From IMG/VR virus record IMGVR_UViG_3300032332_001510, positions 13,646-77,645 of that record: a DNA stretch of 64,000 nucleotides, one strand, 5' to 3'. This document shows positions 1 to 64,000 of this stretch, piece by piece (positions within the stretch are counted from its first letter, which is position 1; every line of letters begins with the position of its first letter). Below the pieces are notes generated by a model. That model saw nothing but the letters and a program-made list of their open reading frames with translations. It had not been told where the DNA came from and made no database searches. The position numbers and the translations under genes were made by a program. The stretch comes from a virus. Its lineage: Duplodnaviria > Caudoviricetes.

Positions 1-1194
1 GTAGTCAAACAACACTTCGCGCAATTGCATTACACTATTAGGATTAAAGATTTTGCCACTAGCTTGCTCAAACTGTTTAACTGCATCAAAACCAAATACT
101 ACTTCTTTGGCAGTTTGAATCTGTTCGTCTAAGTATAGATTAGCTCTGGCCATACGGTCTTTACAAATAGGAATACCTACTTCTTCCATATCCATTAGGA
201 ACAGTGTGCCATCCACCAGCAAGTTTTTATAAACCCAGCTAATTTTAGGGTTAGCCTGAACAAGCGGCCAAAACTTGTGAAACAGTTCGTAAGTTACTGC
301 TGTGTCAATACTAGCATATTCACTGATAATATCAAATGGAATTAGGTCATAACTAAACTGCTCTTGTAGCAGGCCGTGCTGTGTGCAATAGTCACGTTTA
401 AATTCATCTAGTGCACTATCATAGTCGCCGTAGTCCGTGTACTTTAGTGCTAATTGCTTTAGGCCATGACTGTCAGTTTCGTCTAGTGCATAGTGCATAA
501 CCATAGTGTCATGTACCTTGTCCCTAGGAAAATCAATAGCAAGATGGTATCTAATCATTTTATAGTCAAATTTCATATTATGAAAAATGGTATAAAATTT
601 ATTGGCAATCTTTTGTAGGAGTTGGATACATTCCTCGTCCATGCAGTCTGTGGTAATGTACCGGCCCTGTTTAGCCTTGTAGGTTAACGAGACTCCAAGT
701 ACGTATCCGTCCCGTGGGTATAGTGCAGTTGTTTCCGTGTCCCAAGCCACATAACCTTGGGCATTGTCCAAGATTTCTTGTAAATAGGCTTTAGCTTGGT
801 TTGTGTCATCAATACCAGCAAAATCACCAGTAGTAGGTGCAGCAACACTATCATTATAATACTTGATTATCTTATCTACGGCTCGTTGAAAATCAGGCTT
901 GCCTTCAGGTTTAAATGCCAACATAGCTGGATTTGTAATTGGCACAAACTTTTCCGCAACTAACTGACCAGCGTAGTTTGTTACACTGGTAACTTTAGCG
1001 TACTCTTTAGCAGCCTCAGCGCCTACTAGGATGATGAGATCATACGGCTTAGGGTCGAACTCTAGTGTAACGTCTTTTTTCAATAATTTTGTAATTGGCA
1101 CCTGACTCATATGAAAATGTTCAAACTCAAACGGAAAATACTCCCTGTAGTTTGTACGATTAGGTGCTTTATCAATTAGGGCGACTCGTTTCAT
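1..1194 (-). CDS. polA: DNA polymerase, family A (T5-like), N-terminal part; runs off window start
   Basis: Hand translation from ATG at 1194 (MKRVALIDKAPNRTNY...) is open to base 1. It has 3'-5' exonuclease motifs WDTETT, IFHNMKFD and HDTMVMHY. Confidence 0.9.
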   Translation of the reverse strand, partial: MKRVALIDKAPNRTNYREYFPFEFEHFHMSQVPITKLLKKDVTLEFDPKPYDLIILVGAEAAKEYAKVTSVTNYAGQLVAEKFVPITNPAMLAFKPEGKPDFQRAVDKIIKYYNDSVAAPTTGDFAGIDDTNQAKAYLQEILDNAQGYVAWDTETTALYPRDGYVLGVSLTYKAKQGRYITTDCMDEECIQLLQKIANKFYTIFHNMKFDYKMIRYHLAIDFPRDKVHDTMVMHYALDETDSHGLKQLALKYTDYGDYDSALDEFKRDYCTQHGLLQEQFSYDLIPFDIISEYASIDTAVTYELFHKFWPLVQANPKISWVYKNLLVDGTLFLMDMEEVGIPICKDRMARANLYLDEQIQTAKEVVFGFDAVKQFEQASGKIFNPNSVMQLREVLFDY

Positions 1195-1214
1195 TGATTC
1201 TCCAGTAATACTTT

Positions 1215-1243
1215 ATTATAGCGTATTTGGCTAGTAAAGTCAA
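1215..1243 (-). promoter_or_regulatory. sigma70-type promoter for DNA polymerase
   Basis: TTGACT-17 nt-TATAAT on the minus strand. Confidence 0.8.
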
Positions 1244-1244
1244 G

Positions 1245-2096
1245 TTATTTTTTAATATATTCCGAAATGCTTTGCACATCAATCTGATCTAATTCGCCAG
1301 GATCTGTTCCGTCCGGCAATTTAATAATCTCTACTATAAACTCTAGTTCTTCAAGGGTTAGCTTTAAAGTTTCTGCTGCTTTTTCACCAGCACTATCGCC
1401 ATCAAACAAAATATATATGTGCGTAACGCCTTGTACCTTATAAGGAAATAATTTTAACTTTGTATCTGCTTGTAGGGTATTTGTACCAAAGGTACACGCA
1501 ACATTTTTTAAACCCTTGTCGTATAAGTTTAGCATATCAAATATTCCTTCCACTAATACCAAGCTTTTATGTCCGCTGGGTATTTGTGGAGGAAATAGTG
1601 GAATTTGCACTTTACTAGGATAATTAATATATCTAGGATTACCATTGCTCAGTGTATGCCTAGCAACATAAACTACGGTTTTACCAGTTATATCTTTTAT
1701 AGGAAATATAATTCTGTCTTGTAGTTTTTCTACTTGGTGTGTGTAAAAAGCTTCAAAGTGCTTTAGTGTTTGCTGACTAATTCCACGAAAAGTTTTAGTA
1801 TAGGGTGTAGCACCCGCAGGAAGATCTAATCCTACTGCCTGAGTTTTTAAATCTTGCAGTTTTTCTTTTAGTTTAGCTATTTTTATAGGTATAGGATTGG
1901 TAAAAACCCCATAATATTTAAATATATTGGTTTTAAAACCACAACTAAAACAGTGTGCTATTCCACTTATGCGATCTACACGAAAACTAGGATTTGTATC
2001 CGGGTGCTCTGGATTTAAACATTTGATTAAGTAATCTCGACCGGACACCTGGAATTGCAATCCGTTTTTTTGAATCAAGTCTAAAACGGGATCCAT
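1245..2096 (-). CDS. DNA primase (Zn finger + TOPRIM)
   Basis: CLNPEHPD...HCFSCG Zn finger; LVEGIFD and FDGD TOPRIM motifs. Start placed at MDPVL, directly after the helicase stop. Confidence 0.9.
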   Translation of the reverse strand: MDPVLDLIQKNGLQFQVSGRDYLIKCLNPEHPDTNPSFRVDRISGIAHCFSCGFKTNIFKYYGVFTNPIPIKIAKLKEKLQDLKTQAVGLDLPAGATPYTKTFRGISQQTLKHFEAFYTHQVEKLQDRIIFPIKDITGKTVVYVARHTLSNGNPRYINYPSKVQIPLFPPQIPSGHKSLVLVEGIFDMLNLYDKGLKNVACTFGTNTLQADTKLKLFPYKVQGVTHIYILFDGDSAGEKAAETLKLTLEELEFIVEIIKLPDGTDPGELDQIDVQSISEYIKK

Positions 2097-2098
2097 CT

Positions 2099-3481
2099 CT
2101 ATGCGTTCCAAGGTAAATCAGTTGCGAGTTCTTGTGTTTGATTATCTTTTTTGCCCCCTGTTTTTTTAACAGGTTCTTTTTTAGATGGTTGATCAATACT
2201 TTGGGGGGATATTCTGAGTGTGTCCCAATCAATAGGGCAAGTAAATGCCATCTCTTTTCCCCCACGAATCTTTGTTGTTTCAAAACTAATTGCTTGTACG
2301 TCTTTTTCATGTGCTTCCATTACTAGCGCTATATCTGCTGCGTCTAAGATACCTTTAGCAAATCTTGCCTCACCACTAGCGTCAATTTGATATGGACTTA
2401 CTATTACTACTTCGTATTTTCTGGCTAAGTTTTTTAATTTCTTTGAAACCTCAATCTGGGGTTGCCAGTCATACTGACTATTGCCTTCTATAACAATCTG
2501 ATTAATATAATCTACTACTACAACTGCTAGTTTATCGCCAAATTTTGCTTTAGTTTTACCAATATGCAGGTCAATAGCCCCTAGGGTCAAGTCTCTGTCA
2601 TCAACAATAATCATCTGATTATCAGGCTTTAGTTTAAAATTTCTAATTAGTGTTTCTTCAAATTTAAATCTGTCACGATGTCGTAAAAACTCGTCTACTA
2701 AGCACTCTGCACCATCAAACATCTGTGATCTAACTTTAACTACTTGTAGCAATTCTTGATCTGTTAATCTATTTTGTTTTAAGTTTTGCAAGTTTACGTT
2801 AGCTAAGATTGCTAAGTTTCGTTGCATAGTCTCGTAAGCAGTCATCTCAATAGAAAAGTAAAGGCTACTATTTCCAGCCTGATACTGATTAACAAAAATA
2901 TTGCTACTAGTAATACTTTTACCGCTACCTCGTTTACCCCCAATAAGAATAAGTTCTTGCCTAGCAACGCCGCCAAGAACAGCGTCAAAAGTATTGTTAA
3001 GGCCAAGATACACACGTTCTTTTTCCAAATCTTCTGGATGTTGAAACATCAACATATCAGCCATTGTAAAAACTTTTTCGCTAGTATGTGTTTTTTCTTC
3101 AATTGTAAGCGCAATTGTAGCTAAATTTTCTTTTATTTCATTGGAGTCGTAAAGCGGCAGTTTGTCTACAAATTTATCCAGTAATTTTACTGTTTCATTT
3201 TGTGTATAACTATCAATAAGTGCATCAAGTGCTATTTCTGCACTTACATCTGGTATTTCAGTTAGCTTTAGCGTTGCTAGAGTTTTTGCTGCCGGACCTT
3301 CTCGCAGTGTAAGTTCTAAGTCATCAAAATTTGGTATAGCATTGTATTTTTCATAATGCTTATTGATAACACTGTACAAGGACGAGTAAGCCGGATCTAA
3401 AAATACCAGCTTCAGCTTTGCCCAAATATCCAGGCTTTGCTCTTGAAGCAGTTTATTTAAGACTACGGCTGAAACATCCAT
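2099..3481 (-). CDS. dnaB: DnaB-like replicative helicase
   Basis: Walker A GKRGSGKS, VVVDYIN Walker B, adjacent to primase. Confidence 0.9.
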   Translation of the reverse strand: MDVSAVVLNKLLQEQSLDIWAKLKLVFLDPAYSSLYSVINKHYEKYNAIPNFDDLELTLREGPAAKTLATLKLTEIPDVSAEIALDALIDSYTQNETVKLLDKFVDKLPLYDSNEIKENLATIALTIEEKTHTSEKVFTMADMLMFQHPEDLEKERVYLGLNNTFDAVLGGVARQELILIGGKRGSGKSITSSNIFVNQYQAGNSSLYFSIEMTAYETMQRNLAILANVNLQNLKQNRLTDQELLQVVKVRSQMFDGAECLVDEFLRHRDRFKFEETLIRNFKLKPDNQMIIVDDRDLTLGAIDLHIGKTKAKFGDKLAVVVVDYINQIVIEGNSQYDWQPQIEVSKKLKNLARKYEVVIVSPYQIDASGEARFAKGILDAADIALVMEAHEKDVQAISFETTKIRGGKEMAFTCPIDWDTLRISPQSIDQPSKKEPVKKTGGKKDNQTQELATDLPWNA

Positions 3482-3482
3482 G

Positions 3483-3782
3483 TTAACCTACCTTAGATTC
3501 ATTATCTATAAATACTTGGTCTACAATTTCTGTTACTTTATAAATAACTTGATCACGCAAGCGTTTAATGTCTTGCTGATAGCTGCTGCCTTTATCAAAT
3601 AGCATGCTTAATTGTTCATGCGTAATAAGCTGCTGTAAACCAAAATAGATATGATCATAGGCCATTGTAGAATCAGGCATTACTTTAACCTGAGCTAAAC
3701 GGCCATAGTTATGAACTGCTTGCTTTACTACTTCTTCCACAGTAAACGACTCTGAGTCGTGATAGGTAATTGTAACTTTCAT
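3483..3782 (-). CDS. hypothetical protein
   Basis: ORF in tight operon with helicase. Confidence 0.7.
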   Translation of the reverse strand: MKVTITYHDSESFTVEEVVKQAVHNYGRLAQVKVMPDSTMAYDHIYFGLQQLITHEQLSMLFDKGSSYQQDIKRLRDQVIYKVTEIVDQVFIDNESKVG

Positions 3783-3799
3783 TTACTGGTTTCCAAAGT

Positions 3800-3836
3800 A
3801 AAAAAGGCTGGGAGCCTATAAAAAACTCCCAGCCTT
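3800..3836 (-). terminator. intrinsic terminator after D5
   Basis: 11-bp stem AAGGCTGGGAG/CTCCCAGCCTT followed by a T run on the minus strand. Confidence 0.8.
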
Positions 3837-3851
3837 ATTGCTTAACAACTA

Positions 3852-4598
3852 TTAAGCAGCAGCTTTTGCTTCTGCTTTGGCTTTTTTATCAGCGCCTTTA
3901 TAGTCAGCAACGTTGATGCCACGACGGGTAAGTAGCGTACGAAGACCGCGCTCTGTTTTGTCAACTGCAGCTGCAATTTCTGCTACAGTCATACTGGCAA
4001 TACGCTCGCCAAGGGCTACAACAGGATCAACCTGATCTTTAGCGTGTGATTCGCGCTGTGCAGGAATCTTTGCAATTTGGCCTTTGCGTGTAAGGCTAAG
4101 TGCCTTGCCACGAACTGAAGCAACAGTTTTACCAAGAGCTTGAGCAATATCTTCGATAAACTGCCCGCGCTCAGCCATTTGTACAAATTTTGCTTCTTCG
4201 GCTTCTGTGTATGTGCGAGCAACTTCTACTTTTTCAGCAGGCTTTACTGAACCAGTTAGTTCAAGTGCAAGTAGTTTACCCTGAATTTGTTTAGCACTAA
4301 ATTTGCCACTAGCAAATGTTTCGGCGATTTGCTTATAAGTAAACACGCCAGCGTTATTAGTAACAAAGTTAAATAGTGAATGGCTTTCTTCATCGCTAAA
4401 TGCGCTGACCTTTTCTTTAGCCATACTAACAACTTCGCGATCAAGTTGACGTAGTTTAGCAGCTACACTACGGGTGGAGATTTCCAGCGATTCAGCAGCC
4501 GCTTCGACTTTTTGAACCGACACAGGGGATTGATTTCCAACGATTTTTAGTAGTTCTGCTACGGCTTCGTCAGACCATTTTTTAAGTTTTTCAGTCAT
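3852..4598 (-). CDS. D5: T5 D5-like DNA-binding transcription regulator
   Basis: Repeated HTH-like units (W.DE...L...VG..SPVS; SAKQIQGKLLALELT) as recalled for T5 D5; syntenic between ligase and helicase; start at MTEKLKKW. Confidence 0.75.
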   Translation of the reverse strand: MTEKLKKWSDEAVAELLKIVGNQSPVSVQKVEAAAESLEISTRSVAAKLRQLDREVVSMAKEKVSAFSDEESHSLFNFVTNNAGVFTYKQIAETFASGKFSAKQIQGKLLALELTGSVKPAEKVEVARTYTEAEEAKFVQMAERGQFIEDIAQALGKTVASVRGKALSLTRKGQIAKIPAQRESHAKDQVDPVVALGERIASMTVAEIAAAVDKTERGLRTLLTRRGINVADYKGADKKAKAEAKAAA

Positions 4599-5352
4599 AT
4601 GTTTTCTCTTGTAAAAATTGTGATAAGTTTTCGATGATTGTAATACCAAGCTGATCGGCTTTAGTACGTTTTGAGCTGCCTTTATTATCTTCATCAACTA
4701 AATAATTGGTTTGTTTGGTTACAGATTCAGTAACCTTAAATCCCATATTTTCTAGTGCTTTAGTGGCTTCCGCCTTAGTTTTAAATGAAGTTAGTTTACC
4801 AGTTATACAAACGGTTTTGCCGATTACATTGGCTACTGGTTTATTATCTGCCGTAAAGGAGAATGGCAAGAACTCCCTCATTTCCTGAAAATCTGTCTCT
4901 AGCCATGAGATTAGATTATTAGTAACTTTTTCTCCTAAACCTGCTTGTTTACACTGCTCCGGGGTAATCTCATCAATGTTGTTGACTACTTTTGCGAGTT
5001 TTTGTGCAGCTGTATTGCCTACTAGCGGAATACTAAAAGCAGGTAGGATGGTTGCTAAATCACTGTTGCGAGACTTATCAATTTCATCTAACAATTTTAC
5101 TGCAATTTTTTCACTACCTAAAGATTCAATAATTTGATCTAGTTCGAGATAGTAAATCTCAGTAACATCAGTTAGCTGAAGTTTCTCTAGTGTTTTAGCA
5201 CCCATACCCTTGATGCCCAGTGTTTTACAAAAATGCTCTAACTTTTTACCCAGCTGTGCGCTACAGGCTTGATTACGACAAAAAAGTTGGTCGTTAACAA
5301 GCTCTAGGGTATAGTCGCAACACGGACAAGTAGTTGGAATTTTGATTTTCAT
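4591..5352 (-). CDS. NAD-dependent DNA ligase, C-terminal subunit (Zn finger, HhH, BRCT)
   Basis: CPCC...C...C Zn finger, GIKGMGAKT HhH, VCITGKL BRCT. Confidence 0.88.
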   Translation of the reverse strand: MKIKIPTTCPCCDYTLELVNDQLFCRNQACSAQLGKKLEHFCKTLGIKGMGAKTLEKLQLTDVTEIYYLELDQIIESLGSEKIAVKLLDEIDKSRNSDLATILPAFSIPLVGNTAAQKLAKVVNNIDEITPEQCKQAGLGEKVTNNLISWLETDFQEMREFLPFSFTADNKPVANVIGKTVCITGKLTSFKTKAEATKALENMGFKVTESVTKQTNYLVDEDNKGSSKRTKADQLGITIIENLSQFLQEKTYD

Positions 5353-5418
5353 TGGGCGTTTTTCAAATTCAATAATGTATTATACAGTATAAGATGCTGT
5401 TTTGCAAGTCTAAATTTT

Positions 5419-6372
5419 CTATGCCTCTACCTTGTGCAATACGCAGGGAATAATTTCTCCTGCCCTGATAATAGCAACGGTATCTCCAATTTCCAGACCT
5501 AGGGCTTCAATGAATCCTGGGTTGTTAAGGGTAGCTCGGCTTACCATAGCATCACCTACTAGCACAGGCTCAAGGATTGCTACTGGCGTTACTTTACCAG
5601 ACTTACCCACTTGCCACTCAACATCCAGCAATTTAGTTTCTACATGGGCAGCACGCTCTTTGCGAGCATAGGCACCACGAGGATGTTTACTAGTATAGCC
5701 CAACTCTTCAAACTGGTGATTGTTATTGAGTCGAAAGACTACACCATCTGTGGGATAGATTTTTTCTAAGTCAGTTTCTTGAACCGTATTAAAACCAAAC
5801 TGCTTAAGCATACGCATATCTGCATCATAGGTTTGACCAACAAATGGCTGAACACCGTATGCAAAGAAAGTAATTGCACGAGTGGAGAATTCACTAGTAT
5901 CCTTAAGGTTAAGGGCACCAGCAGCATAGTTACGAGCATTGGCAATATGACTTGGAGCTACAATTTCACCAGTAACTTGTAGTACGCCAGTATACCTAAT
6001 AAAGTGCGGAACTAGACTAGTGCTACTAAGCAGCTTGTCAGTAATTACTTGACCCTCTACTCCATCACCACGAGTCAATGCTTGCACTAGCTGACCGTCT
6101 ACATATAGCAGGCTGATAGCAGCGCCGTCTAGTTTAACGCTCATGGTAACATCGCCCATGCCTGCTAAAGGATTAGGCTTGCCTTCATCCTCATAGTGCT
6201 TTTGCAGAGAATACATAGGATAGTAGTGCTTGCACTTAGTGCCTACAGCTTGTGCGCCTACGGCTGAATACTTTGCAGTTTCAGCTAGGCGATCAAACTG
6301 TTCGTCACTAATAATAGGAAAGCCTGTGTAGTAGGCTTGACTTGCTGCATCTAAATACTGTTTAATACTCAT
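5419..6372 (-). CDS. ligA: NAD-dependent DNA ligase, adenylation/OB subunit
   Basis: KLDG adenylation motif, LTRGDG, RNYAAG, WQVGKSGKVTPV, RAGEIIP. Confidence 0.92.
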   Translation of the reverse strand: MSIKQYLDAASQAYYTGFPIISDEQFDRLAETAKYSAVGAQAVGTKCKHYYPMYSLQKHYEDEGKPNPLAGMGDVTMSVKLDGAAISLLYVDGQLVQALTRGDGVEGQVITDKLLSSTSLVPHFIRYTGVLQVTGEIVAPSHIANARNYAAGALNLKDTSEFSTRAITFFAYGVQPFVGQTYDADMRMLKQFGFNTVQETDLEKIYPTDGVVFRLNNNHQFEELGYTSKHPRGAYARKERAAHVETKLLDVEWQVGKSGKVTPVAILEPVLVGDAMVSRATLNNPGFIEALGLEIGDTVAIIRAGEIIPCVLHKVEA

Positions 6373-7001
6373 AGACCTTCCACAAATTCACACAAAAGTT
6401 CATTGTGACGACCACTATGCCAGCCTTCTAGTTCATCAAGATCATACCACCACTCTTCGCTTTCTGGATGACAGCCAATCAAACCTACACGATTTTGATA
6501 AACTGCCATTGCATCGCCATTGTCATAGGTAGCAACAATATCAGTAAAGGCTAAGTTACCAACAAAAGCACAACCATCGTAGAAATACATATCTTCTTCC
6601 TGACCATTCCAGTTTACGCGAGCAATGGTAGGCTCATCAGTAGTTACATCTGCATCTAGTTGCGTAATATACTGTACTGGCTCAATGCCGTGAAGAATGT
6701 CAAAATAGTAGCTACCTGCCCAGTATGCTCCCATACAAATGCCTAAGTATCTGCCACCATCGCTAACAAAGTTTCTAACTGCGTCAACGTGATCCGTATC
6801 AAAGATTTCGTCAAACTGGTCACTATCGCCAATGCCCCCAGGAAATGCTAGTACGTCTACGGTTGACAAAAATTTAGGGTCAAGGTCCTCAATGCCAAAT
6901 AACTTTACTTTAAACTTGTGCTCTAGTGCAGCTTCCATAGCTAGTGCACACTCAACTTCACACACAGGATCATGAACAAAAATAGCAACAGTTTCTTTCA
7001 T
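6369..7001 (-). CDS. BPL_N / class I glutamine amidotransferase-like protein
   Basis: FPGGIGD, GGRYLGICMGAY, GCHPE motifs. Confidence 0.7.
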   Translation of the reverse strand: MKETVAIFVHDPVCEVECALAMEAALEHKFKVKLFGIEDLDPKFLSTVDVLAFPGGIGDSDQFDEIFDTDHVDAVRNFVSDGGRYLGICMGAYWAGSYYFDILHGIEPVQYITQLDADVTTDEPTIARVNWNGQEEDMYFYDGCAFVGNLAFTDIVATYDNGDAMAVYQNRVGLIGCHPESEEWWYDLDELEGWHSGRHNELLCEFVEGL

Positions 7002-7051
7002 AATATTTCCTCAGTAGATATAATATATTATAGCAGATTAAATCAGTAAAA

Positions 7052-7339
7052 TCAAGTAGATTTTTCTAGTAACTGGCGTGCATAGGTTTCAATAATTTCA
7101 TGACCCTCAGCAGTACTACAAATATCAAATAGTCCGTCTAGCAAACTATAAATGTTTTGTAGTGATGCAGGAATACTTACGCCCTCACGACTAGGAATCC
7201 ACTCACCCTCATAGCTTAGAAAATATTTTCTAAGTTGTAGATAAGTAATTTCCTTAAAATCATTAACTACTAGTCTAATCTGAAAACCTTTGTCTAGATT
7301 TTCCTCTATTAGTTTTTCATATAGTATATTTGAGTCCAT
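7052..7339 (-). CDS. PC4-like ssDNA-binding protein
   Basis: YLQLRKYF...GEWIPSREGVSIP is a PC4 signature; T5 has a homolog in this position. Confidence 0.75.
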   Translation of the reverse strand: MDSNILYEKLIEENLDKGFQIRLVVNDFKEITYLQLRKYFLSYEGEWIPSREGVSIPASLQNIYSLLDGLFDICSTAEGHEIIETYARQLLEKST

Positions 7340-7962
7340 TAGACTTTAACCCCTAGTTCGCGTAAATGTTTAAGGCTTGCTAATTCACACGCAGGTTGAT
7401 ACGCGCTTTGCAACCAACGTTCACTAAGAAGCCACACTCTGTAAATCCAACCATAGTCTGGGTGTGTTTGCTCTGCTTGTATTTTACACATGGAATCGTA
7501 CCTGGCACTATATACCACTTCGCCTACAGCAAATTTATCCTGCATTGCGCCTTCAGGAATTAACTCAGGTTTAAAATAGTCTGGGCTGCTTTTACGAACA
7601 GGAACATTATACCGCTCTAATACTTGCTTAATAAGTTGCGTACCGCGGTAAGTATTTTGACTAATTTCACTTATGGTTTCTCCGCTAAGATAGCTTTGAA
7701 TTATAAATTGTACTTCGTCTAGTGTAACAGGCTTACCGCGTTTTTCAGCCCTGCGTTTAGCAGTCTTTTCTTTGCGATCTTTGTATGTTTGAATGATCTG
7801 ATCAAGCCTGGTAGTATTATAGCTCATGCCCAAGATTTGACAAGCATCTTTTTTTGTAATAGGTTTAACGCCCTGCTCTTTGGGTTCAAGCAGATCAATG
7901 ACTCGCTCAATATTAGCATCAGTCATACGTTCTTGTTCAAGCTCTGTGCGTTTACGAGCCAT
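7339..7962 (-). CDS. T5-like conserved hypothetical DNA-binding protein
   Basis: ITKKDACQILGMSYNTTRL HTH-like segment; syntenic. Confidence 0.6.
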   Translation of the reverse strand: MARKRTELEQERMTDANIERVIDLLEPKEQGVKPITKKDACQILGMSYNTTRLDQIIQTYKDRKEKTAKRRAEKRGKPVTLDEVQFIIQSYLSGETISEISQNTYRGTQLIKQVLERYNVPVRKSSPDYFKPELIPEGAMQDKFAVGEVVYSARYDSMCKIQAEQTHPDYGWIYRVWLLSERWLQSAYQPACELASLKHLRELGVKV

Positions 7963-8006
7963 AATTACTCCACAAATAAGAAAAGGCAGCACTAGGCTGC
8001 CTGTTT

Positions 8007-8366
8007 TTATGCTTTAAGTACACTCAAAAAGTAAACTGCTGCTTTGCCAGTCAACTTGCTTAGAATATCGTCATCTACTGGACCACCTTTAGCTTCAATT
8101 GCCGCTTTAAGATCAGCAATGCTAGACTCTTTGCTTACACGCTTAGGTGCATCACCAGCAGGCTTTTTATCACCAGCGGGCTTAGCTGTGGCGTCTTTTT
8201 TAACATAAACACCTGCTTGAACCAAAACCATACGAACGCCGTTAGGCGAAGCTTCGATTTCTTCTGCAATGTCTTTGATAATTTCAGTACTGGATTCAGG
8301 CGTTGGCTCTGCCTCCTGATACATTTTAATTACATTAGCTTTGAGTTCGTCATTCCATTGTGTCAT
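8007..8366 (-). CDS. T5 D3-like DNA-binding protein
   Basis: W.DELK..VI.MY...EPTPE.S.EI...IAEE; same overall layout as the A2 family. Confidence 0.55.
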   Translation of the reverse strand: MTQWNDELKANVIKMYQEAEPTPESSTEIIKDIAEEIEASPNGVRMVLVQAGVYVKKDATAKPAGDKKPAGDAPKRVSKESSIADLKAAIEAKGGPVDDDILSKLTGKAAVYFLSVLKA

Positions 8367-8375
8367 TATATTTCC

Positions 8376-8654
8376 TTAGATAAGTTCGGTAATTACATTG
8401 GTCATTTTACTGGGAGTAAACTGACGATAGTTATGTTTTAGATCGTGTTTAGCTACAAGCTGCATTGTTTCTTCGTGTTGACGATTTTTTAATTCCCGCA
8501 TTTCACGAGTAAATGCTTCAAATTCTACTTCAGGCAACTCACTAACATCAATACCTGCTACAAGTTGTGTAGGTTCTTGAGTGACAACTAGAGCACGCTC
8601 GCTTTGATCACCATTGGCTTTTGTGTACATAAATTGCATAAACTTCATTTGCAT
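8376..8654 (-). CDS. hypothetical protein
   Basis: ORF with upstream sigma70 promoter (about 8677-8705) and RBS. Confidence 0.65.
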   Translation of the reverse strand: MQMKFMQFMYTKANGDQSERALVVTQEPTQLVAGIDVSELPEVEFEAFTREMRELKNRQHEETMQLVAKHDLKHNYRQFTPSKMTNVITELI

Positions 8655-8708
8655 TCCTTTATTGCGACAGAAATAATATTATATCAATACTTGACTAAAG
8701 ATTCAAGT

Positions 8709-8966
8709 TTATTTTTCTCTGACCGCTTTTGTAATGCCTAAAAATGCACCACTAAAAAGCGGCGGAAATACTAGCAACCAAACTACTGCTGGGGCCAGTA
8801 CTGTGTTTACTATAAAAAAGATAAACAAACTTAGTAGTGGTGATCTAGTAAAATCGTTATCTATTCCATCCTTTCTAGCGTGTGCAATAATAGGCCAAAA
8901 AAGCTCATAAATAAGCGTTAGTGATGTTGCTAAGCAAAATATTGCGTAGTATTCAAATGCCCCCAT
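8709..8966 (-). CDS. small membrane protein
   Basis: two hydrophobic segments. Confidence 0.65.
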   Translation of the reverse strand: MGAFEYYAIFCLATSLTLIYELFWPIIAHARKDGIDNDFTRSPLLSLFIFFIVNTVLAPAVVWLLVFPPLFSGAFLGITKAVREK

Positions 8967-9333
8967 GCAACCTATCCCCCAACTTAAAGCTAACTTTTAA
9001 ATCGCCTAGAGTTTTAGGGTTAAAGGTTGAACGTAAACTAGCTAAAGTTTGATCAGCTATTTTTTGATTTGAACTAAAAATATCGTGTGGACAGCTACCA
9101 CATACTTGTCGCATTAGCTGAGCAATCTTAATCTTTGTTTTATTCCAGGGGTTAGTTTTAGGAGTTTTTCTGCGATAAGTAATGTTTTTTATAGCTAACT
9201 CAATTTGTTTTGCATTGCCAGGATTTTTTTGTAATGCCCGCAACAATTTACGCTCACGATTTGCTTTCCAAGTTTGTTTACTCTTGTAAAGATCGTACTG
9301 CGCTTGTTTACCCTTACTAGACGATTTCGCCAT
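8953..9333 (-). CDS. basic hypothetical protein
   Basis: ORF overlapping neighbours in operon fashion. Confidence 0.65.
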   Translation of the reverse strand: MAKSSSKGKQAQYDLYKSKQTWKANRERKLLRALQKNPGNAKQIELAIKNITYRRKTPKTNPWNKTKIKIAQLMRQVCGSCPHDIFSSNQKIADQTLASLRSTFNPKTLGDLKVSFKLGDRLHGGI

Positions 9334-9592
9334 AATTATATAGTCCAGTTATTATATAGTAATCATTATTGGTGTGTTTTGTAATCCTAACACAACCTGC
9401 TTCTTCTAAGTACTCTAAAAAGTTAAATGCACTTGTATAAGTTTTTAAATTAATGCCATATTTTAGCAATACTTGATTGACTTCAAACAGGTAGTCAAGA
9501 GTAATATCTTGACTACCAGTACCTAGTTCAAATAACAGTTCCTTGATAGGATTATCAATCTTCAAAGATAATGGACTCTTCGTGGTCGTCAT
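9317..9592 (-). CDS. hypothetical protein (start uncertain)
   Basis: ORF track. Confidence 0.55.
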   Translation of the reverse strand: MTTTKSPLSLKIDNPIKELLFELGTGSQDITLDYLFEVNQVLLKYGINLKTYTSAFNFLEYLEEAGCVRITKHTNNDYYIITGLYNYGEIV

Positions 9593-9866
9593 TTTCTAGA
9601 TTTGCTTTTAGTTCTTCGGCTTCTTCAAGTTGATGGTGAATACCATAGCAACGTTGAAGTGCTTCAATAAATGCAGGAACAGATTCAATGTCAATAGGAA
9701 CGCTACGCTCACAACCATCAAAAACCCTGACTTCGTTAAGACCGCCTGGATTGCTACCAAACTCTACACCATAGTAAAAGTAGTAATCTGGCTCGCTAGA
9801 GGTATAAAACATACCGTCATCATCAAGTACTGTGTCTCGTTCTTGTGATCCAAAATAAATTTTCAT
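9555..9866 (-). CDS. acidic hypothetical protein
   Basis: ORF, start MKIYFG, promoter upstream near 9906-9934. Confidence 0.6.
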   Translation of the reverse strand: MKIYFGSQERDTVLDDDGMFYTSSEPDYYFYYGVEFGSNPGGLNEVRVFDGCERSVPIDIESVPAFIEALQRCYGIHHQLEEAEELKANLENDDHEESIIFED

Positions 9867-9951
9867 GTGCTTGGTCCTTTTTAAAAACAATTTTCGAGAA
9901 CAAATATTATAGCAAATTAAATTGTGTTTTTCAAGAAAATAATTTTTGTGG

Positions 9952-10025
9952 TGGCAGGGATACTAGGGCTCGAACCTAGAATAACGAAATCAAAATCCGT
10001 GGTGTTACCATTACACTATATCCCA
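9952..10025 (-). tRNA. tRNA-Gln(UUG)
   Basis: Cloverleaf, GGTTCGAGCC T arm, anticodon TTG, encoded CCA. Confidence 0.9.
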
Positions 10026-10030
10026 ACATT

Positions 10031-10105
10031 TGGCTCCCCAGCGTGGGATCGAACCACGGACCAACAGATTAACAGTCTGCTGCTCTACCGCTGAGCTACT
10101 AGGGA
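10031..10105 (-). tRNA. tRNA-Asn(GUU)
   Basis: TAGCTCAGCGGTAGAGC D arm, CAGACTGTTAATCTG anticodon arm, CCA. Confidence 0.95.
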
Positions 10106-10109
10106 ATTT

Positions 10110-10186
<77 letters not shown>

Positions 10187-10238
10187 AGAATAAAAAGTCC
10201 CCAGCAGTGCTCATCAGCACACATCTGGGGACACAAAC

Positions 10239-10832
10239 TTAATCGTCGTTGCTGTCGTCTAGTTCCATAAATACGTCTACTAAAACATCTCGGTATGGTT
10301 GATCAACCATGTGCAAGTCTAGCAAGTAAGTATCTAGGTGACAATTGCGTAATAGCTGAGCATGATACATAAATTGACCATAAGCTTCTAAGTCTTGACT
10401 AATACTTTGATTGGCATAGTCTTCAATAGCTTGTGCAACCATGTCTAGTAGTGGTTCTGGCATTTGAGATTTAGTAGCGACTCTAACTAATTTTAGGGCT
10501 TTGCCTTCACGATCACGCATAATCTGATTACGTTTAGCTTCTGCCCAAGTCTGGCCCCCGTCACCGCCCCATAAATCCCAAGCTACTCGGCCTTTGCTAG
10601 GAAATCCCTCTTCACCACTGTTAAATCCTGTGGCACGCTTGTCAACTTCATGACGACTAAAAAAGCTATGCATTCGCAATACAACACTAGCACTTAGTGG
10701 CTCACGATTTTTAAGTTGATTGGCACGAGCCAAGCCTACCAGCGTACCACCCGGGTTGCCTTCCTCATGCCACACTAATGCACGTTTAGCCGCACTTGCC
10801 ATGCCGCTAGTGGGAGTATAAGTTTCTGCCAT
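10239..10832 (-). CDS. hypothetical protein carrying a domain often seen in phage head-maturation proteins
   Basis: RM.SFFSRHEVDK...F..GE.G.PS.GR.AW.LWGGD.G..W motif recognised from environmental phage proteins. Confidence 0.55.
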   Translation of the reverse strand: MAETYTPTSGMASAAKRALVWHEEGNPGGTLVGLARANQLKNREPLSASVVLRMHSFFSRHEVDKRATGFNSGEEGFPSKGRVAWDLWGGDGGQTWAEAKRNQIMRDREGKALKLVRVATKSQMPEPLLDMVAQAIEDYANQSISQDLEAYGQFMYHAQLLRNCHLDTYLLDLHMVDQPYRDVLVDVFMELDDSNDD

Positions 10833-10840
10833 AATAACCT

Positions 10841-11404
10841 CTATGGATTAGCTAGGAAAAATGCAAAGGCAAATCCCAGCGGTGTCATTGATCGTAATTC
10901 TTTAGTCTTTTCCGATTTACCACCCAACTTCATTATCCACGAATTAGGGTCAGGCTCGACTGGACACTTAGGCAAATCACGATTAAACTTGCCCCATAAT
11001 CCAGTTTTCTTGGTATAGGCATCACCAAACCAGTGTGGCTGAAAATACCAGGGTTCACCTAATTCAGGACGCAATTTATGCAGTCTGCCAACTGGATTTT
11101 CCAATGCCCAAAATTGTGGGTTGTAGTAGTCTACCATTTGCAAAACTTTGTCTACTAGCTTTAAGCTTTGGTCAGTTCTGCCGTCTAGGTCTTTTTGTTT
11201 CCAGTATTGTGCACCACTGCCTGCAAAGTCTGTACATGGCGGAGCAGCTAAGATGCCGTGTATTTGATTGGGTAAATCTCTGGCTGATAGCTCTAGTATG
11301 TCAATACCGTATTTAATATCTACTTGTAGAACATTGTAACCGGCTTCTTTGTAATATTTAGGCCAATTACCGCTGTAGTCGAACAATGACAAAATCGTTT
11401 TCAT
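10841..11404 (-). CDS. short C5 cytosine DNA methyltransferase-like protein
   Basis: LSLFDYSG (motif I), APPCTDF (catalytic PC), ALENP (motif VI). Confidence 0.75.
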   Translation of the reverse strand: MKTILSLFDYSGNWPKYYKEAGYNVLQVDIKYGIDILELSARDLPNQIHGILAAPPCTDFAGSGAQYWKQKDLDGRTDQSLKLVDKVLQMVDYYNPQFWALENPVGRLHKLRPELGEPWYFQPHWFGDAYTKKTGLWGKFNRDLPKCPVEPDPNSWIMKLGGKSEKTKELRSMTPLGFAFAFFLANP

Positions 11405-11546
11405 AATATAGTCTCTGCATTACGTCAAGTCGTTGTTCGTCTGTATAGACTTGCCAGTCTGTGATTTCTTGCACTGTTCTGTGACAACCTACACATTGCT
11501 GTAGTTTAGGGTCAATTCGGCAAATTTGCTGACAAGGAGTCATCAT
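11367..11546 (-). CDS. DUF1289-like small Cys protein
   Basis: TPCQQICRID...CVGCHRT..EI..W pattern. Confidence 0.7.
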   Translation of the reverse strand: MMTPCQQICRIDPKLQQCVGCHRTVQEITDWQVYTDEQRLDVMQRLYYENDFVIVRLQR

Positions 11547-12117
11547 GTTCTTTACGCTTAGCCTCACAAAGTGTTTCTACACGATTGCTTACTTCTTCAC
11601 TGTGTAACCACAAGTCTTTGTTTTCTAGCAAGCTGTCAATTTCCTTGCTAGTTAAAAAATCTTTGTAAATGTGTTGTAGGAATTGTCTAGACCACTCACG
11701 TTCAAAAACTGCTTGATCATAGATTTCACCACCCTTACCAAAGATTCCACCACTGTAGTTGTGAAACATAAATAAACTATGTGGAGTTACCTCAAACACA
11801 TCGGCACATAAAAAGATCATTGTAGCAGCACTCATACAGCTGCCTTCAACACTACATACTACAGTAGCCGGTGTTTCAGCAAGTACGCGCATAAATTGTA
11901 TTGCAGTGTTTAGGTCACCACCGCAACTATTGATATAAATTTTTACTACGTCTTGGTCACTAGCACTACGAATAGTATTAAACCATTCAATGTAATCCTC
12001 AGGACCAGTAATTAAACCACTTAAGTAAAATTCGTAAAGTGCACTAGTACATTTACGAAACCCACGACTAATACCAGTGTCGAGGACAAAATCATCATCT
12101 GTTGCGTTTTTAGTCAT
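11512..12117 (-). CDS. clpP: ClpP-like protease subunit
   Basis: IYINSCGG, CMSAAT (catalytic Ser), FMFHNYSGG (catalytic His). Confidence 0.82.
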   Translation of the reverse strand: MTKNATDDDFVLDTGISRGFRKCTSALYEFYLSGLITGPEDYIEWFNTIRSASDQDVVKIYINSCGGDLNTAIQFMRVLAETPATVVCSVEGSCMSAATMIFLCADVFEVTPHSLFMFHNYSGGIFGKGGEIYDQAVFEREWSRQFLQHIYKDFLTSKEIDSLLENKDLWLHSEEVSNRVETLCEAKRKEHDDSLSANLPN

Positions 12118-12130
12118 AGGAGTATTGTAT

Positions 12131-12430
12131 AAAAAAGCCCCCCTTGGTTACAAGGCGGGGGCAGACCTCGGCACTAGCTTAAGCGGCTAGGGCAAATACC
12201 TCATCGTTGGCATTTATATAGTTTGCTTCTTTTGCGGAGATCGCCTACCGAGTTGTCCACTTGCATACTTATCACACTGTCGAAACCATGACTGGCCCAT
12301 CAAAAGCACACCACACTTACAGAGGTAACACGTACCATGGCTATGCATCGCCTTAGTGTGCTTTTGGTGGACCAGGTGGGAGTCGAACCCACGTCCAGCG
12401 CGCCTTTCGGCTCGTTTCATACAACCATAT
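12131..12430 (-). ncRNA. ssrA: circularly permuted (two-piece) tmRNA: acceptor piece about 12430-12365, intervening segment, coding piece 12298 to about 12131; tag (A)ANDEVFALAA
   Basis: T arm + CTGGTCCACCA lies upstream of the 5' end GGGCCAGTCATGGTTTCGACAG. Acceptor stem GGGCCAG/CTGGTCC has G3-U. Tag ORF is at 12211-12179. Confidence 0.92.
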
Positions 12431-12513
12431 AAAAATACTCTAGTTTGGATTCAAACCTTGTCCTAGTATTGTCTACTTGCGTGTCTCACCACACCGACCA
12501 GAATATTTTTATA

Positions 12514-12587
12514 TGGTGCCCCTTGACAGAATCGAACTGCCAATTGATGATTACAAATCAACTGTTATACCATTTAACTAAAAGGGC
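12514..12587 (-). tRNA. tRNA-Thr(UGU)
   Basis: GCCCTTT/AGGGGC acceptor, TTGATTTGTAATCAT anticodon arm, CCA. Confidence 0.92.
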
Positions 12588-12594
12588 TACCCGT

Positions 12595-12810
12595 TTACAA
12601 CTGTTTGCTGTGAACCAAGTCCTCAAACATTTTTTGAAGAATCTCAAACTTGACCTGGTACATCGTAAACAGACCAAGCAGGAGATTCTGCATTTCGTCT
12701 TCTGTTGTTTCGCGCAAGTCTTGGAGATGGTAGATGGTTTTAATATCATCTACCACACCCCAGCAGTTCATCATTTGTTGCTCAAAATCAAATCGATTTG
12801 GTTTTTGCAT
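12595..12810 (-). CDS. hypothetical protein
   Basis: ORF with upstream promoter near 12844-12872. Confidence 0.65.
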   Translation of the reverse strand: MQKPNRFDFEQQMMNCWGVVDDIKTIYHLQDLRETTEDEMQNLLLGLFTMYQVKFEILQKMFEDLVHSKQL

Positions 12811-12888
12811 AATTTTGTTTTGTGAAATTTCCCAGTGAATAAGTATTATACCCTAATCATTAGCAAATTTCAAGACAAAAATTTTTGG

Positions 12889-13080
12889 CTATTTGCAGTT
12901 TGGTAATTCGCAGATTTTTGTAATTAGGTGCGCACGATCAGTTAAAAATGTGCGATAACTTTGTCCGCCATTTTTAACAAAACTAGTAGCCGATTCAATT
13001 AAATCGTCTAGGGATTCTACTGCACTTGCAATTGCAGTAGCTTGTGTAGGATTTAAGGTAGATAGGTCGTAATTAAACAT
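12889..13080 (-). CDS. hypothetical protein
   Basis: ORF track. Confidence 0.55.
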   Translation of the reverse strand: MFNYDLSTLNPTQATAIASAVESLDDLIESATSFVKNGGQSYRTFLTDRAHLITKICELPNCK

Positions 13081-13086
13081 TTTTGA

Positions 13087-13578
13087 TTAAAGAGATAGTA
13101 GGGTATCAGAACTATTTGTAGCAATAGACTGCCATTCAGTGCCGTCAAATATAAGCATTAAGGATTTATTAGTGCTTAATTTTTGTGAACTAGATCCGTC
13201 TATTTTTTGGCTAGCAGTACCAGTTACGGTAATTTCGCCATTTTCTTGATTTTTTACAACATATACTTTACCAGTTACACCTTTAGGAAGTGTTACGGTA
13301 ATTTCTTTTTTAATTGCGCCAATATAGTAATCATTGGCAGTAGGTGTATAATTTGCTGTAATTATTTTTACTGCAAATAAATCGCTACTATTAGTAGCAC
13401 TTAATACTCCTTGTGGAGTAATTGATAGGCCACTACCTATTTGTACAACACCTAGTTGTGCAGTAGTGGCAACATCAGCATCTAATACAACAGGAATTAT
13501 AGCCTGTGTTGAAGGAGCGGGCGTTTGTTTAAGCGCCCGTCCTGCAAGAGTAGATGCTGGGGGTCTGGTATAACTCAT
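13087..13578 (-). CDS. fibre-like protein (ATT..LGVVQIGSG repeat + C-terminal beta domain)
   Basis: Paralogous N-terminal motif and C-terminal ITVTLP...FDGTEW domain shared with neighbours. Confidence 0.6.
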   Translation of the reverse strand: MSYTRPPASTLAGRALKQTPAPSTQAIIPVVLDADVATTAQLGVVQIGSGLSITPQGVLSATNSSDLFAVKIITANYTPTANDYYIGAIKKEITVTLPKGVTGKVYVVKNQENGEITVTGTASQKIDGSSSQKLSTNKSLMLIFDGTEWQSIATNSSDTLLSL

Positions 13579-13594
13579 ACTAACCCCCGGTTAA

Positions 13595-13999
13595 TTAAAC
13601 TGCGTTCCAGTTTGTTCCGCGGAAAATTAGCGTTACACTACCAGCAGTAGCTGCTAAAATTGAAAAGTTTGCTGCATTTTCAATTGTTTGTGCACCGTTA
13701 GGCACAATTGTAATGTCACTAGTATTAGTAGCCTCAGATTTAATTACCACTTCACGACCATCTACGCCAGCCGTAAGATTAATGGTAATACCAGCACCAG
13801 TTCCTACAACACCAAGATAGTAGTTAGGTGTTGGGCCAGCACTGTCCAAGGTATAGGGACTAGCTGCGTTGTTTACTAGGTGAGTATTTACTTGACCATT
13901 AGGTGCAACCGAAATTACACCATTGGTTACTGAAATACCTGTACCGATTTCAACCACACCATACGTGGTGGGCGATGCTAAGGGAGAATTAAAAGCCAT
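13595..13999 (-). CDS. fibre-like protein paralog
   Basis: ASPTTYGVVEIGTG motif; ends IFRGTNW. Confidence 0.6.
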   Translation of the reverse strand: MAFNSPLASPTTYGVVEIGTGISVTNGVISVAPNGQVNTHLVNNAASPYTLDSAGPTPNYYLGVVGTGAGITINLTAGVDGREVVIKSEATNTSDITIVPNGAQTIENAANFSILAATAGSVTLIFRGTNWNAV

Positions 14000-14023
14000 T
14001 TTATTATCCTTATTATTAGGCTA

Positions 14024-14578
14024 TTATAACTGAATGATAGTGCATCTAACACTAGGTGTTACAGGCCGTACAGGAGCTGCTTGTACGGGAACTGTTAGTA
14101 ATCGCATAGCAGTATCTGCACTAGACCATGCTATTTGCATTTGATCTCCTGCAGTTAATGCTAAGGTAAAGTTCCAGTTTGCTACTAGCACACCAATAGT
14201 ACCAATCACAACACTTTGTGAGTTTGTATCTGGATAATTTACACCGTTACGTCGTAACCAAAAATCTATTAAGTCATTGCCACCGTCTGTTTTATCAACC
14301 TGCGCAGTAAATTGAAAATTATAGTTAGCGGTTTTGCTAACAGTAATTTGAGTTCCGGCCACAAGTGTAATGCCTACGTTGATGGCTGCGTTATTAAATG
14401 TTACAATATTTTGTGTATTAGCTACAGGATTTGTTTGCGTTTGTGTACTATAAAAATATGCTTGATTAAATAATCCAACGGGCTGATTTGATACTACACC
14501 ATCGGTAACTTGCAGACCACTACCAACACGCATTGCACCATAGCTAGTAGTAGTTGCTAGTGGCTGATTGTAACTCAT
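14024..14578 (-). CDS. fibre-like protein with BclA-C/C1q-like C-terminal domain
   Basis: ATTTSYGAMRVGSG motif; AYFYST...ITVSKTANYNFQFTAQV jelly-roll-like pattern. Confidence 0.55.
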   Translation of the reverse strand: MSYNQPLATTTSYGAMRVGSGLQVTDGVVSNQPVGLFNQAYFYSTQTQTNPVANTQNIVTFNNAAINVGITLVAGTQITVSKTANYNFQFTAQVDKTDGGNDLIDFWLRRNGVNYPDTNSQSVVIGTIGVLVANWNFTLALTAGDQMQIAWSSADTAMRLLTVPVQAAPVRPVTPSVRCTIIQL

Positions 14579-15093
14579 GTTACATTCCACTCAATTCCAT
14601 TGTAGATTAAACCAATAGAACCCCAAGGCGAATCAATTATGTAGCTTGCCTGACCATCAATGGTACTAGCAAGCGCAACCACCGTAATCGGGTTGGCCAG
14701 TGCATCGCCCTGGCTATCTTTGATAATAAATATTTTACCAGTAGTACCCACTGGTAAGGTAATTGTAGCGGCACCATCAAAAATTACTCCAATAAAGTAG
14801 TCAGTGTTACTAGCAGCATAAGTTGCCGAATCTACTAATGTAACCGGCAAGTTCGCCAGTGAACCAGGGGGACCCTGTGTTCCAGGCGGGCCTGCGGGGC
14901 CTTCGGGTCCTGCTGGGCCTTGAGGCCCGGGCGGGCCCGGTGGTCCAGGTAGTCCTCCTGGAGCATAATTAATAAATACATCGTCTTCTGGAAACGGTGG
15001 AGGACACCAACCCGGAACTACTGGAGGCGGTGGAGCTATGTAGGGAACCATAGGAAAACCAAAAGGCATTCCTTGTCGTTGTCGTTGATTCAT
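14575..15093 (-). CDS. collagen-like protein (about 11 Gly-X-Y triplets) with C-terminal beta domain
   Basis: GLPGPPGPPGPQGPAGPEGPAGPPGTQGPPGS; ends IYNGIEW. Confidence 0.75.
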   Translation of the reverse strand: MNQRQRQGMPFGFPMVPYIAPPPPVVPGWCPPPFPEDDVFINYAPGGLPGPPGPPGPQGPAGPEGPAGPPGTQGPPGSLANLPVTLVDSATYAASNTDYFIGVIFDGAATITLPVGTTGKIFIIKDSQGDALANPITVVALASTIDGQASYIIDSPWGSIGLIYNGIEWNVT

Positions 15094-15107
15094 TTTGTAA
15101 TCCCTAT

Positions 15108-15141
15108 AAAAAAGCCCCCACAGCTTTTGGCTCTGGGGGCT
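15108..15141 (-). terminator. intrinsic terminator inside the fibre operon
   Basis: AGCCCCCA stem + T run on minus strand. Confidence 0.7.
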
Positions 15142-15158
15142 GTATACCTAGTTCAGGA

Positions 15159-15935
15159 TTACCGAATGTTTGTATTTGTGTTAGCTGGATTAGCAGTAAG
15201 TGTTCCGCTACCAACATTAATTGCTTCATTAGTACTACGAATGCTCTGGCTGAGGCCCCAGATTGCATTGTACAACTGGCCGTACTGTTGTTGTTGCTGG
15301 CTCTGTTGTTGCATTTGATTAACGGTAGTAGTTGTATTAACTTCAATACCGCGCGCACGCTCAGCATTTTCAAAACGATTTTGCAGGGCAATAACTGCTG
15401 CATTAGCGTCTGTAAGTTGACGATTAAGTGTAGCCTCATACTGCTGAGTAATCAGTGCACGAGTCTTATCACCATCATTGTTAATAAACGACTGAGTTTG
15501 GTTAAAACCAGTTAACAAGTTTGTGTTAACTGTGTTAAGTTGCTGCATTAATGCCATAGCAGTACCATTGACTGCTTCTTTAACGCCATCAACACGAGTG
15601 GCTAATGAGCCTGTTGCAGCATTAAACTGATTGGTAATACCAATAGTTTGATTAGCCTGACTAGCTTCCATTGCAGCTGTACCAACTGCAACTGCTTTGT
15701 CAACTTGACCAATTGATTGCATAAGTTGCATATTAGCTGTTGATTGCTCAGGTGGAATGCGTCCAGCACCTAGTCCAACTGCATCGGTTCCATTATTACC
15801 AAATAGTCCGCCATTACCTTGACGTAACAAACTGCCTAGGATAAGACCACCAATAAGGCCACCACCACCGCCAAAACCTAGTCCACCGTCGCCACCACCC
15901 ATCATCATTGTACCTGGGCTTAAAACTTCTGCCAT
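15159..15935 (-). CDS. Gly-rich, Gln/Asn-rich coiled-coil protein of unknown function
   Basis: Start MAEVLSPG after AAGGGG RBS; GGGDGGLGFGGGGGLIGGLILG segment, DKTRALI motif, polyQ. Confidence 0.65.
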   Translation of the reverse strand: MAEVLSPGTMMMGGGDGGLGFGGGGGLIGGLILGSLLRQGNGGLFGNNGTDAVGLGAGRIPPEQSTANMQLMQSIGQVDKAVAVGTAAMEASQANQTIGITNQFNAATGSLATRVDGVKEAVNGTAMALMQQLNTVNTNLLTGFNQTQSFINNDGDKTRALITQQYEATLNRQLTDANAAVIALQNRFENAERARGIEVNTTTTVNQMQQQSQQQQQYGQLYNAIWGLSQSIRSTNEAINVGSGTLTANPANTNTNIR

Positions 15936-16049
15936 AATATTCCCCTTGTTATTATTATTTTTAGGGTTTAAAATAGCAAGTAATACTGGCAAGTATTACC
16001 CGCCTGTTAGCTAACTGCTGTAGTCAGCTTTATTTTTATAACTTTTAAT

Positions 16050-16078
16050 ATTATACAGCGTTGGGCACTAAAAGTCAA
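16050..16078 (-). promoter_or_regulatory. sigma70 promoter of the fibre operon
   Basis: TTGACT-17-TATAAT. Confidence 0.8.
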
Positions 16079-16201
16079 TACTCTAATTTTTTTACCAAAA
16101 TTACACGTACTTTTGTGCGAATATTTTCTTAAAAATTACAATTTTATTTCTATACGACAAAACTTGTCACATTACTAGTCATAAATTGAACGGACAAAAT
16201 A

Positions 16202-16230
16202 AAAGCGGCAAGGGGTTAGCTTGCCGCTTC
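16202..16230. terminator. hairpin terminator after rubredoxin
   Basis: AAGCGGCAAG/CTTGCCGCTT 10-bp stem. Confidence 0.7.
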
Positions 16231-16233
16231 ATA

Positions 16234-16368
16234 TTACTCTACTAAAAAGTATTCGTCTTTGTGGCATCCGCATTCGGGGCACAAGTAGAACTGTGGTAAC
16301 TCGTCCCACTTGCCATCTGTTGCCTCGTCATGTACATTACCACAAACTTCGCATTCATATTTGTTCAT
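16234..16368 (-). CDS. rubredoxin (44 aa; absent from ORF track)
   Basis: MNKYECEVCGNVHDEATDGKWDELPQFYLCPECGCHKDEYFLVE: CxxCG...W.ELP...CPxCG. Confidence 0.85.
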   Translation of the reverse strand: MNKYECEVCGNVHDEATDGKWDELPQFYLCPECGCHKDEYFLVE

Positions 16369-16377
16369 TGTATTATC

Positions 16378-16539
16378 TCAATAGCCGTTACGAAAATCCA
16401 TGCCGCGCTGGTAACGATCCCAGTTACGCATACGAGACTCTAGTTCCATAATATCTTTAGGGTCGCAATCACGGATATAGTCGTTAAGATCATAAGGTTT
16501 AAACATTTGCTGTAGGTTACGCCACAATTCACTTAGCAT
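16378..16539 (-). CDS. DUF3563-like small protein (53 aa; absent from ORF track)
   Basis: MLSELWRNLQQMFKPYDLNDYIRDCDPKDIMELESRMRNWDRYQRG resembles the Burkholderiales D..ELE.R.R family. Confidence 0.5.
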   Translation of the reverse strand: MLSELWRNLQQMFKPYDLNDYIRDCDPKDIMELESRMRNWDRYQRGMDFRNGY

Positions 16540-16756
16540 TGTTGACAAACCCGTATAGTTTTTGTGCCTCGCTGACTACATCTTCAAAAGTATACATTTT
16601 AGGCATATACTTTTGATAGTCTTGTTGAATAGCTTGGCCTGTTTTAATCAGTTGCGAAAAACTTTCTTTGGCAAAGTCGCAGTTGATTTCATGTTGACGC
16701 TTTAAATGGTCTGTGGCCATCTCCAGCAATTTTGTTCGTAATTCAAAGGGATTCAT
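16529..16756 (-). CDS. conserved phage hypothetical protein
   Basis: MNPFELR..LLEMA...DVV..A.KLYGFV pattern. Confidence 0.65.
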   Translation of the reverse strand: MNPFELRTKLLEMATDHLKRQHEINCDFAKESFSQLIKTGQAIQQDYQKYMPKMYTFEDVVSEAQKLYGFVNNAK

Positions 16757-16797
16757 ATTATATCCTTGTGTGTGTTGTGTATGCAAATAATTAAGGC

Positions 16798-17001
16798 TTA
16801 TTCGCTTTTGCCTAAGCGACCCATGTCGCCGTCGTGTGTGACACCGCCGCGATCAACAATGTTGATTTGCATTGTTTCTGCGCCGCCAAGTGTAACATCA
16901 CTGGAGTCTCGCCCTGTTTTAGGATCGATTTGATCGGCTTGGCCTTCTTCAAAAGGTGTACCCATAGGCTGTGCGTTTTCAGGTGCTAAAGGGTTTTTCA
17001 T
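16798..17001 (-). CDS. small acidic, likely disordered protein
   Basis: start MKNPLAPE. Confidence 0.55.
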   Translation of the reverse strand: MKNPLAPENAQPMGTPFEEGQADQIDPKTGRDSSDVTLGGAETMQINIVDRGGVTHDGDMGRLGKSE

Positions 17002-17002
17002 A

Positions 17003-17266
17003 TTAGTCCTGTACATCAGGTATATCGCCAACTTCAGTTGGTCCAACATCATTGCCTGCACGCGCAGTATCAACATTAACCATTTCTGAACTAACACCAC
17101 TATCACTAAATCCTTCTGTAGCTGTGTAAGTAGCTCCAGCAGGGTTTGGCATTTGTGCGTTAGGAGTTTGTGTCATATAATCAGGCACGCCTTCAGTGCT
17201 AAAACCTGCTTGTGGTTTTACTGCAGGTTTGCTGACTGGGGGTTGCATATCAAAAGTTGTAGCCAT
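17003..17266 (-). CDS. small Pro/Thr-rich, likely disordered protein
   Basis: ORF with AAGGA RBS. Confidence 0.6.
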   Translation of the reverse strand: MATTFDMQPPVSKPAVKPQAGFSTEGVPDYMTQTPNAQMPNPAGATYTATEGFSDSGVSSEMVNVDTARAGNDVGPTEVGDIPDVQD

Positions 17267-17284
17267 AATTTTTTCCTTGTAAGT

Positions 17285-17599
17285 TTAACCTAAATCTGCA
17301 ATTTTGGTTAGGGTTTTTAATTTGTGGCCTACAATAGTATCTGTAGGCACGTACTTGTCGCCTTGTTTGGTGTACACTCTAACAAGTGCACCAGGATCTT
17401 CGGGGGTACCAGTAATCTTAAAACTACTATTAGGTACTTGTTCACTGCCACTAGTAATTACTTTGGTAATCTTACCGCGGGCAGTACCGCCACTGCTGTT
17501 CCAACTTACGCTATCACCGCGCTTTAAGTCACTGGCCTTTTCAATAATTTTATCTAGTGCAGCAATATACTCACTAAGTTTTTGCGTATAATGATCCAT
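17285..17599 (-). CDS. Hva1/DUF2945 Tudor-like domain protein
   Basis: GD.VSWNSSGGTARGKITKV...GT.EDP motif. Confidence 0.6.
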   Translation of the reverse strand: MDHYTQKLSEYIAALDKIIEKASDLKRGDSVSWNSSGGTARGKITKVITSGSEQVPNSSFKITGTPEDPGALVRVYTKQGDKYVPTDTIVGHKLKTLTKIADLG

Positions 17600-17603
17600 G
17601 ATC

Positions 17604-17948
17604 TTACTTCATTGGATATGTAGGGTACAGGCCTTTGCAGGCGGTACACTGACAAGTTGGATCATGAAATGGGTTTATTGGTAGTGCAGGTTGAACTGGT
17701 TGTACTGGTGTCATGTCTTTTCCTTCGGGAATTGGACCGTGTGGCCCAGGCTCAACAATATTAATTCCGTTTGGGCCAACGGGTTTCTTTTTTGGCTTTT
17801 TACTATCCACAACAGGCTCCTTTAAGTTTGGATTGTTAATGTGAATAGCTGCCGCTGCTGCCTCACATTTAGCTAGTGTATCAAATTGGCAGTTGCCATG
17901 CTGGCCATATTTATATTTACCATTACTGCATTGCATACATGGCATCAT
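17604..17948 (-). CDS. hypothetical Cys/Pro-rich protein
   Basis: MPCMQCSNGKYKYG...C...KCE N-terminus; C-terminal CQCTAC. Confidence 0.55.
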   Translation of the reverse strand: MMPCMQCSNGKYKYGQHGNCQFDTLAKCEAAAAAIHINNPNLKEPVVDSKKPKKKPVGPNGINIVEPGPHGPIPEGKDMTPVQPVQPALPINPFHDPTCQCTACKGLYPTYPMK

Positions 17949-17954
17949 GCTCTC

Positions 17955-18266
17955 CTAGGTATGTTCTATGATTTTAATTGGTGTAGCACTAATAGCACTG
18001 CAACATATTTCACAGGGCTTGGCTAGGGTAGGATTGCCACTAGCGTCATATCTAGTAACAAATATTCTGTGTGCACGCGCAATGTCTGCGCAGCGGGTAA
18101 TGGCTGCAATTTCTGCGTGTAAGTAAATATGATGTTCTTTACCAACACGTTTAGCGTGCTTAGCTTGGACAGGATGTGATTTTACATAACTGTTTTGTCC
18201 AACGCTAAGCACGCGCCCACGTTTGTCGTATATAATTGCTGTTACTTGTTGTCGTTTGCTGCTCAT
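17955..18266 (-). CDS. CMP/dCMP-type zinc deaminase
   Basis: HAEIAAI and PCEIC motifs. Confidence 0.82.
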   Translation of the reverse strand: MSSKRQQVTAIIYDKRGRVLSVGQNSYVKSHPVQAKHAKRVGKEHHIYLHAEIAAITRCADIARAHRIFVTRYDASGNPTLAKPCEICCSAISATPIKIIEHT

Positions 18267-18277
18267 ATTCTTTTTAG

Positions 18278-18369
18278 TGGCAGAGAGTGTGGGATTCGAA
18301 CCCACGGTACACATCACTGCATACGACGGTTTAGCAAACCGCTGCCTTCGGCCACTCAGCCAACTCTCT
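18278..18369 (-). tRNA. tRNA-Ser(GCU)
   Basis: Long variable arm, CGGTTTGCTAAACCG anticodon arm, GCCA end. Confidence 0.92.
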
Positions 18370-19516
18370 ATTTCAATAAGTCTTGTAGTCTAACAATAAC
18401 CATTCTACTAGTTATTTTTTTACTGCACTCAAAATGTCTGGCAGTATCCTTGTGGTCAGGACACCACATCCAGTCTCCGCGATCAAATATGTGTCTGTTA
18501 TAACATCCAGTACAACTATTTTTAGGAGCTTTAATTCGTTTGCAATTACTTTGCATTTCAGTAATAGGATTACTAAATCCGCTAATTAAAATCATAGGCG
18601 TATTTGTTGCCCAAGCTAACCAGCTTAATCCACTACCAATTCCAATAAATGCTGCTGAATGTCTAAGTTCTTCTATAGCTATTTCAATATTACCATTAGA
18701 CTCTACTGGAATAGTGCCTTTGGGTATATAATTACCCATAAATCCATTTTGTTCTTTGCCTAATAGTTTAACCTCGTATCCTTCTTTATTTAACCAATCA
18801 ACAACTTCTTGCCAGCCTGTAGAGTTATTCCAAAACTTGGCTTGAGCAGTACTAAATATACTAATACAAACTTGTTTTTTAGGCTGCGGTCTGGGCCGTT
18901 CATCTATTAGAGGTCGTATTTCTTTAAAAGGCAGTCCTAGTATATCACTAGCAATTTGCTGATGCGGCACACCTAAAAAAGTATCTCTGTGATAGTCTGG
19001 ATTAAATCCGACACTAGTTTTATTATAGTAAACACCTATTTTATATTTAGCAAATATAGCGGAAGTTTCTTGTACTGCTCCTGAATCGGTGATATGTAAA
19101 TTAGGATAATACTCTTTTTTAAAGAAATTCTCGCTATAAACTGCGCCGTAACTTCCAGCATATACTATACAATTGTGCTTTTTTCTAAACTCTTCCATAT
19201 AAGGAAACCAGCCTAAATTATCGCCCAATGATCCGCTATCTATTTCAATTACTACATTTTTATTTTCAAGGTTAAGTTTATACTCCCAGAATAATACGCC
19301 GGTTTTATGTACAGTAATATGCCAATTTACAAAATATTGTACACTACATTTACACCAACTATTGCCATCAATAGTTGTTGTGTAATAAGTTTCGCCAGTA
19401 TCAGCATCATCAAAATTAATAGTATATTCAGCATTTGTTAAACTTTCTAATTTAACAAATGCGCCGCTAATAAAATTATAGCTAATTAATACGTCTTCTA
19501 CAGTTTCATATTGCAT
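18368..19516 (-). CDS. TibC/Aah-like autotransporter O-heptosyltransferase family glycosyltransferase (GT9-like)
   Basis: N-terminal beta domain, SLGD..W.PY..EFRKKH, STAQAKFWNN..GW, GSGLSWLAWA, ISGFS, and Fe-binding CTGC...CP...FEC. Confidence 0.8.
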   Translation of the reverse strand: MQYETVEDVLISYNFISGAFVKLESLTNAEYTINFDDADTGETYYTTTIDGNSWCKCSVQYFVNWHITVHKTGVLFWEYKLNLENKNVVIEIDSGSLGDNLGWFPYMEEFRKKHNCIVYAGSYGAVYSENFFKKEYYPNLHITDSGAVQETSAIFAKYKIGVYYNKTSVGFNPDYHRDTFLGVPHQQIASDILGLPFKEIRPLIDERPRPQPKKQVCISIFSTAQAKFWNNSTGWQEVVDWLNKEGYEVKLLGKEQNGFMGNYIPKGTIPVESNGNIEIAIEELRHSAAFIGIGSGLSWLAWATNTPMILISGFSNPITEMQSNCKRIKAPKNSCTGCYNRHIFDRGDWMWCPDHKDTARHFECSKKITSRMVIVRLQDLLK

Positions 19517-19519
19517 TTT

Positions 19520-19843
19520 TTACCAATAATATATATGAGGCTTGTGTCCTACTCCAGGCGGATCACAATTTTCTAAGTCTGTTTGTTTAAGCACTTCATG
19601 TTCCCAGACACGACCAGCTCTGCGCTGTGGACGATTCATTACTAATCTTGTCCACCAACTAGGACTGTTGCTTATCCAATGCCAATCCATGTCTACATCT
19701 TTGCGCTTTTTAGTTTTTACACCGGGAAGTTTAATATAACGAATACTATAGCTATTATCACCAGTAATTTTTAATGAGTCAAAGTCCCAGCTTGTTTCAG
19801 GAAATTTAAGTTTCCAATGCCTATCTTTTAATGTTCTACTCAT
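19520..19843 (-). CDS. hypothetical protein
   Basis: ORF, PSWW.R..MNRPQRR motif. Confidence 0.6.
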   Translation of the reverse strand: MSRTLKDRHWKLKFPETSWDFDSLKITGDNSYSIRYIKLPGVKTKKRKDVDMDWHWISNSPSWWTRLVMNRPQRRAGRVWEHEVLKQTDLENCDPPGVGHKPHIYYW

Positions 19844-19858
19844 TTAAATACGTTCCTA

Positions 19859-20539
19859 TTATTGTTTTGTTAACCACCAACAATGACTAAGATTTTTCAT
19901 TTGTGTTGCATAGTCTGCTTCTTTGGGAGGTTCTGTATCAGATTCACCCCAACGATCGCCGTAAAAATCTTTTACTATATTAGTAAAAGGCAAATAATTT
20001 TCTGCTAATTTATTGTGATAGTTTCCTAAATAAGGAATTTTTTTATTATTCCACTTAAAAAATTCTTTAAGACTATCTCCTGCAATAACTTGAATGCAAG
20101 GTTCTGGAAAGTTATACTTAGGACACCAAAAAGTAGTCCAGCCTTCAGTTAAACTATTTATGTATTTACTCATACGATCACTAATAACAAAACTGTCTGC
20201 TTCAATATGAACAATTTTATTGAATCCATATGTTTCAGCATAAGTTGCTGAATACATAAAACTTCTAAACCATCCAGGATAACAACTTATACTTTGACGC
20301 CCTAAACGTTTATCAAACGTATAAATTGTTGGTTTATTACTACAAATTGTAGGTAGTGGCCCTTGTTTTACTATAGCCACATCTTTCCAATCCGGAATAA
20401 CTGGACTAGCATCATCAATAATTAATAGGTGCTCATAGTAAACTTTGCCAGTTTTAATACTATATACCCATATGCCGTATTTTTTATTCCAAGTTTCTAA
20501 GTCTGGAGAATATCCAGTACAAAACAGTAATGTATTCAT
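19859..20539 (-). CDS. putative GT-A glycosyltransferase-like protein
   Basis: LIIDDASP and HIEADSF (DxD-like) motifs. Confidence 0.5.
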   Translation of the reverse strand: MNTLLFCTGYSPDLETWNKKYGIWVYSIKTGKVYYEHLLIIDDASPVIPDWKDVAIVKQGPLPTICSNKPTIYTFDKRLGRQSISCYPGWFRSFMYSATYAETYGFNKIVHIEADSFVISDRMSKYINSLTEGWTTFWCPKYNFPEPCIQVIAGDSLKEFFKWNNKKIPYLGNYHNKLAENYLPFTNIVKDFYGDRWGESDTEPPKEADYATQMKNLSHCWWLTKQ

Positions 20540-20550
20540 GTTTATAGTTT

Positions 20551-21150
20551 TTATTTATACCAAAATCCAAGTCTAGCACCACAAGCATTTTCTATAAAAC
20601 TAGTGCCTGCGGGTTGATTAATTTGTTGATCTTTCCATACGGGCCAGATTACACTACTATTGTGTCCACTAAAATCATCATTGTATCTTAGGTGTACTTC
20701 AATAATCTTACCATCAATTAACTCAATGTTTAGCCACCGGCTAGCGTTGGCTACTTGTTGTAAACATTCTGGTAATTGATATGGGTACTCAATTTTTTCC
20801 CAATTATAAAATCTATTTAATGAACCAGTAAATTTTATACCCTCTGCAGCTAAACCCTGCTGACCATAGTTATAATCAATAGTAATATGTCTGCCACTAA
20901 ACCACTCACACCAAAAGTATCCATCAGGAATATTATCCTTGTCGGGCACTAACCAAGACTTATATGCGCCTAATCCCATCATACGACAATTAGTAATTGG
21001 TCGTACTACGTACCAATCTGCTTTAGGCACACAAACGCCTGCAGGACCTGCACTGTATCCCAGCTTTTTTGCTAAGATGAGTTTATCGTATATCCACAGG
21101 TGATCTACTGGGCAATTAACCCAAACATCACTATCGTTGATTAGTTCCAT
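20551..21150 (-). CDS. conserved phage protein, possible ATP-grasp fold
   Basis: WIYDKLIL..KLGY..GPAG, VRP..N..MG.G, FWCEWF.G.H...DY, IEVHLR.N. Confidence 0.5.
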   Translation of the reverse strand: MELINDSDVWVNCPVDHLWIYDKLILAKKLGYSAGPAGVCVPKADWYVVRPITNCRMMGLGAYKSWLVPDKDNIPDGYFWCEWFSGRHITIDYNYGQQGLAAEGIKFTGSLNRFYNWEKIEYPYQLPECLQQVANASRWLNIELIDGKIIEVHLRYNDDFSGHNSSVIWPVWKDQQINQPAGTSFIENACGARLGFWYK

Positions 21151-21268
21151 AAAAATACTTTGTTAGTGGCAGTCTAAGGGTTTAACTGCCGTGTCTGGAT
21201 GTGCCGCGAACTAATTGTTCGACCAGATTTTCCCTTGATCAAGGGGCATTGTTTTAATTATAGCAAAA

Positions 21269-22273
21269 TTAACCAGCAAAGTCAAGTGCAAATTTATGGC
21301 TGGCTAGATTTTTCTCCTTGCTCTCGCACATAATGTCAAAATCTGGTAGAAAGCTGCTGGCCCAAGCGTTAACAGCTTGATTCCAATAATAGTCGCTATG
21401 AGCCCGTAACTTGGCACTGGTAAATCCTTGTTGCTTTAGTTGAGTTAGGCAAGGCATGGTATTGGGGTCATGATCTACCAGCACATCTTCACGGCTAACG
21501 CTGTAGTGTATAGTAGGTCTAACACCACGCCAGCTTTCCAAGACTTGTTGTACCTTAGGGTCGCTAGGCTCAATGTACTTACCGGTATTAATCCAGTGAT
21601 GATGTATGTCAAGCACTAATGCACAGTCTTTGACTAGTTCAAGACTAGCGTCAAGACCCCAAGTATACTCAGCGTTTTCGATGGTCAGGGTATTGCGGGC
21701 TTCGCGACTGAGTTTAGGCAATACAGCTTTGATACCTGCTGGGCCTAGTTTGCCGCCGATATGCACATTGCATTTAAAGTCTTGAAACTGCTTGCCGTAA
21801 CCCATGTAGCGGATTATGTCACAGTGATACTCGAATTCTTGAATTGAATTTTCCACCACATTAGGATTTTCACTAGCCAACACACAAAATTGGCCTGGAT
21901 GAAAACTAATCTTAATATCGTGTTCGCGAGCAAGATCACCTACACTGGCAAAACCACGGCTAAGCAAGTTAACCATGTCTTGATCAAAGTAGGCCCAGGT
22001 CCAGTCTTCGTGAGTATACGCTGGCAGCAGGTCGCTGCTCATTCTGAACATATGCAGGTGTTTAGGCTGCTTGGCAAGCCACAGCAGTTGACGCTTTAGT
22101 GCTTCGATATTGTGTTTGGCAATATCATGCAGTCGCTCAAGGGCAACGTGCTTGGTCTGCCGGTTAAGCCAAGTAAGTGTAGTAGTTTTGGTGTTTAGGT
22201 TAGGGTCGGCCTTGCCCTGAGATTCTTGAATCTTACAGGCAAAACCAACGCGCTTTACATTTTGATCAAACAT
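21269..22273 (-). CDS. uvsE: UV damage endonuclease
   Basis: GFACK, FRMSSDLLP, SFHPGQFCVLAS, LTIEN, LDIHHH. Confidence 0.92.
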   Translation of the reverse strand: MFDQNVKRVGFACKIQESQGKADPNLNTKTTTLTWLNRQTKHVALERLHDIAKHNIEALKRQLLWLAKQPKHLHMFRMSSDLLPAYTHEDWTWAYFDQDMVNLLSRGFASVGDLAREHDIKISFHPGQFCVLASENPNVVENSIQEFEYHCDIIRYMGYGKQFQDFKCNVHIGGKLGPAGIKAVLPKLSREARNTLTIENAEYTWGLDASLELVKDCALVLDIHHHWINTGKYIEPSDPKVQQVLESWRGVRPTIHYSVSREDVLVDHDPNTMPCLTQLKQQGFTSAKLRAHSDYYWNQAVNAWASSFLPDFDIMCESKEKNLASHKFALDFAG

Positions 22274-22458
22274 TTTTTAGTTTTGTATTGGCGGATTGCG
22301 TCGGCGTCTAGGCTGGCATAGGCACGAAACCTGTCTTTGCCGTGGGTATCATAGCATTCAGCAGCTATTTTGTACAGGGACTCTACTGCTTCCAAGCCTA
22401 GTGATTCATAGCGGCTTATATAAGCATTGAGCAAAAAATCGCGGGTATAACCTGCCAT
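22255..22458 (-). CDS. hypothetical protein
   Basis: ORF after sigma70 promoter near 22480-22510. Confidence 0.6.
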   Translation of the reverse strand: MAGYTRDFLLNAYISRYESLGLEAVESLYKIAAECYDTHGKDRFRAYASLDADAIRQYKTKKCLIKM

Positions 22459-22518
22459 AAAATCCTCCAAATGAAGTAATATTATAGCAAATTATACCCG
22501 CTGTGTCAAGACTAAGTT

Positions 22519-22935
22519 TTAGTTAATCTTGATTTGCTTTGGTTTTTTGTTTTCTGGAATTACGTGTAGGATTAGTATTTTAAGAATGCCATCTTCTAGG
22601 TTGGCATCTTTTATCACTAAATCGCTGTGCAGTGTAAACTGTCTGTGAAATCCACGAGCACTCAGTCCGTGATAAATATATTGTGTCGTATCCACTTTCT
22701 GATCGCGCTTAACGCCACGAATACTAAGTACACCATTTTCTAATTCAATACCAATTTCTTCACGTTTAAAACCAGCTACAGCCATTTCAATAATATAATC
22801 ATTTTCGCCAAATTTGATTACATTGTATGGCGGATAATTAGTGTTAAGCTGATTGGCATGACGCCGCTCAAACTCGTAAAAAAAGTCGTCAAAACCAAGC
22901 AGGCCACGATTTAATAGTTTAAGATCAAAAGTCAT
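22519..22935 (-). CDS. small heat shock protein (Hsp20/IbpA-like)
   Basis: NYPPYNV, MAVAGF, RGF.R.FTL, ANLEDGILKI. Confidence 0.92.
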   Translation of the reverse strand: MTFDLKLLNRGLLGFDDFFYEFERRHANQLNTNYPPYNVIKFGENDYIIEMAVAGFKREEIGIELENGVLSIRGVKRDQKVDTTQYIYHGLSARGFHRQFTLHSDLVIKDANLEDGILKILILHVIPENKKPKQIKIN

Positions 22936-23017
22936 TGAAATCTCCTAAAAGCAAGATTGTGTTGTGGGCAACTAGCCCGAGTTGTGCGGCCCCTAGATAG
23001 GCAACCGCAAAAATCTT

Positions 23018-23248
23018 TTACATACCCTCAATGTCTCTGCAATATTTACAGATTGGGTTATTATCTAAGTCTGGAACTAATTTATATTCCCAGCGGCCGC
23101 AATGCGTACACTGTGGAATTCCAGGGCCGCCATGCTTAGTTAACTCCTGAAAACTAATTCCAAGATCTTCACAAGTAGCGGCTAAGTCTTTTCGTGTGCC
23201 CAATAGCTCACGAACAAGTTTATTTGTCAGTTGGTTTGAAACGATCAT
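23018..23248 (-). CDS. small Zn-finger protein
   Basis: CTHC...CKYC. Confidence 0.55.
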   Translation of the reverse strand: MIVSNQLTNKLVRELLGTRKDLAATCEDLGISFQELTKHGGPGIPQCTHCGRWEYKLVPDLDNNPICKYCRDIEGM

Positions 23249-23684
23249 CTAAGTGTTGGTGAGTTTTCTCAAATTCCAGTAGGAACATAATACAGCAAGC
23301 TGCGTGGGCTAAATGTGATAAGCCAGACTCAGGGTCTTTATCTTCACCATCATTAAATGCCATCAAGTGTCGCATTGCTGCGCTTAGGGGACGCGACCAT
23401 TGAAAGCCTTTACGCCAGTTATGTGCTGCGTATTTTTCCTTGCCAAATGCCATTACCATAGCTGTTTGCTCTAAGGCCTCACGGCTAAGTAAGTTCATAG
23501 GGGCTTTGCCACTGTCGTGTTTTACTGCACTAAGTTTAATATCAGCGTCCATGTTTAAATATGTATTAATTAATTTTTCTCGTTCAGCCAAGGGCATTTC
23601 TGGTATTTTAGTTGGAATATAAGTACCAGCAAACTCTTTAAGGGCTTGTATATTTTGAACGTCTAGTGTAAAAGTATTTTTCAT
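23220..23684 (-). CDS. dATP/dGTP diphosphohydrolase domain protein (DUF5664)
   Basis: KHDSGKAP..LL, FG..KYA.HNWRKG, RHL, D.ESGLSHLAHA. Confidence 0.82.
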   Translation of the reverse strand: MKNTFTLDVQNIQALKEFAGTYIPTKIPEMPLAEREKLINTYLNMDADIKLSAVKHDSGKAPMNLLSREALEQTAMVMAFGKEKYAAHNWRKGFQWSRPLSAAMRHLMAFNDGEDKDPESGLSHLAHAACCIMFLLEFEKTHQHLDDRFKPTDK

Positions 23685-23940
23685 ATTAGTTAATTAAAGT
23701 GCTATTTTTATATTATACACAAATTTGCATATTTCTTCAAGGTTAAATTTCTTTTGGTTTTAGCAAAGCAGGTATCTGCTGTTTTTTACGAATATTTTCT
23801 AGTAGAGTTTGTGGTAGTTCTACAGAGGCTATGCCATGTTCGCGATTATACCGCTCGTATACCGGCAGTAGGTCTCGGGCAATTAGCCGCTCTAGTTGTT
23901 GAACATAGTTGTCGCTCATAGAATCCTCCAGAATTTAACA

Positions 23941-24035
23941 ATTATAGCACAGGTGCTCTTCACATACAATATAAAAATTTTTTTATCCTGGTCTAACAAA
24001 ACTAACTTGATTTTGCTACCCCACTGTGCTATAAT
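23941..24035. promoter_or_regulatory. divergent sigma70 promoter pair at the strand switch
   Basis: minus: TTGTAT-17-TATAAT (23969-23941); plus: TTGATT-17-TATAAT (24007-24035). Confidence 0.75.
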
Positions 24036-24074
24036 AAATAATGTCAAATTTGGCAAAAAATTTAGGGTATAACA

Positions 24075-24509
24075 ATGATAAAATTCCTAATATTTGGCCT
24101 GTTAGCGCTTCCACAATTACTAGATTCAGCACCTATTCCTAAAGACTGGGTATACAACAACGAGACGGTTTGTTTGGCTAAAAACATATATCATGAAGCT
24201 CGTGGAGAATCACTGCGTGGAAAATTAGCAGTGGCTAAAGTTACACTAAATCGCGTAAACAGCGGTAAATTCAAAAACACAGTTTGTGGCGTAGTATATC
24301 AGCGCGGGCAGTTTAGTTGGACTAATAGCAAGTATAAACCTATCTTAGATAAACACGCTTGGACAGAAAGCTTACATTTGGCTAAACTGCTAATGCTAAA
24401 TCCTGAATTAAGCAAAACCCCTGCTATGTACTACCATAACCTTAGGGTCAAACCTAAGTGGCAACTAGAACGCACAGATAAAATTGGCAATCACGTATTT
24501 TACACCTAA
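24075..24509 (+). CDS. cell wall hydrolase (SleB/Hydrolase_2 family)
   Basis: CLAKNIYHEARGE, AVA.VTLNRV, CGVVYQ..QFSW, IGNHVFY. Confidence 0.9.
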   Translation: MIKFLIFGLLALPQLLDSAPIPKDWVYNNETVCLAKNIYHEARGESLRGKLAVAKVTLNRVNSGKFKNTVCGVVYQRGQFSWTNSKYKPILDKHAWTESLHLAKLLMLNPELSKTPAMYYHNLRVKPKWQLERTDKIGNHVFYT

Positions 24510-24521
24510 CCTGGAACAAAG

Positions 24522-25202
24522 ATGCAACAAGTTAAACTAATGTGGATGACACCTGATATTGACGAGCAAATTGCCTACATTGCCCGTGTAAGCAATCCTA
24601 AAAATCAGGATAATAAAAATATTACTGGATTGTTGCAGTATATGATCAAACACGGACACGTTTCACCGTTTGAAATGGCTAATGTGTGCTTAGAGATCTC
24701 CACCACTCGTGATATTGCACGTCAAATTTTACGGCATCGCAGCTTCTCTTTCCAAGAGTTTTCACAGCGGTATGCAGACGTGAATAGCCTGGGCGAGTTG
24801 CAGCGGCGTGAGTGTAGGCTGCAGGACACCAAGAATCGTCAAAACTCCCTAGAGCCTGATTTAGCCGTAGACAAGCAGCGACAACTTGCCTATCAGTGGG
24901 AAGTGCTACAAGACGCACTAATTAAGAAAACTACTGAAGTGTATGCTTGGGCACTGGAGCAGGGCATAGCTAAGGAGCAGGCCCGGGCTATTCTGCCTGA
25001 GGGTCTGACGCCCAGCAAAATGTACATGAACGGTACGTTACGCAGTTGGATCTTTTACTTGCAACAACGTCTGGACGTGTCAACACAAAAAGAACATCGT
25101 GAACTTGCTGAAATGATTTTGACTAAATTACGTTTTGCTGCGCCTATCACTATTGGGGCTTTCTTTCCACAGTCTGTGACTGAAGAAGAATTTTCTATTT
25201 AA
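24522..25202 (+). CDS. thyX: FAD-dependent thymidylate synthase
   Basis: HVSPFE, RHRSFSFQEFSQRYA, R......QKEHR. Confidence 0.95.
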   Translation: MQQVKLMWMTPDIDEQIAYIARVSNPKNQDNKNITGLLQYMIKHGHVSPFEMANVCLEISTTRDIARQILRHRSFSFQEFSQRYADVNSLGELQRRECRLQDTKNRQNSLEPDLAVDKQRQLAYQWEVLQDALIKKTTEVYAWALEQGIAKEQARAILPEGLTPSKMYMNGTLRSWIFYLQQRLDVSTQKEHRELAEMILTKLRFAAPITIGAFFPQSVTEEEFSI

Positions 25203-25257
25203 TCTTGACTTTTATAGCTGGCCATGCTATAATATTATTATTCGCTGGGAGTTTACC

Positions 25258-25602
25258 GTGAATGTTATCATATACACAACAGATTTTGAACCAATCACGG
25301 TTGTTGATCTTCCAAAATCTGTTTTAGATAAAATAGAACGACAAGGAGGAGCTAAACTAGCATTAGGCCCACCAGAAGATGACGAAGGTAAGCCCGCTAA
25401 TCCACCTATATGTACTATAGTAATGTGTAAATTACGCTGGTTTAATGGTGAAGAAAAGGTAGTCTTAGTCACTAAAGACGAAGAGTCTGCACTATTATTA
25501 AAACCTGAATGGCTACCGGGCCAACGTGGAGTATATAACCTTCTATACAATCATATTAAAAAGCTTACTAAACAACTAATAAACCGAGATGATAATGCGT
25601 AA
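25258..25602 (+). CDS. hypothetical protein
   Basis: ORF (GTG start) after TTGACT-17-TATAAT promoter at about 25205-25233. Confidence 0.65.
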   Translation: MNVIIYTTDFEPITVVDLPKSVLDKIERQGGAKLALGPPEDDEGKPANPPICTIVMCKLRWFNGEEKVVLVTKDEESALLLKPEWLPGQRGVYNLLYNHIKKLTKQLINRDDNA

Positions 25603-25780
25603 ACGTCAAATACTACAACAAATGATGTCTGGTTTATCACAAAGATCTAGTCGTAATAAGTCTTGGCATATGATGCAGCAACAAGCTGAGCCACCACAAG
25701 AGTATCTTGAAGACGATGGCCCACTAACTGATAGCCAGATCAAACAACTTAAAGATAACGTGAGAACTAAATATGCATAA
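25595..25780 (+). CDS. hypothetical protein
   Basis: operonic overlap. Confidence 0.5.
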   Translation: MRKRQILQQMMSGLSQRSSRNKSWHMMQQQAEPPQEYLEDDGPLTDSQIKQLKDNVRTKYA

Positions 25781-25979
25781 TTGTCGTCGTTGTGATGAGC
25801 CAGTAGATCCACGTCGCTGGGCACTTAAACATACTAAAAAGTTGTGTATGCCTTGTGGCGAGGCGGCCAGTAAGCAGGTTACTCGTACCATAGTTCCACT
25901 ACACAAAAGCAATTATTTTCCAGTATTCAACCTAAATGATCTTAAGGGTATTAATAACAAAGGCGGCCTAGTTCGATGA
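25773..25979 (+). CDS. DksA/TraR-like C4 zinc-finger protein
   Basis: CRRCDEPVDPRRW...LCMPC. Confidence 0.55.
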   Translation: MHNCRRCDEPVDPRRWALKHTKKLCMPCGEAASKQVTRTIVPLHKSNYFPVFNLNDLKGINNKGGLVR

Positions 25980-26245
25980 TTGATCAAGTATTACAACAAC
26001 TGTTACCACAACAAAAACCACAGATTCCACAAATGCCTAAGCCTATGCAGGAAGCGGCATATAGCGCGCATATGCAGCTAAACAATCCACAACTTCAAAG
26101 GTTTTCAGAAGAACAAAAGATTGAGCTAATGCTAATGATATTTGGCGAAAATATTGTGCGTCAGTGCGCACTGCAAGCTAAGCTGGCACTACTAGATGAG
26201 GAAAAGGTTGATCAAGCAATTCTTAAACACTATGGACTACACTAA
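25976..26245 (+). CDS. hypothetical protein
   Basis: operonic overlap. Confidence 0.6.
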   Translation: MIDQVLQQLLPQQKPQIPQMPKPMQEAAYSAHMQLNNPQLQRFSEEQKIELMLMIFGENIVRQCALQAKLALLDEEKVDQAILKHYGLH

Positions 26246-26306
26246 GCACTGTCCGCCCTGTAATCAGAACTGTAATCAGGGTAGAAATTGTCCAGCTAGA
26301 AAATAA
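26232..26306 (+). CDS. 24-aa Cys-rich peptide (absent from ORF track)
   Basis: MDYTKHCPPCNQNCNQGRNCPARK. Confidence 0.5.
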   Translation: MDYTKHCPPCNQNCNQGRNCPARK

Positions 26307-26318
26307 TTGGAGGGGTGC

Positions 26319-26507
26319 ATGAAACCCAACACATTAAAACTACTAGAGCGTTGCATTGAAGACGGTGTACAAACCGGCGTTTATCGCAGCTTTAAATACA
26401 CAGATGAACCTAGTAGGGATCAAATTGTTGAGCAAGTATTACATAATGTAATGAATGAACTGCACGAGTGGTTTGAGTTTGAACCGCTAGAAGATAAGTA
26501 TCAGTAA
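26319..26507 (+). CDS. hypothetical protein
   Basis: GGAGG RBS before MKPNT. Confidence 0.65.
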   Translation: MKPNTLKLLERCIEDGVQTGVYRSFKYTDEPSRDQIVEQVLHNVMNELHEWFEFEPLEDKYQ

Positions 26508-26598
26508 CACCACAGGGGCATTCAGCGGCAATATTTTGCAGTTGAATGCCCTTTGTGTTTGTGCTATAATATTATATAATTTGAAAAGGAATACAGCA

Positions 26599-26787
26599 AT
26601 GTCAAAGGTATGGGTCGATCCGCCGGGCGGCTGGCGGTATGGGTTTCCGCAGATTTGGGACGACAGTAAAAATCCTGACGTATACAACTGGTTGTACTGG
26701 GCAGGCTATCCTGACGAAGTTCGTGAAAGTTATGGCAAACACTTTTATATGCGTATGTGGGAAGTAGTGGAGGATAGCAATGCCTGA
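26599..26787 (+). CDS. conserved small phage protein
   Basis: VDPPGGWRYGFP motif; AAGGA RBS. Confidence 0.6.
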   Translation: MSKVWVDPPGGWRYGFPQIWDDSKNPDVYNWLYWAGYPDEVRESYGKHFYMRMWEVVEDSNA

Positions 26788-27073
26788 TAATTTACAAGCA
26801 TTTTATGCCTGGTTTTATGAGCTGGAAGGCTTTGGTTTTCGTGCTGAGCGACTGCTGGACGATTTGGGCAACAACGAAGAGCTGTACGATAAAATGCTGC
26901 CGTGGCTTAAAGCTGCATACGAAATTGGCAAACAAGAGGGGCTAGACAAATGAACAAACAAGCACTAGAAGCAGTTATGGAATTGTATCAAGTAGACCGA
27001 GTAACTGCACTGCAGCTTTACTGGGATGAAATTGAGCATATGACGTGGCTGTTAAATAAAAGCAAGGAGTCTG

Positions 27074-27349
27074 ATGATGCGGAAGTTTGATGACGTTACT
27101 GAACCTGAAAACTTTGATCCTGAGCAGATGCAACTAGAATTTGCGCCAGGCTGCTTTGATGATTTTGAGGGTACACAGGAGGAACTGAATGCCCTAGTTG
27201 AACATATCAAGGAAATGTTTGCTGCTGGCAAGTTTCTTAGTGAAGGCCGTGAGTTAACTGACGAGGACTTTGACACACTAAGCGAGTCTACTAAGCAAAA
27301 GATTATTGGTTTAAATGATCCCGATCAACCTAAACGGAACCTAAACTAA
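27074..27349 (+). CDS. acidic hypothetical protein
   Basis: AAGGAG RBS. Confidence 0.65.
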   Translation: MMRKFDDVTEPENFDPEQMQLEFAPGCFDDFEGTQEELNALVEHIKEMFAAGKFLSEGRELTDEDFDTLSESTKQKIIGLNDPDQPKRNLN

Positions 27350-27684
27350 TGCAAAAATATATCCTAAACGGCGAAGTAGCCATTATCCACAGCGATGATT
27401 GGGGTACAGCCTGGGCTACTTGGTATCCTGAAACTATGTTTGATCGTGAACTAATCAAACACTACTTGCGTTGGTTAGGGACTGATTGTGATACTAAACT
27501 AGAGCACGAGGCAGAGTACGCTGCCCGTTTATATCTTGAGCACGCACATCCAGACGTGGTTTTTCGCGGATTTGATGGGCTTAAACTAACCTGGATTAAA
27601 CAGGGCCAAGAATTTATTATCAAGGAGTATGATGGCATTGAAACCATTGTGCTCAAAGACAAAATTAAGTGGTTAGTAGCATGA
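27349..27684 (+). CDS. conserved phage hypothetical protein
   Basis: GEVAI..S..WG..W.TW...EYDG.E. Confidence 0.65.
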   Translation: MQKYILNGEVAIIHSDDWGTAWATWYPETMFDRELIKHYLRWLGTDCDTKLEHEAEYAARLYLEHAHPDVVFRGFDGLKLTWIKQGQEFIIKEYDGIETIVLKDKIKWLVA

Positions 27685-28052
27685 AGGTTAAGTATTCTAC
27701 AAACTGGATGGGTCCAGCTAGCATGGACTGGTATCGCCGGCGTGGTTTAACCACACTAGAACATCATGTACAAGAACAGGACAATCCATATACTGGACGC
27801 AAAAGGGGTGAGCACTACAAAATGGAAATAATTAACCACAACTATAGTTGTGGTCGTATTGATGTAATGGGCACTGACGATCCACGCGGTGAGGAAATTG
27901 GTGTGCCGCCTATGCTTAGCCTAGACTGGTGTAGGTTTGGTCGCTGGCTAGATACCTTTGAAACGGATGCACCGTGGACACTAGACCAACTAGTAGAACT
28001 ATACGAACGTGCTAATCCTAAGATTACTTGGGATACTTATGAGGAACACTAA
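27681..28052 (+). CDS. hypothetical protein
   Basis: operonic overlap. Confidence 0.6.
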   Translation: MKVKYSTNWMGPASMDWYRRRGLTTLEHHVQEQDNPYTGRKRGEHYKMEIINHNYSCGRIDVMGTDDPRGEEIGVPPMLSLDWCRFGRWLDTFETDAPWTLDQLVELYERANPKITWDTYEEH

Positions 28053-28676
28053 ATGCTAGAAACTATATGTGATGTGCTTAAACAGGGCTATGACAGGAAC
28101 TGGAGTACTAGTCGTGACAGTAATGTTAGTATCCGACATTACGGTCGCGACTACTTTTTTATTACACCTACCGGTGTTCGTAAGCAAACCATGCAGCCTG
28201 ATCAGTTTAAAAAGATTAGGGTGGCCGGGGATAGTTGGGAAGAGCTGGAGTATACACCTATTAGCCGCAACCTAAAGCCTAGTGGTGAACTTCCACTGCA
28301 CTTTGGCCTACAAAAACACATGGGCCAGCACAGCGACGATACCCGAGTGGTAGTCCATCTTCATCCTACTTACACAGTAGCTGCTATGCACGCTGGCATT
28401 GAGTTAGCTGACCTGGTCAAAGACTTTCCTGAGCTTAGCCGATATACCAAAGTAGCTAAAAATGTTGGCGATCAACCGCCTATTAGCCAGGAATTGGCAA
28501 CGGCTTGTCACCAGCAGCTGGAGGTTGATCCCTACAGTGGTTACGTTGCCTACGACATTGTAGGTCTTAAGGGTCATGGAGTTGTAGCTATCGACCGTAG
28601 CCCTTGGCGGGCTTATGAACATATTGAGCGTTTAGAACATATTTGTAAGATTGTGCTGGTATCGGGGAATTACTAA
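28053..28676 (+). CDS. class II aldolase/adducin family protein
   Basis: NVSIR, ITPTG, PSGELPLH, VVHLHP, LKGHGVVA. Confidence 0.88.
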   Translation: MLETICDVLKQGYDRNWSTSRDSNVSIRHYGRDYFFITPTGVRKQTMQPDQFKKIRVAGDSWEELEYTPISRNLKPSGELPLHFGLQKHMGQHSDDTRVVVHLHPTYTVAAMHAGIELADLVKDFPELSRYTKVAKNVGDQPPISQELATACHQQLEVDPYSGYVAYDIVGLKGHGVVAIDRSPWRAYEHIERLEHICKIVLVSGNY

Positions 28677-28861
28677 TGCAAGAGATCCTAAAAGACCGTT
28701 GCGATCAAATGCTGTTAGCTCTCTTAGGCCCTGAATTTGGCAAGTGCTGGTGGCACAGTCCAAACAAAGCTTTTGGGGGTATGACGCCTGAGGGTCAATG
28801 GATGTTAAACCACACACTAGTATACAACTACTTAACTAAACACTGTAGTGGAGACTACTAA
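28676..28861 (+). CDS. hypothetical protein (antitoxin Xre/MbcA C-terminal-like, tentative)
   Basis: WW.SPNKAFGG.TP. Confidence 0.4.
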   Translation: MQEILKDRCDQMLLALLGPEFGKCWWHSPNKAFGGMTPEGQWMLNHTLVYNYLTKHCSGDY

Positions 28862-29064
28862 TGAATAAAAATATTAAAGAACTGGCCATGGAAGCAGGCT
28901 TTCCCGTGACCGGTTTTTACAAGGAAACAACACTCTTAGCTAACGAGTCCGCAATTAACACATTTGCACAACTGCTACTCAAAGAGTGCGCAATGATTGC
29001 AGAACTCAACGGCGACATGAGCACTAGCTATCAAATCAAACATCATTTTGGAGATTGCAAATGA
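28861..29064 (+). CDS. hypothetical protein
   Basis: IKELA..AGF...FAQLL.KEC; paralogous with 29221-29400. Confidence 0.6.
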   Translation: MNKNIKELAMEAGFPVTGFYKETTLLANESAINTFAQLLLKECAMIAELNGDMSTSYQIKHHFGDCK

Positions 29065-29220
29065 TGCAAACTATTGAACTAGACTTAAGAATGAGTGAGT
29101 TCTTGAAATTAGCAATGCTAGCACACCAGCAAGATATTACCCTAAATCAGTTAATCAATAACTTGCTGCAAAGTGTAGTAGACAAGCACGAAGAAACTTT
29201 TAAAACAGCTGGTTTTGACA

Positions 29221-29400
29221 ATGTTTACTGAGGCATTTAAACAGCTTCACCAAGAAGCCGGGTTTACTACTCAAGGTTTAAACGACGAAACCCTTACTAA
29301 ATTTGGTAACCTAGTGGTTGAGCAATGCGTTAAGATCACACTGCATAGCATGACTACATACACAGCAGCAGAACATATTAGGGAACACTTTAAACAATGA
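29221..29400 (+). CDS. hypothetical protein
   Basis: EAGF...KFG.LVVEQC...HI.EHF. Confidence 0.55.
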   Translation: MFTEAFKQLHQEAGFTTQGLNDETLTKFGNLVVEQCVKITLHSMTTYTAAEHIREHFKQ

Positions 29401-29885
29401 CTAAAACACTGGACTTAGGTTGTGGCCTTCAACCTAAAAATCCTTATAGTTGCCAAGAAGTTTACGGTATAGATATTAGAACCTATGATAACCAAAACAT
29501 TTTAGTAGCAGATCTTGCTACAGAGCAAATCCCACATAAAAACAATATGTTTGATGTGGTTACTGCTTACGACTTCTTAGAGCACATACCTAGGATTATC
29601 TACAATCCCAATCGTAGATTTCCATTTGTAGAGCTAATGAATGAGATTTACCGTGTGCTAGTGCCTGGCGGCATATTTTACTCGCATACTCCTGCATTTC
29701 CAGCACCAGCCGTATTCAGAGACCCTACACACGTTAATATTATTACTGAAGAAACTTTTACCTACTACTTTGACCAAAACTACTGCTGGGCTAGTATCTA
29801 TGGATTTTATGGTAAGTTTCAAATAGAAGCACAAACCTGGCATCCAAATCAAATCAACTTAATTACCATTATGAAAAAAGTATGA
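29397..29885 (+). CDS. class I SAM-dependent methyltransferase
   Basis: LDLGCG, FD.VTAYDFLEHI, EIYRVLVPGG, DPTH. Confidence 0.88.
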   Translation: MTKTLDLGCGLQPKNPYSCQEVYGIDIRTYDNQNILVADLATEQIPHKNNMFDVVTAYDFLEHIPRIIYNPNRRFPFVELMNEIYRVLVPGGIFYSHTPAFPAPAVFRDPTHVNIITEETFTYYFDQNYCWASIYGFYGKFQIEAQTWHPNQINLITIMKKV

Positions 29886-30064
29886 CTATATTTGAACAAG
29901 CAGAACAGGTCAGGCAAACTGCTGCTAAACTACCACATAACATGCCTAACAGCCGCTGGTGGCTATTACAAATTAGCAGATATATGCTAGACCACAACCT
30001 TACATTCCAACAAGCAGCCCAATACACAACCACAGACTTACCTGAGGATCTCCTATGGCATTAA
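29882..30064 (+). CDS. hypothetical protein
   Basis: ORF track. Confidence 0.5.
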   Translation: MTIFEQAEQVRQTAAKLPHNMPNSRWWLLQISRYMLDHNLTFQQAAQYTTTDLPEDLLWH

Positions 30065-30354
30065 CCAAATTCTTAGTTGCTAAACAATACGCAGAAACAG
30101 TCCAGCAAGCACAACTAGTAGACCAAGAACTTACTAAAGCATTTAAGCTCTTAGATCAAGACAACGAGGTCAACTACTACGGCCCCGTACACAAAGCATA
30201 TGATCATCTAGTAGAACAACTACTTGGCCCAGAACTGTTTGAGCATACACTAAACTGGATTTACGAACACGACTTGGGCAACAATATTGACCTAGACTTC
30301 TCAGAATATTTCGATAGCCACCAAGACTCACATAAAAATCTTAAGCACGACTAA
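30055..30354 (+). CDS. hypothetical protein
   Basis: ORF track. Confidence 0.55.
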   Translation: MALTKFLVAKQYAETVQQAQLVDQELTKAFKLLDQDNEVNYYGPVHKAYDHLVEQLLGPELFEHTLNWIYEHDLGNNIDLDFSEYFDSHQDSHKNLKHD

Positions 30355-30592
30355 AAACACACCTTTACTAATTCAAAAATCCATGCTATAATATTGTTAA
30401 ATCTAGTGAGGTTTAAACAAAGAAATTTTTTATAAGTAAACTAGAAAACACAAAAAAGTAAATTTTATAGCGTTTTCGCAGGCCTCGGTGTGAAACGCGT
30501 CGATAAAATTAACTTTTGCAGTTGACGAGTTTTTGAAGTTTATGCAATAGAAAAAATTTCCTACAACTAAGGCAAATTGTTTCAAAAAATAT

Positions 30593-31390
30593 ATGCTAAA
30601 ATTAAAATCTAATGAATTGAAATTGGTACCTTTTGAAGCTTACCACGACTTAAAAGGCGATGATTTGCTAAAGCAAGCAGAGGAGCATCAACTCAACCTG
30701 CTGGGATCATGGTTGCTGCCCCAAATTTGTGCATACTATGGTACTTGGCAGGCGGTCCCACTAGGCAACCACCCAACCCAACTAGACCCTAGGGCGACAG
30801 CAAAACAGAATATTCAAAGCAAGTGGGATCTAGGATTGTGGAGAGTATGTACCAAGCTAAAACGTGGAGCGCTAGTAAAAGTGCAGAGTAGTGAGCTGGG
30901 CAGAAACTATAGTCAACTTGTGCCACTCGTCATCGCCGGCATGAAACGCTATCAAAACATCCAGTACCAGCGTTGGGATTTAGGTGGATTAAACGGCCTA
31001 GTACACCAGGAACTATATGAAGTTATGGAGTATAGTGGCGAGTGTTTAAGTTTAGGGTCAGAGGAATTGCTCCAAATTCGCCAGCAAGGTTTGACTATTA
31101 GGTCAGGGGCTAAAGCTGGTGAGCAAAACAAGCCTACCAGCCAATGGAAGCTGCACGGCCTAGCCACCACGGCCTTTCAGGGTACGCCAACACTGCTCAG
31201 CACCATTATGTGCCAGATCTGGGTTGCACATCCTAGTTTACGCACGGACATGATGATCTTAGACCCTAGTGTATGGGACCATATGCCCAAGCCACTGGTC
31301 ACCGGCGAAGCCTTTGCCGCTTTAGGGTCGAAAAAACAGGAAATTGTAACAATGCCCCAAACGGACGATAGAATGCCGTGGGAATACTAA
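30593..31390 (+). CDS. hypothetical protein
   Basis: 265-aa ORF with long leader after promoter near 30390. Confidence 0.7.
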   Translation: MLKLKSNELKLVPFEAYHDLKGDDLLKQAEEHQLNLLGSWLLPQICAYYGTWQAVPLGNHPTQLDPRATAKQNIQSKWDLGLWRVCTKLKRGALVKVQSSELGRNYSQLVPLVIAGMKRYQNIQYQRWDLGGLNGLVHQELYEVMEYSGECLSLGSEELLQIRQQGLTIRSGAKAGEQNKPTSQWKLHGLATTAFQGTPTLLSTIMCQIWVAHPSLRTDMMILDPSVWDHMPKPLVTGEAFAALGSKKQEIVTMPQTDDRMPWEY

Positions 31391-31402
31391 AAGGAGCAAT
31401 AC

Positions 31403-31720
31403 TTGAAATATACTAAAGAAATTACTGACCGTTTAGTTGAACAATACAAAACAGGCACTCAAGTCCAAAAAATTGCGCAGGAGCTGGAGGTGCCGGAGCG
31501 TAGTGTAATTGCCAAGCTCAGCAGCTTGGGTGTTTACCAGAAAAAGCAGTACTTAAACAAACGCGGTGAAGTGCCTACAAAGAAGTCAGAGCACATAGAA
31601 AACATTGCTAAACTGCTCAAAATGGATGTAGAACTCCTAGAAAGTCTTGAAAAGGTCAATAAAGGTATCCTACAGGTCCTAGAAACCAAATTAAGTCACG
31701 AAAACTGTCAAAATCCATAA
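31403..31720 (+). CDS. T5 A2-like DNA-binding protein (paralog 1)
   Basis: RSVIAKLSSLGVYQKK...KK.EH...IA..L...ESLEK; AAGGAG RBS, TTG start. Confidence 0.6.
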   Translation: MKYTKEITDRLVEQYKTGTQVQKIAQELEVPERSVIAKLSSLGVYQKKQYLNKRGEVPTKKSEHIENIAKLLKMDVELLESLEKVNKGILQVLETKLSHENCQNP

Positions 31721-31734
31721 TCTGACCCTAAAGT

Positions 31735-31767
31735 GCCCCACGCAGCGCAAGTTGTGTGGGGCTTTTT
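31735..31767 (+). terminator. intrinsic terminator
   Basis: GCCCCAC...GTGGGGC + TTTTT. Confidence 0.75.
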
Positions 31768-31816
31768 ATTGGGTGACAACTTGCTGTGGTTTAGGGTCAG
31801 GCTTTAGAATTTGCAC

Positions 31817-31951
31817 TTGACAACATTGATTTTACACTGTATAATATTGGCGCAGCAGACTTAGTCAAAAAACAGACTACCTATTAAAATAGACTTTGTA
31901 CTTAAACAGACTAGTGAGTAAAACTATACAGCTATATAGTTTTACTCACTA
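31817..31951 (+). repeat. promoter followed by four YAGACT motifs at exact 17-bp period and a 17-bp-arm inverted repeat
   Basis: TTGACA-17-TATAAT at 31817-31845; motifs at 31856, 31873, 31890, 31907; inverted repeat 31912-31951. Confidence 0.75.
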
Positions 31952-32010
31952 ATAAAATTTTAGTAATGTAAAAAATTGTTGCAATTTAGGGTCTGGTGTT
32001 TATTTCAGGC

Positions 32011-32577
32011 AAAACAAAACCCCGCTAAAGCCGTCGCCTTGCGGGGTTTTGAACTCTTACGAGTTTTTATGCGATATTGACTTAGTTTTCACAGAGATCG
32101 TCTGTTACGGTAACCTATCATTTCGCGGGGGAGTTTGCCATTATATGGTCTAGAATGATATTTTGGCCAACTCGGTTCAGCCTATATTTTAACCAGCGGG
32201 CCTAACCGCTGGACAGCACTGCTCTAGTTGCACACCAGATTGAGGTTGCTTGGATACCGTCTAAGTTATTTACAAGTTCTAGACAACTTGGTAAGTTTGG
32301 GTATTTACAACCACCTGGGCTCCCAGAGGTAGCGAACCTTAGCAGTCCAGGATTTTAATTTTAGCTAAGGGCTGTGGCTCGGCTCTAACATAGATTCCCC
32401 ACAATTAAGACGCTGCACCAAATGCGCGCCGCTGTCACCCATTCTTTCGACAGTCGTCAGTACTTGTACTTGGCACTACAGGTTGCTAGCTATACATTGG
32501 CTTGCTGGCGGGATAGTGGTACGTTGACTGGTATCTGCGCTTTGTCCTCTCGGATAAGCTCTTTCCTAACTGTCTAT
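32011..32577 (-). ncRNA. putative large structured non-coding RNA (about 565 nt)
   Basis: TTGAAA-17-TATAAT promoter (-10 at 32589-32584), strong terminator at 32050-32011, no long ORF on this strand, many hairpins including GNRA tetraloops. Confidence 0.55.
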
Positions 32578-32637
32578 AATAATATTATACACTGTTGGGG
32601 AGAAGATTTCAAGACAAGATTTCTTCTCCCCGGTAGC

Positions 32638-32949
32638 TTAGGCCCCAAACTTCTCCACAAGCAGCTCCAGACCGCTCATGTTGCACTTCTCAAGGCTGGC
32701 AATTGCTTGAGGGTCAATATCAAACTTCGCTGCAATCTTGTTGATCAGGTCCATTTTAGTAACCCGGCCCTGACCCTTAGCCGCGGTTTTGGCCACATAC
32801 ACGCCTTCGCGTGAAAGCTTGGCCACAATCGACCGCACCGACTTGCCCATCTCTTCAGCAATCATTTCCACAGAATTGCCCGTGGTGTAAAGTCCGATAA
32901 CGGTAGCGGTCTGCTCGGCGGTGTAGTTTACAGTTTTGTCAGTCATCAT
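32638..32949 (-). CDS. T5 A2-like DNA-binding protein (paralog 2)
   Basis: KTVNYT.EQT...GKSVRSIVAKLSREGVY...ASLEK. Confidence 0.7.
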   Translation of the reverse strand: MMTDKTVNYTAEQTATVIGLYTTGNSVEMIAEEMGKSVRSIVAKLSREGVYVAKTAAKGQGRVTKMDLINKIAAKFDIDPQAIASLEKCNMSGLELLVEKFGA

Positions 32950-33261
32950 ATGTCCTTTGTGTTTCGGTTTCTGCGCTGTTGAAGATTCTATTATACGCTG
33001 TTCAGAAGGGAATATCAAGATCAAAATTACTGGGGTCTGGCTCGGTTTGTGGATACTGGGGATAATCGAAATGTTCGTTCCGCCAATCCTGCCACCATTC
33101 TTCTTGATCACTTTGAAAGTCATTCATTGTTTGGTTTCCCTCATCAATCTATAAATAATATTATACAGACTCTAACCGGCCACTTCAACACTAAATTTAT
33201 ACACGTGGCACACCCAAGATTTTACACTAGTTTTCGCACTGGCGCGGGGGCTCCGCCCCCT

Positions 33262-33352
33262 GCACCAAGGTGGTGCATGGCCGCACCAAAGTGGTGCATG
33301 CCCCAACTTGGTGCGCCCCAAAATGGTGCATGCCCCAACTTGGTGCGCACCA
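33262..33352. repeat. five tandem 15-bp palindromic sites GC(A/C)CCA-N3-TGGTGC plus a half site
   Basis: copies at 33262, 33283, 33300, 33315, 33332; preceded by a GC hairpin at 33243-33263. Confidence 0.85.
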
Positions 33353-33363
33353 GCGTGTTGCTC

Positions 33364-33560
33364 AGGGTTTACCCTATTAGGGAAAGTCCCTATGTTGTAT
33401 TTTTGCCCGCACGCTTGACGCGGCCCCCAAAATTATGGTATAATTTTGGCGCCTGATCGTTCTAAAATTTAGGATGACTCTAAGGGTTTACCCTAGTGTT
33501 GTATTTTCGCACCAGCCCTTGACACGCCGCCCATTATACTAGTATAATGGGCGCCATTTT
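33364..33560. promoter_or_regulatory. two copies of the repeated palindrome/promoter element
   Basis: AGGG..CCCT palindromes, TGTTGTATTTT, TTGAC-18-TATAAT, GGCGCC; perfect 26-bp palindrome at 33528-33553. Confidence 0.8.
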
Positions 33561-33590
33561 TCGTTTTATTTTTTATAATTATTTAATTAA

Positions 33591-33618
33591 AATAAAACCG
33601 GCAATTGCCGGTTTTATT
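33591..33618. terminator. perfect 28-bp palindrome, probable bidirectional terminator
   Basis: AATAAAACCGGCAA|TTGCCGGTTTTATT. Confidence 0.75.
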
Positions 33619-33627
33619 AAACCTGGA

Positions 33628-33954
33628 TTAAATGGGTTTTGAATTTGCCAATGCGTCGAAAATTGCTTTTAGGGCAGATTTATTGCATTTGGTCAGGGAT
33701 TCAATATCATTTTCTGGCAAACGCAGGATTGCGCCAATTGCATCAGCGTGCGCGTCTTTTTTAACGACCGGCTCGCCAGTTTTTGTTTTATAGGTTTTCT
33801 TTTCGTAAACCCCCTCGCGCGAGAGTTTAGCAACAATTGAGCGAACCGATTTGCCCATTTGAACGGCCAATTCTTCAACGGTAAAACCATTTTTGTAATC
33901 GGCAATCAGGTTAAGGGTTTGCTCAGGGGTATAGTTTACAGTCTTTTCAGCCAT
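33628..33954 (-). CDS. T5 A2-like DNA-binding protein (paralog 3)
   Basis: Near-identical core to 38149-38478. Confidence 0.72.
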   Translation of the reverse strand: MAEKTVNYTPEQTLNLIADYKNGFTVEELAVQMGKSVRSIVAKLSREGVYEKKTYKTKTGEPVVKKDAHADAIGAILRLPENDIESLTKCNKSALKAIFDALANSKPI

Positions 33955-34014
33955 TGCGTTTTCTCCAGTTAAGTTAATATTATACAGGGTTAGGATGGGT
34001 TAATCAAGTGCGAA

Positions 34015-34356
34015 TTATTCGTCGTCTAATTCGGCAAGGTAAATATTAGGCAAATCAAATTTTTCGTCTAGTCTAATTGCCTGCAACACAAAATTAAACC
34101 CGTGAAATTCGCTGATATTATTTTCTTGTTGCCAAGCGTGAATCAATTCGTGCGCAATCAATTCGTCCAGCGTGCGCGGTGAATTAGCGTTTTGATTGCC
34201 CAGGAATACGGTAATTTTATGCGCTTTTAGATTACCTTTATTGGAAAATTTAGGATAATAAACTGCGTCCATTGCTTTATGGGCTTTGGTTTTAAGTGTT
34301 AATTCTACGGGGCTTTTCAGCCCCAGGAATTCAATGTAATATGCTAAATTTTCCAT
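34015..34356 (-). CDS. SprT-like zinc metalloprotein
   Basis: IAHELIHAWQ...HG..F (HExxH). Confidence 0.65.
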   Translation of the reverse strand: MENLAYYIEFLGLKSPVELTLKTKAHKAMDAVYYPKFSNKGNLKAHKITVFLGNQNANSPRTLDELIAHELIHAWQQENNISEFHGFNFVLQAIRLDEKFDLPNIYLAELDDE

Positions 34357-34357
34357 T

Positions 34358-35059
34358 TTAGATTGCCTTGTAAAAATCTTTGACTTGGAATTGCTTCCAG
34401 TTATGTGCAATGATATTGTCACGCCAATTGCGACGTTTTAGAATGTTTACCAGAATTGGCAATTCAAAGTCTTGTGCATCCTCAAGCGCAGTATGTGGCT
34501 CTTCAACAAATTGACCATTCAAAAACGCAAAAACAGATTCGGCAGTAGTTTTAATGGACATATTGCCATGCTTAGTCGGAGCATTGAATAGATGATTTTG
34601 CAATGCAAATTGACGATATGCTTTTTTGCAGATATTGCCAATAGCGGCTTGCCAAAGACAAAACGATTCTGCAAAACCCGACAAATCAATGCCGGTATTA
34701 GCACATTTTTGTTTATCAAAAGCCAGATTGTAAGCGGTTAATGTAGGATTGTATTTGCCAATGGCTTTTTGAATCCACGCATTGATTGCGGCAACAGAAG
34801 CCATTTGCCGCGAACCTGAATCAAGCATTGCAAAGTATTGAGTTTGCTTTTTGCTTGCGTATTCACGCGACCACATTTCCGAATTGGGTTTAGTTTTGTC
34901 ATAGAATAGATCCATTGCATCAAAATGATTGCGAACCAATACCGCGCATTTTGCATAGATGCGACCGTTACGATCGCAAATAACAATTGCAAAATCTGCA
35001 ACGGTATCGTTGCAAGTGGTTTCAGTGTCGAGAATTGCGAAAAACTGCTTTTTAGCCAC
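34358..35059 (-). CDS. DEDDh 3'-5' exonuclease
   Basis: LDTETT, AYNLAFD, HTALEDA. Confidence 0.82.
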   Translation of the reverse strand: MAKKQFFAILDTETTCNDTVADFAIVICDRNGRIYAKCAVLVRNHFDAMDLFYDKTKPNSEMWSREYASKKQTQYFAMLDSGSRQMASVAAINAWIQKAIGKYNPTLTAYNLAFDKQKCANTGIDLSGFAESFCLWQAAIGNICKKAYRQFALQNHLFNAPTKHGNMSIKTTAESVFAFLNGQFVEEPHTALEDAQDFELPILVNILKRRNWRDNIIAHNWKQFQVKDFYKAI

Positions 35060-35104
35060 GATAGATAGGGGTTAGCCAGGGCACGTCGCCCAAGTCATAA
35101 CTAT

Positions 35105-35312
35105 ACACGAATTTTTGGCTCATGCCAAGATTTGCAAAAATACAACATAGGGGTTTTCCCCTATTGACAAAAAAATTTTGCCGTGGTAAAATTTTGGCGC
35201 GTCAGCTGTTGTAAAAATACAACAGCACAAAAAATTTACGAAATTTTTCTTGACGCGGCCCAAAATTATATGTTATAATTTTGGCGCCATGTGTTGTAAA
35301 AATACAACACAT
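35105..35312. promoter_or_regulatory. repeated element: leftward promoter, TAGGGG..CCCCTA palindrome, two rightward promoters each followed by a TGTTGTA-AAAA-TACAACA hairpin
   Basis: TTGACA-17-TAAAAT at 35164; TTGACG-18-TATAAT at 35250; hairpins at 35205-35226 and 35289-35312. Confidence 0.8.
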
Positions 35313-35320
35313 TTCGTTAT

Positions 35321-35533
35321 TTAAGTTAAATACACCCGGAATTCAATGCCCATTGCAGAGCGAAAATGCAATTCGTCATATTCCTGGCTTAATTTCTTGC
35401 AATCTTTAATGCTAAAATAAGGGCCATCAATAATCTTAAAATCTAGCCCATTAACCCAATCGTTCCAATTGGCCTTGCGGCCATAAGCACCACAACAATC
35501 TAAAATGTCATAATTCAAAAAATCCATGATCAA
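35321..35533 (-). CDS. hypothetical protein
   Basis: ORF track. Confidence 0.6.
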   Translation of the reverse strand: MIMDFLNYDILDCCGAYGRKANWNDWVNGLDFKIIDGPYFSIKDCKKLSQEYDELHFRSAMGIEFRVYLT

Positions 35534-35535
35534 TC

Positions 35536-35895
35536 CTAAAGTGTAAGTGAACCGTAGGGAATACCCAATTGGAATTCTAGGAAACCAATATCACCATCAG
35601 TACCCATTTCCTGGTCAATCCAATTAACAGCCTGATTCCAATCAAAACCATGCATTTCTTGCAATTGCGTGATTCGAGCCTTTACATTCTCAAATTCGGC
35701 CAATTCCTCGCTCATGCGTTGTGCATTAGCACGATCGGCAATAATATACAATTGGTCAATTTCAGATTCAAATTGCTCAACTGTCCAGGTACTGGTATCA
35801 ATACCACGCGGCCGCACATTGTGCGCATCCTTGTAAGCATCCCAGTAAACGCTAGCCAATTGTTCCAACTGGGTTAATTCATTCCATGCTTTCAT
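35536..35895 (-). CDS. hypothetical protein
   Basis: start MKAWNEL; Y.DAYKDAHNVRPR motif. Confidence 0.65.
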   Translation of the reverse strand: MKAWNELTQLEQLASVYWDAYKDAHNVRPRGIDTSTWTVEQFESEIDQLYIIADRANAQRMSEELAEFENVKARITQLQEMHGFDWNQAVNWIDQEMGTDGDIGFLEFQLGIPYGSLTL

Positions 35896-35985
35896 TATAC
35901 AGCCCCAATAAAGGTTAGGTAAGCAACAGCGCAAACGCTGGCAATCAGCGCATAAAAAACAATTTTGTCTGGATCATTAGTCATT

Positions 35986-36489
35986 TTAGTGTCCTTGTTT
36001 GCTTGGAATATATTCACCGCGAATATTGAAATAATCGCATACCGCTTTAAGATATTGCACGTTATCCTCATAGAAAACAACGTCATCCATCATTGCCAAG
36101 TTAATATTAGCAGTTTGAAAGCATTTAATCAAACCGTTAATTTTTAGCGTTGAGCCAGATTGAAAATCGTCGCTAGTACGCGAGATAACATAATCAGGAA
36201 CCCCTAGTACGTCACGCATAAATTGCCAATCTGGATCATTCATTACACGCGCAGTAGCGATAATCGTGTAACATTCAGCGTCCATGCAATCGCGTTTATA
36301 TTTATCAGCCAATGGCAATAAGCCATCCAGCATTGCCAAGTGCTGATTATCTCGCCAAAAGCCAATATCAATGCGCTCACCTGCGTCGGTGAGAACAGTG
36401 CGATAACGGTGGCTTGAATCCACGATAGTGCCGTCCATGTCATAAATTGCTACTCGCTTAATCATTTTGTTTGCCTGCGTTGTGTCCAT
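35986..36489 (-). CDS. dmp: HAD-family deoxynucleoside 5'-monophosphatase (T5 Dmp-like)
   Basis: YDMDGTIVDSSHR, LLPL, IIATARVM, FYEDN match the T5 Dmp pattern as recalled. Confidence 0.75.
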   Translation of the reverse strand: MDTTQANKMIKRVAIYDMDGTIVDSSHRYRTVLTDAGERIDIGFWRDNQHLAMLDGLLPLADKYKRDCMDAECYTIIATARVMNDPDWQFMRDVLGVPDYVISRTSDDFQSGSTLKINGLIKCFQTANINLAMMDDVVFYEDNVQYLKAVCDYFNIRGEYIPSKQGH

Positions 36490-36532
36490 GTAGAGAATTA
36501 TACACGAAAAATCGGGTTGTGCCAGGAAGTGC

Positions 36533-36627
36533 AAAAATACAACAGTAGGGGAAACCCCTATTGACACGCCCCAAAATTATGTGGTATAATTTTGGCGCCG
36601 CAGGTGTTGTAAAAATACAACACCTGC
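36533..36627. promoter_or_regulatory. repeated palindrome/promoter element
   Basis: AAAAATACAACA, TAGGGG-AAA-CCCCTA, TTGACA-18-TATAAT (36561-36590), GGCGCC, 12-bp hairpin at 36600-36627. Confidence 0.85.
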
Positions 36628-36634
36628 CCGTTAT

Positions 36635-36820
36635 TTATTCAATAACGAATTCCAATTTACGTTTTACGGTAATTGGATCTACCTCAAACCATTCTAAATC
36701 ATCAAAATCATCATCGGTCAATTCAAAACCAAATTGCAAGTCTTGCCAGACTTCCTCAATTGAATTACCCATTGAGGTGATAGTATCGTCATTAATGCTT
36801 TTAGCCATAAACATAATCAT
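36635..36820 (-). CDS. small acidic protein
   Basis: ORF track. Confidence 0.55.
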   Translation of the reverse strand: MIMFMAKSINDDTITSMGNSIEEVWQDLQFGFELTDDDFDDLEWFEVDPITVKRKLEFVIE

Positions 36821-37032
36821 TCTCCTTTACCAAAAAATTGTGCAACGTCAACCAAGTGTTTAGCAGTACGCTCAATGCGTTTTACTAGTGCCTCATAATC
36901 CAATTCCATCATCTCATGCATTTTAACAGATTCCACAAAATAAATCAATTCGTCACGCTTTAACTGCGACGTTTCGAATTTAGCGGCTTCCTCAATCAAT
37001 TTGAATTTATTCACCTTCAAACCCCCAACCAT
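36817..37032 (-). CDS. hypothetical protein
   Basis: ORF track. Confidence 0.55.
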   Translation of the reverse strand: MVGGLKVNKFKLIEEAAKFETSQLKRDELIYFVESVKMHEMMELDYEALVKRIERTAKHLVDVAQFFGKGE

Positions 37033-37443
37033 TAAACAGTTTAGCCAATTTGCTATGCTTTTTATTAGGAATAACCTTAGGCTTAAATGGGCTATTCACA
37101 AACAGTGGTTTATGCGCCCTAGCATCGGGCTTGCTGGCTTTTTGCATTGCCAATACCAAGTGCAGTTTAGTTTTCATAATTGTGCCTCAACCCACAATTG
37201 CTGTTTCAGTTTATTATTCAAGTTATTAAATACCTTGAAAAAACTATTGCAAACCAAATCCTTTGGCTGAGTTTGCAATTGTTTTTTCAAGAGGCTAATA
37301 ACGGCTAGTTGTGCGCGAGTAGTTTTCATCTGTTTGCTCTGCGTTGCGTCCATGTAGAGAATTATACACGCTTCAACAGACTATGCAAGCGACCAGGGTG
37401 CGACATATTGACGCAGGGATTTTAGTATGATTATAGATCCTAG

Positions 37444-37547
37444 TAGGGTAACCCCTAGTGTTGTATTTTTGCACGCGGCCTTGACACGGCCCCAAATTAT
37501 ATGCTATAATTTGGCGCCAGCGGTGTTGTTTTTTTTTTTGCAACACC
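37444..37547. promoter_or_regulatory. repeated palindrome/promoter element
   Basis: TAGGGTAACCCCTA, TGTTGTATTTTT, TTGACA-18-TATAAT (37481-37510), GGCGCC, GGTGTTG..CAACACC hairpin. Confidence 0.85.
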
Positions 37548-37555
37548 TGATCGTT

Positions 37556-37762
37556 TTAAATTACATAATTAACAATGCCTATGCAATTGGCAATTAAGAA
37601 TGCGCCATTTAATGTACCCAATGCTTTATCCCTACGCATTAGTGCAATTGTCAGCCAGGATATTGATCCGGTAATAAAGCAGATATATCCCCAATCCATT
37701 ATGCCCATTGCAACCAGAAAAGATCCCGCTATGCTGGTGATAGTGCCAATCCATGCTAACAT
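37556..37762 (-). CDS. small multi-pass membrane protein
   Basis: three hydrophobic segments. Confidence 0.65.
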   Translation of the reverse strand: MLAWIGTITSIAGSFLVAMGIMDWGYICFITGSISWLTIALMRRDKALGTLNGAFLIANCIGIVNYVI

Positions 37763-38124
37763 TATAATTCCATGTCGTGATAAGTATTAGGGGTCGCGCC
37801 ATAGTTTAGCATAATATCTTGCCAAGATTTACCATGCCAACGATTACCTGCTGGTGTGCCATTAAGATTATAGTCAACCTGATGCGCTATTTCATGGACC
37901 ATGATCTCAGCCAACATTCTATCATAATTGCGATTAAAAAATTTAGTACCAAGATCTATTACGTTAGCTTCCATAAAGCAACGGCCCGCGGTCTTGGTCA
38001 GTCTGTTATTAAGTTTAATAACGGGCATTGGAAATAGTGTAAGCCTAGTGTAGATGTTAGTATAACGAACCCATATCTTAGCCGCTTCAGCCTGAATCGT
38101 GGCATTTAATGTGTTGGCATTCAT
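37762..38124 (-). CDS. SprT family metalloprotease-like protein
   Basis: NNRLTKTAG, VHEIAH, HGKSWQ..M. Confidence 0.8.
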   Translation of the reverse strand: MNANTLNATIQAEAAKIWVRYTNIYTRLTLFPMPVIKLNNRLTKTAGRCFMEANVIDLGTKFFNRNYDRMLAEIMVHEIAHQVDYNLNGTPAGNRWHGKSWQDIMLNYGATPNTYHDMEL

Positions 38125-38148
38125 GGGTTCGTTATCCTACAAAATCAA

Positions 38149-38478
38149 TTACAGAGGTTTGCTATTAGCCAATGCTTCAAAGATCGCTTTTAATGCGCTC
38201 TTATTAGCCTTAGTTAGCGATTCTACGTCATTCTCAGGCAAGCGAAGGATCGCGCCAATTGCATCAGCGTGTGCATCCTTTTTAACAACGGGTTCTCCCG
38301 TTTTGGTTTTGTATTCTTTTTTCTGGTATACGCCCTCGCGGGAAAGTTTTGCAACAATGCTACGAACGGATTTACCCATTGCCATAGCCAATGCTTCAAC
38401 GCTAACACCAGACTGGTAGTCAGCGACCAGAGTCAGGGTTTGCTCTGGGGTATAGTTTACCATTTTTTCTGAGGCCAT
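38149..38478 (-). CDS. T5 A2-like DNA-binding protein (paralog 4)
   Basis: SVRSIVAKLSREGVYQKK...KKDAHAD.I...ESL.KA; AAGGAG RBS. Confidence 0.72.
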   Translation of the reverse strand: MASEKMVNYTPEQTLTLVADYQSGVSVEALAMAMGKSVRSIVAKLSREGVYQKKEYKTKTGEPVVKKDAHADAIGAILRLPENDVESLTKANKSALKAIFEALANSKPL

Positions 38479-38960
38479 TTTGCGTACTCCTTAGTGCGCT
38501 GTTTCGATGTAGTAATTATAGGCTAGTCAGCCGCACAATGCAAGCCCAAAATCACAAGCTCGTTAGACTATTTTGTTATAGACACAGACTGACTTATAAC
38601 AAATGAGCATGAGCGACTTACTTGCGCGGGCCTAGAATTTTGTGGTATAATATCCTGCGCGGATTCCGTTCTCTTGCCGCAAATTATTATAATTTGTGAT
38701 ATAGTTATAGGCTATGATATGAATAGGGCGGTTATTAGACATTATATTTTGTATAACGATATTGGCCCACCCACACGGCCAACTTTAAGAAAATCTCCAC
38801 AAAACTTTCGGTGCCAAACTACATCATAAGTATGCGCATTATACCTAAAAACGCCAACCATAACATAAATCCGTATACTAATACCGCTAACAACCAACCT
38901 TTTATAATTACTATTAATATTAAAATAGCTAATACTAAACCAATTAAAATTTGCATATAA

Positions 38961-39110
38961 TTACCAATGATGTATTACACCCAGCACAATTACTAAATTT
39001 GTCAACAAATAGCTTAACACTATAAGGGTTCTAATCCAACAAACTACGTCAGCCTCACTATCAGTCAAACCATACTTGTCGCCTAATGCCTTTGCCCACA
39101 GTCTCCACAC
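38961..39110 (-). CDS. 49-aa membrane protein (absent from ORF track)
   Basis: MWRLWAKALGDK...WIRTLIV...TNLVIVLGVIHHW; GGAGA RBS. Confidence 0.65.
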   Translation of the reverse strand: MWRLWAKALGDKYGLTDSEADVVCWIRTLIVLSYLLTNLVIVLGVIHHW

Positions 39111-39245
39111 TATATTCTCCCAAAAACAATATTATATCACTAAAACTAAACAAATTCAAGAAAATTTTTTCAAACACCACAAAATATTCGTAACTTGACA
39201 CTGCTGCCCTAAAGTGTTATACTCTAGTAAACTGGAGGGGTAACC

Positions 39246-39398
39246 ATGGAAATTATCGAACTAATGCTAAAAGCTTGGCCAGTATTTGTGGCCTTTATTA
39301 TGATTGTGGTCCTTTTCGCCAAAGCAGACATGCGCCTAGGCGTGTTGGAAGACAAAGTAAAAACCCTATTCGACCTGTACAATAAGTCTGGCAAATAA
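39246..39398 (+). CDS. small membrane protein (holin-like, tentative)
   Basis: One TM helix plus basic tail; GGAGG RBS; promoter TTGACA-17-TATACT near 39197. Confidence 0.5.
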   Translation: MEIIELMLKAWPVFVAFIMIVVLFAKADMRLGVLEDKVKTLFDLYNKSGK

Positions 39399-39400
39399 CT

Positions 39401-40189
39401 GTGGCACACTACCGCGCCATTTTTATCAGTGACGTGCACTTAGGTACCAAAGCTAGTAAAGCTGAGTATTTGAGTAGTTTCCTAAAAACCAATACCTGCG
39501 ATGAACTTTACTTGGTAGGCGATATTATCGATGGTTGGAAGGTCAAGCAAAATAAGTTACGCTGGACTAATCAACACACCAATGTAGTCAGACACGTTTT
39601 AGCCAAAGCCAATCGTGAAAAGACCCGAGTAGTCTATGTAGCCGGTAATCACGACGAGTTTCTTAGACCACTAATCACCTATGGATTACAATTTGGTCGT
39701 ATAGAGGTGGTAAACCAGTGTGAATACGTAGACTTTAATGGTCGCCGCTGGTTAGTAACTCACGGCGATATGTTTGACGGCATTACACGCCTAGCACCTT
39801 GGTTAGCTTGGTTAGGTGACAGTGCTTATGACTTCGTACTAGGTTTAAACACACACTTTAATCAGTGGCGGCATCGTTTAGGCTTTGGCTACTGGAGTCT
39901 ATCACAGTGGCTAAAGTCTCGAGTAAAGCGCGCAGTAGATTTTATCTTTAAGTTCGAGCAAACTATTACCCAGTATGCACACAAGCGCAAGTTTTTTGGT
40001 GTAATCTGTGGTCATATTCATCAGGCTGAAATTAAACTGGTCGGTGATATTGGCTATATGAATAGTGGCGATTGGGTTGAAAGCTGCACTGCACTGGTAG
40101 AGCATGAAAATGGTGTGTGGGAAATAATTACTTGGAGGCCTAAAGATGTGGTTACTAATCATCTTAGCAGTACATCAGATGGACCCTAA
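39401..40189 (+). CDS. plcP: PlcP-like metallophosphoesterase (LpxH/UDP-2,3-diacylglucosamine hydrolase-like)
   Basis: FISDVHLG, YLVGDIIDGW, GNHDEFLR, HGDMFD, LGDSAYD, YWSLS, ICGHIH, YMNSGDWVESCTA. Confidence 0.8.
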   Translation: MAHYRAIFISDVHLGTKASKAEYLSSFLKTNTCDELYLVGDIIDGWKVKQNKLRWTNQHTNVVRHVLAKANREKTRVVYVAGNHDEFLRPLITYGLQFGRIEVVNQCEYVDFNGRRWLVTHGDMFDGITRLAPWLAWLGDSAYDFVLGLNTHFNQWRHRLGFGYWSLSQWLKSRVKRAVDFIFKFEQTITQYAHKRKFFGVICGHIHQAEIKLVGDIGYMNSGDWVESCTALVEHENGVWEIITWRPKDVVTNHLSSTSDGP

Positions 40190-40319
40190 GGACGTGCCAG
40201 GCCGGGTAACCTTAGAATTCCGTACAGAACAGGAATGCTTGGCTGCACAACATAGCCTACAGTACCAGCTTAAGTTTCCACAATTTAGGGTTATAGCACA
40301 ATGTCAAAAACAATATTAA
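40146..40319 (+). CDS. 57-aa hypothetical protein (absent from ORF track)
   Basis: MWLLIILAVH...F.TEQEC.AA...AQC. Confidence 0.5.
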   Translation: MWLLIILAVHQMDPKDVPGRVTLEFRTEQECLAAQHSLQYQLKFPQFRVIAQCQKQY

Positions 40320-41302
40320 TAGTAACTGATAATGAGCCCCAGCAAATTAACGGCGTGGTTACAACGTTCCACAACCTGGAACGTTGGGCAGATCGCCATG
40401 GCTACGAGTTTGTATATTGTGATCCCCGGCAGTTCCCTAATTGTGGCGCTCCTGGCTATGGCGATATTAGGCTATCGTGGCCTAGTAAAATTGGCCAAAT
40501 ACTTGAGGGGATAAACCCTGATTACGTACATATTGCGACGGAGGGGCCGCTGGGGCTAGCAGCCCGTTGCTGGATGGATCGGCATGGTTGGCGATATAAT
40601 ACCAGCTATCATACTAAAATACCAGAAGCCTTAAAACGCTACTATGGCATACCAGAATCTTGGACTTATCGTTACCTGCGCTGGTTTCACAAGCACAGTG
40701 GCAAGGTTTTAGCTACTACGGTCAGCATGGTAGACGAGCTTAAGCAACAGGGCTTTTCCGGAACTATTGTGCCCTGGACGCGTGGCGTAGATCGCCAGCA
40801 GTTTTATCCGCTGGAGCATGGGCGTAAAACACCATATCCAACACTCTTATGGGTTGGCAGAGTTGCCCCCGAAAAGTCTTGCGAAGACTTTTGCCAGCTA
40901 GACTACTTGGGTGCTAAAAAGATTGTGGTTGGTGATGGGCCACAACTAAAGTATTTAGCGGCAAAATATCCTGAAGTCCAATTTGTGGGTATGCAAACCG
41001 GCGATGCACTAGCCAGCTACTATCAACAAGCAGATTGCTTGGTTTTTACCAGTCGCTGGGATACTTTTGGTATAGTAATGTTAGAGGCCATGGCGTGTGG
41101 TACACCTGTGGCAGCTTACCCAGTTTGTGGTCCCAAAGACGTTATTGAACTAGACAGAACTGGCTATACTAGTCCAGATCTTAAATTAGCCGTGGCACGT
41201 GCACTGGCAATTCCCCGTCACGTAGTAGTCGTAGCCAGCTATCGTTGGTCGTGGGAAAAATGCTGGCAGATATTTGAATATAATCTAGTAAGGAGACTGT
41301 AA
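40301..41302 (+). CDS. GT4 glycosyltransferase (Agt-like)
   Basis: LIVTD...QINGVVTT, HIATEGPLG, WTRGVD, VGRVAPEK, DTFGIVMLEAMACGTPVAAY. Confidence 0.85.
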   Translation: MSKTILIVTDNEPQQINGVVTTFHNLERWADRHGYEFVYCDPRQFPNCGAPGYGDIRLSWPSKIGQILEGINPDYVHIATEGPLGLAARCWMDRHGWRYNTSYHTKIPEALKRYYGIPESWTYRYLRWFHKHSGKVLATTVSMVDELKQQGFSGTIVPWTRGVDRQQFYPLEHGRKTPYPTLLWVGRVAPEKSCEDFCQLDYLGAKKIVVGDGPQLKYLAAKYPEVQFVGMQTGDALASYYQQADCLVFTSRWDTFGIVMLEAMACGTPVAAYPVCGPKDVIELDRTGYTSPDLKLAVARALAIPRHVVVVASYRWSWEKCWQIFEYNLVRRL

Positions 41303-41622
41303 TGAGTGATGAAAAACTGCAAGAAGCACATGCCAAAGGTCAGCTAATTGAAAAGATTAGCTTTGCACTGCTACCACTGTTATTTACCTGCGTAGTCTAC
41401 TTAATGACTGCACTGCAAAACCTACAACACGACGTTACCATCTTAAACGGTAAAATTAGCTTAGTGGTAACCAGCGATAATAAGCAGGCTACTAATACTG
41501 GTGCTGAATTAGCACGTGAAAAACTGCGCCAAGATTTAGAAAAAGAAATCCAGGCAAATCGTGACTTTATCCACTTAAATCGTGAACGTATTGTTATCCT
41601 AGAAGAAAAGACAAGAAAATGA
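41302..41622 (+). CDS. membrane protein with coiled coil
   Basis: single TM segment followed by heptad-rich tail. Confidence 0.6.
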   Translation: MSDEKLQEAHAKGQLIEKISFALLPLLFTCVVYLMTALQNLQHDVTILNGKISLVVTSDNKQATNTGAELAREKLRQDLEKEIQANRDFIHLNRERIVILEEKTRK

Positions 41623-42101
41623 ACCTGACCCCAACCAGTGCACCTGCAGAGGTACTGGAAATTTCACCAGAAGCACTGGAAGTAGCCAACTGTTACTTGC
41701 AGTGCCAAGATGCTCGTGCCGTAGCAGATAACCTATGTTTACCAGTTGAGTCGGTATCAGGAATCCTTGCCCGCCGCGAGGTCAAAGCCTATATTAACCA
41801 GGTATTTTTTGACCTAGGCTTTAACAACCGTTTCAAGATGCGCAGTGCTATGGACGCAGTCTTAAAACGCAAGTTTCAGGAAATGGAAGAGGCGGATGTA
41901 GGCTCAAACAAAGACATTGCTGAATTGCTAGCATTATCACATAAAATGTCAATGGAACTACTAGATCGCGAGATTCAACTGGAAAAGCTGCGTGCCGAGC
42001 GTGCTGGACCTAAATCGCAAGTAAATGTGCAGATCAATGAAGGCGGAGACGGAACTAAATACGGAGCACTTATTTCACGGCTCCTAGGAGACAAACTATA
42101 A
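41619..42101 (+). CDS. terS: terminase small subunit (T5-like)
   Basis: ISPEALEVAN.YL...; directly upstream of terL. Confidence 0.8.
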   Translation: MNLTPTSAPAEVLEISPEALEVANCYLQCQDARAVADNLCLPVESVSGILARREVKAYINQVFFDLGFNNRFKMRSAMDAVLKRKFQEMEEADVGSNKDIAELLALSHKMSMELLDREIQLEKLRAERAGPKSQVNVQINEGGDGTKYGALISRLLGDKL

Positions 42102-43390
42102 TGCTTAAAGTTTCTAGACCCGATGTAGACTGCGATGAAATCACAGAGTTTCCACTTGAAAGCCGTTTTATTAAACTGCCTATTACTAACTACTTGAAGC
42201 TGTTAGGTGCTTGGGATTCAATGAATCGTCCACAGATTGCCCTAATCAACGCTATTAACGACCCTAAATACCGCTTTGTTTGCGCTGCACTAGCCAGGCG
42301 ACTAGGCAAAACCTATATCGCTAACATTATTGCACAACTAGTCTCCTTAGTCCCCAAGTGCAATGTTTTAATCATCTCGCCAAACTATAACTTGAGTTCG
42401 ATTTCATTTGAGCTGCAACGTAAGTTTATCCGTCACTTTGATCTTGAAGTGGAGCGAGATAACTTAAAGGATAAAGTTGTAGAGCTGTCAAACGGCAGCA
42501 CTATACGCATGGGTTCCTTATCGACAGTAGACAGCACAGTTGGCCGCAGTTATCAAATTATCTTATTTGACGAGGCTGCCCTAGGCAGTGACGGTGAGTC
42601 GGCATTTAATGTGCAGCTACGTCCAACTTTGGACAGACCTAATTCAAAAGCCATTTTTATTTCGACACCCCGCGGCCAACAAAACTGGTTTAGTAAATTT
42701 TATCAGCGTGGGTTTAGTGACGACTATCCTGAATGGTGTTCGATTACTGCTGACTACACTGAAAACTCGCGTATGGCTGAATCGGATGTGCAGGAAGCAC
42801 GTCGTAGTATGTCAAAAGCAGAATTTGAACAAGAATACTTAGCCAGCTTTACAGTGTTTGAGGGTCAAATCTATAATTTTAACCGTGAGGCAAGTATTTG
42901 TGAATACCAACACAAAGAAGGTTGTGAGTACATTGCTGGCTGTGATCCCGGCTATCGTGATGCTACTGCTTTCGTGGTTATTAGTTATAATCCTGTTAGT
43001 GACCAGTTTCATATCGTAGATGAGTATTTGCGGAGTGAGGCTACCACAGACAAGCATGCCCAAGCATTTCGCGAGTACTTAGACAAGTGGCAGGTAGAAG
43101 TAGTATTTATTGATAGTGCAGCAGCACAATTTGCTGGTGACCTTGCCTATACTTACAACATTTCTACTACTAAAGCCAAAAAAGATGTCTTGCCCGGTAT
43201 TGCCTATGTGCAAACATTAATAGAAACTAATAGGTTAAAAGTAGCACCACATTGCATAAATGTCCTAGATGTAATGGACCAGTATCGTTGGGATAATCGT
43301 GAAAATACACAGCGTGAGCGCCCAGTACACGATAAATTCTCACACATGGCTGATGCTATCCGTTATGCACTTTACACATATACTATATAG
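42101..43390 (+). CDS. terL: terminase large subunit
   Basis: ARRLGKT Walker A, ILFDEAA, FISTPRG, RNase H-like GCDPG, DAIRY. Confidence 0.95.
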   Translation: MLKVSRPDVDCDEITEFPLESRFIKLPITNYLKLLGAWDSMNRPQIALINAINDPKYRFVCAALARRLGKTYIANIIAQLVSLVPKCNVLIISPNYNLSSISFELQRKFIRHFDLEVERDNLKDKVVELSNGSTIRMGSLSTVDSTVGRSYQIILFDEAALGSDGESAFNVQLRPTLDRPNSKAIFISTPRGQQNWFSKFYQRGFSDDYPEWCSITADYTENSRMAESDVQEARRSMSKAEFEQEYLASFTVFEGQIYNFNREASICEYQHKEGCEYIAGCDPGYRDATAFVVISYNPVSDQFHIVDEYLRSEATTDKHAQAFREYLDKWQVEVVFIDSAAAQFAGDLAYTYNISTTKAKKDVLPGIAYVQTLIETNRLKVAPHCINVLDVMDQYRWDNRENTQRERPVHDKFSHMADAIRYALYTYTI

Positions 43391-43408
43391 GTCATAAAAA
43401 TTTTTACG

Positions 43409-43437
43409 TTGACTTATTAGTGCTAGTAGTGTACAAT
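43409..43437 (+). promoter_or_regulatory. sigma70 promoter upstream of dps/HNH/portal
   Basis: TTGACT-17-TACAAT. Confidence 0.7.
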
Positions 43438-43457
43438 GGCTGTATTATAAAAAATTA

Positions 43458-43910
43458 TTGAGCTCTGGCATGGAAAAATCACAATACTACCTAGAATTAC
43501 AGCGTGTTTTTGCTAGTGAGTTTAGCTTTTATCTTAAAACAGCAAACTTTCACTGGAACGTAGAGGGTCAGCTGTTTTATGAGCTGCACTTAATGTTTGA
43601 GCGCATCTACAACGAAGTATTAGAGTCAATTGATACCTATGCTGAAGAGTTACGCGCACTACAAATTACTACACCAGCCAGCTTAAGTGCTTTTAGTCGA
43701 TTAACCTATATCAGCGATGAAAATATGCCCGGCGACTGGAAGTCTATGGTACAAGAGCTGCTAATGGATTCAGATACAATGGCTATGAAGTTTCAGCAAC
43801 TATTTATGGTTGCTGAAGAATTTGGTGATCACGGATTGTCAAACTTTTTAGCAGATCGCCAGGATGCACACAAAAAGCATAGTTGGATGCTACGTGCTAG
43901 CCTAAAGTAA
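43458..43910 (+). CDS. dps: Dps family ferritin-like protein
   Basis: KTANFHWNVEG..F..LH.MFE..Y......ID..AE...W.LR. Confidence 0.92.
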   Translation: MSSGMEKSQYYLELQRVFASEFSFYLKTANFHWNVEGQLFYELHLMFERIYNEVLESIDTYAEELRALQITTPASLSAFSRLTYISDENMPGDWKSMVQELLMDSDTMAMKFQQLFMVAEEFGDHGLSNFLADRQDAHKKHSWMLRASLK

Positions 43911-44342
43911 ATGGCAAAAAACACAAACAAACGCATACCCGTTAAACACGTTAGAGATAAAGCCAAGTCGGCTTATGAAAAGCAAGATCATTGCTACATC
44001 TGCAACACAAGTCAGGACTTGGAATTACATCATTTGCACAGCGTTACCCTACTCTTAGAAGGCTGGGCTCAACGTATGGGCTATGATATTTCAACTGATG
44101 AGGGAATCTTAGCTGTTAGGGACGAGTTTATTAGTAGTCATCATACAGAGTTATATGAACAGGTTTACACCCTATGTAATCCGCATCATATAGCGCTTCA
44201 TGGTGTGTACGGTAAAACTCCCAAGCCTGGCAGCGAATCCAAACAAGCGCGTTGGATTGAAATTCAACGCGACAAAGTTGCTGGTAGTGATCGTGCAGTT
44301 CCTAAGCAAAGCTATGGAAGTTTCTTTAGCGAATTTTGTTAG
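43911..44342 (+). CDS. HNH nicking endonuclease (T5-like)
   Basis: CYIC...LELHH...TLCNPHH..LH; located between terL and portal as in T5. Confidence 0.8.
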   Translation: MAKNTNKRIPVKHVRDKAKSAYEKQDHCYICNTSQDLELHHLHSVTLLLEGWAQRMGYDISTDEGILAVRDEFISSHHTELYEQVYTLCNPHHIALHGVYGKTPKPGSESKQARWIEIQRDKVAGSDRAVPKQSYGSFFSEFC

Positions 44343-44350
44343 GAAAAAAC

Positions 44351-45538
44351 ATGGGTTTAATTACAGATAGCCTGCAGTGGATTCGCGAAAAGTTGAATCC
44401 TGCACAAGTTAGAATTGCACAGGCTGAGGGTACACATATCCCCTCAACCAGCAAACTTACTTATCAACTAGCATTCAGAAACTTAGAAGTTGTTAATCGT
44501 GCTGTTAACATGGTGGTTAGCGCAGCTAGTTCACTAGATTATGATGTAAAAGATAAAGTAATGGAAGGCGTTGTTAGTGGTATTAGGCAAAAGCAGCTAG
44601 TAACTTTGCTTAATTTTAGACCTAATCCCTATCAAAGCGTACAAGAATTTCGTCAGGCCATTTTTACTGACCTGATCTTAGAAGGTAACGTATTTATACA
44701 TTTTGATGGTGCATTTATGTACCACCTACCTGCTCAATATACAGAAATCCTAACAGATACTAAAACGTTTATACGTGGCTATCGTTATAATGGGTATATT
44801 GACTTTGAAGAAAAAGATGTATTTCATTTTCGCGACTTAAGTTCACAGAGTATTTATCGCGGCGCTAGCAGATTAGAAAGTGCACAACACAGTATTGACT
44901 TGCTGGATTCAATGCATAAATTTCAAACACAGTTTTTTGAAAATGGTGCTACATTTGGTTTTGTACTTACTAGTGATAATACCTTATCGCAAATTGCTAA
45001 AGAAAAAACTATTCAGTACTGGATACAGCGATACAGTACTAAAAGCGGCGGTAAACGACCAGTTATTCTTGATAGTGGATTAAAGCCGCACTCAATTAGC
45101 AATAATAGTTACAAAGATTTAGATTTTGATCAGGCAGTTAAAACACATAATGACTTGCTACTACAAGTAATCGGTGTTCCACCTATTCTTTTAGACGGCG
45201 GTAATAACGCTAATATTTCACCTAATTTGCGATTGTTTTACTTAGAAACAATTATGCCTGTTATCAGAAAATTTATTAGCGCACTAGAACGTTACTATGG
45301 ATATGACGTAGATGCAATTACTAGTAATGTAAGTGCTCTACAACCAGATTTAAAAGACATTGCTACATATCACCAAACACTCGTAAATGGTGGAATTATT
45401 ACACCAAATGAAGCTAGAGTAGAATTGCGATATGCACCTAAAACAGGGTTTGATGATTTACGTGTTCCTGCTAATATTGCTGGCAGTGCTGTAAATCCAG
45501 CACAAGGTGGTCGCCCACCAACTACTCCTACAGAATAA
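44351..45538 (+). CDS. portal protein (HK97 type)
   Basis: RPNPYQ, LILEGN, FFENGA, GVPP.LL, GIITPNEAR. Confidence 0.92.
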   Translation: MGLITDSLQWIREKLNPAQVRIAQAEGTHIPSTSKLTYQLAFRNLEVVNRAVNMVVSAASSLDYDVKDKVMEGVVSGIRQKQLVTLLNFRPNPYQSVQEFRQAIFTDLILEGNVFIHFDGAFMYHLPAQYTEILTDTKTFIRGYRYNGYIDFEEKDVFHFRDLSSQSIYRGASRLESAQHSIDLLDSMHKFQTQFFENGATFGFVLTSDNTLSQIAKEKTIQYWIQRYSTKSGGKRPVILDSGLKPHSISNNSYKDLDFDQAVKTHNDLLLQVIGVPPILLDGGNNANISPNLRLFYLETIMPVIRKFISALERYYGYDVDAITSNVSALQPDLKDIATYHQTLVNGGIITPNEARVELRYAPKTGFDDLRVPANIAGSAVNPAQGGRPPTTPTE

Positions 45539-45550
45539 TCAGGAGAATAT

Positions 45551-47482
45551 ATGGTAGATAAAAATAAAGTAATTACCCTAACCAGTACATTTACTAAGAG
45601 CAATCTACCTACCAAAGACATTAGCATTGATTCGATTATGATTGAAGGTTACGCAAGTACCATTGATACTGATCGTCAAGGCGATATTGTGCCTAGTACA
45701 GTATGGAAAAGTGGTGTGCAAAATTACTTGAAAAATCCAGTAATCTTAGCATATCATGATCATAGTGAGCCTATTGGTAGAATGGTAGATCATAGAATTG
45801 ATGGTAAAGGTTTATGGATTAAAGCACGAATTTCTGCAGCTGCAGGAGAGGTGTTTAATCTTATCAAAGACGGAGTACTTACTGCGTTTAGTATTGGTTT
45901 TCGTATCGCTGATGCGGAATATAATGCAGCCACAGAGCTGTTTGTTGTTAAAGAACTGGAACTACATGAGATTTCAGTAGTGTCCGTACCTGCTAATCAA
46001 AACACACTATTTAGTTTGTCTAAGTCGTTTAAAACCGACGAAGAAGTTAAGTCTTTTAAACTGCAATTTGCGCCCAAGTTAGAATCAGCTAAAGGGCTAG
46101 AGTCCACAATGGAAGCAAATGGCGACACTACAAAGGAATGGAAAATGGATCCTAAAGACCTAGAAAAATTGCTTGCCGATACAGCTCGTCAAGCTGCTGT
46201 TGAAACAGCAAAAGCTCTTGCTGAACAGCAAGCCCAAGCTGCTGTTGAAAAAGCAGCACAAGATCGCGCTCAAGCAGAACTTGACGCAAAAATCAAAGCC
46301 GCTGTTGCACAGGTGCAAACAGTTGACACAGGTGCAGAGCGTCTACTTGCAGAAGTTGAAAAGCGTGTTGCTGAACAAGAGCAATCACACAAGTCAGTTA
46401 TTGCTGGTCTAGAAGCTACACTCAAAGAAAAAGCTGCTGAACTCGAAGCCATTCAGAAGTCACGTATGCAATTTGCTGCTGATGGTAGCAACAATGCAAT
46501 GACTTATGCTGAAAAAGAAAAAGCAGTTCTTTTAGCTAAAATGGCTAACAAGGGTCTTGAGGACACCAAGTTTGGTCGTGGAATGGTTGAAAAGTATGGT
46601 GCACATGTACCAAGTGCTACTTGGGAACTAGAAGTTAGCATGAGTATGGAAGCTGAGGTTCGTCGCCGCCTAGTTGTTGCACCATTATTCCGTCAGATTG
46701 CTATGCAAACTAACGTAATGAAGATTCCAGTTAATCCAGAAGCAGGTACAGCTCAGTGGATTGATAATGCTAATTTTGGTACATCAACAAGTGGCGGTAA
46801 TAATGCTACTCATGCACTAAAAGAGATTACACTCAGCGCATATAAAATTGCTACCAACGAGTACACAGCTTATGAAGAAGAGGAAGATAGCCTTATCGCT
46901 ATTATGCCTGTAATTCGTGATGGCATGATTCGTCGTGTTGCTCGGGGAGTTGACAAAGGATTCCTACGTGGAGCAGGTGCTACTAGCGGCGATCCTATCA
47001 GCGGTCTAGTAACACTAGCTGGTACTTCAGGTCAAGTTGCAAACTCTAGCAGTGGTGCAGCGTTTACTGTTGCTAACCTACGTAATCTACGTAAGGGCCT
47101 TGGAGTTTGGGGCCTTGATCCAGCAGATGTAGTTTATATTGTTGATACAACAACATACTACAATCTACTTGAGGATTCAGTATTTCAAACAATGAACCAA
47201 GTTGGTCCACAAGCTACATTACTAACTGGTCAGATTGGTCAGATTGGTAATTCACCAGTACTAGTTTCTGGTGAGTTTGTAGGAACTGGAGCAAGTGGTA
47301 GTATTGCTGGTGTTTGCGTTGCACCAGGTAACTTTATTGTTGGTAATCAGCGCGGTCTCCGCATTGATACACAAGAACTAGTTGAGACACAGCGTCGCGT
47401 TATGGTTGCTAGCTTACGTACAGGCTTTGCACAAGTTACAAGCAACTATGGTTCTGGCGTTACATCACTCAAGTATACTTGA
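45551..47482 (+). CDS. prohead protease fused in frame to HK97-fold major capsid protein
   Basis: IEGYAS..D.DRQGD, HDH, SIGF, EISVVSVPAN, then a coiled-coil delta domain and capsid; internal RBS+ATG at 46145. Confidence 0.9.
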   Translation: MVDKNKVITLTSTFTKSNLPTKDISIDSIMIEGYASTIDTDRQGDIVPSTVWKSGVQNYLKNPVILAYHDHSEPIGRMVDHRIDGKGLWIKARISAAAGEVFNLIKDGVLTAFSIGFRIADAEYNAATELFVVKELELHEISVVSVPANQNTLFSLSKSFKTDEEVKSFKLQFAPKLESAKGLESTMEANGDTTKEWKMDPKDLEKLLADTARQAAVETAKALAEQQAQAAVEKAAQDRAQAELDAKIKAAVAQVQTVDTGAERLLAEVEKRVAEQEQSHKSVIAGLEATLKEKAAELEAIQKSRMQFAADGSNNAMTYAEKEKAVLLAKMANKGLEDTKFGRGMVEKYGAHVPSATWELEVSMSMEAEVRRRLVVAPLFRQIAMQTNVMKIPVNPEAGTAQWIDNANFGTSTSGGNNATHALKEITLSAYKIATNEYTAYEEEEDSLIAIMPVIRDGMIRRVARGVDKGFLRGAGATSGDPISGLVTLAGTSGQVANSSSGAAFTVANLRNLRKGLGVWGLDPADVVYIVDTTTYYNLLEDSVFQTMNQVGPQATLLTGQIGQIGNSPVLVSGEFVGTGASGSIAGVCVAPGNFIVGNQRGLRIDTQELVETQRRVMVASLRTGFAQVTSNYGSGVTSLKYT

Positions 47483-47505
47483 TTTACTAATTTAATATTA
47501 GTACT

Positions 47506-47531
47506 GACAGGGCTGAAAAGCCCTGTCTTTT
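47506..47531 (+). terminator. intrinsic terminator after capsid
   Basis: GACAGGGCT-GAAA-AGCCCTGTC-TTTT. Confidence 0.85.
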
Positions 47532-47575
47532 AAATAAGCTTCTTGGAGTTTATTTAAAAGACATAGGGGAAATAG

Positions 47576-48172
47576 ATGGCATTAAATTTAATTACTATAT
47601 CAGAATATAAAACTTATGCCGGAATCAAAAGCAATAATCATGATCAAGAGATTAGTGTACTTATTCCCCGCGTAAGTCAACTTGTTAAAAATTATTGTGG
47701 CAGGACTTTTGTAGATTATGTAGATACCGACAAAGTTGAGTACTTTGATGGTGGACATGATAAACTTATTTTATCAGAAAATCCTGTACGTAGTGTCAGT
47801 AGTGTAGGCTATAGTATAGATTTTGGTCAAAATTATACCAATTTAACACAATATGTAGACTGGATCTTAGACAAAGATAATATTCGTAGTTTAAATACTC
47901 AGGCTATTACTGGTTTAATTCAAACAAATCGTGGATTTCCAGAAGTTATTCGTGGTTATAAAGTAGTCTATCGTGCTGGATATGATGATGTACCCACAGA
48001 CGTAGGTTTAGCAATCATGGATTTACTAACCTATTATCGTAAAAGCGACTTTAGTATTCATAGTGCAAAAGCACCTGGTACTAATAGTGTACAGATTGAG
48101 TATATCTCAACTACTAATTTACCTGCACATATTAAACGTATATTAGATATGTATAGGACTGACTATACATGA
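47576..48172 (+). CDS. head-tail adaptor / head completion protein
   Basis: LI...S..V..YC.R.F; Y.AGY..VP.D...A; position. Confidence 0.75.
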   Translation: MALNLITISEYKTYAGIKSNNHDQEISVLIPRVSQLVKNYCGRTFVDYVDTDKVEYFDGGHDKLILSENPVRSVSSVGYSIDFGQNYTNLTQYVDWILDKDNIRSLNTQAITGLIQTNRGFPEVIRGYKVVYRAGYDDVPTDVGLAIMDLLTYYRKSDFSIHSAKAPGTNSVQIEYISTTNLPAHIKRILDMYRTDYT

Positions 48173-49812
48173 ACAATCCTTTTCGTAACATTCACTTTAG
48201 CAGGCTACTAGACATTGTTAGTGGCAGTGCTTTTGCAAGTGCTACTAATAAAGAACAACATTCTGCAATATACAGAGATTTCGATCAGGCAAGATTAACT
48301 GATAAAAGATTTCGTGAAATTATAACTGCTAATTTACCAGTATTCTATGTAGTAGATGCAGAACTTATTGCTGATGAAATTGTTAATAGTTTAGCCGCAG
48401 ACCCAAATCGTTTTATTAGTAGTATACGTACTAGTGAAGGGCCAGTAGCTCCTGGTGAACAAGGTTTTGAAAATTTATTAGTTACTGTTAAAAACTGCAA
48501 ACAAGATATTCAAAATTTAGTTATATCTACTCTAACCGGAAAATTACCTAAAAAGTCTTTTAGCGAAGTATATGATGAAATTGAAAAAATATACTTAAAA
48601 ACCATTAATAGTTTAGCTCAAACTGGTAAAAGCTATCAAACTTATAGAAATGCAGCTATTCGCATGGGGTTTGATATACGCAGTAAGCTAAACAGTGTAG
48701 GAAATTTTATTGCGTCTGATGCTAGTTCTATAATTAATATTGGTTCAAATCAATTATTAATAATTGGGCCAACATTTGATGGCGCTACAAGAAAAGTTAA
48801 TGAAAGTTTATTGGCTCCTATTGAAAATTTATTTGAAACTAAGTATAATATAGTTGTTACTAAAGCTAATACTGGTTTTAAATTAGGTAATATTATTAAT
48901 GCAGGACATACTAGTGCGGTAACCTCTTCTGGCACAACTATTGGCGTTAATATGCCAAGTGCTCAAGAAAAACAATTTTTATTGGCAGGCAATCCAAAAG
49001 CATTTGAGATTGAGCAAGAACTAGGTACAATATATGCAGGTATTGAGTACACCATAACATTTAGTGAAAAATTTACGCCTAAAGCAGGTAACTTATTAGA
49101 TATGCAATTTGCATTTGTAGTAAGTATGCCAGCGGCATTAAATACTAAAAGTTTAAATCAAGCTGAACAGGCTAGAATTAAAGCAGTTATTGCTAATGAA
49201 GTCCTACCTGCTTTAGAAGATCAGTTAAAAGCTAAAATGAAAGGTGGTTTAATTGAGCCACTAAATATTGGAGCAAGCCCCAGCTTTTTAGAATACCTTA
49301 ACCAAGCAGTTATGGATTCGCTAAATGGAAAAGTTACTCCAACACAGTTAAAAACTAGTAATGCTAGTAAAAGCACAAAATTACCGCTTCCAGCTAATTT
49401 AGTTTCAAAAACTGCTAGTAAATTAAAAGTTCAAACTAAAAAAGCAAACATAAAAGTTAAATTAGAGTCAAAAACTAATGTGCCTTTTAGTGTTGCTAAT
49501 TTACAAGCACTACTAAATGCTCAGCTTGTACAAAAAGTTAAAGAGAATATGGGTAGCGGTAATCGCAAAGATATTTTAAATTTGCGTACTGGTAGATTTG
49601 CTGAAAGTGTAAAAGTAGAAAGAATTAGTGTTAGTCGAGAGGGAATGATTACTGCTTTTTATAACTATATGCGTAATCCTTATGCTACATTTAGTCAAGG
49701 TGGTAGACAACAAAATCCTCATAGCAGGGACCCTAAATTGTTGATAGCTAAATCAATCAGAGAAATTGCCCAAGAAAAAACAATTAATCGACTAAGGGCG
49801 GTATTAGTATGA
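48169..49812 (+). CDS. tail completion-like protein with long N-terminal extension
   Basis: C-terminal LNLRTGRFAESV...YM.NPY.TF..G...RDP..LI..SIREIA resembles T5-like tail completion proteins. Confidence 0.55.
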   Translation: MNNPFRNIHFSRLLDIVSGSAFASATNKEQHSAIYRDFDQARLTDKRFREIITANLPVFYVVDAELIADEIVNSLAADPNRFISSIRTSEGPVAPGEQGFENLLVTVKNCKQDIQNLVISTLTGKLPKKSFSEVYDEIEKIYLKTINSLAQTGKSYQTYRNAAIRMGFDIRSKLNSVGNFIASDASSIINIGSNQLLIIGPTFDGATRKVNESLLAPIENLFETKYNIVVTKANTGFKLGNIINAGHTSAVTSSGTTIGVNMPSAQEKQFLLAGNPKAFEIEQELGTIYAGIEYTITFSEKFTPKAGNLLDMQFAFVVSMPAALNTKSLNQAEQARIKAVIANEVLPALEDQLKAKMKGGLIEPLNIGASPSFLEYLNQAVMDSLNGKVTPTQLKTSNASKSTKLPLPANLVSKTASKLKVQTKKANIKVKLESKTNVPFSVANLQALLNAQLVQKVKENMGSGNRKDILNLRTGRFAESVKVERISVSREGMITAFYNYMRNPYATFSQGGRQQNPHSRDPKLLIAKSIREIAQEKTINRLRAVLV

Positions 49813-50246
49813 GTAAACGAACACAAATTGTAAAAGCCCTGACTGCAAAACTTAATTTAATTAATGGTAAAAGTCCTTATAGCGTAAATCTTTTTAAAAA
49901 TGCTTATGCTAAGTTAAAGTTTTGGGATGAAGTAGACGATTTTCCCAGCGTGTACTTAACGCCAGGCACAGAATTGCGCGAATATCATCCCAGTGATTTT
50001 ACTTGGGCATATTTAGGTGTTACTATCAAAGTATATTGTCGCGGTGAATCAAGCAGTGAGCAACTAGAACTACTATTAACCGATATTGAAAATTGTGTAG
50101 ACGATAACCGTCAGTTAGTGTACGATATTACTAACAATTATTCCACGACTGAAATCTTAGTTCAGTCTATTACTACTGATGAGGGGCTGTTAGCGCCTTA
50201 TGCAGTTGGAGAAATTAACTTACAAGTGCGATATGCCTTAATGTAA
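49809..50246 (+). CDS. tail terminator protein
   Basis: KFWDEV.DFPS...G.E.REY; position. Confidence 0.75.
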   Translation: MSKRTQIVKALTAKLNLINGKSPYSVNLFKNAYAKLKFWDEVDDFPSVYLTPGTELREYHPSDFTWAYLGVTIKVYCRGESSSEQLELLLTDIENCVDDNRQLVYDITNNYSTTEILVQSITTDEGLLAPYAVGEINLQVRYALM

Positions 50247-50322
50247 GCAACCATGCTAAAGTGTTACAAACAGATAAATGTCTAGTTTATGCACTTAAGC
50301 ATTAACAAAAAAGGAAATAGAA

Positions 50323-51567
50323 ATGGCATTTAATTTAATTCGTAATGCTAGAGTATTCTTTACTACCAACGTAAATAGTTATGGAGTAATTAATAGTGGT
50401 ACCGGTACCGGTAGCGTACCATTTACTTCTAGCAACACACAAGAAATCCAAGTTCTAGATGGATTTAGTTTTAGTCAAAATACTACAGCTGAAACTGTTA
50501 CACTAAATGAGGCGGGTGATCGACCAAACCGCGGACAACGTAACTTTAATACAGCACTAGAGCCTGTAGATTTTAGTTTTAGTACTTATGTTCGCCCTGC
50601 TAGTGTAACTAGCACAAGCGGTTCAGTTGCAGATGCAGAAGAAAAAGTTTTGTGGAATGCAATGTTTGGCTATGCTGCTATTGGTAGCACTGCTGGTGCA
50701 GCATGGACTGCAGGTACTGCAGGTACTGCAGGTACTGCCGTAGCTCCAGTAGTGGCACTTGCTAACAGCAATCGTAATCAACTACAAGCCTTCGGCTTAG
50801 TTATTGTATTTGATGACTCTACCTTCTTTATTGATAATTGTGTTTTAGATAGTGGTACAATGGACTTTGGCCTTGATACTATTGCTAATATTCAGTGGGC
50901 TGGTAAAGGAAGTGCAGTTCGTACCTTCTCTAAAACAGCTATCACAGATAATAGTACAGCTGGTACAAGCGGCCTAGCTGTTAGTGGTACAGCAGGTACA
51001 AGCGGCTTAATCAATGGGTCAACTGCTACTGTATTCGTTGGTGCCAGTAAACTTAAGAACACAACTGCAGCTTATTTAGCTAATAAACTAAGCACGGTTA
51101 CACTGTTTAAAGATATTCAGGGTGCAACTACAAGTTATAGCCTACCACTAACTGGTGGCACCTTAACATTTGCAAATAATGTTAGTTACTTAACCCCAGC
51201 TAATTTAGGCGTAGTTAACACTCCTATCACATACTTTACAAGTACTCGTGCAATCAGTGGTACTATGAATGCATATCTTCGTACTGGTACAGGTAGTGCA
51301 ACAACATTACTAAATGATCTACTAGTATCTAGTAAATCAGACGTTAATCCAGCATTTAATCTAAAGATTAGTGTTGGTGGTGCTGCAGCTGCTACTACTC
51401 GTCTTGATCTACTTATGCCAGCATGTGTGTTAACAATTCCTACAATTGCTACTGAGCAAGTTATTTCTACAGCAATTAACTTTACTGCTCAAGGTTACGA
51501 CAGCGTTAATAACACATTTAGTATTGAAACTGATAACGAAATTCAAATCAAGTACTACGCAGCTTAA
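50323..51567 (+). CDS. major tail tube protein
   Basis: VLDGFSFSQ, FNTAL.PV.FSFSTY.RP; T5 pb6-like. Confidence 0.85.
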   Translation: MAFNLIRNARVFFTTNVNSYGVINSGTGTGSVPFTSSNTQEIQVLDGFSFSQNTTAETVTLNEAGDRPNRGQRNFNTALEPVDFSFSTYVRPASVTSTSGSVADAEEKVLWNAMFGYAAIGSTAGAAWTAGTAGTAGTAVAPVVALANSNRNQLQAFGLVIVFDDSTFFIDNCVLDSGTMDFGLDTIANIQWAGKGSAVRTFSKTAITDNSTAGTSGLAVSGTAGTSGLINGSTATVFVGASKLKNTTAAYLANKLSTVTLFKDIQGATTSYSLPLTGGTLTFANNVSYLTPANLGVVNTPITYFTSTRAISGTMNAYLRTGTGSATTLLNDLLVSSKSDVNPAFNLKISVGGAAAATTRLDLLMPACVLTIPTIATEQVISTAINFTAQGYDSVNNTFSIETDNEIQIKYYAA

Positions 51568-51580
51568 TTTTTACAAAACA

Positions 51581-51607
51581 AAAGCTGGGCTTAACCGCCC
51601 AGCTTTT
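51581..51607 (+). terminator. intrinsic terminator
   Basis: AAAGCTGGGC/GCCCAGCTTTT. Confidence 0.75.
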
Positions 51608-51628
51608 ACTAACCCCTAAAGGTAATTA

Positions 51629-52036
51629 ATGTCACTTTCTCTTAAAACCCTACTTGTACCCTCAAAAGCACTAGATGCTGAGTATCCCGGAATGCCTGAC
51701 TTTAAAGTTAGTTTAGCATTTTTATCTCGTGAAACTCTGCAAAATATTCGCAAAAAGGCTACAAAAACCACATTTAAAAATCGTCAACCAGTTGAAGAAC
51801 TCAATGACGACCTATTTCTTGAGCTTTATGTAAAATCTAGTATTAAAGGCTGGAGTGGACTTAAACTTAAATATCTAGAGCAACTTGTACCAGTAGACTT
51901 AACTGGTCAAGATCCAAATGCACTACTTGAGTACAGTGAAGAAAATGCCTTGTACTTAATGAAAAATTCTACTAATTTTGATAGTTTTATTAGTGAGCAG
52001 GTAACAGACTTGGGAAACTTTACTACGAGCAAGTAA
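51629..52036 (+). CDS. tail assembly chaperone (lambda G-like)
   Basis: Position between tube and tape measure; slippery GGGAAAC near its end. Confidence 0.8.
   Translation: MSLSLKTLLVPSKALDAEYPGMPDFKVSLAFLSRETLQNIRKKATKTTFKNRQPVEELNDDLFLELYVKSSIKGWSGLKLKYLEQLVPVDLTGQDPNALLEYSEENALYLMKNSTNFDSFISEQVTDLGNFTTSK
52012..52018 (+). other. programmed -1 frameshift site G GGA AAC
   Basis: X XXY YYZ heptamer; the -1 frame is open (K L Y Y E Q V I D L) into ORF 52042-52404. Confidence 0.8.
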
Positions 52037-52041
52037 TTGAC

Positions 52042-52404
52042 TTGCAGGATAAGATCAGCAAATATATGCAAAATGCTGAGCTTAGTGTTAGTAAAGATAC
52101 CTATTTTGAAATGTGCGAAATGCTTGGTGAAGAACCAAATGAAGATGATATACCACTAGAAAGCACGGATTTTCCTGAACTTATACAACAATGCTTTGCC
52201 ATTTATAGATTATTACCAGATATATGGGATACAATGAATGGAGGTTATTTAGGTAAAGACTATACAATTGTTTTTAACCTATTTACAATGTATAAATTAG
52301 AAAATTATGAAATACCTGTTGCATTTGGTTTTTTACAGAATATTGATCAAATAAGATCAAAAAGCATTGCTGAAAAAATAAAAGCAAGAAGCCCTAGTAC
52401 TTAA
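52042..52404 (+). CDS. tail assembly chaperone extension (T-like; GT fusion)
   Basis: Lacks its own good start; in the -1 frame of the upstream gene. Confidence 0.75.
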   Translation: MQDKISKYMQNAELSVSKDTYFEMCEMLGEEPNEDDIPLESTDFPELIQQCFAIYRLLPDIWDTMNGGYLGKDYTIVFNLFTMYKLENYEIPVAFGFLQNIDQIRSKSIAEKIKARSPST

Positions 52405-52441
52405 CGGTATTAGGGCTTTTTTGTGCCTGTAAATTTTATAG

Positions 52442-52470
52442 TTGACAAACCTTTGCCCTTGTGTTATAAT
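52442..52470 (+). promoter_or_regulatory. sigma70 promoter of tape measure operon
   Basis: TTGACA-17-TATAAT, after terminator at 52389-52422. Confidence 0.85.
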
Positions 52471-52534
52471 CCTATTTAAAGTAAAACTGCCTTAAAAATT
52501 TTTAGTGCAGACAAAGTCGCTATTTGGAGATGTA

Positions 52535-55500
52535 ATGACTACAGACAATACAATTAAAGCGAATGTTGAGGTAAGTGACAATGGCTCAACAAGCGAAGTC
52601 ATTAAAAATATTGAAACTCTCGTTAAGAGCCTAAAAGCTGCTCAACGAGAAGCAAAAGCTACTATGAATGCACAAACTACTCCAGGTGGTAGTGCTGGAT
52701 CACGTGCGGCTGCTGAGGGCATGATGAGCGGTAGTGCTTATGGTGTTTCACGTGCTGCTGGTGCAGGCACCGGTGCAGCTGCCAGAGACTTTGCTAAAGA
52801 ATCTCAGGGATTAAGTGGATTAGTTCGATTGTATGCCGTATATGCCGCTAACTTATTTGCTGTTAGTGCGGCTTTTCGCGCTTTAAGTTCTGCAGCTGAT
52901 ACTGCAAACATGACAAAAGGTTTGCAGCAGTTAAGTGCACAAAGTGGAGTAAGTTTAGTTAATATTAGCAAAAATTTAGTAACTGCAACTGGGGATGCTA
53001 TTTCCTTTCAGGAAGCAATGAAAGCCACTGCACAAATTACTGCTGCAGGATTAGGTGCCGGTACAGTTGAAAAAATTGGTAAAGCTGCCAAAGGAATTTC
53101 AGCGGCGTTAGGAGTTGATGCTAGTGATGCAATTAGTCGTTTAAGTCGTGGTATTACTAAAATTGAACCTGAATTGCTTGATGAATTAGGCATATTTGTT
53201 AAAGTTGATGATGCTGCCAGAGCTTATGCCCTTAGTATTGGTAAAGCTACTAGTTCACTTACTGATTTTGAAAAACGCCAAGCATTCTCAATTGCTGTGT
53301 TAAAAGAGTTTCAAGACAAATTTGGTAATATTGAAGTAGATGCTAATCCTTATAATCAATTAGCAGCTAGTTTAAATAATTTAGCAGCAACTGCTGGAAA
53401 TTTTATTAATACTGTGCTAGGGCCTCTAGCTAGTTTTTTAGCAAGTAGTCCTACTGCACTATTAGGTATAATTGGAGCCATTGGTCTAACTATTGCTAAA
53501 CAAGCACTACCAGCACTTAGTGAATTAGGTTCTGCTTTACGTAAATCAGCAGAAGAAGCACAAACCTTTGCTGAAGCTAGAAAACAACGTTCCTTAGAGG
53601 CACAAAAATCAGAAAATGCTGAAAAATTACGATTAATTGAACAGGGCGTTGAAAAAGAAATTAAAGTATTTGCTGATGCTGAGGAAAAGTACAAAGCATT
53701 AAAAAAAGCTACTAAATTCGGTGATAATGAAACAGTATTAGCTAAAGTATTAAATACTCCTAATATAAAAGATATTAGCGATGCCGATATTAAGGCACTA
53801 AAAGATAGCGCAGAACAGTATAAAAGGATTGATGCTGCTCGTGCAGCATCCTACCATCAAATAGCTGATGCTGCTGAAAAAGTAAAAGAAGCAGAAAACA
53901 AACTTACCGAGGCACGGAATAAACAAAACGAGTCACTTGCCAAAGGCAATGATTACAGAACTGCCTATGTACAAAATTTAAAAATAGAATCAGATGCAAC
54001 TGAAAAAGCTACACGTTTACGTATTATTGCAAATGCTGCTGACTATGGTGGGATTCAATCACTAAGTCAAAGCTTTAATCAGTTAAAAACTGAAATTAAT
54101 CAGTCTAAATTAGGTTTATTTAGCAAAACTATTGCAGGTGTTGGGGGTGGCGTAGCTTTTCTTGGTTCAAGACTTATTACAGCCGCAAGTGCACTAGGTG
54201 GATATGGTGCTGCTGCTGCGGGGGCCGTAGCTACTTTAAGTTTTTTAGATGATCTATTTCGCAAAAATAAAAAAGAAGTAGATGAGTTTAATAGTAGTAT
54301 AGATTCCTTAGGCGAAACTATTAAAAATGCTAGTGCTGTACTAAAACGATTTGGTGATTATGATCCACTAAATAAACTTACTATACAAAGTTTAAAGGCA
54401 CGCAGTGCTGCTATAAATGAACTTACGCAGGGATTAGAAAAAGCAGAAGAAGCTTTTACTAAAGCTAATGCGTCTGCAGGAGCTTATGATACATTTAGAC
54501 AAAAAATATTAAGTATATTTGACCTAGACTTAAAAAGTGATCTATCTGAAAAAATTGCTGAAACTATTAATAAAAGTATTCTATTAGCTGATCCAGGACC
54601 TGCTAAAGAAGCTTATAAAGAAAAAATTAAAAGTATACTTGGCGTTGAACAAAACTTTAGTAAATCTAATTTAGAGTTTAAAGTTAAAAACAGTGCAGAT
54701 TATTTAGGAACTGTTAAGGCAATAATTGATGCACAGAAAAAATTTGCTCAAGAAGAACAGGCAACAGCGGCTAGACTTGAAGAAACTCAAAATGCTTTTA
54801 AAGCTACAGATAAAGCTTATAAAGAATTAACACAATCGTTACTTTCACAAAGCCCATTAGAAAAATTTGGTAGTAATTTACAGGCTAGTGCTATTAAATT
54901 AGTTCAAGGAATACAACAACCAAAAGAAGCTTTTCAAACCTTAATTGAAATTGTAAAAGATACTAATAAATTAAGTATATTACCCCCCGAACAATTTTCA
55001 GCTCTTGCTAGTAGAAAAGAAGAAATTTTAGCTCTTGCAGCTGCAGCAGATAAAGCTCAAAAAGACTTGCAAAAGTTTAACCAACAAATGCAAGATGAAA
55101 ATCTTTCAGCTTCAGAAAGAATAAAAGCAGGAGAAAATGCTAAATTAGCAGAACGAGATTTAGCAGATGCACAGGCAAAAGGTGCCGCCATTGCTAAACC
55201 ACTACTACAAGCTGTAGCAATTGAAAGATTTAAACAAGCAGGTGAAATTTTAGGCAAAGAAATTGTATTAGCACAAGCACAAGCTGCTGTTGCTATTCAA
55301 AAAACATTTGCTAGTATACTACTTAGTGGTCCTGAATTAGCTAAAGAAGAAGGCAGACTTGCACAATTAGACATTGCTGCAAAAATGGATAGTATAAAAA
55401 CTACGCGAGATTTAATTATTAGTAATACTTTGTTAAGAATGTCTCAAGAAGATCTTGTTAACAGAATGATAATTGAAAGCGAAAAATCTACTCAAGATCA

Positions 55501-58500
55501 AAGAGAGGCCGCTGCTAAAGCCATGGCTTCAACTGGTGTGCAACGAAGTATTATACAAAGTAAAAATCCACTAGAGCAACAACAAAAATTACTGAAAAAC
55601 GTAGATATTAGTGCAGATGTAAAATCAGCAGCAGGAGATGTAGCACCTCTTATTGATATGATTGGTAATGTGCAAAAACAAATGATTGCTTTAGGAGCTC
55701 AAGCTAAAAGTACTGAACTGCAAACTATGGCTAAAGTTGTTACTGAAGAATTAAAAGCTAGACAAGATATACTAGATGCAGAGGCTAAAACTGCACAAGA
55801 AAAATTAACTAATCTTAATCTTGAACAGCAAAATTTAAAAGTACTAAGTGAAACAGACGTTGCAGAAAGACAGAGACTTGAAAACCAAATATTTGAAAAT
55901 AAATTAGCCAAAGACAGACTTGGTGTTGAAACTAAATTAAGCGTTCTTAGAAAATTTGGTATTGATAAATTGGCTGAAGGTAAGGGACCAGCACCTAAAG
56001 GTATGTCAAAAGCTGGTCAAGAGGCTGCTATTAGCGAATATAAAAAGGCTAAAAAAGCAGAAACAGAACTTGACAAAGCACAGTCAGAAGAACGCAAGGC
56101 ACAATCTACAAAAATCACTCAAGAAATTTTAGATAATGCTTTAAAAGCAATTGACATACGTTATACCAAAGAAAATTCAGCATTTGAACTACAGGCTAGA
56201 AATGAAAACTTTTTAGTTAGTATGCGTCAAAAAGGTATAGCTCTTGATATAGAAGGTCTTGGTTATAGAAAAGATTTGGCGGCTATTACTCAAGAAGAGT
56301 ACTTGATAGAAAAAGGTATTTCTGATAGGCAACAAATTACAGCTAGCTATGATCAAAGAAAAAATGAAATAAATCAAAAAACCACTAAAGAACTATCTGC
56401 TCAACAAAAAATTATTGATGAACTTACAACAAAGCAAGAAAAAGGCGTAAAATTAAGTCAATTAGATTTAAACGCCTTAGAAACCGCTAAAAATTTGAGA
56501 ACACAGAGTACAAACGAACAAAAAACAGAATTAGCTTTAGCAGAAAGAGATAGAGATGTTAAACTTGATGGACTTAAAATAAGTTCAGATTTAGCAGCCA
56601 GTGTTCAACGAATAAATAAGTTATATGAACAAGGCCAAAAAGCCAGTGATTTAGCTTATCAGCGCCAAAAATTAATTAATGATCAAACTCAAATAGAGAT
56701 AACTTATCAAAATCAGTATTTAGATGGTCTTAAATCTATTCAAGCAATTTATGATTCACAGTACCTTACAGCAAAAGGCATAAATGATCAAAAGCAACTT
56801 GATATAACATACGCTGCTAAATTAGTTGAAGTCAATAAAACCGAGTTAGATAATACACGTACATTGAGAAAAGAGTTAGAAATTTTAAATGCTACTAGAC
56901 TAACAGCTGGAGATGAAATTTCAGTAGCTGCACAAAAAGAATATGAAAATAGTAAAAATGATATACAGGCCAGAATAGATCTAGAAACTAGCAAATCTGC
57001 ACAGATTAAAAAGGGCATGGAAGATGAACTACGTATGCAAAAACTTATTAACCAAGCAAGAACAGAACAAGATGTACTGCAAGCAAAACAATTAGAAAGA
57101 ATGGGTAAGTTGCAAGATGCAACTAAAAGTTTAGCAGCTGTATTTGGTAAAGTAGGCGATGCAATTGGTAAGGCTTTTGAAGAATCACAAAGCTTTGCTG
57201 ATGAACAAGAAAAAATTGCAACAAGACAAAAAGCTGGTATAAAACAAGCAGAAGAACGCTGGAAAAATGAAGGTGATGGAGCCGAAGGTCTTGCTAAACA
57301 AAAAGACGAAATAAACACTAAAGCTCAAAAAGAATCAGCGGCCTTAGAAAATAAAAATGCTCTGACACAAATTAGCAATGTTAAAAAGCTATTCAAAGAA
57401 AAAACCGCTGCTTATAAAGCAATTAGTGCAATCGAAACATCAATACACTTAGCCAAATTATTTCAAATAGCCACAGAATTAACTGCTGAAGGAGTACTTA
57501 CAGCTCAAAGTACTGCAGGTAGTTTAGCTCGTGCAGGTGCTGCAGGCCTTGAAGCTATTACTAAAGCATATACAATTCCACCTCCACTAGGATTTGTTAC
57601 TGGTGCTGCTATGACTGCAATTATTGCAGGACTACTAGGTGCTGCATTTAAAGGCGGCACTAAAACTTCCTATGCTGCTTTTAAAATGAACAGCGAACAG
57701 CGTCAAGAAACGCAAGGAACTGGTAGTACTTATGTAGCTGATTTTAACAGTAAAACTGGTGGCGGCATGAAAGTAGAAACTGGTGCTGGAGTATTTGGTG
57801 ATGCTAATGAAAAAGTAGACAGTATTAGAAAAGGTATTGAACTTCTTGCTGCAAATAGTGTTGATGGTTTAAGTTACGATAACAAAATGCTAAAAGCACT
57901 CAATAAGCTATCAGATGCCATGACTGGTGCTGCTCAACAAATTTATAGCATTCAAGGACTTCGTCAAGGCGGTACAGCATTTGGAACTCAACCAGGTACT
58001 AATACAACTAGTAAAGGTGGTTTATTTGGTAGTGGATTTATGAGTAGTGTATTTGGTGGAAAAACCACTGGTACTGCTACTATTCAAAGTGCGGGTATTC
58101 AACTGACTGGAACTTTTGATCAAGTTATTAATGATACTGCAAATAGTATTAAACAATATAAAGATGTACTCTATCAATTCCATAAAAGTGGTGGATGGTT
58201 TAGCAGCGCTAAAGATTGGACTGAAATCAAACGAGAGACAGAAAGTATACAAGAAGCTACTAGTGCCGCAATTGCTGATATATTTAAAGAAAGTAAAAAT
58301 ATGTTTATAGTTCTAGCTGAAAAAGCTGGAATGACTGCAAATACTGTTACTGATGCATTTAACAATATGTCTGCGGCAATAGATATTGATGTTACTGGTA
58401 TGACTGGTGCTGAAGTTGTTGATGCACTTAATGCAGCTATTGGCGTTAAACTAGACGAAGTTGGAAACAGCATATTTACCTTTTTTAGCAAATACAAAAA

Positions 58501-60271
58501 ATTTGGCGAAAGCTTTTTAGACACAACTTTTAGAGTAATAGATACAAACGAAAAGATTAATCAAGCACTAACAAATATTCGCGGCGTAAATCCACAACTT
58601 ACCAGAAACTACGACGTTACTGAAGCAATGGCAAAACTAGCCGGTGGATTAGATAAATACCTAGAAAAAACTAGTTATTTCCGTGAAAATTTCTTAACTG
58701 AAGCTGAAAAACTAGCCCCCGTACAAAAAGCAGTAGACGAAGAAATGTCTAGGCTTGGTTTTAGTGCAGTAAAAACTGTTGAACAGTTTAAGTATTTAAT
58801 TCAAAACTTTAAACTAACAGATCAAACTAGCTATGAAACTTATGGTGCACTATTAACACTTGCAGAAGGATTTAAGCAAGTTTATGGCAAAGCTGAAGAA
58901 ATGGCTGCAATTACTAAAAGTAATGTTGATGTTGAAGGTGAACGAGCTGCCATATTAGATAAAATAAATCAATTAACAAAAACTAGTGCTGAATTACGTG
59001 AACTAGAAATAGCCAAACTAGATGTTTCTAACAGAGTATTTCAACGACAGCTTTATGCAATTGAAGACCAACAAGCAGCAGCAAAAGCATATCAAACAGC
59101 ACTACAAAATATTACAGGTGCACTAACTTCACAAATTACCAGCTTAACAGATTACAGAAATGCACTATTAAGCGGAGCTAATTCTACAGAAACAGTAGTA
59201 GAACAATATGCAAAAGCAAAATATGAAGTAGACAGTTTAGTTAATACAATTAAAACAGGTACTGAAGCCGAAAAGAGTAGTGCAGTTGGAAAATTAACCG
59301 GAGCAACAGATAAATTCTTAGGACTATCTAGGGAACTATTTGCTGGTAGTGCTGAATATACTGCTGATTTTAATAAAGTTACAAGTATTGTTGCTAATGT
59401 TATTGCAGGATTAGAAACGCAAAATACGGCTGCTAAAACACAGCTAGAAGCATTAGAGACTAGTAACACCTTTTTAACAAGTATTAAAGAAAACACTAAA
59501 GATACTGCTACATTACTTAAAGATTATCTTGAAAAAACAGCGGCTAAAGTTACTGCAGATGCAAATGCTTCAGCTGCTTTAACAACAATAACTAATGCTG
59601 CAACTACTGCTGCAACTACTGCTGCAACTACTGCTGCAACTACTGCTGCAACTACTGCTACAACTACTGCTGCAACTACTGCTGCAACTACTGCTGCAAC
59701 TACTGCTGCAACTACTGCTGCAACTACTGCTGCAACTACTGCTGCAACTACTGCTGCAAATAATTCAGCATCTTCAGTATTTATTGGAGATAGTAGAGTA
59801 ACTCAGCCTGTAGTAACACCAGCAGGTGCAAATAATGTTACAATAGCAGGTGGTGGAACTGTTAGCGTAGTTGGTAATAGCGTAGCAACTCAAACATTAT
59901 CAGAAGCTGACACTATAGATACTTCTCCACAAGGAGTATATACTTATGTTCCTATAAATCAAACAGCGCAACAAATTGGTAGCTCAATAGGCCAAGAAAT
60001 TGGTAGTTCATTAAGCACAAGTTTAACAACTACTATAAGTACAGCAGTAGCTGCTGGTGTAGCTGAAGGAATGACTAAAGCAACTACAGAAATGGTTACT
60101 GCTATTGAAAACTCAACTACAGCAATAGTAGTTTCAACTGATAATAATACTCAAGTAATTGCTAGTACAGTTGAGGATACTAGTGCTAATCAAGTTAATG
60201 CAAATAGACTTGGTAATAGTGCTATTCAGAGTTACAAACGTTCAGACCTTGGATTAATGGCGATTGATTAA
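52535..60271 (+). CDS. tape measure protein (about 2580 aa)
   Basis: Ala/helical composition, L.RG..K.EPELLDELGI motif, position; start MTTDNT after GGAGA. Confidence 0.9.
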   Translation: MTTDNTIKANVEVSDNGSTSEVIKNIETLVKSLKAAQREAKATMNAQTTPGGSAGSRAAAEGMMSGSAYGVSRAAGAGTGAAARDFAKESQGLSGLVRLYAVYAANLFAVSAAFRALSSAADTANMTKGLQQLSAQSGVSLVNISKNLVTATGDAISFQEAMKATAQITAAGLGAGTVEKIGKAAKGISAALGVDASDAISRLSRGITKIEPELLDELGIFVKVDDAARAYALSIGKATSSLTDFEKRQAFSIAVLKEFQDKFGNIEVDANPYNQLAASLNNLAATAGNFINTVLGPLASFLASSPTALLGIIGAIGLTIAKQALPALSELGSALRKSAEEAQTFAEARKQRSLEAQKSENAEKLRLIEQGVEKEIKVFADAEEKYKALKKATKFGDNETVLAKVLNTPNIKDISDADIKALKDSAEQYKRIDAARAASYHQIADAAEKVKEAENKLTEARNKQNESLAKGNDYRTAYVQNLKIESDATEKATRLRIIANAADYGGIQSLSQSFNQLKTEINQSKLGLFSKTIAGVGGGVAFLGSRLITAASALGGYGAAAAGAVATLSFLDDLFRKNKKEVDEFNSSIDSLGETIKNASAVLKRFGDYDPLNKLTIQSLKARSAAINELTQGLEKAEEAFTKANASAGAYDTFRQKILSIFDLDLKSDLSEKIAETINKSILLADPGPAKEAYKEKIKSILGVEQNFSKSNLEFKVKNSADYLGTVKAIIDAQKKFAQEEQATAARLEETQNAFKATDKAYKELTQSLLSQSPLEKFGSNLQASAIKLVQGIQQPKEAFQTLIEIVKDTNKLSILPPEQFSALASRKEEILALAAAADKAQKDLQKFNQQMQDENLSASERIKAGENAKLAERDLADAQAKGAAIAKPLLQAVAIERFKQAGEILGKEIVLAQAQAAVAIQKTFASILLSGPELAKEEGRLAQLDIAAKMDSIKTTRDLIISNTLLRMSQEDLVNRMIIESEKSTQDQREAAAKAMASTGVQRSIIQSKNPLEQQQKLLKNVDISADVKSAAGDVAPLIDMIGNVQKQMIALGAQAKSTELQTMAKVVTEELKARQDILDAEAKTAQEKLTNLNLEQQNLKVLSETDVAERQRLENQIFENKLAKDRLGVETKLSVLRKFGIDKLAEGKGPAPKGMSKAGQEAAISEYKKAKKAETELDKAQSEERKAQSTKITQEILDNALKAIDIRYTKENSAFELQARNENFLVSMRQKGIALDIEGLGYRKDLAAITQEEYLIEKGISDRQQITASYDQRKNEINQKTTKELSAQQKIIDELTTKQEKGVKLSQLDLNALETAKNLRTQSTNEQKTELALAERDRDVKLDGLKISSDLAASVQRINKLYEQGQKASDLAYQRQKLINDQTQIEITYQNQYLDGLKSIQAIYDSQYLTAKGINDQKQLDITYAAKLVEVNKTELDNTRTLRKELEILNATRLTAGDEISVAAQKEYENSKNDIQARIDLETSKSAQIKKGMEDELRMQKLINQARTEQDVLQAKQLERMGKLQDATKSLAAVFGKVGDAIGKAFEESQSFADEQEKIATRQKAGIKQAEERWKNEGDGAEGLAKQKDEINTKAQKESAALENKNALTQISNVKKLFKEKTAAYKAISAIETSIHLAKLFQIATELTAEGVLTAQSTAGSLARAGAAGLEAITKAYTIPPPLGFVTGAAMTAIIAGLLGAAFKGGTKTSYAAFKMNSEQRQETQGTGSTYVADFNSKTGGGMKVETGAGVFGDANEKVDSIRKGIELLAANSVDGLSYDNKMLKALNKLSDAMTGAAQQIYSIQGLRQGGTAFGTQPGTNTTSKGGLFGSGFMSSVFGGKTTGTATIQSAGIQLTGTFDQVINDTANSIKQYKDVLYQFHKSGGWFSSAKDWTEIKRETESIQEATSAAIADIFKESKNMFIVLAEKAGMTANTVTDAFNNMSAAIDIDVTGMTGAEVVDALNAAIGVKLDEVGNSIFTFFSKYKKFGESFLDTTFRVIDTNEKINQALTNIRGVNPQLTRNYDVTEAMAKLAGGLDKYLEKTSYFRENFLTEAEKLAPVQKAVDEEMSRLGFSAVKTVEQFKYLIQNFKLTDQTSYETYGALLTLAEGFKQVYGKAEEMAAITKSNVDVEGERAAILDKINQLTKTSAELRELEIAKLDVSNRVFQRQLYAIEDQQAAAKAYQTALQNITGALTSQITSLTDYRNALLSGANSTETVVEQYAKAKYEVDSLVNTIKTGTEAEKSSAVGKLTGATDKFLGLSRELFAGSAEYTADFNKVTSIVANVIAGLETQNTAAKTQLEALETSNTFLTSIKENTKDTATLLKDYLEKTAAKVTADANASAALTTITNAATTAATTAATTAATTAATTATTTAATTAATTAATTAATTAATTAATTAATTAANNSASSVFIGDSRVTQPVVTPAGANNVTIAGGGTVSVVGNSVATQTLSEADTIDTSPQGVYTYVPINQTAQQIGSSIGQEIGSSLSTSLTTTISTAVAAGVAEGMTKATTEMVTAIENSTTAIVVSTDNNTQVIASTVEDTSANQVNANRLGNSAIQSYKRSDLGLMAID
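59597..59758 (+). repeat. 12-bp tandem repeat GCTGCAACTACT x13.5 (AATT peptide)
   Basis: Direct reading; one variant unit (GCTACAACTACT). Confidence 0.95.
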
Positions 60272-61833
60272 TGAAAACAGTAAATGATATGATAGCTTGG
60301 CTTAAATCTTCAAGCCACATTAAATGTACCTTAGTAGATATTTTAGACGTTTCAGTTGCCGGAACACCTACTACTATAAACCTTTCCTCAATGGCTTACA
60401 GCAGTGGAGGCACCACCTATAACGCTTGTGTTGTAGGTGGCCTTAGTTTTAGCGAATCACTAAGTATTGATGGTAGTATTAGCGCAAGTTATGGTGGATT
60501 GGATCTCGTCAATGTTTATGGTGTTAATGATCAATTTCTTACATACATCTGGAATCGTAGACCTATAAAAATTTACTTAGGTGATCCTAGTTGGCCTAAA
60601 AGCGATTTTGTATTAATCTTTGATGGGTTAGTGCAAGAATTAACTGCTAATAGTGAAAATCAATTAACATTATTACTATTTGATAAATTGCAAAGATTAA
60701 ATGACGCCTTAACAGAAAAAACTTTAAACGATAGTACAGATACTTATACTGAAAAAACTAAAAATGGTGTTGCAAACACAGCAATCCTTCCGCTTACATT
60801 TGGCGAAGTATTTAATATTCAACCACTATATGTAGACAATGGAGCAACTGCTTTTCTTGCCGCAACTTCTGGAACTTCTGGAACTTCTGGAACTTCTGGA
60901 AGTTTTGGAAAAGTTTATATGATCAATGACGGTCCTATTAACGGTATAATTGAAGTCAGGGATAATGGCGTGCCCATTACAGTAACAGAAGATCTTACTA
61001 AAGGTTTGATTACTTTAACTAGTAATCCAGTAGGAACCGTTACTTGTAGTGTACAAGGAAATAGTACTACTAGTTATAGTAATACTATTTCTAATATTAT
61101 TACTAAAATAGTTACTAGTTATGGTAATGCTACCAATAGATTTACATCTAGCGAAATTGATTTTTCTGGTTTTACAAATACTAGTCCAGTAGGTGTATAC
61201 TGTGTAGATAGATTAAATACTATACAACTTTGCAATGATTTAGCTAAAAGCGTAAGCGCTAATTTAGTATGTCCAAGTATTACACTTGATGCTACTGGTC
61301 AAAATATCAGTTCTAGTAAATTAAAACTAGTAGAATTAAAAGTACCTACTGGTACGTCAGGATATGTGCTTAGTGATGATAATATGATATTAGGTACTTT
61401 ATCTATTACTCAGTTATTTCCAATAAAGCCTAGTATTAAATTAGGTTATTGTAAAAATTATACTGTTCAGCAAACTGTTGCAGCTGGAGTTAATCCAGAC
61501 AGTAAATTTGATGAAGATTATTTAACTGTTACACAAATTAATAGTACAAATACAGCATTATACAGAGATACAGGAACTATTAGTCAAGAAAATACTTTAC
61601 TAATAACTGAATCTGATGCAAGCACTGAAGCAATTAAGCGATTAAATCTTTGGGGCGTACAACGAAAACTAATCACTGCTACCTATTTACCAGAACTTAT
61701 TTTTGCACAATTAGGTGATATAGTAACTATTAAATCTAATAGATTTAATTTAAATAGTGGAAAAACAGGATTAGTATTTAATATTACCAGAGATTGGATT
61801 ACTGGTCAAGTACAAATAGGAGTTTTAGTATAA
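60271..61833 (+). CDS. baseplate hub / tail tip protein
   Basis: Follows TMP; IKIYLGD...F..IFDG, LP..FGEVFN..P, LGD.VTI...RF. Confidence 0.7.
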   Translation: MKTVNDMIAWLKSSSHIKCTLVDILDVSVAGTPTTINLSSMAYSSGGTTYNACVVGGLSFSESLSIDGSISASYGGLDLVNVYGVNDQFLTYIWNRRPIKIYLGDPSWPKSDFVLIFDGLVQELTANSENQLTLLLFDKLQRLNDALTEKTLNDSTDTYTEKTKNGVANTAILPLTFGEVFNIQPLYVDNGATAFLAATSGTSGTSGTSGSFGKVYMINDGPINGIIEVRDNGVPITVTEDLTKGLITLTSNPVGTVTCSVQGNSTTSYSNTISNIITKIVTSYGNATNRFTSSEIDFSGFTNTSPVGVYCVDRLNTIQLCNDLAKSVSANLVCPSITLDATGQNISSSKLKLVELKVPTGTSGYVLSDDNMILGTLSITQLFPIKPSIKLGYCKNYTVQQTVAAGVNPDSKFDEDYLTVTQINSTNTALYRDTGTISQENTLLITESDASTEAIKRLNLWGVQRKLITATYLPELIFAQLGDIVTIKSNRFNLNSGKTGLVFNITRDWITGQVQIGVLV

Positions 61834-64000
61834 ATGAGTGTAACACCAATAAATACTAGAGATTTGCGATTACAAGCAACTTCTCCTAGAATATTGCAAG
61901 TTGGTAGTAACTATATTAGTTTAACTGCTCCTACTATGCAATTTAAATATGGTACTAATAATGTGGCTCAACCAACTCAAACAGTGGTTACAGCTACACT
62001 AATTGGTGCCCTTAGTGGACAAACAGTTATTTTTAGTTATACTGGTTTAACTACTACACCTACAGCAAATGGAAATACAGTAACTATTTTACCTGATAAT
62101 ATAACGGATGATTTTGCTACAATTACTGCTACTTTAATATTTCAGGGAGTCACGTATACTAATTCAATTAGTATTAGTAAAATCTATAATCAGTTAGTGA
62201 GTAGACTTCAAAGACCTATTGATTTAATTACTAGTGAGTATGATGGTACTAATTATCTATTACCTACTACATCAAATTATTTAGAGCTATATAATGGAGT
62301 AGTAAAAGTTAGTAGTGGTATAACTTATAGTCCTACTACAACTACTCAAAATGGTTTAACAGTTGCTATAAATAGTACTAGTGGTCAAATTACTGTTAGT
62401 GGTAGTACATGGACTAGTGATTCAGAAAGTTTTACTTTAACTGCTACTAAAAGTACCATATCTTATAGTAGTACTTATACTATAACTAAAGCCAAGGCGG
62501 GTCAAAGCAGTATTATTGGAGATCTTAGTAATCAAACAACTGTATTACCTGCTGATAATGCTGGTGTAGTTAATGCTGCTAATTTTGGCACAGCTGCTAG
62601 TACCACTATGAGTGTATATAATGGTGGTTTTGATGATTCTGTTAATTGGACATATTTTAGTACTTATAATAACTGTACTTCAAGTACGGCAGCAACTAGT
62701 AGAACGCAAACTGTAAATAGTATTACTGCGGATACTGCCAGCATTACAATTACAGCTAGTCGTCTAGGGTTTAGTAATATTGTTCAAGTATTTACTATAG
62801 CTAAAGCTAAATCTGGAACAAGTGGTCTTCCTGGTTATGATGCTACTGCATATTGGTTAACAGTTAGTTCTGATGTAATGGCAAGATTTAGTAATGAAGT
62901 ACTTAATCCTACAACATTAACCGTATATGGGTATAGTGCTACAGGTATTAGCACTCCTGCTCTTTATAATGGTAGATTTAAAATATATGAAAATAACAGT
63001 ACTAGTGCTAGTTATACTAGTGCTACAGATCAAACTAAGTATATATATACTCCTACTGCTAGCGCTACTAATATTAAAGTTGAGCTTTATACATCAGGTT
63101 CTACATTTGCTACAAAATTAGATGAACAAACTATTTCTGTAGTAAGAGATGGCATTAATGCTATTACCGCTATACTTAATAATGAATCAGCAAATGTACC
63201 TGCTGATAGTGCAGGTGTAGTAGCGCCTGCTAATTTTGCAGGCGCTAGTACTACTATAACAGTTTATAATGGTATTACTGATGACTCTGCTAACTGGACA
63301 TTTAGTGCTGTATTAAATAGCTGTACTGCAGATGTATCAAATAGTAATAGAACATATACAGTAAAGAGTATAACAGCAGACACTGCAACTATTACTATTT
63401 CAGCTGCTCGTGCAGGATACACTACTCTTAGTAAAGTATTTAATATAGCTAGACTTAAAGATGGTAACGATGCTGCAGCATATTGGCTAGCACTTGATTC
63501 TAATGTATTGAAAAAAAGTAATGCAGGAATACTTAGTCCTACAACATTAACTGTATTTGGATATAGTTCTATAGGCATTACAGGTCCTGTAGCTTATGCT
63601 GGCAGATTTAAAATATATGAAAATAATAGTACCAGTGCTAGCTATACTAGTGCTTTAGATCAATCAACTTATGCATATGCACCTAGTGGTTCAAATATTA
63701 CTAGTATTAAAGTTGAATTTTATACGGCTGGTGTTAGTGGTAAAAAAGTAGATGAACAAAGTATCTATGTAGTTACTGATGGAGGCCCTGGTGCTGATGC
63801 TATTAGTGCTCAACTTACTAATGATTTTGCAAATATACCTGCTAATAGTTCTGGTGTAGTTATTGGAGCTAGTTCTTTTGCATCTGCAGTTACTACTATG
63901 ACGGTGTACAAAGGCAATACTGATGACTCTGCTAACTGGACATTTAGTGCTGTATTAAATAGCTGTACTGCAGATGTATCAAATAGTAATAGAACATATA
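61834..64000 (+). CDS. large Ser/Thr-rich tail fibre/spike protein with about 210-aa repeats; truncated by window end
   Basis: ATG immediately after the hub stop (MSVTPINTRDLRLQ...), read open by eye; recurring L.N....PA...G.V and DDSANWTF blocks. Confidence 0.75.
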   Translation, partial: MSVTPINTRDLRLQATSPRILQVGSNYISLTAPTMQFKYGTNNVAQPTQTVVTATLIGALSGQTVIFSYTGLTTTPTANGNTVTILPDNITDDFATITATLIFQGVTYTNSISISKIYNQLVSRLQRPIDLITSEYDGTNYLLPTTSNYLELYNGVVKVSSGITYSPTTTTQNGLTVAINSTSGQITVSGSTWTSDSESFTLTATKSTISYSSTYTITKAKAGQSSIIGDLSNQTTVLPADNAGVVNAANFGTAASTTMSVYNGGFDDSVNWTYFSTYNNCTSSTAATSRTQTVNSITADTASITITASRLGFSNIVQVFTIAKAKSGTSGLPGYDATAYWLTVSSDVMARFSNEVLNPTTLTVYGYSATGISTPALYNGRFKIYENNSTSASYTSATDQTKYIYTPTASATNIKVELYTSGSTFATKLDEQTISVVRDGINAITAILNNESANVPADSAGVVAPANFAGASTTITVYNGITDDSANWTFSAVLNSCTADVSNSNRTYTVKSITADTATITISAARAGYTTLSKVFNIARLKDGNDAAAYWLALDSNVLKKSNAGILSPTTLTVFGYSSIGITGPVAYAGRFKIYENNSTSASYTSALDQSTYAYAPSGSNITSIKVEFYTAGVSGKKVDEQSIYVVTDGGPGADAISAQLTNDFANIPANSSGVVIGASSFASAVTTMTVYKGNTDDSANWTFSAVLNSCTADVSNSNRTY

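What the first reader, a model, noticed from the sequence alone, without database searches (positions are those of the whole stretch)
32011..32577. Candidate large structured non-coding RNA (about 565 nt)
A consensus promoter (TTGAAA-17-TATAAT) and a 10-bp-stem terminator bracket about 565 nt with no ORF of 60 aa or more on that strand, in an otherwise densely coded genome. It is more GC-balanced than its flanks and full of helices. GNRA-capped hairpins include TCC-GAGA-GGA, AACTC-GTAA-GAGTT and CC-GCAA-GG. Other stems include CCAGCGG/CCGCTGG, CCTTAGC/GCTAAGG, CAAGTT/AACTTG, CTGTC/GACAG and TATCATT/AATGATA. The size recalls phage-associated large RNAs such as ROOL or GOLLD, but I cannot assign a family, so it may be new.
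Basis: partly seen in the sequence, partly recalled or inferred. Interest (0 to 1): 0.75.

Follow-up and report, generated by a model that had tools for sequence, protein, structure and literature searches.

The report
New large structured phage RNA gene
The gap is a real gene for a folded, non-coding RNA of about 565 bases in an uncultured T5-like lake phage. It belongs to an uncatalogued RNA family kept by dozens of related phages, whose core is an almost unchanging knotted three-armed module of unknown function.

Summary
Observation confirmed; the RNA is on the minus strand (about 32577 to 32011). A consensus sigma-70 promoter sits inside the terminator hairpin of the upstream A2-like gene, and an intrinsic terminator ends the unit. 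No ORF is conserved: the longest sense ORFs are 25-47 aa, at different places in 11 homologues. Ten close homologues (76-84% identical, like the flanking genes) keep 115 predicted pairs: 97.9% of cells pair against 32-42% with slid partners, and 13 pairs show compensatory changes. No Rfam 15 family matches.

The core (32440-32369) is a pseudoknotted three-way junction of 72 nt. It occurs in about 60 viral contigs, where 99.8% of cells pair and 10 of 16 pairs covary. In most relatives it starts a few bases after a promoter. It is usually followed by a diverged second copy and a type I hammerhead ribozyme that Rfam misses, and sometimes by tRNAs. The window's clade has no hammerhead. Contigs from four freshwater RNA libraries cover relatives of the RNA.

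Function is unknown. My best guess is a trans-acting RNA of early infection whose module is a specific binding platform. A new ribozyme, an aptamer or a self-assembling RNA are not excluded. The scan had flagged this same stretch once before.

The parts
32584..32612 (-). sigma-70 promoter: -35 TTGAAA at 32612-32607, 17-nt spacer, -10 TATAAT at 32589-32584. The transcript should start near 32577.
   Evidence: 11 of 12 consensus matches. The -10 box and the first ~20 transcribed bases (UAGACAGUUAGGAAAG) are invariant in 11 clade members and recognisable in distant family members.
32598..32632 (-). Terminator hairpin (GGGGAGAAGA...UCUUCUCCCC) of the upstream A2-like gene; its descending arm carries the -35 box of the RNA promoter.
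   Evidence: Sequence read; conserved arrangement.
32011..32577 (-). The non-coding RNA, about 565 nt.
   Evidence: No ORF. 115 consensus pairs, 97.9% of cells paired against 32-42% in slid controls, 13 pairs with compensatory change. 97 G-U cells against 10 A-C cells, which favours this strand. Contigs from RNA libraries cover it.
32441..32577 (-). 5' domain. It starts UAGACAGUUAGGAAAG and contains nested helices CAGU/ACUG, GUAC/GUAC and CACUAU/GUAGUG.
   Evidence: Helices 4-6: 2 of 4, 1 of 4 and 0 of 6 pairs with compensatory change, all 100% paired. In most other family members the same promoter and start sequence lie about 200 nt upstream of the module.
32369..32440 (-). Module 1, the family-defining pseudoknotted three-way junction. 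P1: GGGU 32440-32437 with GCCC 32372-32369. P2: GAC 32436-32434 with GUC 32411-32409, plus G32432-C32412. Variable hairpin: 32428-32413. Junction UUAAU: 32408-32404. P3: UGUGG 32403-32399 with CCACA 32377-32373. P3 loop: 32398-32378, with the optional hairpin UCUA/UAGA. Pseudoknot: CGG 32431-32429 with CCG 32382-32380.
   Evidence: My model R1 scores it 69.6 bits, E 2e-16; it is the only copy in the window and in the whole record. On 57 distinct sequences 99.8% of cells pair and 10 of 16 pairs have compensatory changes; slid controls give 36-49%.
32569..32574 (-). 5' strand (GACAGU) of a predicted long-range helix that closes RNA nt 7-369.
   Evidence: Helix 1: 100% paired, only one-sided changes (G-C/G-U, U-G/U-A), so it is compatible with pairing but not proven.
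32212..32217 (-). 3' strand (GCUGUC) of the long-range helix.
32225..32313 (-). Central domain: helix UGGUUGU..AUACC with GGUGUGCAACUA. It encloses hairpin UUACCAAGUU/AACUUGUAA (32294-32270), whose loop GUCUAGA holds the self-complementary UCUAGA.
   Evidence: Helices 16 and 17: 98.5% and 100% paired, with one compensatory U-A to G-C pair. The loop sequence is invariant except C to U in two members.
32194..32211 (-). Hairpin CAGCGG-UUAGGC-CCGCUG.
   Evidence: Helix 19: 100% paired, closing pair C-G replaced by U-A in 4 of 11.
32052..32065 (-). GNRA-type hairpin AACUC-GUAA-GAGUU just before the terminator.
   Evidence: Helix 21: C-G replaced by G-C in 3 of 11.
32010..32051 (-). Intrinsic terminator: AAAACCCCGC..GCGGGG followed by UUUUGUUUUG.
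   Evidence: Helix 22 (16 pairs, 97.7% paired). A similar terminator lies 500-900 nt downstream of module 1 in distant family members.
32638..33123 (-). Upstream neighbour: A2-like / D5-like DNA-binding protein (161 aa), co-oriented with the RNA.
   Evidence: PHROG 1725 and 323. Homologues lie directly upstream of the RNA in 54 of 61 family loci.

Best explanation
Window 32577-32011 (minus strand) is a stand-alone gene for a highly structured, non-coding RNA of about 565 nt in an uncultured T5-like freshwater phage. Host sigma-70 RNA polymerase should transcribe it from a consensus promoter built into the terminator of the upstream A2-like gene, and an intrinsic terminator ends it. It belongs to an uncatalogued family of 0.5-0.9-kb phage RNAs that share module 1, an almost invariant pseudoknotted three-way junction of about 70-95 nt. 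The invariant single-stranded bases of the module (UUAAU junction, A-G bulge, NNAA...CCGAG loop) and its tolerance of insertions at two outer positions point to a precise three-dimensional recognition site. My inference is that the RNA acts in trans early in infection, that module 1 is a high-affinity binding platform for a protein (host or phage), and that the other domains are clade-specific scaffold or cargo. The window's clade is a hammerhead-less variant in which the module is internal, behind a 137-nt 5' domain. SHOWN: the transcription signals, the absence of coding capacity, the conserved and covarying fold, the family and its module, and the presence of relatives in RNA libraries. INFERRED: early timing, action in trans and protein binding. 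I put about 0.9 on 'real structured RNA gene of a new family' and about 0.35-0.4 on the binding-platform mechanism.
For: Promoter and terminator. No ORF. The RNA is 76-84% identical to its homologues, and the flanking genes are 67-88% identical, so it is under comparable constraint. Clade fold: 115 pairs, 97.9% paired against 32-42% for slid partners, 13 pairs with compensatory change against 1-3 in slid controls. Strand: 97 G-U cells against 10 A-C cells. Module 1: 47 and then 70 viral-contig stretches by exact pattern, and 62 strong hits to model R1 (61-89 bits). P2 covaries (GAC/GUC, GUC/GAC, GGAA/UUCC, GAAC/GUUC) and the pseudoknot covaries (CGG:CCG, CGA:UCG, AGG:CUC/U). A diverged second copy sits in the same transcripts. 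A -10 box lies 9-22 nt upstream of the module in 38 of 54 distinct contexts. The gene lies directly downstream of an A2-like gene in 54 of 61 loci, and Dmp/PNK-like paralogues lie 2-4 kb upstream in 33. The large terminase is 50% identical to those of T5-like Vibrio phages. Contigs from four freshwater or lake RNA libraries (four studies) cover relatives of the RNA. In one run their word depth is 242-397 against 7 or less on the flanking genes; this is contig-level only, so it is a weak hint. The module is confined to phages: one hit in 185,579 prokaryote genomes, on a 2.9-kb MAG contig.
Against: No binding partner is known and none could be tested. Invariance this extreme, a pseudoknot, tandem copies and a neighbouring hammerhead are also typical of ribozymes and riboswitch aptamers. 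In the window clade the nearest-neighbour MFE prefers an alternative pairing of module strands with the 5' domain by 6-17 kcal/mol. The module may therefore not fold constitutively there. Expression evidence comes from assembled contigs of relatives, not from reads of this phage. 'Early' timing rests on gene neighbourhood and analogy with T5.
Confidence: 0.55

Rival explanations
1. Modules 1 and 2 are a new class of self-cleaving ribozyme. The RNA is a multi-ribozyme processing unit, and in the window clade cleavage would separate the 5' domain from the rest.
For: The core is extremely conserved and pseudoknotted. In most relatives it lies 100-400 nt upstream of a covarying type I hammerhead in the same transcript. 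From my own knowledge, pistol, hatchet and twister-sister ribozymes were found because new ribozyme classes cluster near hammerheads in phage-like DNA. RNA-library contigs of window-clade relatives from two studies begin at, or 6 nt before, the first G of the module although no promoter is there (records 16 and 11); this is weak.
Against: No match to any Rfam ribozyme family. Other RNA contigs run straight across the module's 5' edge (records 7, 17, 18, 22). No cleavage site can be named. The contig ends may be assembly breaks.
Confidence: 0.15
2. The module is a ligand-binding aptamer. It would be either an allosteric switch for folding or hammerhead cleavage, or an abundant RNA 'sponge' for a small molecule such as a host immune nucleotide signal.
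For: The architecture is a three-way junction whose arms are docked by a loop-loop pseudoknot, with an invariant junction (UUAAU). It is small, occurs as tandem related copies and sits at the 5' end. In the window clade two upstream segments can pair with module strands, which would allow a two-state fold.
Against: No ORF or terminator lies directly downstream for it to control. It is absent from bacterial genomes, unlike almost all known riboswitch classes. The alternative pairings show no compensatory changes. No candidate ligand is known.
Confidence: 0.12
3. It is a self-assembling 'ornate' RNA like ROOL or GOLLD. The RNA would multimerise through kissing loops into a large particle, and the module would be a structural hub.
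For: Its size (0.5-0.9 kb), phage origin, tRNAs in or beside the transcript in relatives and modular variable periphery all fit. Conserved hairpin loops carry self-complementary sequences: UCUAGA at 32284-32279 (a rare C-to-U change keeps self-pairing through G-U), GCUAGC and GGCC. ROOL and GOLLD form homo-oligomeric complexes (PMC12286853, abstract seen).
Against: No sequence or model similarity to ROOL or GOLLD. Palindromic loops are common by chance in A+U-rich loops. Nothing tested here bears on oligomerisation.
Confidence: 0.1
4. It is a cis-acting 5' element: a put-like RNA that makes RNA polymerase resistant to termination, or a 5' stabiliser that protects the transcript.
For: In 38 of 54 contexts the module begins 9-22 nt after a -10 box, so it is the first RNA to emerge. 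The transcripts are long and full of hairpins and tRNAs that could pause or stop the polymerase.
Against: In the window clade the module is 137 nt from the start. The RNA ends at a strong conserved terminator, and the next gene converges on it, so there is nothing downstream to read into. Stabilisers do not need invariant loops. The tandem second copy is internal.
Confidence: 0.08
5. The conservation is at DNA level: the stretch corresponds to the conserved untranslated repeat regions of the T5 left terminal repeat (injection stop signal, protein-binding repeats), not to an RNA.
For: T5-like phages have conserved untranslated repeat regions near A2 (bioRxiv 10.1101/866236; T5 annotation). Clear DNA-type repeats lie next to the RNA: AGTCT(A/G)TTTT with a 17-nt period, and GACCCTAA/TTAGGGTC inverted repeats.
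Against: Helices are kept through compensatory changes and through many G-U pairs that would be A-C mismatches on the other strand or in a cruciform (97 against 10). A promoter and a terminator bracket the unit. Relatives carry a canonical hammerhead and tRNAs in the same unit. RNA-library contigs cover it. The module is absent from the T5 terminal repeat (best 8.2 bits). The repeats lie outside the RNA here.
Confidence: 0.04
6. It is an mRNA for one or more small peptides.
For: An AGGAAAG stretch at the 5' end resembles a ribosome-binding site. A 22-codon ORF follows the equivalent GGGAAGG in locus L007.
Against: No start codon lies at the right spacing in the window. The L007 ORF is cut to 3 codons in L005. 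The longest sense ORFs differ in place and frame in every homologue. Indels are not multiples of three, and the changes are pair-compensating.
Confidence: 0.02

Closest known systems
ROOL and GOLLD large ornate RNAs (Rfam RF03087, RF01998)
   Same: Length of several hundred nucleotides, many helices, phage or prophage origin, tRNA genes in or beside the transcript in relatives, unknown function.
   Different: No covariance-model match even at E up to 10. The defining module here (pseudoknotted three-way junction, GGGYGAC-AGCGG...CUUAAUUGUGG...CCGAGCCACAGCCC) is not part of those families. The hosts are T5-like lake phages. Oligomerisation is untested.
Type I hammerhead ribozyme (Rfam RF00163, clan CL00010)
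   Same: Most family relatives carry CUGAUGA - stem II - GAAA - stem III - GUC|A with covarying stems I, II and III, downstream of the module.
   Different: The window's RNA and its 10 close homologues have no hammerhead core. In relatives stem III carries an insert of about 55 nt and stem I is only 3-6 bp, so Rfam scores it far below threshold (17 bits against 48.5).
Three-way-junction riboswitch aptamers with docked arms (purine-riboswitch type)
   Same: A closing stem P1, two arms held together by a loop-loop interaction, invariant junction nucleotides, a size of 70-95 nt, and occurrence as tandem related copies.
   Different: No sequence or model similarity. No expression platform and no regulated ORF. 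It is confined to phages. This resemblance is drawn from memory and is a lead, not a test.
HK022 put RNAs (promoter-proximal antitermination RNAs)
   Same: A structured RNA that is the first thing transcribed from a strong phage promoter in most family members.
   Different: The fold differs (put has two stem-loops and no pseudoknot, from my own knowledge). In the window the module is internal, and no genes lie downstream.
Untranslated repeat regions of the T5 left terminal repeat (iss region)
   Same: The genomic setting: a conserved non-coding stretch among A2 and dmp-type early genes of a T5-like phage, with direct and inverted repeats nearby.
   Different: The T5 regions are described as DNA signals. 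The module is absent from T5. Here the constraint is on RNA base pairs.

Membership tests
New family defined here (module 1, model R1) | P1 GGGY/GCCC, P2 GAC/GUC, junction UUAAU, P3 UGUGG/CCACA, P3 loop NNAA...CCGAG, pseudoknot CGG:CCG | tested here: met
   Window 32443-32366 (minus strand) scores 69.6 bits, E 2e-16, and every invariant base is present. The model was built from an alignment that included the window, so this row is a consistency check.
New family defined here (module 1, model R1) | Base pairs supported by covariation across members | tested here: met
   57 distinct sequences: 99.8% of cells paired, 10 of 16 pairs with compensatory change, 0 of 500 shuffles as high, slid controls 36-49%. 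The pseudoknot was not in the model and still pairs in 98.8% of cells.
ROOL (RF03087) | Match to the Rfam covariance model at or above the gathering score | tested here: not met
   No hit at the gathering threshold on the whole window, nor at E up to 10 on 31750-32700.
GOLLD (RF01998) | Match to the Rfam covariance model at or above the gathering score | tested here: not met
   also no hit in 15 related loci or in L007 at E up to 5.
Hammerhead ribozyme | Catalytic core CUGAUGA ... GAAA ... NUH with three flanking helices | tested here: not met
   No CTGATGAG in the window RNA or its three closest relatives L024, L043 and L057; no Rfam hit. The feature is met in 28 or more relatives outside the clade.
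tRNA / tmRNA / tRNA-like | Detected by ARAGORN or by the Rfam tRNA and tmRNA models | tested here: not met
   ARAGORN finds 5 tRNAs and a tmRNA elsewhere in the window and nothing in 32011-32577. Rfam likewise.
Bacterial RNase P RNA, 6S RNA, SRP RNA, known riboswitches and ribozymes | Match to any of the 4227 Rfam 15 models | tested here: not met
   The best hits in the region are chance miRNA or plastid hairpin matches outside or at the edges of the RNA, all far below their gathering scores.
Independent sigma-70 transcription unit | Consensus promoter upstream and intrinsic terminator downstream, both conserved | tested here: met
   The transcript ends were not mapped experimentally.
T5 iss-type DNA repeat region | Paired DnaA boxes within IRD'-spacer-IRC' type inverted repeats | not tested
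   I checked only that the module is absent from T5 bases 1-12000. DnaA boxes were not searched systematically.

The most novel reading that the evidence does not exclude
Modules 1 and 2 are a new catalytic or ligand-binding RNA fold: a new self-cleaving ribozyme class, or an aptamer that T5-like phages express in bulk early in infection to soak up or sense a host signal. The whole RNA would then be a modular, ribozyme-processed RNA 'toolkit' (module, module, hammerhead, tRNA or cargo), of which the window shows a hammerhead-less version.
Probability: 0.25. Interest if true: 0.9.

Novelty: categorically new. Interest (0 to 1): 0.78.

Why it matters
Large, intricately folded non-coding RNAs are rare in bacteria and phages, and the few known ones (OLE, ROOL, GOLLD, raiA) each opened new biology. 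This family is backed by strong covariation and has an invariant pseudoknotted core. It also shows internal duplication and an associated, unannotated hammerhead variant, and relatives appear in lake RNA libraries. Its position among the early genes of T5-like phages suggests an RNA-based step in host takeover or defence evasion. The module is small enough for direct biochemical tests (self-cleavage, in-line probing, pull-downs) and for structure determination. The type I hammerhead with a 55-nt stem III insert shows that current models miss phage ribozymes.

Tried and rejected
Rfam 15 at the gathering score on the whole window, and at E up to 10 on 31750-32700, gave no family for the RNA. The same holds for 15 related loci and for L007.

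blastn (distant mode) of 31750-32650 against 50,697 cultured-phage records gave no match.

Model R1 on T5 bases 1-12000 with filters off gave nothing above 8.2 bits. The window and the whole 77.6-kb record hold only the one copy and no second module.

An exact-pattern scan of 185,579 prokaryote genomes gave one hit, on a 2.9-kb MAG contig that also carries the hammerhead. It is probably a phage fragment.

ARAGORN found no tRNA-like gene in the RNA.

A small-ORF reading was rejected.

I considered an RNase P-like reading (GGAAAG and GACAGU/CUGUC recall CR-I and P2) and a tRNA- or tmRNA-TLD-like reading of the module (a 5-bp arm contiguous with the closing stem, a 5-nt linker, a GG-containing loop kissing the other loop). 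Neither has model support, and they remain resemblances from memory.

Three literature searches found no description of this RNA. The library is incomplete, so that does not show it is undescribed.

Depth figures are per contig.

The profile search of the clade alignment against the other loci found only the promoter and 5' start, module 1 and the terminator as shared blocks. The clade's middle and 3' domains have no detectable counterpart elsewhere.

The 3' third of the RNA (about 32190-32070) aligns poorly even within the clade, and I could not derive a common fold for it.
Full report
WHAT IS THERE. The finding lies on the minus strand. Read 5' to 3' on that strand, the upstream gene (32638-33123, 161 aa) ends in a hairpin, GGGGAGAAGA...UCUUCUCCCC (32632-32598). 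The descending arm of that hairpin holds a -35 box, TTGAAA, and 17 nt further on there is a perfect TATAAT (32612..32584, 11 of 12 consensus matches). About 565 nt downstream stands a G+C-rich hairpin followed by UUUUGUUUUG (32051-32010). No minus-strand ORF of 30 aa or more lies between them. The window is part of a 77.6-kb IMG/VR virus record estimated at 73% complete. Its large terminase is about 50% identical to those of T5-like Vibrio phages of 113-118 kb. The flanking small genes match PHROGs annotated as D5-like/DNA-binding, and earlier readers called them A2-like. The setting is therefore the early or pre-early region of a T5-like phage.

IS IT MORE THAN CHANCE? The minimum free energy is -177 kcal/mol (z = -3.0, 0 of 100 shuffles as low), but the plus strand folds almost as well (z = -2.9). 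Comparative data decide the question. Searching with the upstream protein and with a clade-specific DNA pattern gave ten full or nearly full homologues in viral and metagenome contigs. They are 76-84% identical to the window RNA. The flanking coding genes are 67-88% identical, so the non-coding stretch is under comparable constraint. RNAalifold on the 11 sequences gives 115 pairs. Counted independently, 97.9% of cells form standard pairs, against 32-42% when the 3' partners are slid by 1-3 columns. Thirteen pairs carry compensatory double changes, against 1-3 in the slid controls, and none of 500 column shuffles reached the observed covariation score. The paired cells include 97 G-U but only 10 A-C, which fits an RNA read from the minus strand and not a DNA cruciform or a plus-strand RNA. 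This count leans towards the strand on which the fold was predicted. The longest sense ORFs are 25-47 aa and sit at different positions and frames in each homologue. Promoter, first 20 transcribed bases and terminator are conserved in all members.

THE CORE MODULE AND THE WIDER FAMILY. More distant loci share only one 44-nt stretch with the window RNA. Exact-pattern scans built from it found 47 and then 70 stretches in IMG/VR. The shared element, module 1 (window 32440-32369), reads GGGY-GAC-A-G-CGG-[variable hairpin]-C-GUC-UUAAU-UGUGG-NNAAN-[optional hairpin]-N-CCG-AG-CCACA-GCCC. I read it as a three-way junction:
- P1 is GGGY/GCCC.
- P2 is GAC/GUC plus one G-C pair. It carries the variable hairpin.
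- P3 is UGUGG/CCACA and is contiguous with P1.
- A pseudoknot joins CGG in the P2 internal loop to CCG in the P3 loop.

A covariance model built on P1-P3 (R1) finds 62 strong hits (61-89 bits) in the loci held, and the window scores 69.6 bits. On 57 distinct sequences 99.8% of cells pair and 10 of 16 pairs show compensatory change, while slid controls give 36-49%. P2 occurs as GAC/GUC, GUC/GAC, GGAA/UUCC, GAAC/GUUC and GGAC/GUUC. The pseudoknot was not part of the model, yet it changes in step: CGG:CCG, CGA:UCG in L070, and AGG:CUC/U in the second copies. The variable hairpin differs freely in sequence and length, but a hairpin can be read in each of the roughly dozen members I inspected.

The same model picks up weaker hits (23-28 bits) 10-220 nt downstream in four transcripts. 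These are a diverged paralogue, module 2. It has the same P1, the same CUUAAU junction and the same layout, a different covarying P3, and a pseudoknot of up to 6 bp (AAGACC:GGUCUU in L007, GAGACC:GGUCUC in L070). Its signature (GUUAU...AUAAC, or UAAAC...GUUU) is present in most non-window members.

In 38 of 54 distinct contexts a -10-like hexamer lies 9-22 nt upstream of the first G, usually with a -35-like TTGN, so the module is normally the first RNA made. The window clade is one of the exceptions. It has no promoter there, and the module follows a 137-nt 5' domain. The promoter and opening sequence of that domain (UAGACAGUYRGGAARG) are found about 200 nt upstream of the module in other members too.

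A HAMMERHEAD IN THE RELATIVES, NOT IN THE WINDOW. In most other members CUGAUGAG lies 100-650 nt after the module, CGAAAC follows 23 nt later and GGGUC|AGGA follows 86 nt later. Aligned, this is a canonical hammerhead core with type I topology:
- Stem II is 97% paired, and 4 of its 5 pairs covary.
- Stem III is 89% paired, and 4 of its 8 pairs covary. It carries a structured insert of about 55 nt with a conserved UUCCCAA or ACUUCAAUAC loop.
- Stem I is short, with 3 solid pairs that covary as CCU/AGG, CCA/UGG and CCUU/AAGG.

Rfam scores it only 17 bits as Hammerhead_3, against a threshold of 48.5. In four loci a tRNA lies inside the transcript. In L018 and L030 the tRNA's CCA end abuts hammerhead stem I, and in L012 and L044 module 2 ends GCCC-ACCA at the same place. 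A terminator resembling the window's lies 500-900 nt after the module in many loci. The family is thus a modular RNA of 0.5-0.9 kb. The window clade keeps the 5' domain, module 1 and the terminator. It lacks module 2 and the hammerhead and has its own central and 3' domains.

THE WINDOW RNA IN DETAIL.
- A 5' domain of nested helices spans 32530-32458. Three of its pairs show compensatory changes.
- Module 1 follows.
- Hairpin CCUUAGC/GCUAAGG comes next. In L002, L087, L090 and L091 its loop carries a 60-70-nt cassette of AGUCU(A/G)UUUU repeats.
- Helix CCUGG/CCAGG follows.
- The central helix UGGUUGU..AUACC / GGUGUGCAACUA encloses hairpin CAAGUU-GUCUAGA-AACUUG. One of its pairs changes U-A to G-C, and its loop holds the self-complementary UCUAGA.
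- Hairpin CAGCGG/CCGCUG follows.
- A poorly conserved stretch comes next, then the hairpin AACUC-GUAA-GAGUU and the terminator.

GACAGU at RNA nt 7-12 (numbered from window 32580, about 3 nt before the predicted start) can pair with GCUGUC at nt 364-369. This pairing is fully conserved and shows only one-sided changes.

One open point concerns the 5' domain. It contains AAGCGC and CGACUGUC, which can pair with GCGUCUU and GACAGCG of module 1. RNAalifold chose these pairings, and forcing the family fold costs 6-17 kcal/mol without counting the pseudoknot. The pairings do not covary. This may be a real two-state arrangement or an artefact of energy-based folding. Because every invariant base of the module is retained in the clade, I assume the module fold forms.

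EXPRESSION. An index search found six RNA libraries holding parts of the stretch. I laid four of them, from four studies of lakes or fresh water. Their contigs cover 32081-32591 at 80-99% identity, so they come from relatives. They include contigs with the clade-specific central domain and one with the repeat cassette. In run X16 the contig word depth is 242-397 over 32152-32293, against 7 or less on the flanking genes. These are assembled contigs, DNA carry-over cannot be excluded, and depth is per contig, so this is a hint of abundant RNA and not proof. Contigs from two studies start at, or 6 nt before, the first G of the module, while others cross it.

CONTEXT. In 54 of 61 distinct loci an A2-like gene lies directly upstream on the same strand. 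A 263-aa gene converges downstream in 35 loci, and paired Dmp/PNK-like genes lie 2-4 kb upstream in 33. In T5, A2 and dmp are pre-early genes of the left terminal repeat, which also holds conserved untranslated repeat regions. The module is absent from T5 and from the cultured-phage collection at blastn sensitivity. It is almost absent from prokaryote genomes.

WHAT IT DOES. Nothing here shows function. I weigh four features: invariant unpaired bases in a compact pseudoknotted junction; tolerance of insertions only at two outer sites; a promoter-proximal or early-region position; and a modular periphery that varies between clades. From these I favour a trans-acting RNA whose module is a specific recognition site for a protein, used early in infection (about 0.35-0.4). 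The same features, plus the tandem copies and the nearby hammerhead, fit a new self-cleaving ribozyme (0.15) or an aptamer (0.12). A ROOL/GOLLD-like self-assembling RNA (0.1) is compatible with the self-complementary loops. A cis-acting antitermination or stabilising element (0.08) fits the position in most members but not the window's layout. A DNA-level signal (0.04) and a peptide mRNA (0.02) are contradicted by the pair statistics and the ORF analysis.

COMPARISON AND NOVELTY. The RNA works like other large phage-associated structured RNAs in size and setting, but it fails the membership test for every catalogued family. Only the hammerhead of its relatives is a known element, and it is an atypical one. 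I found no description in three literature searches, which does not prove that none exists. I rate it a new RNA family with a new core fold. The scan had already flagged this same stretch once in an overlapping window (e1-5848426); no other genome had been noted.

Noticed in passing
window 31817-31960 (+ strand): A perfect TTGACA-17-TATAAT promoter (31817-31845) faces the 3' end of the RNA. It is followed by four ACAGACU-type repeats at a 17-nt period (about 31860-31910) and a 17-bp palindromic hairpin with a U-rich tail (31908-31955). This could be a small RNA of about 110 nt or an operator array. The same repeat (AGTCT(A/G)TTTT on the other strand) is inserted in an RNA hairpin loop in L002, L087, L090 and L091. 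It also sits just upstream of the -35 of the second promoter in L007-type loci.
   Followed up: partly
L007:4818-4926, L028:9383-9492, L018:737-847 and about 25 other loci: A type I hammerhead ribozyme has a canonical core, covarying stems, a structured insert of about 55 nt in stem III and a stem I of only 3-6 bp. Rfam scores it 17 bits against a threshold of 48.5.
   Followed up: yes
L028:9241-9318, L027:253-328, L022:6685-6757, L070:2093-2172: A diverged second copy of the three-way-junction module lies in the same transcript. It has its own covarying P3 and a longer pseudoknot. It is absent from the window.
   Followed up: partly
L018:663-735, L030:10815-10886, L027:338-409, L051:102-173: tRNA genes are embedded in the family's transcripts. 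In L018 and L030 the tRNA's CCA end abuts hammerhead stem I, and in L012 and L044 module 2 ends GCCC-ACCA at the same spot.
   Followed up: partly
window 31720-31730, 31790-31800, 31985-31993: Copies of the dispersed GACCCTAAA / TTTAGGGTC element flank the terminator of the plus-strand gene and lie upstream of the plus-strand promoter. The same 8-mer forms the 3' strand of hammerhead stem III plus the cleavage site (UUAGGGUC|AGG) in relatives, and it recurs 2-4 times per locus.
   Followed up: no
window 12088-12457 (-), and 9952-10186, 12514-12587, 18278-18369 (-): The phage encodes a two-piece (permuted) tmRNA of the betaproteobacterial type (tag ANDEVFALAA) and five tRNAs (Gln, Asn, Met, Thr, Ser). 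This suggests a betaproteobacterial host.
   Followed up: partly
window 31403-31720 (+), 32638-33123 (-), 33628-33954 (-); 34358-35059 and 35986-36567 (-): Three paralogous A2-like/D5-like DNA-binding proteins surround the RNA gene. Two further genes are paralogues of each other: a 193-aa protein that matches PHROG 415 (polynucleotide kinase) and may be Dmp-like, and a 233-aa protein that matches PHROG 20187 (unknown function). They lie 2-4 kb upstream. The pairing recurs in 33 related loci.
   Followed up: partly
L037 and L050 (both from contig IMGVR_UViG_3300043436_004120): One 100-kb phage contig carries two different module-1 RNAs with different downstream domains.
   Followed up: no
window 32422-32814 (+): A 130-aa ORF lies antisense to the A2-like gene and overlaps the RNA's 5' end. 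It recurs in 37 loci only because it mirrors the conserved gene, and it is very probably not a gene.
   Followed up: partly

Follow-up and report, generated by a model that had tools for sequence, protein, structure and literature searches.

A candidate plcP–agt lipid-renovation operon, probably captured from bacteria and rewired, in an uncultured freshwater T5-like phage

Gene content and promoters of the locus

The window (the whole stretch of 64,000 nucleotides analysed here) comes from a virus record, IMG/VR IMGVR_UViG_3300032332_001510, of an uncultured freshwater T5-like phage; the isolate terminases nearest to its own are those of Demerecviridae, and on sequence grounds we class the window phage as Demerecviridae-related and T5-like. 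It encodes a metallophosphoesterase (PE) and a glycosyltransferase (GT) that a preliminary description of this DNA had singled out as a pair (Table 1). Both reading frames proved intact and closely packed on the + strand where they had been placed, and the translations contain every motif that had been quoted for them, namely LGDSAYD, YWSLS, KRAVDFIFKF and NSGDWVESCTA in PE and IVTDNEPQQINGVVTT and HIATEGPLG in GT. Between the two enzymes lies orf57, a gene absent from that description, whose product has two invariant cysteines and yields an AF2 model of pLDDT 97 with no significant fold match in the PDB and no Pfam or PHROG match. It was found only in phage-type cassettes, and some close relatives are without it.

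Table 1. Features of the cassette and its surroundings, in window positions
Feature	Position	Strand	Remarks
Small membrane-protein ORF	38819-38956	-	one hydrophobic segment; leftward from divergent region
Small membrane-protein ORF	38961-39110	-	phrog_1679; one hydrophobic segment; leftward from divergent region
Leftward sigma-70-like promoter	39131-39159	-	TTGAAT-17-TATAAT; part of divergent control region
Rightward sigma-70 promoter	39195-39223	+	TTGACA-17-TGTTATACT; near-consensus, extended -10; heads cassette operon
Ribosome-binding site	39234-39240	+	GGAGGGG
50-aa single-pass membrane protein	39246-39398	+	operon gene 1; hydropathy maximum 2.45
PE, PlcP-type metallophosphoesterase	39401-40189	+	262 aa, GTG start; predicted phospholipase C on glycerophospholipids
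orf57, conserved 57-aa soluble protein	40146-40319	+	overlaps 3' end of PE and 5' end of GT
GT, Agt/GTcp-type GT4	40301-41302	+	333 aa, ATG start; predicted diacylglycerol glycosyl/glucuronosyl transferase
106-aa protein	41302-41622	+	one transmembrane segment
TerS, terminase small subunit	41619-42101	+	phrog_3802, E 4.5e-37
Terminase large subunit	42101-43390	+	50% identity to annotated Vibrio phage terminase large subunits (Demerecviridae)

The small membrane genes said to flank the pair are indeed present on both sides, as four ORFs with one hydrophobic segment each by the Kyte-Doolittle criterion (19-residue windows, 1.6 or more), by which PE, orf57 and GT have none. The 50-aa ORF occurs in some relatives and is missing from others, while the 106-aa ORF shares 1 nt with the GT stop at its start and 4 nt with the TerS start at its end; neither has a family match in Pfam or PHROG. 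The placement of the pair at the head of the late block holds as a matter of layout, since a divergent promoter region is followed by the pair and then, gapless, by TerS and the terminase. The terminase genes are context contiguous with the cassette and lie outside the module.

The rightward promoter matches the consensus at 11 of 12 positions, the best score in the 3.8 kb scanned, and both of its hexamers are kept in 13 related viral contigs; in three relatives (L004, L005 and L011) it stands immediately before PE. The operon that it heads continues into the terminase genes. The leftward promoter has 10 of 12 matches and a TG preceding its -10, and its hexamers are likewise kept in 13 related viral contigs.

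A search for a Pho box, which the preliminary description had proposed, found none at the cassette, which refines the earlier reading rather than refuting it. Upstream of PE the best match has 5 mismatches, no match with up to 3 mismatches was found at any of 28 close viral loci, and a search of the whole window returned 3 weak matches (5.25 expected by chance), none of them near the cassette. With the same threshold, 43 of the 77 bacterial loci listed have a match within 250 nt ahead of PE (background 15 of 385), and the best-scoring bacterial boxes cluster about 77-110 nt before the PE start. In some other viral lineages, Pho-box-like repeats do precede the gene. The absence of a Pho box together with a conserved promoter of its own suggests that expression of the cassette is phage-controlled, not PhoB-controlled. 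Without a Pho box, the T5-like lineage loses its most direct link with phosphate stress. PhoB control belongs to the regulation of the operon and does not characterise the enzyme.

Family assignment of PE and GT

PE matches the Pfam family Metallophos (E 8e-11), and its dimetal ligands (D11, H13, D41, N83, H121, H205 and H207) are all intact and invariant across the PlcP-like sequences compared. It is 44-49% identical to PlcP-type proteins (47% for Pelagibacteraceae, 46% for Mesorhizobium, 49% for Burkholderiales) and 18-23% identical to true LpxH, and it scores far below the cut-offs of both LpxH equivalog models (43.1 bits against 134 for NF003743; 30.6 bits against 190 for TIGR01854), in alignments confined to its N-terminal half. 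Its motifs GNHDE (H84) and GHIH (I206) stand where LpxH has GNRD and GHTH, and altogether 23 positions that are invariant in the PlcP-like sequences differ from all four LpxH sequences. In the tree, LpxH and 51 PlcP-like sequences lie on opposite sides of a branch of length 5 that has 100% support. Each of four betaproteobacterial genomes encodes a true LpxH (239-290 bits) alongside a PE-like paralogue (35-49 bits), and one Pelagibacteraceae genome has the PE-like paralogue alone, with no LpxH-level match. The phylogeny thus bears out the earlier suggestion that PE is PlcP rather than LpxH, as PE falls in the PlcP-type clade and the LpxH paralogues of the same genomes fall apart from it. For both enzymes the comparison ran through Pelagibacteraceae, Mesorhizobium and Burkholderiales homologues, in place of the experimentally characterised proteins SMc00171, PA3219, MED193_17359, PB7211_983 and Atu2297. 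We assign PE to the PlcP type, as a predicted phospholipase C. PE was also considered as a DNA-repair or Mre11-like nuclease and rejected, the PHROG matches in that direction being weak and generic.

GT has the GT-B architecture, with Glyco_transf_4 at residues 16-166 (E 2e-14) and Glycos_transf_1 at residues 173-290 (E 4e-21), and its search of the PDB gave generic GT4 matches only. Most GT4 enzymes carry a glutamate at the position where the Agt/GTcp dyad has an aspartate; in GT the His-Asp dyad is formed by H104 and D254. All 14 residues that have been mutagenised in Pelagibacter GTcp have equivalents in GT (G18, G82, G85, H104, T160, R161, R187, K192, D254, T255, F256, G257, E262 and W318), among them T160, R161 and W318, which correspond to the diacylglycerol-binding Thr162, Arg163 and Trp320 of GTcp. 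The donor motifs read GRVAPEKS and FTSRWDTFG (consensus GRVAxEKN and FPSxTDTFG), the second with two lineage-specific substitutions. In the tree, a branch of 1.8 with 100% support stands between a 45-sequence Agt-type group that includes Pelagibacteraceae and another GT4 subfamily; GT lies inside the Agt-type group, in a viral GT4 clade adjoining the bacterial plcP-adjacent clade. GT had been called Agt-like, and both the signature residues and its clustering with plcP-adjacent GT4 enzymes, a Pelagibacteraceae one included, agree; we assign it to the Agt/GTcp type, with a predicted diacylglycerol transferase activity. A role as a DNA or virion glycosyltransferase was rejected in view of the Agt-specific residues and the synteny.

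PE could instead be a phage LpxH (UDP-2,3-diacylglucosamine diphosphatase) and GT an LPS-core transferase, the two modifying lipid A or LPS. Source annotations do name the family LpxH, virome surveys enter lpxH under LPS biosynthesis, and LpxH (PDB 5B49, 5K8K, 6PH9) is the closest solved fold, with a calcineurin-like dimetal core and a helical lid at the same insertion place. The top 23 PDB matches of the AF2 model of PE (pLDDT 78; residues 123-195 form a helical insertion, with the lid at a low confidence of pLDDT 48-67) are all LpxH, at TM-scores of 0.50-0.56, and a sequence search of the PDB returned LpxH alone, as a weak match (E 0.003). Against this stand an identity to LpxH of only 16-23%, the sub-threshold model scores, the separate clade, the histidine in place of the GNRD arginine, the coexistence of PE-like paralogues with true LpxH, the homologue in a Pelagibacteraceae genome that has no LpxH-level match, and a GT that fits the residues of the diacylglycerol-acting Agt/GTcp enzymes. 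The LpxH reading is already contradicted by these sequence comparisons, and we regard it as barely credible.

Bacterial and viral relatives of the cassette

Cellular homologues were found by an alignment-based scan of GTDB genome contigs and are those among the matches listed, so that closer ones are possible; a scan of cellular genome contigs with the single protein gave no match. In 39 of the 79 cellular loci listed, including Pelagibacteraceae, Sphingobium and Burkholderiales, the PE homologue is followed directly by a GT4 enzyme (38-45% identical to GT), which is the type 2 plcP–agt layout described by Sebastian et al. 2016 (PMC4796936). Characterised examples of plcP–agt are SAR11 HTCC7211 (PB7211_983, PB7211_960), Phaeobacter MED193_17359 and the Agt of A. 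tumefaciens (atu2297) (PMC4796936), and the PlcP/Agt1/Agt2 pathway has been characterised in P. aeruginosa (PMC8528852).

The phage cassette shares with the bacterial operon the gene order, metallophosphoesterase first and GT4 directly downstream, the identity of its members (44-49% for PE, 39-45% for GT) and the retention of all PE metal ligands and of all the tested catalytic, donor-binding and diacylglycerol-binding residues of GT. It differs in its carrier, a T5-like phage of lytic type whose terminase operon it opens, in having a conserved near-consensus sigma-70 promoter in place of a Pho box, in the 57-aa phage-only protein between its two genes, and in proteins that form viral-only subclades among the genomes sampled. 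Cellular identity reached at most 55% among 301 genomes sampled from the order of one Burkholderiales match, nothing at E 1e-88 or below was found among 401 genomes sampled from the class of the Pelagibacteraceae match, and no sampled cellular genome falls inside the viral subclade of either PE or GT.

About 15 related viral contigs repeat the gene order of the cassette, and protein hits of 64-72% come from long metagenome contigs. With dN/dS at 0.04-0.10 for PE and 0.07-0.16 for GT, both genes are under purifying selection and appear functional, with enzyme activities that are predicted. At least 533 IMG/VR contigs encode relatives, most of them followed by a GT4 or GT2/GT21 enzyme and some accompanied by a DesA-type desaturase. 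A terminase is present on each of the five long contigs (143-345 kb) that were checked. Given their position in a phage genome, their conservation in relatives and the purifying selection, PE and GT fit the description of phage auxiliary metabolic genes.

Small single-pass membrane proteins on both sides of the pair would also suit an aid to lysis or DNA entry, in which diacylglycerol, acting with these neighbours, locally destabilises the inner membrane. The partner glycosyltransferase, however, is kept in about 90% of viral cassettes, and a conserved partner that would consume diacylglycerol points to membrane rebuilding rather than breaking; a cell-wall hydrolase gene, moreover, is sited away from the cassette (24075-24509). 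We consider such a role highly improbable.

Two isolates, Pelagibacter phage Mosig EXVC030M (44% identity) and Synechococcus phage S-SRM01 (35% identity), carry the same PlcP-type family under the annotation LpxH; unlike the window phage they are Kyanoviridae myoviruses, not T5-like, and no glycosyltransferase adjoins the gene. In the libraries searched, no paper was found describing a viral plcP or joining plcP with viral auxiliary genes. As the viral plcP family is routinely mislabelled lpxH, its entry under LPS biosynthesis in virome surveys is probably a misreading.

Proposed role in infection

We think it probable that the cassette is a captured and rewired bacterial plcP–agt lipid-renovation operon. 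The analysis establishes family membership (by sequence, tree, synteny and residues), intact catalytic residues, purifying selection, the promoter swap and a wide spread among viral contigs; what the enzymes do, on which substrates and when they are expressed, and that selection favours the cassette for the phosphorus it yields, we infer. In the proposed mechanism, PE, a metallophosphoesterase of the Mn type whose helical lid resembles that of LpxH, would cut the phosphorylated head group off host glycerophospholipids to leave diacylglycerol, and GT would draw on a UDP-sugar to add hexose or glucuronic acid to the diacylglycerol, giving phosphorus-free glycolipids that would replace the phospholipids and so keep the bilayer intact. 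Phospho-head groups freed in this way would join the host phosphate pool and feed phage DNA synthesis. The PlcP product is phospho-head groups, not free phosphate, and no phosphatase for them was seen in the window. With its own sigma-70 promoter and not a Pho box, the remodelling would keep time with the infection and not with host PhoB, and intact enzymes under a strong promoter of their own suggest that the phage probably strips phosphorus from the host membrane during infection.

The same chemistry might serve a different end, in which a changed envelope is the benefit, either because a membrane rich in glycolipid has altered receptors or membrane proteins and excludes superinfecting phages or because the infected cell is stabilised against stress until lysis. 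The constitutive-type promoter that drives the cassette without a Pho box, the four small membrane proteins around it and the GT9/TibC-like glycosyltransferase that the phage also encodes are consistent with this, and two published accounts connect lipid renovation with how much membrane protein a cell has and with the attachment of phages (PMC9804370; PMC9938194). On the other side, the PE homologue of phage Mosig adjoins pstS, the bacterial orthologues are Pho-box genes, Pho-box-like repeats are kept before the gene in some other viral lineages, and the window offers no link between the cassette and a receptor. We hold the envelope benefit to be rather unlikely. Like the phage phosphate genes pstS, phoH and phoA, the cassette would be a host phosphate-stress gene set borne by an aquatic phage; unlike them, it would target membrane lipid and not uptake, and in the T5-like lineage it has no Pho box. 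Zeng and Chisholm reportedly found in 2012 that cyanophage pstS is regulated by host PhoBR.

More tentatively, the operon may be extended to a three-part, phage-adapted system for mining membrane phosphorus, in which PhoB-uncoupled conversion takes place in every infection, orf57 serves as a third component by activating one of the enzymes, targeting it or changing its specificity, the system is shared by hundreds of phages of fresh and marine waters, burst size rises measurably when phosphorus is scarce and the lipid pools of lakes and oceans are altered; this wider picture is possible, if doubtful as a whole.

Phosphorus is a frequent limit on lake bacteria and on phage DNA synthesis, and the known phage phosphate genes pstS and phoA act on uptake. 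If the captured-operon reading is true, the dismantling of host phospholipids would add an internal source of phosphorus to virocell metabolism, and the promoter swap of the T5-like lineage would offer a clean test case for host- versus virus-controlled remodelling. Glycolipid signals serve as markers of phosphorus stress, and viruses would then also be among their possible drivers.

Identity of the two enzymes

The preliminary description had proposed a PlcP-like phosphoesterase followed by an Agt-like glycosyltransferase, and both ORFs were found intact on the plus strand (see table), with all the motifs it quoted present in the translations. When scored with the NCBIfam LpxH equivalog models, the phosphoesterase (PE) reached 43 and ~31 bits (cut-offs 134 and 190), the LpxH-model alignment covering its N-terminal half only. 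Each of four betaproteobacterial genomes encodes a true LpxH (239-290 bits) plus a second, PE-like paralogue (35-49 bits), and a Pelagibacteraceae genome encodes the PE-like paralogue alone (54 bits against the LpxH model). The phylogeny called for in the preliminary description, a maximum-likelihood tree covering 55 proteins, places PE inside the PlcP-like group, not with LpxH; the branch between the 4 LpxH rows and the 51 PlcP-like rows has a length of 5 and 100% support. PE shares 18-23% identity with the LpxH rows versus 44-49% with the Pelagibacteraceae, Mesorhizobium, Burkholderiales and Pelagibacter phage Mosig EXVC030M homologues, retains 7/7 metal ligands, and differs from LpxH at 23 positions that are invariant among PlcP-like rows and different in every LpxH row, including GNHDE versus GNRD and GHIH versus GHTH. 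We therefore rejected PE as an LpxH orthologue on the basis of the sub-cut-off scores, the separate clade, the low identity and the GNHDE/GHIH motifs, and sequence comparison assigns it to the PlcP type. The AlphaFold model of PE (mean pLDDT 78) comprises a metallophosphoesterase core with a helical insertion (residues 123-195), and its 23 best matches in the PDB are all LpxH (TM-score 0.50-0.56, identity 16-22%), pointing to the architecture of a lipid-handling, LpxH-like enzyme.

For the glycosyltransferase (GT), we relied on the GTcp/Agt clade of GT4 enzymes defined by Wei et al. (bioRxiv 10.1101/2021.03.25.437072; PMC8231724), in which a His104-Asp256 dyad has Asp in place of the Glu of other GT4 enzymes, GRVAxEKN and FPSxTDTFG are characteristic motifs, and mutations abolishing activity include those of the diacylglycerol-binding Thr162, Arg163 and Trp320. 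Alignment with a plcP-adjacent Pelagibacteraceae GT (41% identity) located all equivalents of the GTcp residues in GT (G18, G82, G85, H104, T160, R161, R187, K192, D254, T255, F256, G257, E262 and W318), with GRVAPEKS and FTSRWDTFG as donor-type motifs. In a 48-row tree GT falls into a 26-row viral clade (99% support) nested in the Agt-type group, which a fully supported branch splits from another GT4 subfamily; by residues and tree alike, GT is of Agt/GTcp type. Some viral cassette GT4 enzymes (for example loci L132, L138, L143, L147 and L193), grouped in a well-supported subclade, carry Glu for the dyad Asp (motif WETFG); D256E lowers GTcp activity by >90% (Wei et al., PMC8231724), and these enzymes may use a different donor or acceptor.

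Gene string, control region and phage setting

The source is a 77.6-kb IMG/VR virus record with an estimated completeness of 73%. The cassette (PE plus GT) sits inside a gap-free gene string running from a 50-aa membrane protein gene through TerL, and a second small membrane gene of 106 aa follows GT, as the preliminary description had noted of the pair's flanks; consecutive genes from GT to TerL overlap by 1, 4 and 1 nt. The cassette heads the terminase operon. Among isolates, TerL is matched best by annotated terminases of ~113-kb Vibrio phages (Demerecviridae, 50% identity), in which TerS-TerL lack the cassette that precedes them here, and T5-style replication genes lie elsewhere in the window (Pol A exonuclease domain, primase, DnaB-type helicase, NAD-dependent ligase and ThyX).

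Features of the cassette region and of the remaining window
Feature	Position	Strand	Remarks
NAD-dependent DNA ligase	4591-6372	-	appears split: 5419-6372 adenylation + OB domains; 4591-5352 BRCT domain
382-aa protein	18368-19516	-	matches GT9 heptosyltransferase + TibC N-terminal domain
154-aa protein	23220-23684	-	dATP/dGTP diphosphohydrolase N-terminal domain, PF18909, E 1e-35
Sigma-70-like element copies	33415-33444, 33519-33548, 35250-35279, 36561-36590, 37481-37510	+	
Rightward promoter	39195-39223	+	TTGACA-17-TGTTATACT; 11/12 consensus positions, extended -10; then GGAGGGG ribosome-binding site
50-aa membrane protein	39246-39398		first gene of string
PE	39401-40189	+	GTG start, 262 aa; calcineurin-like metallophosphoesterase (Pfam)
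orf57	40146-40319		overlaps PE end by 44 nt, GT start by 19 nt
GT	40301-41302	+	ATG start, 333 aa; GT4: Glyco_transf_4 + Glycos_transf_1 (Pfam)
106-aa membrane protein	41302-41622		between GT and TerS
TerS	41619-42101		phrog_3802, E 4.5e-37
TerL	42101-43390		last gene of string

A divergent control region precedes the cassette, and both of its promoters are kept in 13 related contigs while the bases around them vary; three of these 13 lack the 50-aa gene, and PE there directly follows the promoter. No convincing terminator was found between GT and the terminase genes. The Pho-box search suggested earlier turned up no Pho box: upstream of PE even the closest match has 5 mismatches, and a match with ≤3 mismatches is absent from all 28 close viral loci. 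We infer that RNA polymerase of the host, in unmodified form, would transcribe the cassette independently of PhoB once this DNA is available, the timing being a prediction. In other viral PlcP lineages (loci L173, L176, L132, L133, L139, L165 and L168) a direct repeat, (C/T)TGTAAT-N4-CTGTAAT, recurs at a constant distance of ~40-50 nt upstream of the PE start; it resembles a Pho box with 2-3 mismatches, and matches with ≤3 mismatches occur in 14/104 viral loci, which may be close kin of one another. Such repeats suggest that some phages, unlike this one, may retain PhoB control.

The 57-aa ORF between PE and GT (orf57) is a real gene, its amino-acid sequence being conserved in divergent viral cassettes, but a dispensable one, missing from several close relatives. 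It forms 41 representative clusters in a library of 1.84 billion proteins, almost all of them of full length (53-71 aa), and has two invariant cysteines; its very confident model (pLDDT 97) is a small alpha/beta fold with no significant match in the PDB. A profile search of the bacterial loci found it in none, making it, across the loci searched, a phage-only extra gene of the cassette.

Elsewhere in the window, five plus-strand copies of a ~30-nt sigma-70-like element (TTGACRCGGCCCC..TG.TATAAT) sit in intergenic gaps of a block with ORFs on the opposite strand. The 382-aa protein is possibly a second envelope- or protein-glycosylating enzyme of this phage, and the 154-aa protein may point to editing of the nucleotide pool or to modified bases. 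No ORF of ≥130 aa occurs in three stretches of 2.2-2.9 kb each (7992-10239, 15992-18368 and 25202-28053), where small genes, tRNAs or non-coding RNAs may reside.

Bacterial relatives and spread among viruses

Among the 80 best GTDB loci, homologues with 47-57% identity to PE occur in Burkholderiaceae, Alcaligenaceae, Robiginitomaculaceae, Phyllobacteriaceae, Sphingobium and Pelagibacteraceae, and in 39/79 cellular loci a GT4 (38-45% identity to GT) lies directly 3' of the PE homologue, the arrangement that Sebastian et al. 2016 (PMC4796936) class as the type 2 plcP-agt neighbourhood. For SAR11 HTCC7211, that study validated PlcP in complementation experiments and the Agt homologue through E. 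coli expression; it also described two transferase kinds, GT4 and GT2/GT21, beside bacterial plcP. Scanning 250 nt upstream of each PE homologue for the Pho-box consensus (≤3 mismatches) gave a match in 43/77 bacterial loci versus 15/385 random stretches of the same loci, the best-scoring boxes clustering ~77-110 nt before the start. The bacterial relatives thus behave as published for plcP.

An alignment-based scan confirmed at least 533 PE relatives in IMG/VR, and ~15 contigs share the whole gene order (PE identity 84-91%). Comparison with 8 related phage contigs gives dN/dS values of 0.04-0.10 (PE) and 0.07-0.16 (GT); synonymous sites are close to saturated in these comparisons. Runs of studies other than the probable source, labelled freshwater or lake-water metagenome, also contain contigs with 85-95% similarity to the cassette. 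Among 108 viral loci, ~60 have the order PE-(orf57)-GT4 and ~35 PE-(orf57)-GT2, several with a DesA-type desaturase nearby; a terminase is encoded on each of five long contigs examined (143-345 kb), of which one has terminal repeats and two are ≥99% complete. In a giant phage (L021:5200-7626, a 345-kb viral contig, 99% complete), a shortened DesA-family fatty-acid desaturase (249 aa, 378 bits against a cut-off of 400) directly precedes PE-orf56-GT2. In a sister T5-like lineage (L028:5022-9390, L017-L019) the cassette separates the two terminase genes and GT2/GT21 replaces GT4, in the order TerS, 168-aa unknown, PE, GT2/GT21 transferase, class II aldolase and TerL. The window encodes a homologous class II aldolase at 28053-28676, a long way from its own cassette.

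The viral proteins form their own clades in both the PE and GT trees, and PE identity is ≤57% in cellular genomes (80 best GTDB loci and 702 sampled genomes) with one exception, a 5.6-kb contig (L033) binned with a Lake Mendota Bacteroidia MAG. This contig has the phage-type PE-orf57-GT4 layout (64%, 45% and 53% identity, respectively), falls within the viral clades in both trees, and probably represents a piece of phage DNA assigned to the wrong bin. PE homologues occur in only 5/50,697 deposited phage records, two of them isolated phages, Mosig and Synechococcus phage S-SRM01, whose homologues adjoin pstS and psbA, respectively; both are annotated LpxH and lack the GT partner that PE has here.

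Predicted function and benefit

The most likely function predicted for the cassette is the published two-step renovation, in which phospholipid would be converted to diacylglycerol and a phospho-head group, and diacylglycerol then to glycolipid. Rebuilding of the lipid, as opposed to its destruction, is favoured by three observations: a glycosyltransferase partner is almost always present, its type can change between GT4 and GT2/GT21, both found beside plcP in bacteria, and a desaturase sometimes accompanies the cassette. The simplest benefit is a gain of phosphorus for DNA synthesis, in keeping with Pho-regulon ancestry and with pstS lying next to the Mosig homologue. Since this lineage has lost the Pho box, a benefit centred on the envelope, such as exclusion or stabilisation, stays a serious rival.

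No paper combining plcP with viral auxiliary genes was found in the literature searched, and the "lpxH" entries among viral LPS-biosynthesis genes in two virome studies (oligotrophic-sea surface waters and a Lake Baikal viral metatranscriptome) may be the PE family under a wrong name. This window contributes a carrier of T5-like type, a swapped promoter, a cassette that heads the terminase operon and, in orf57, a phage-only gene, and the two-step renovation would in this case run under phage control.
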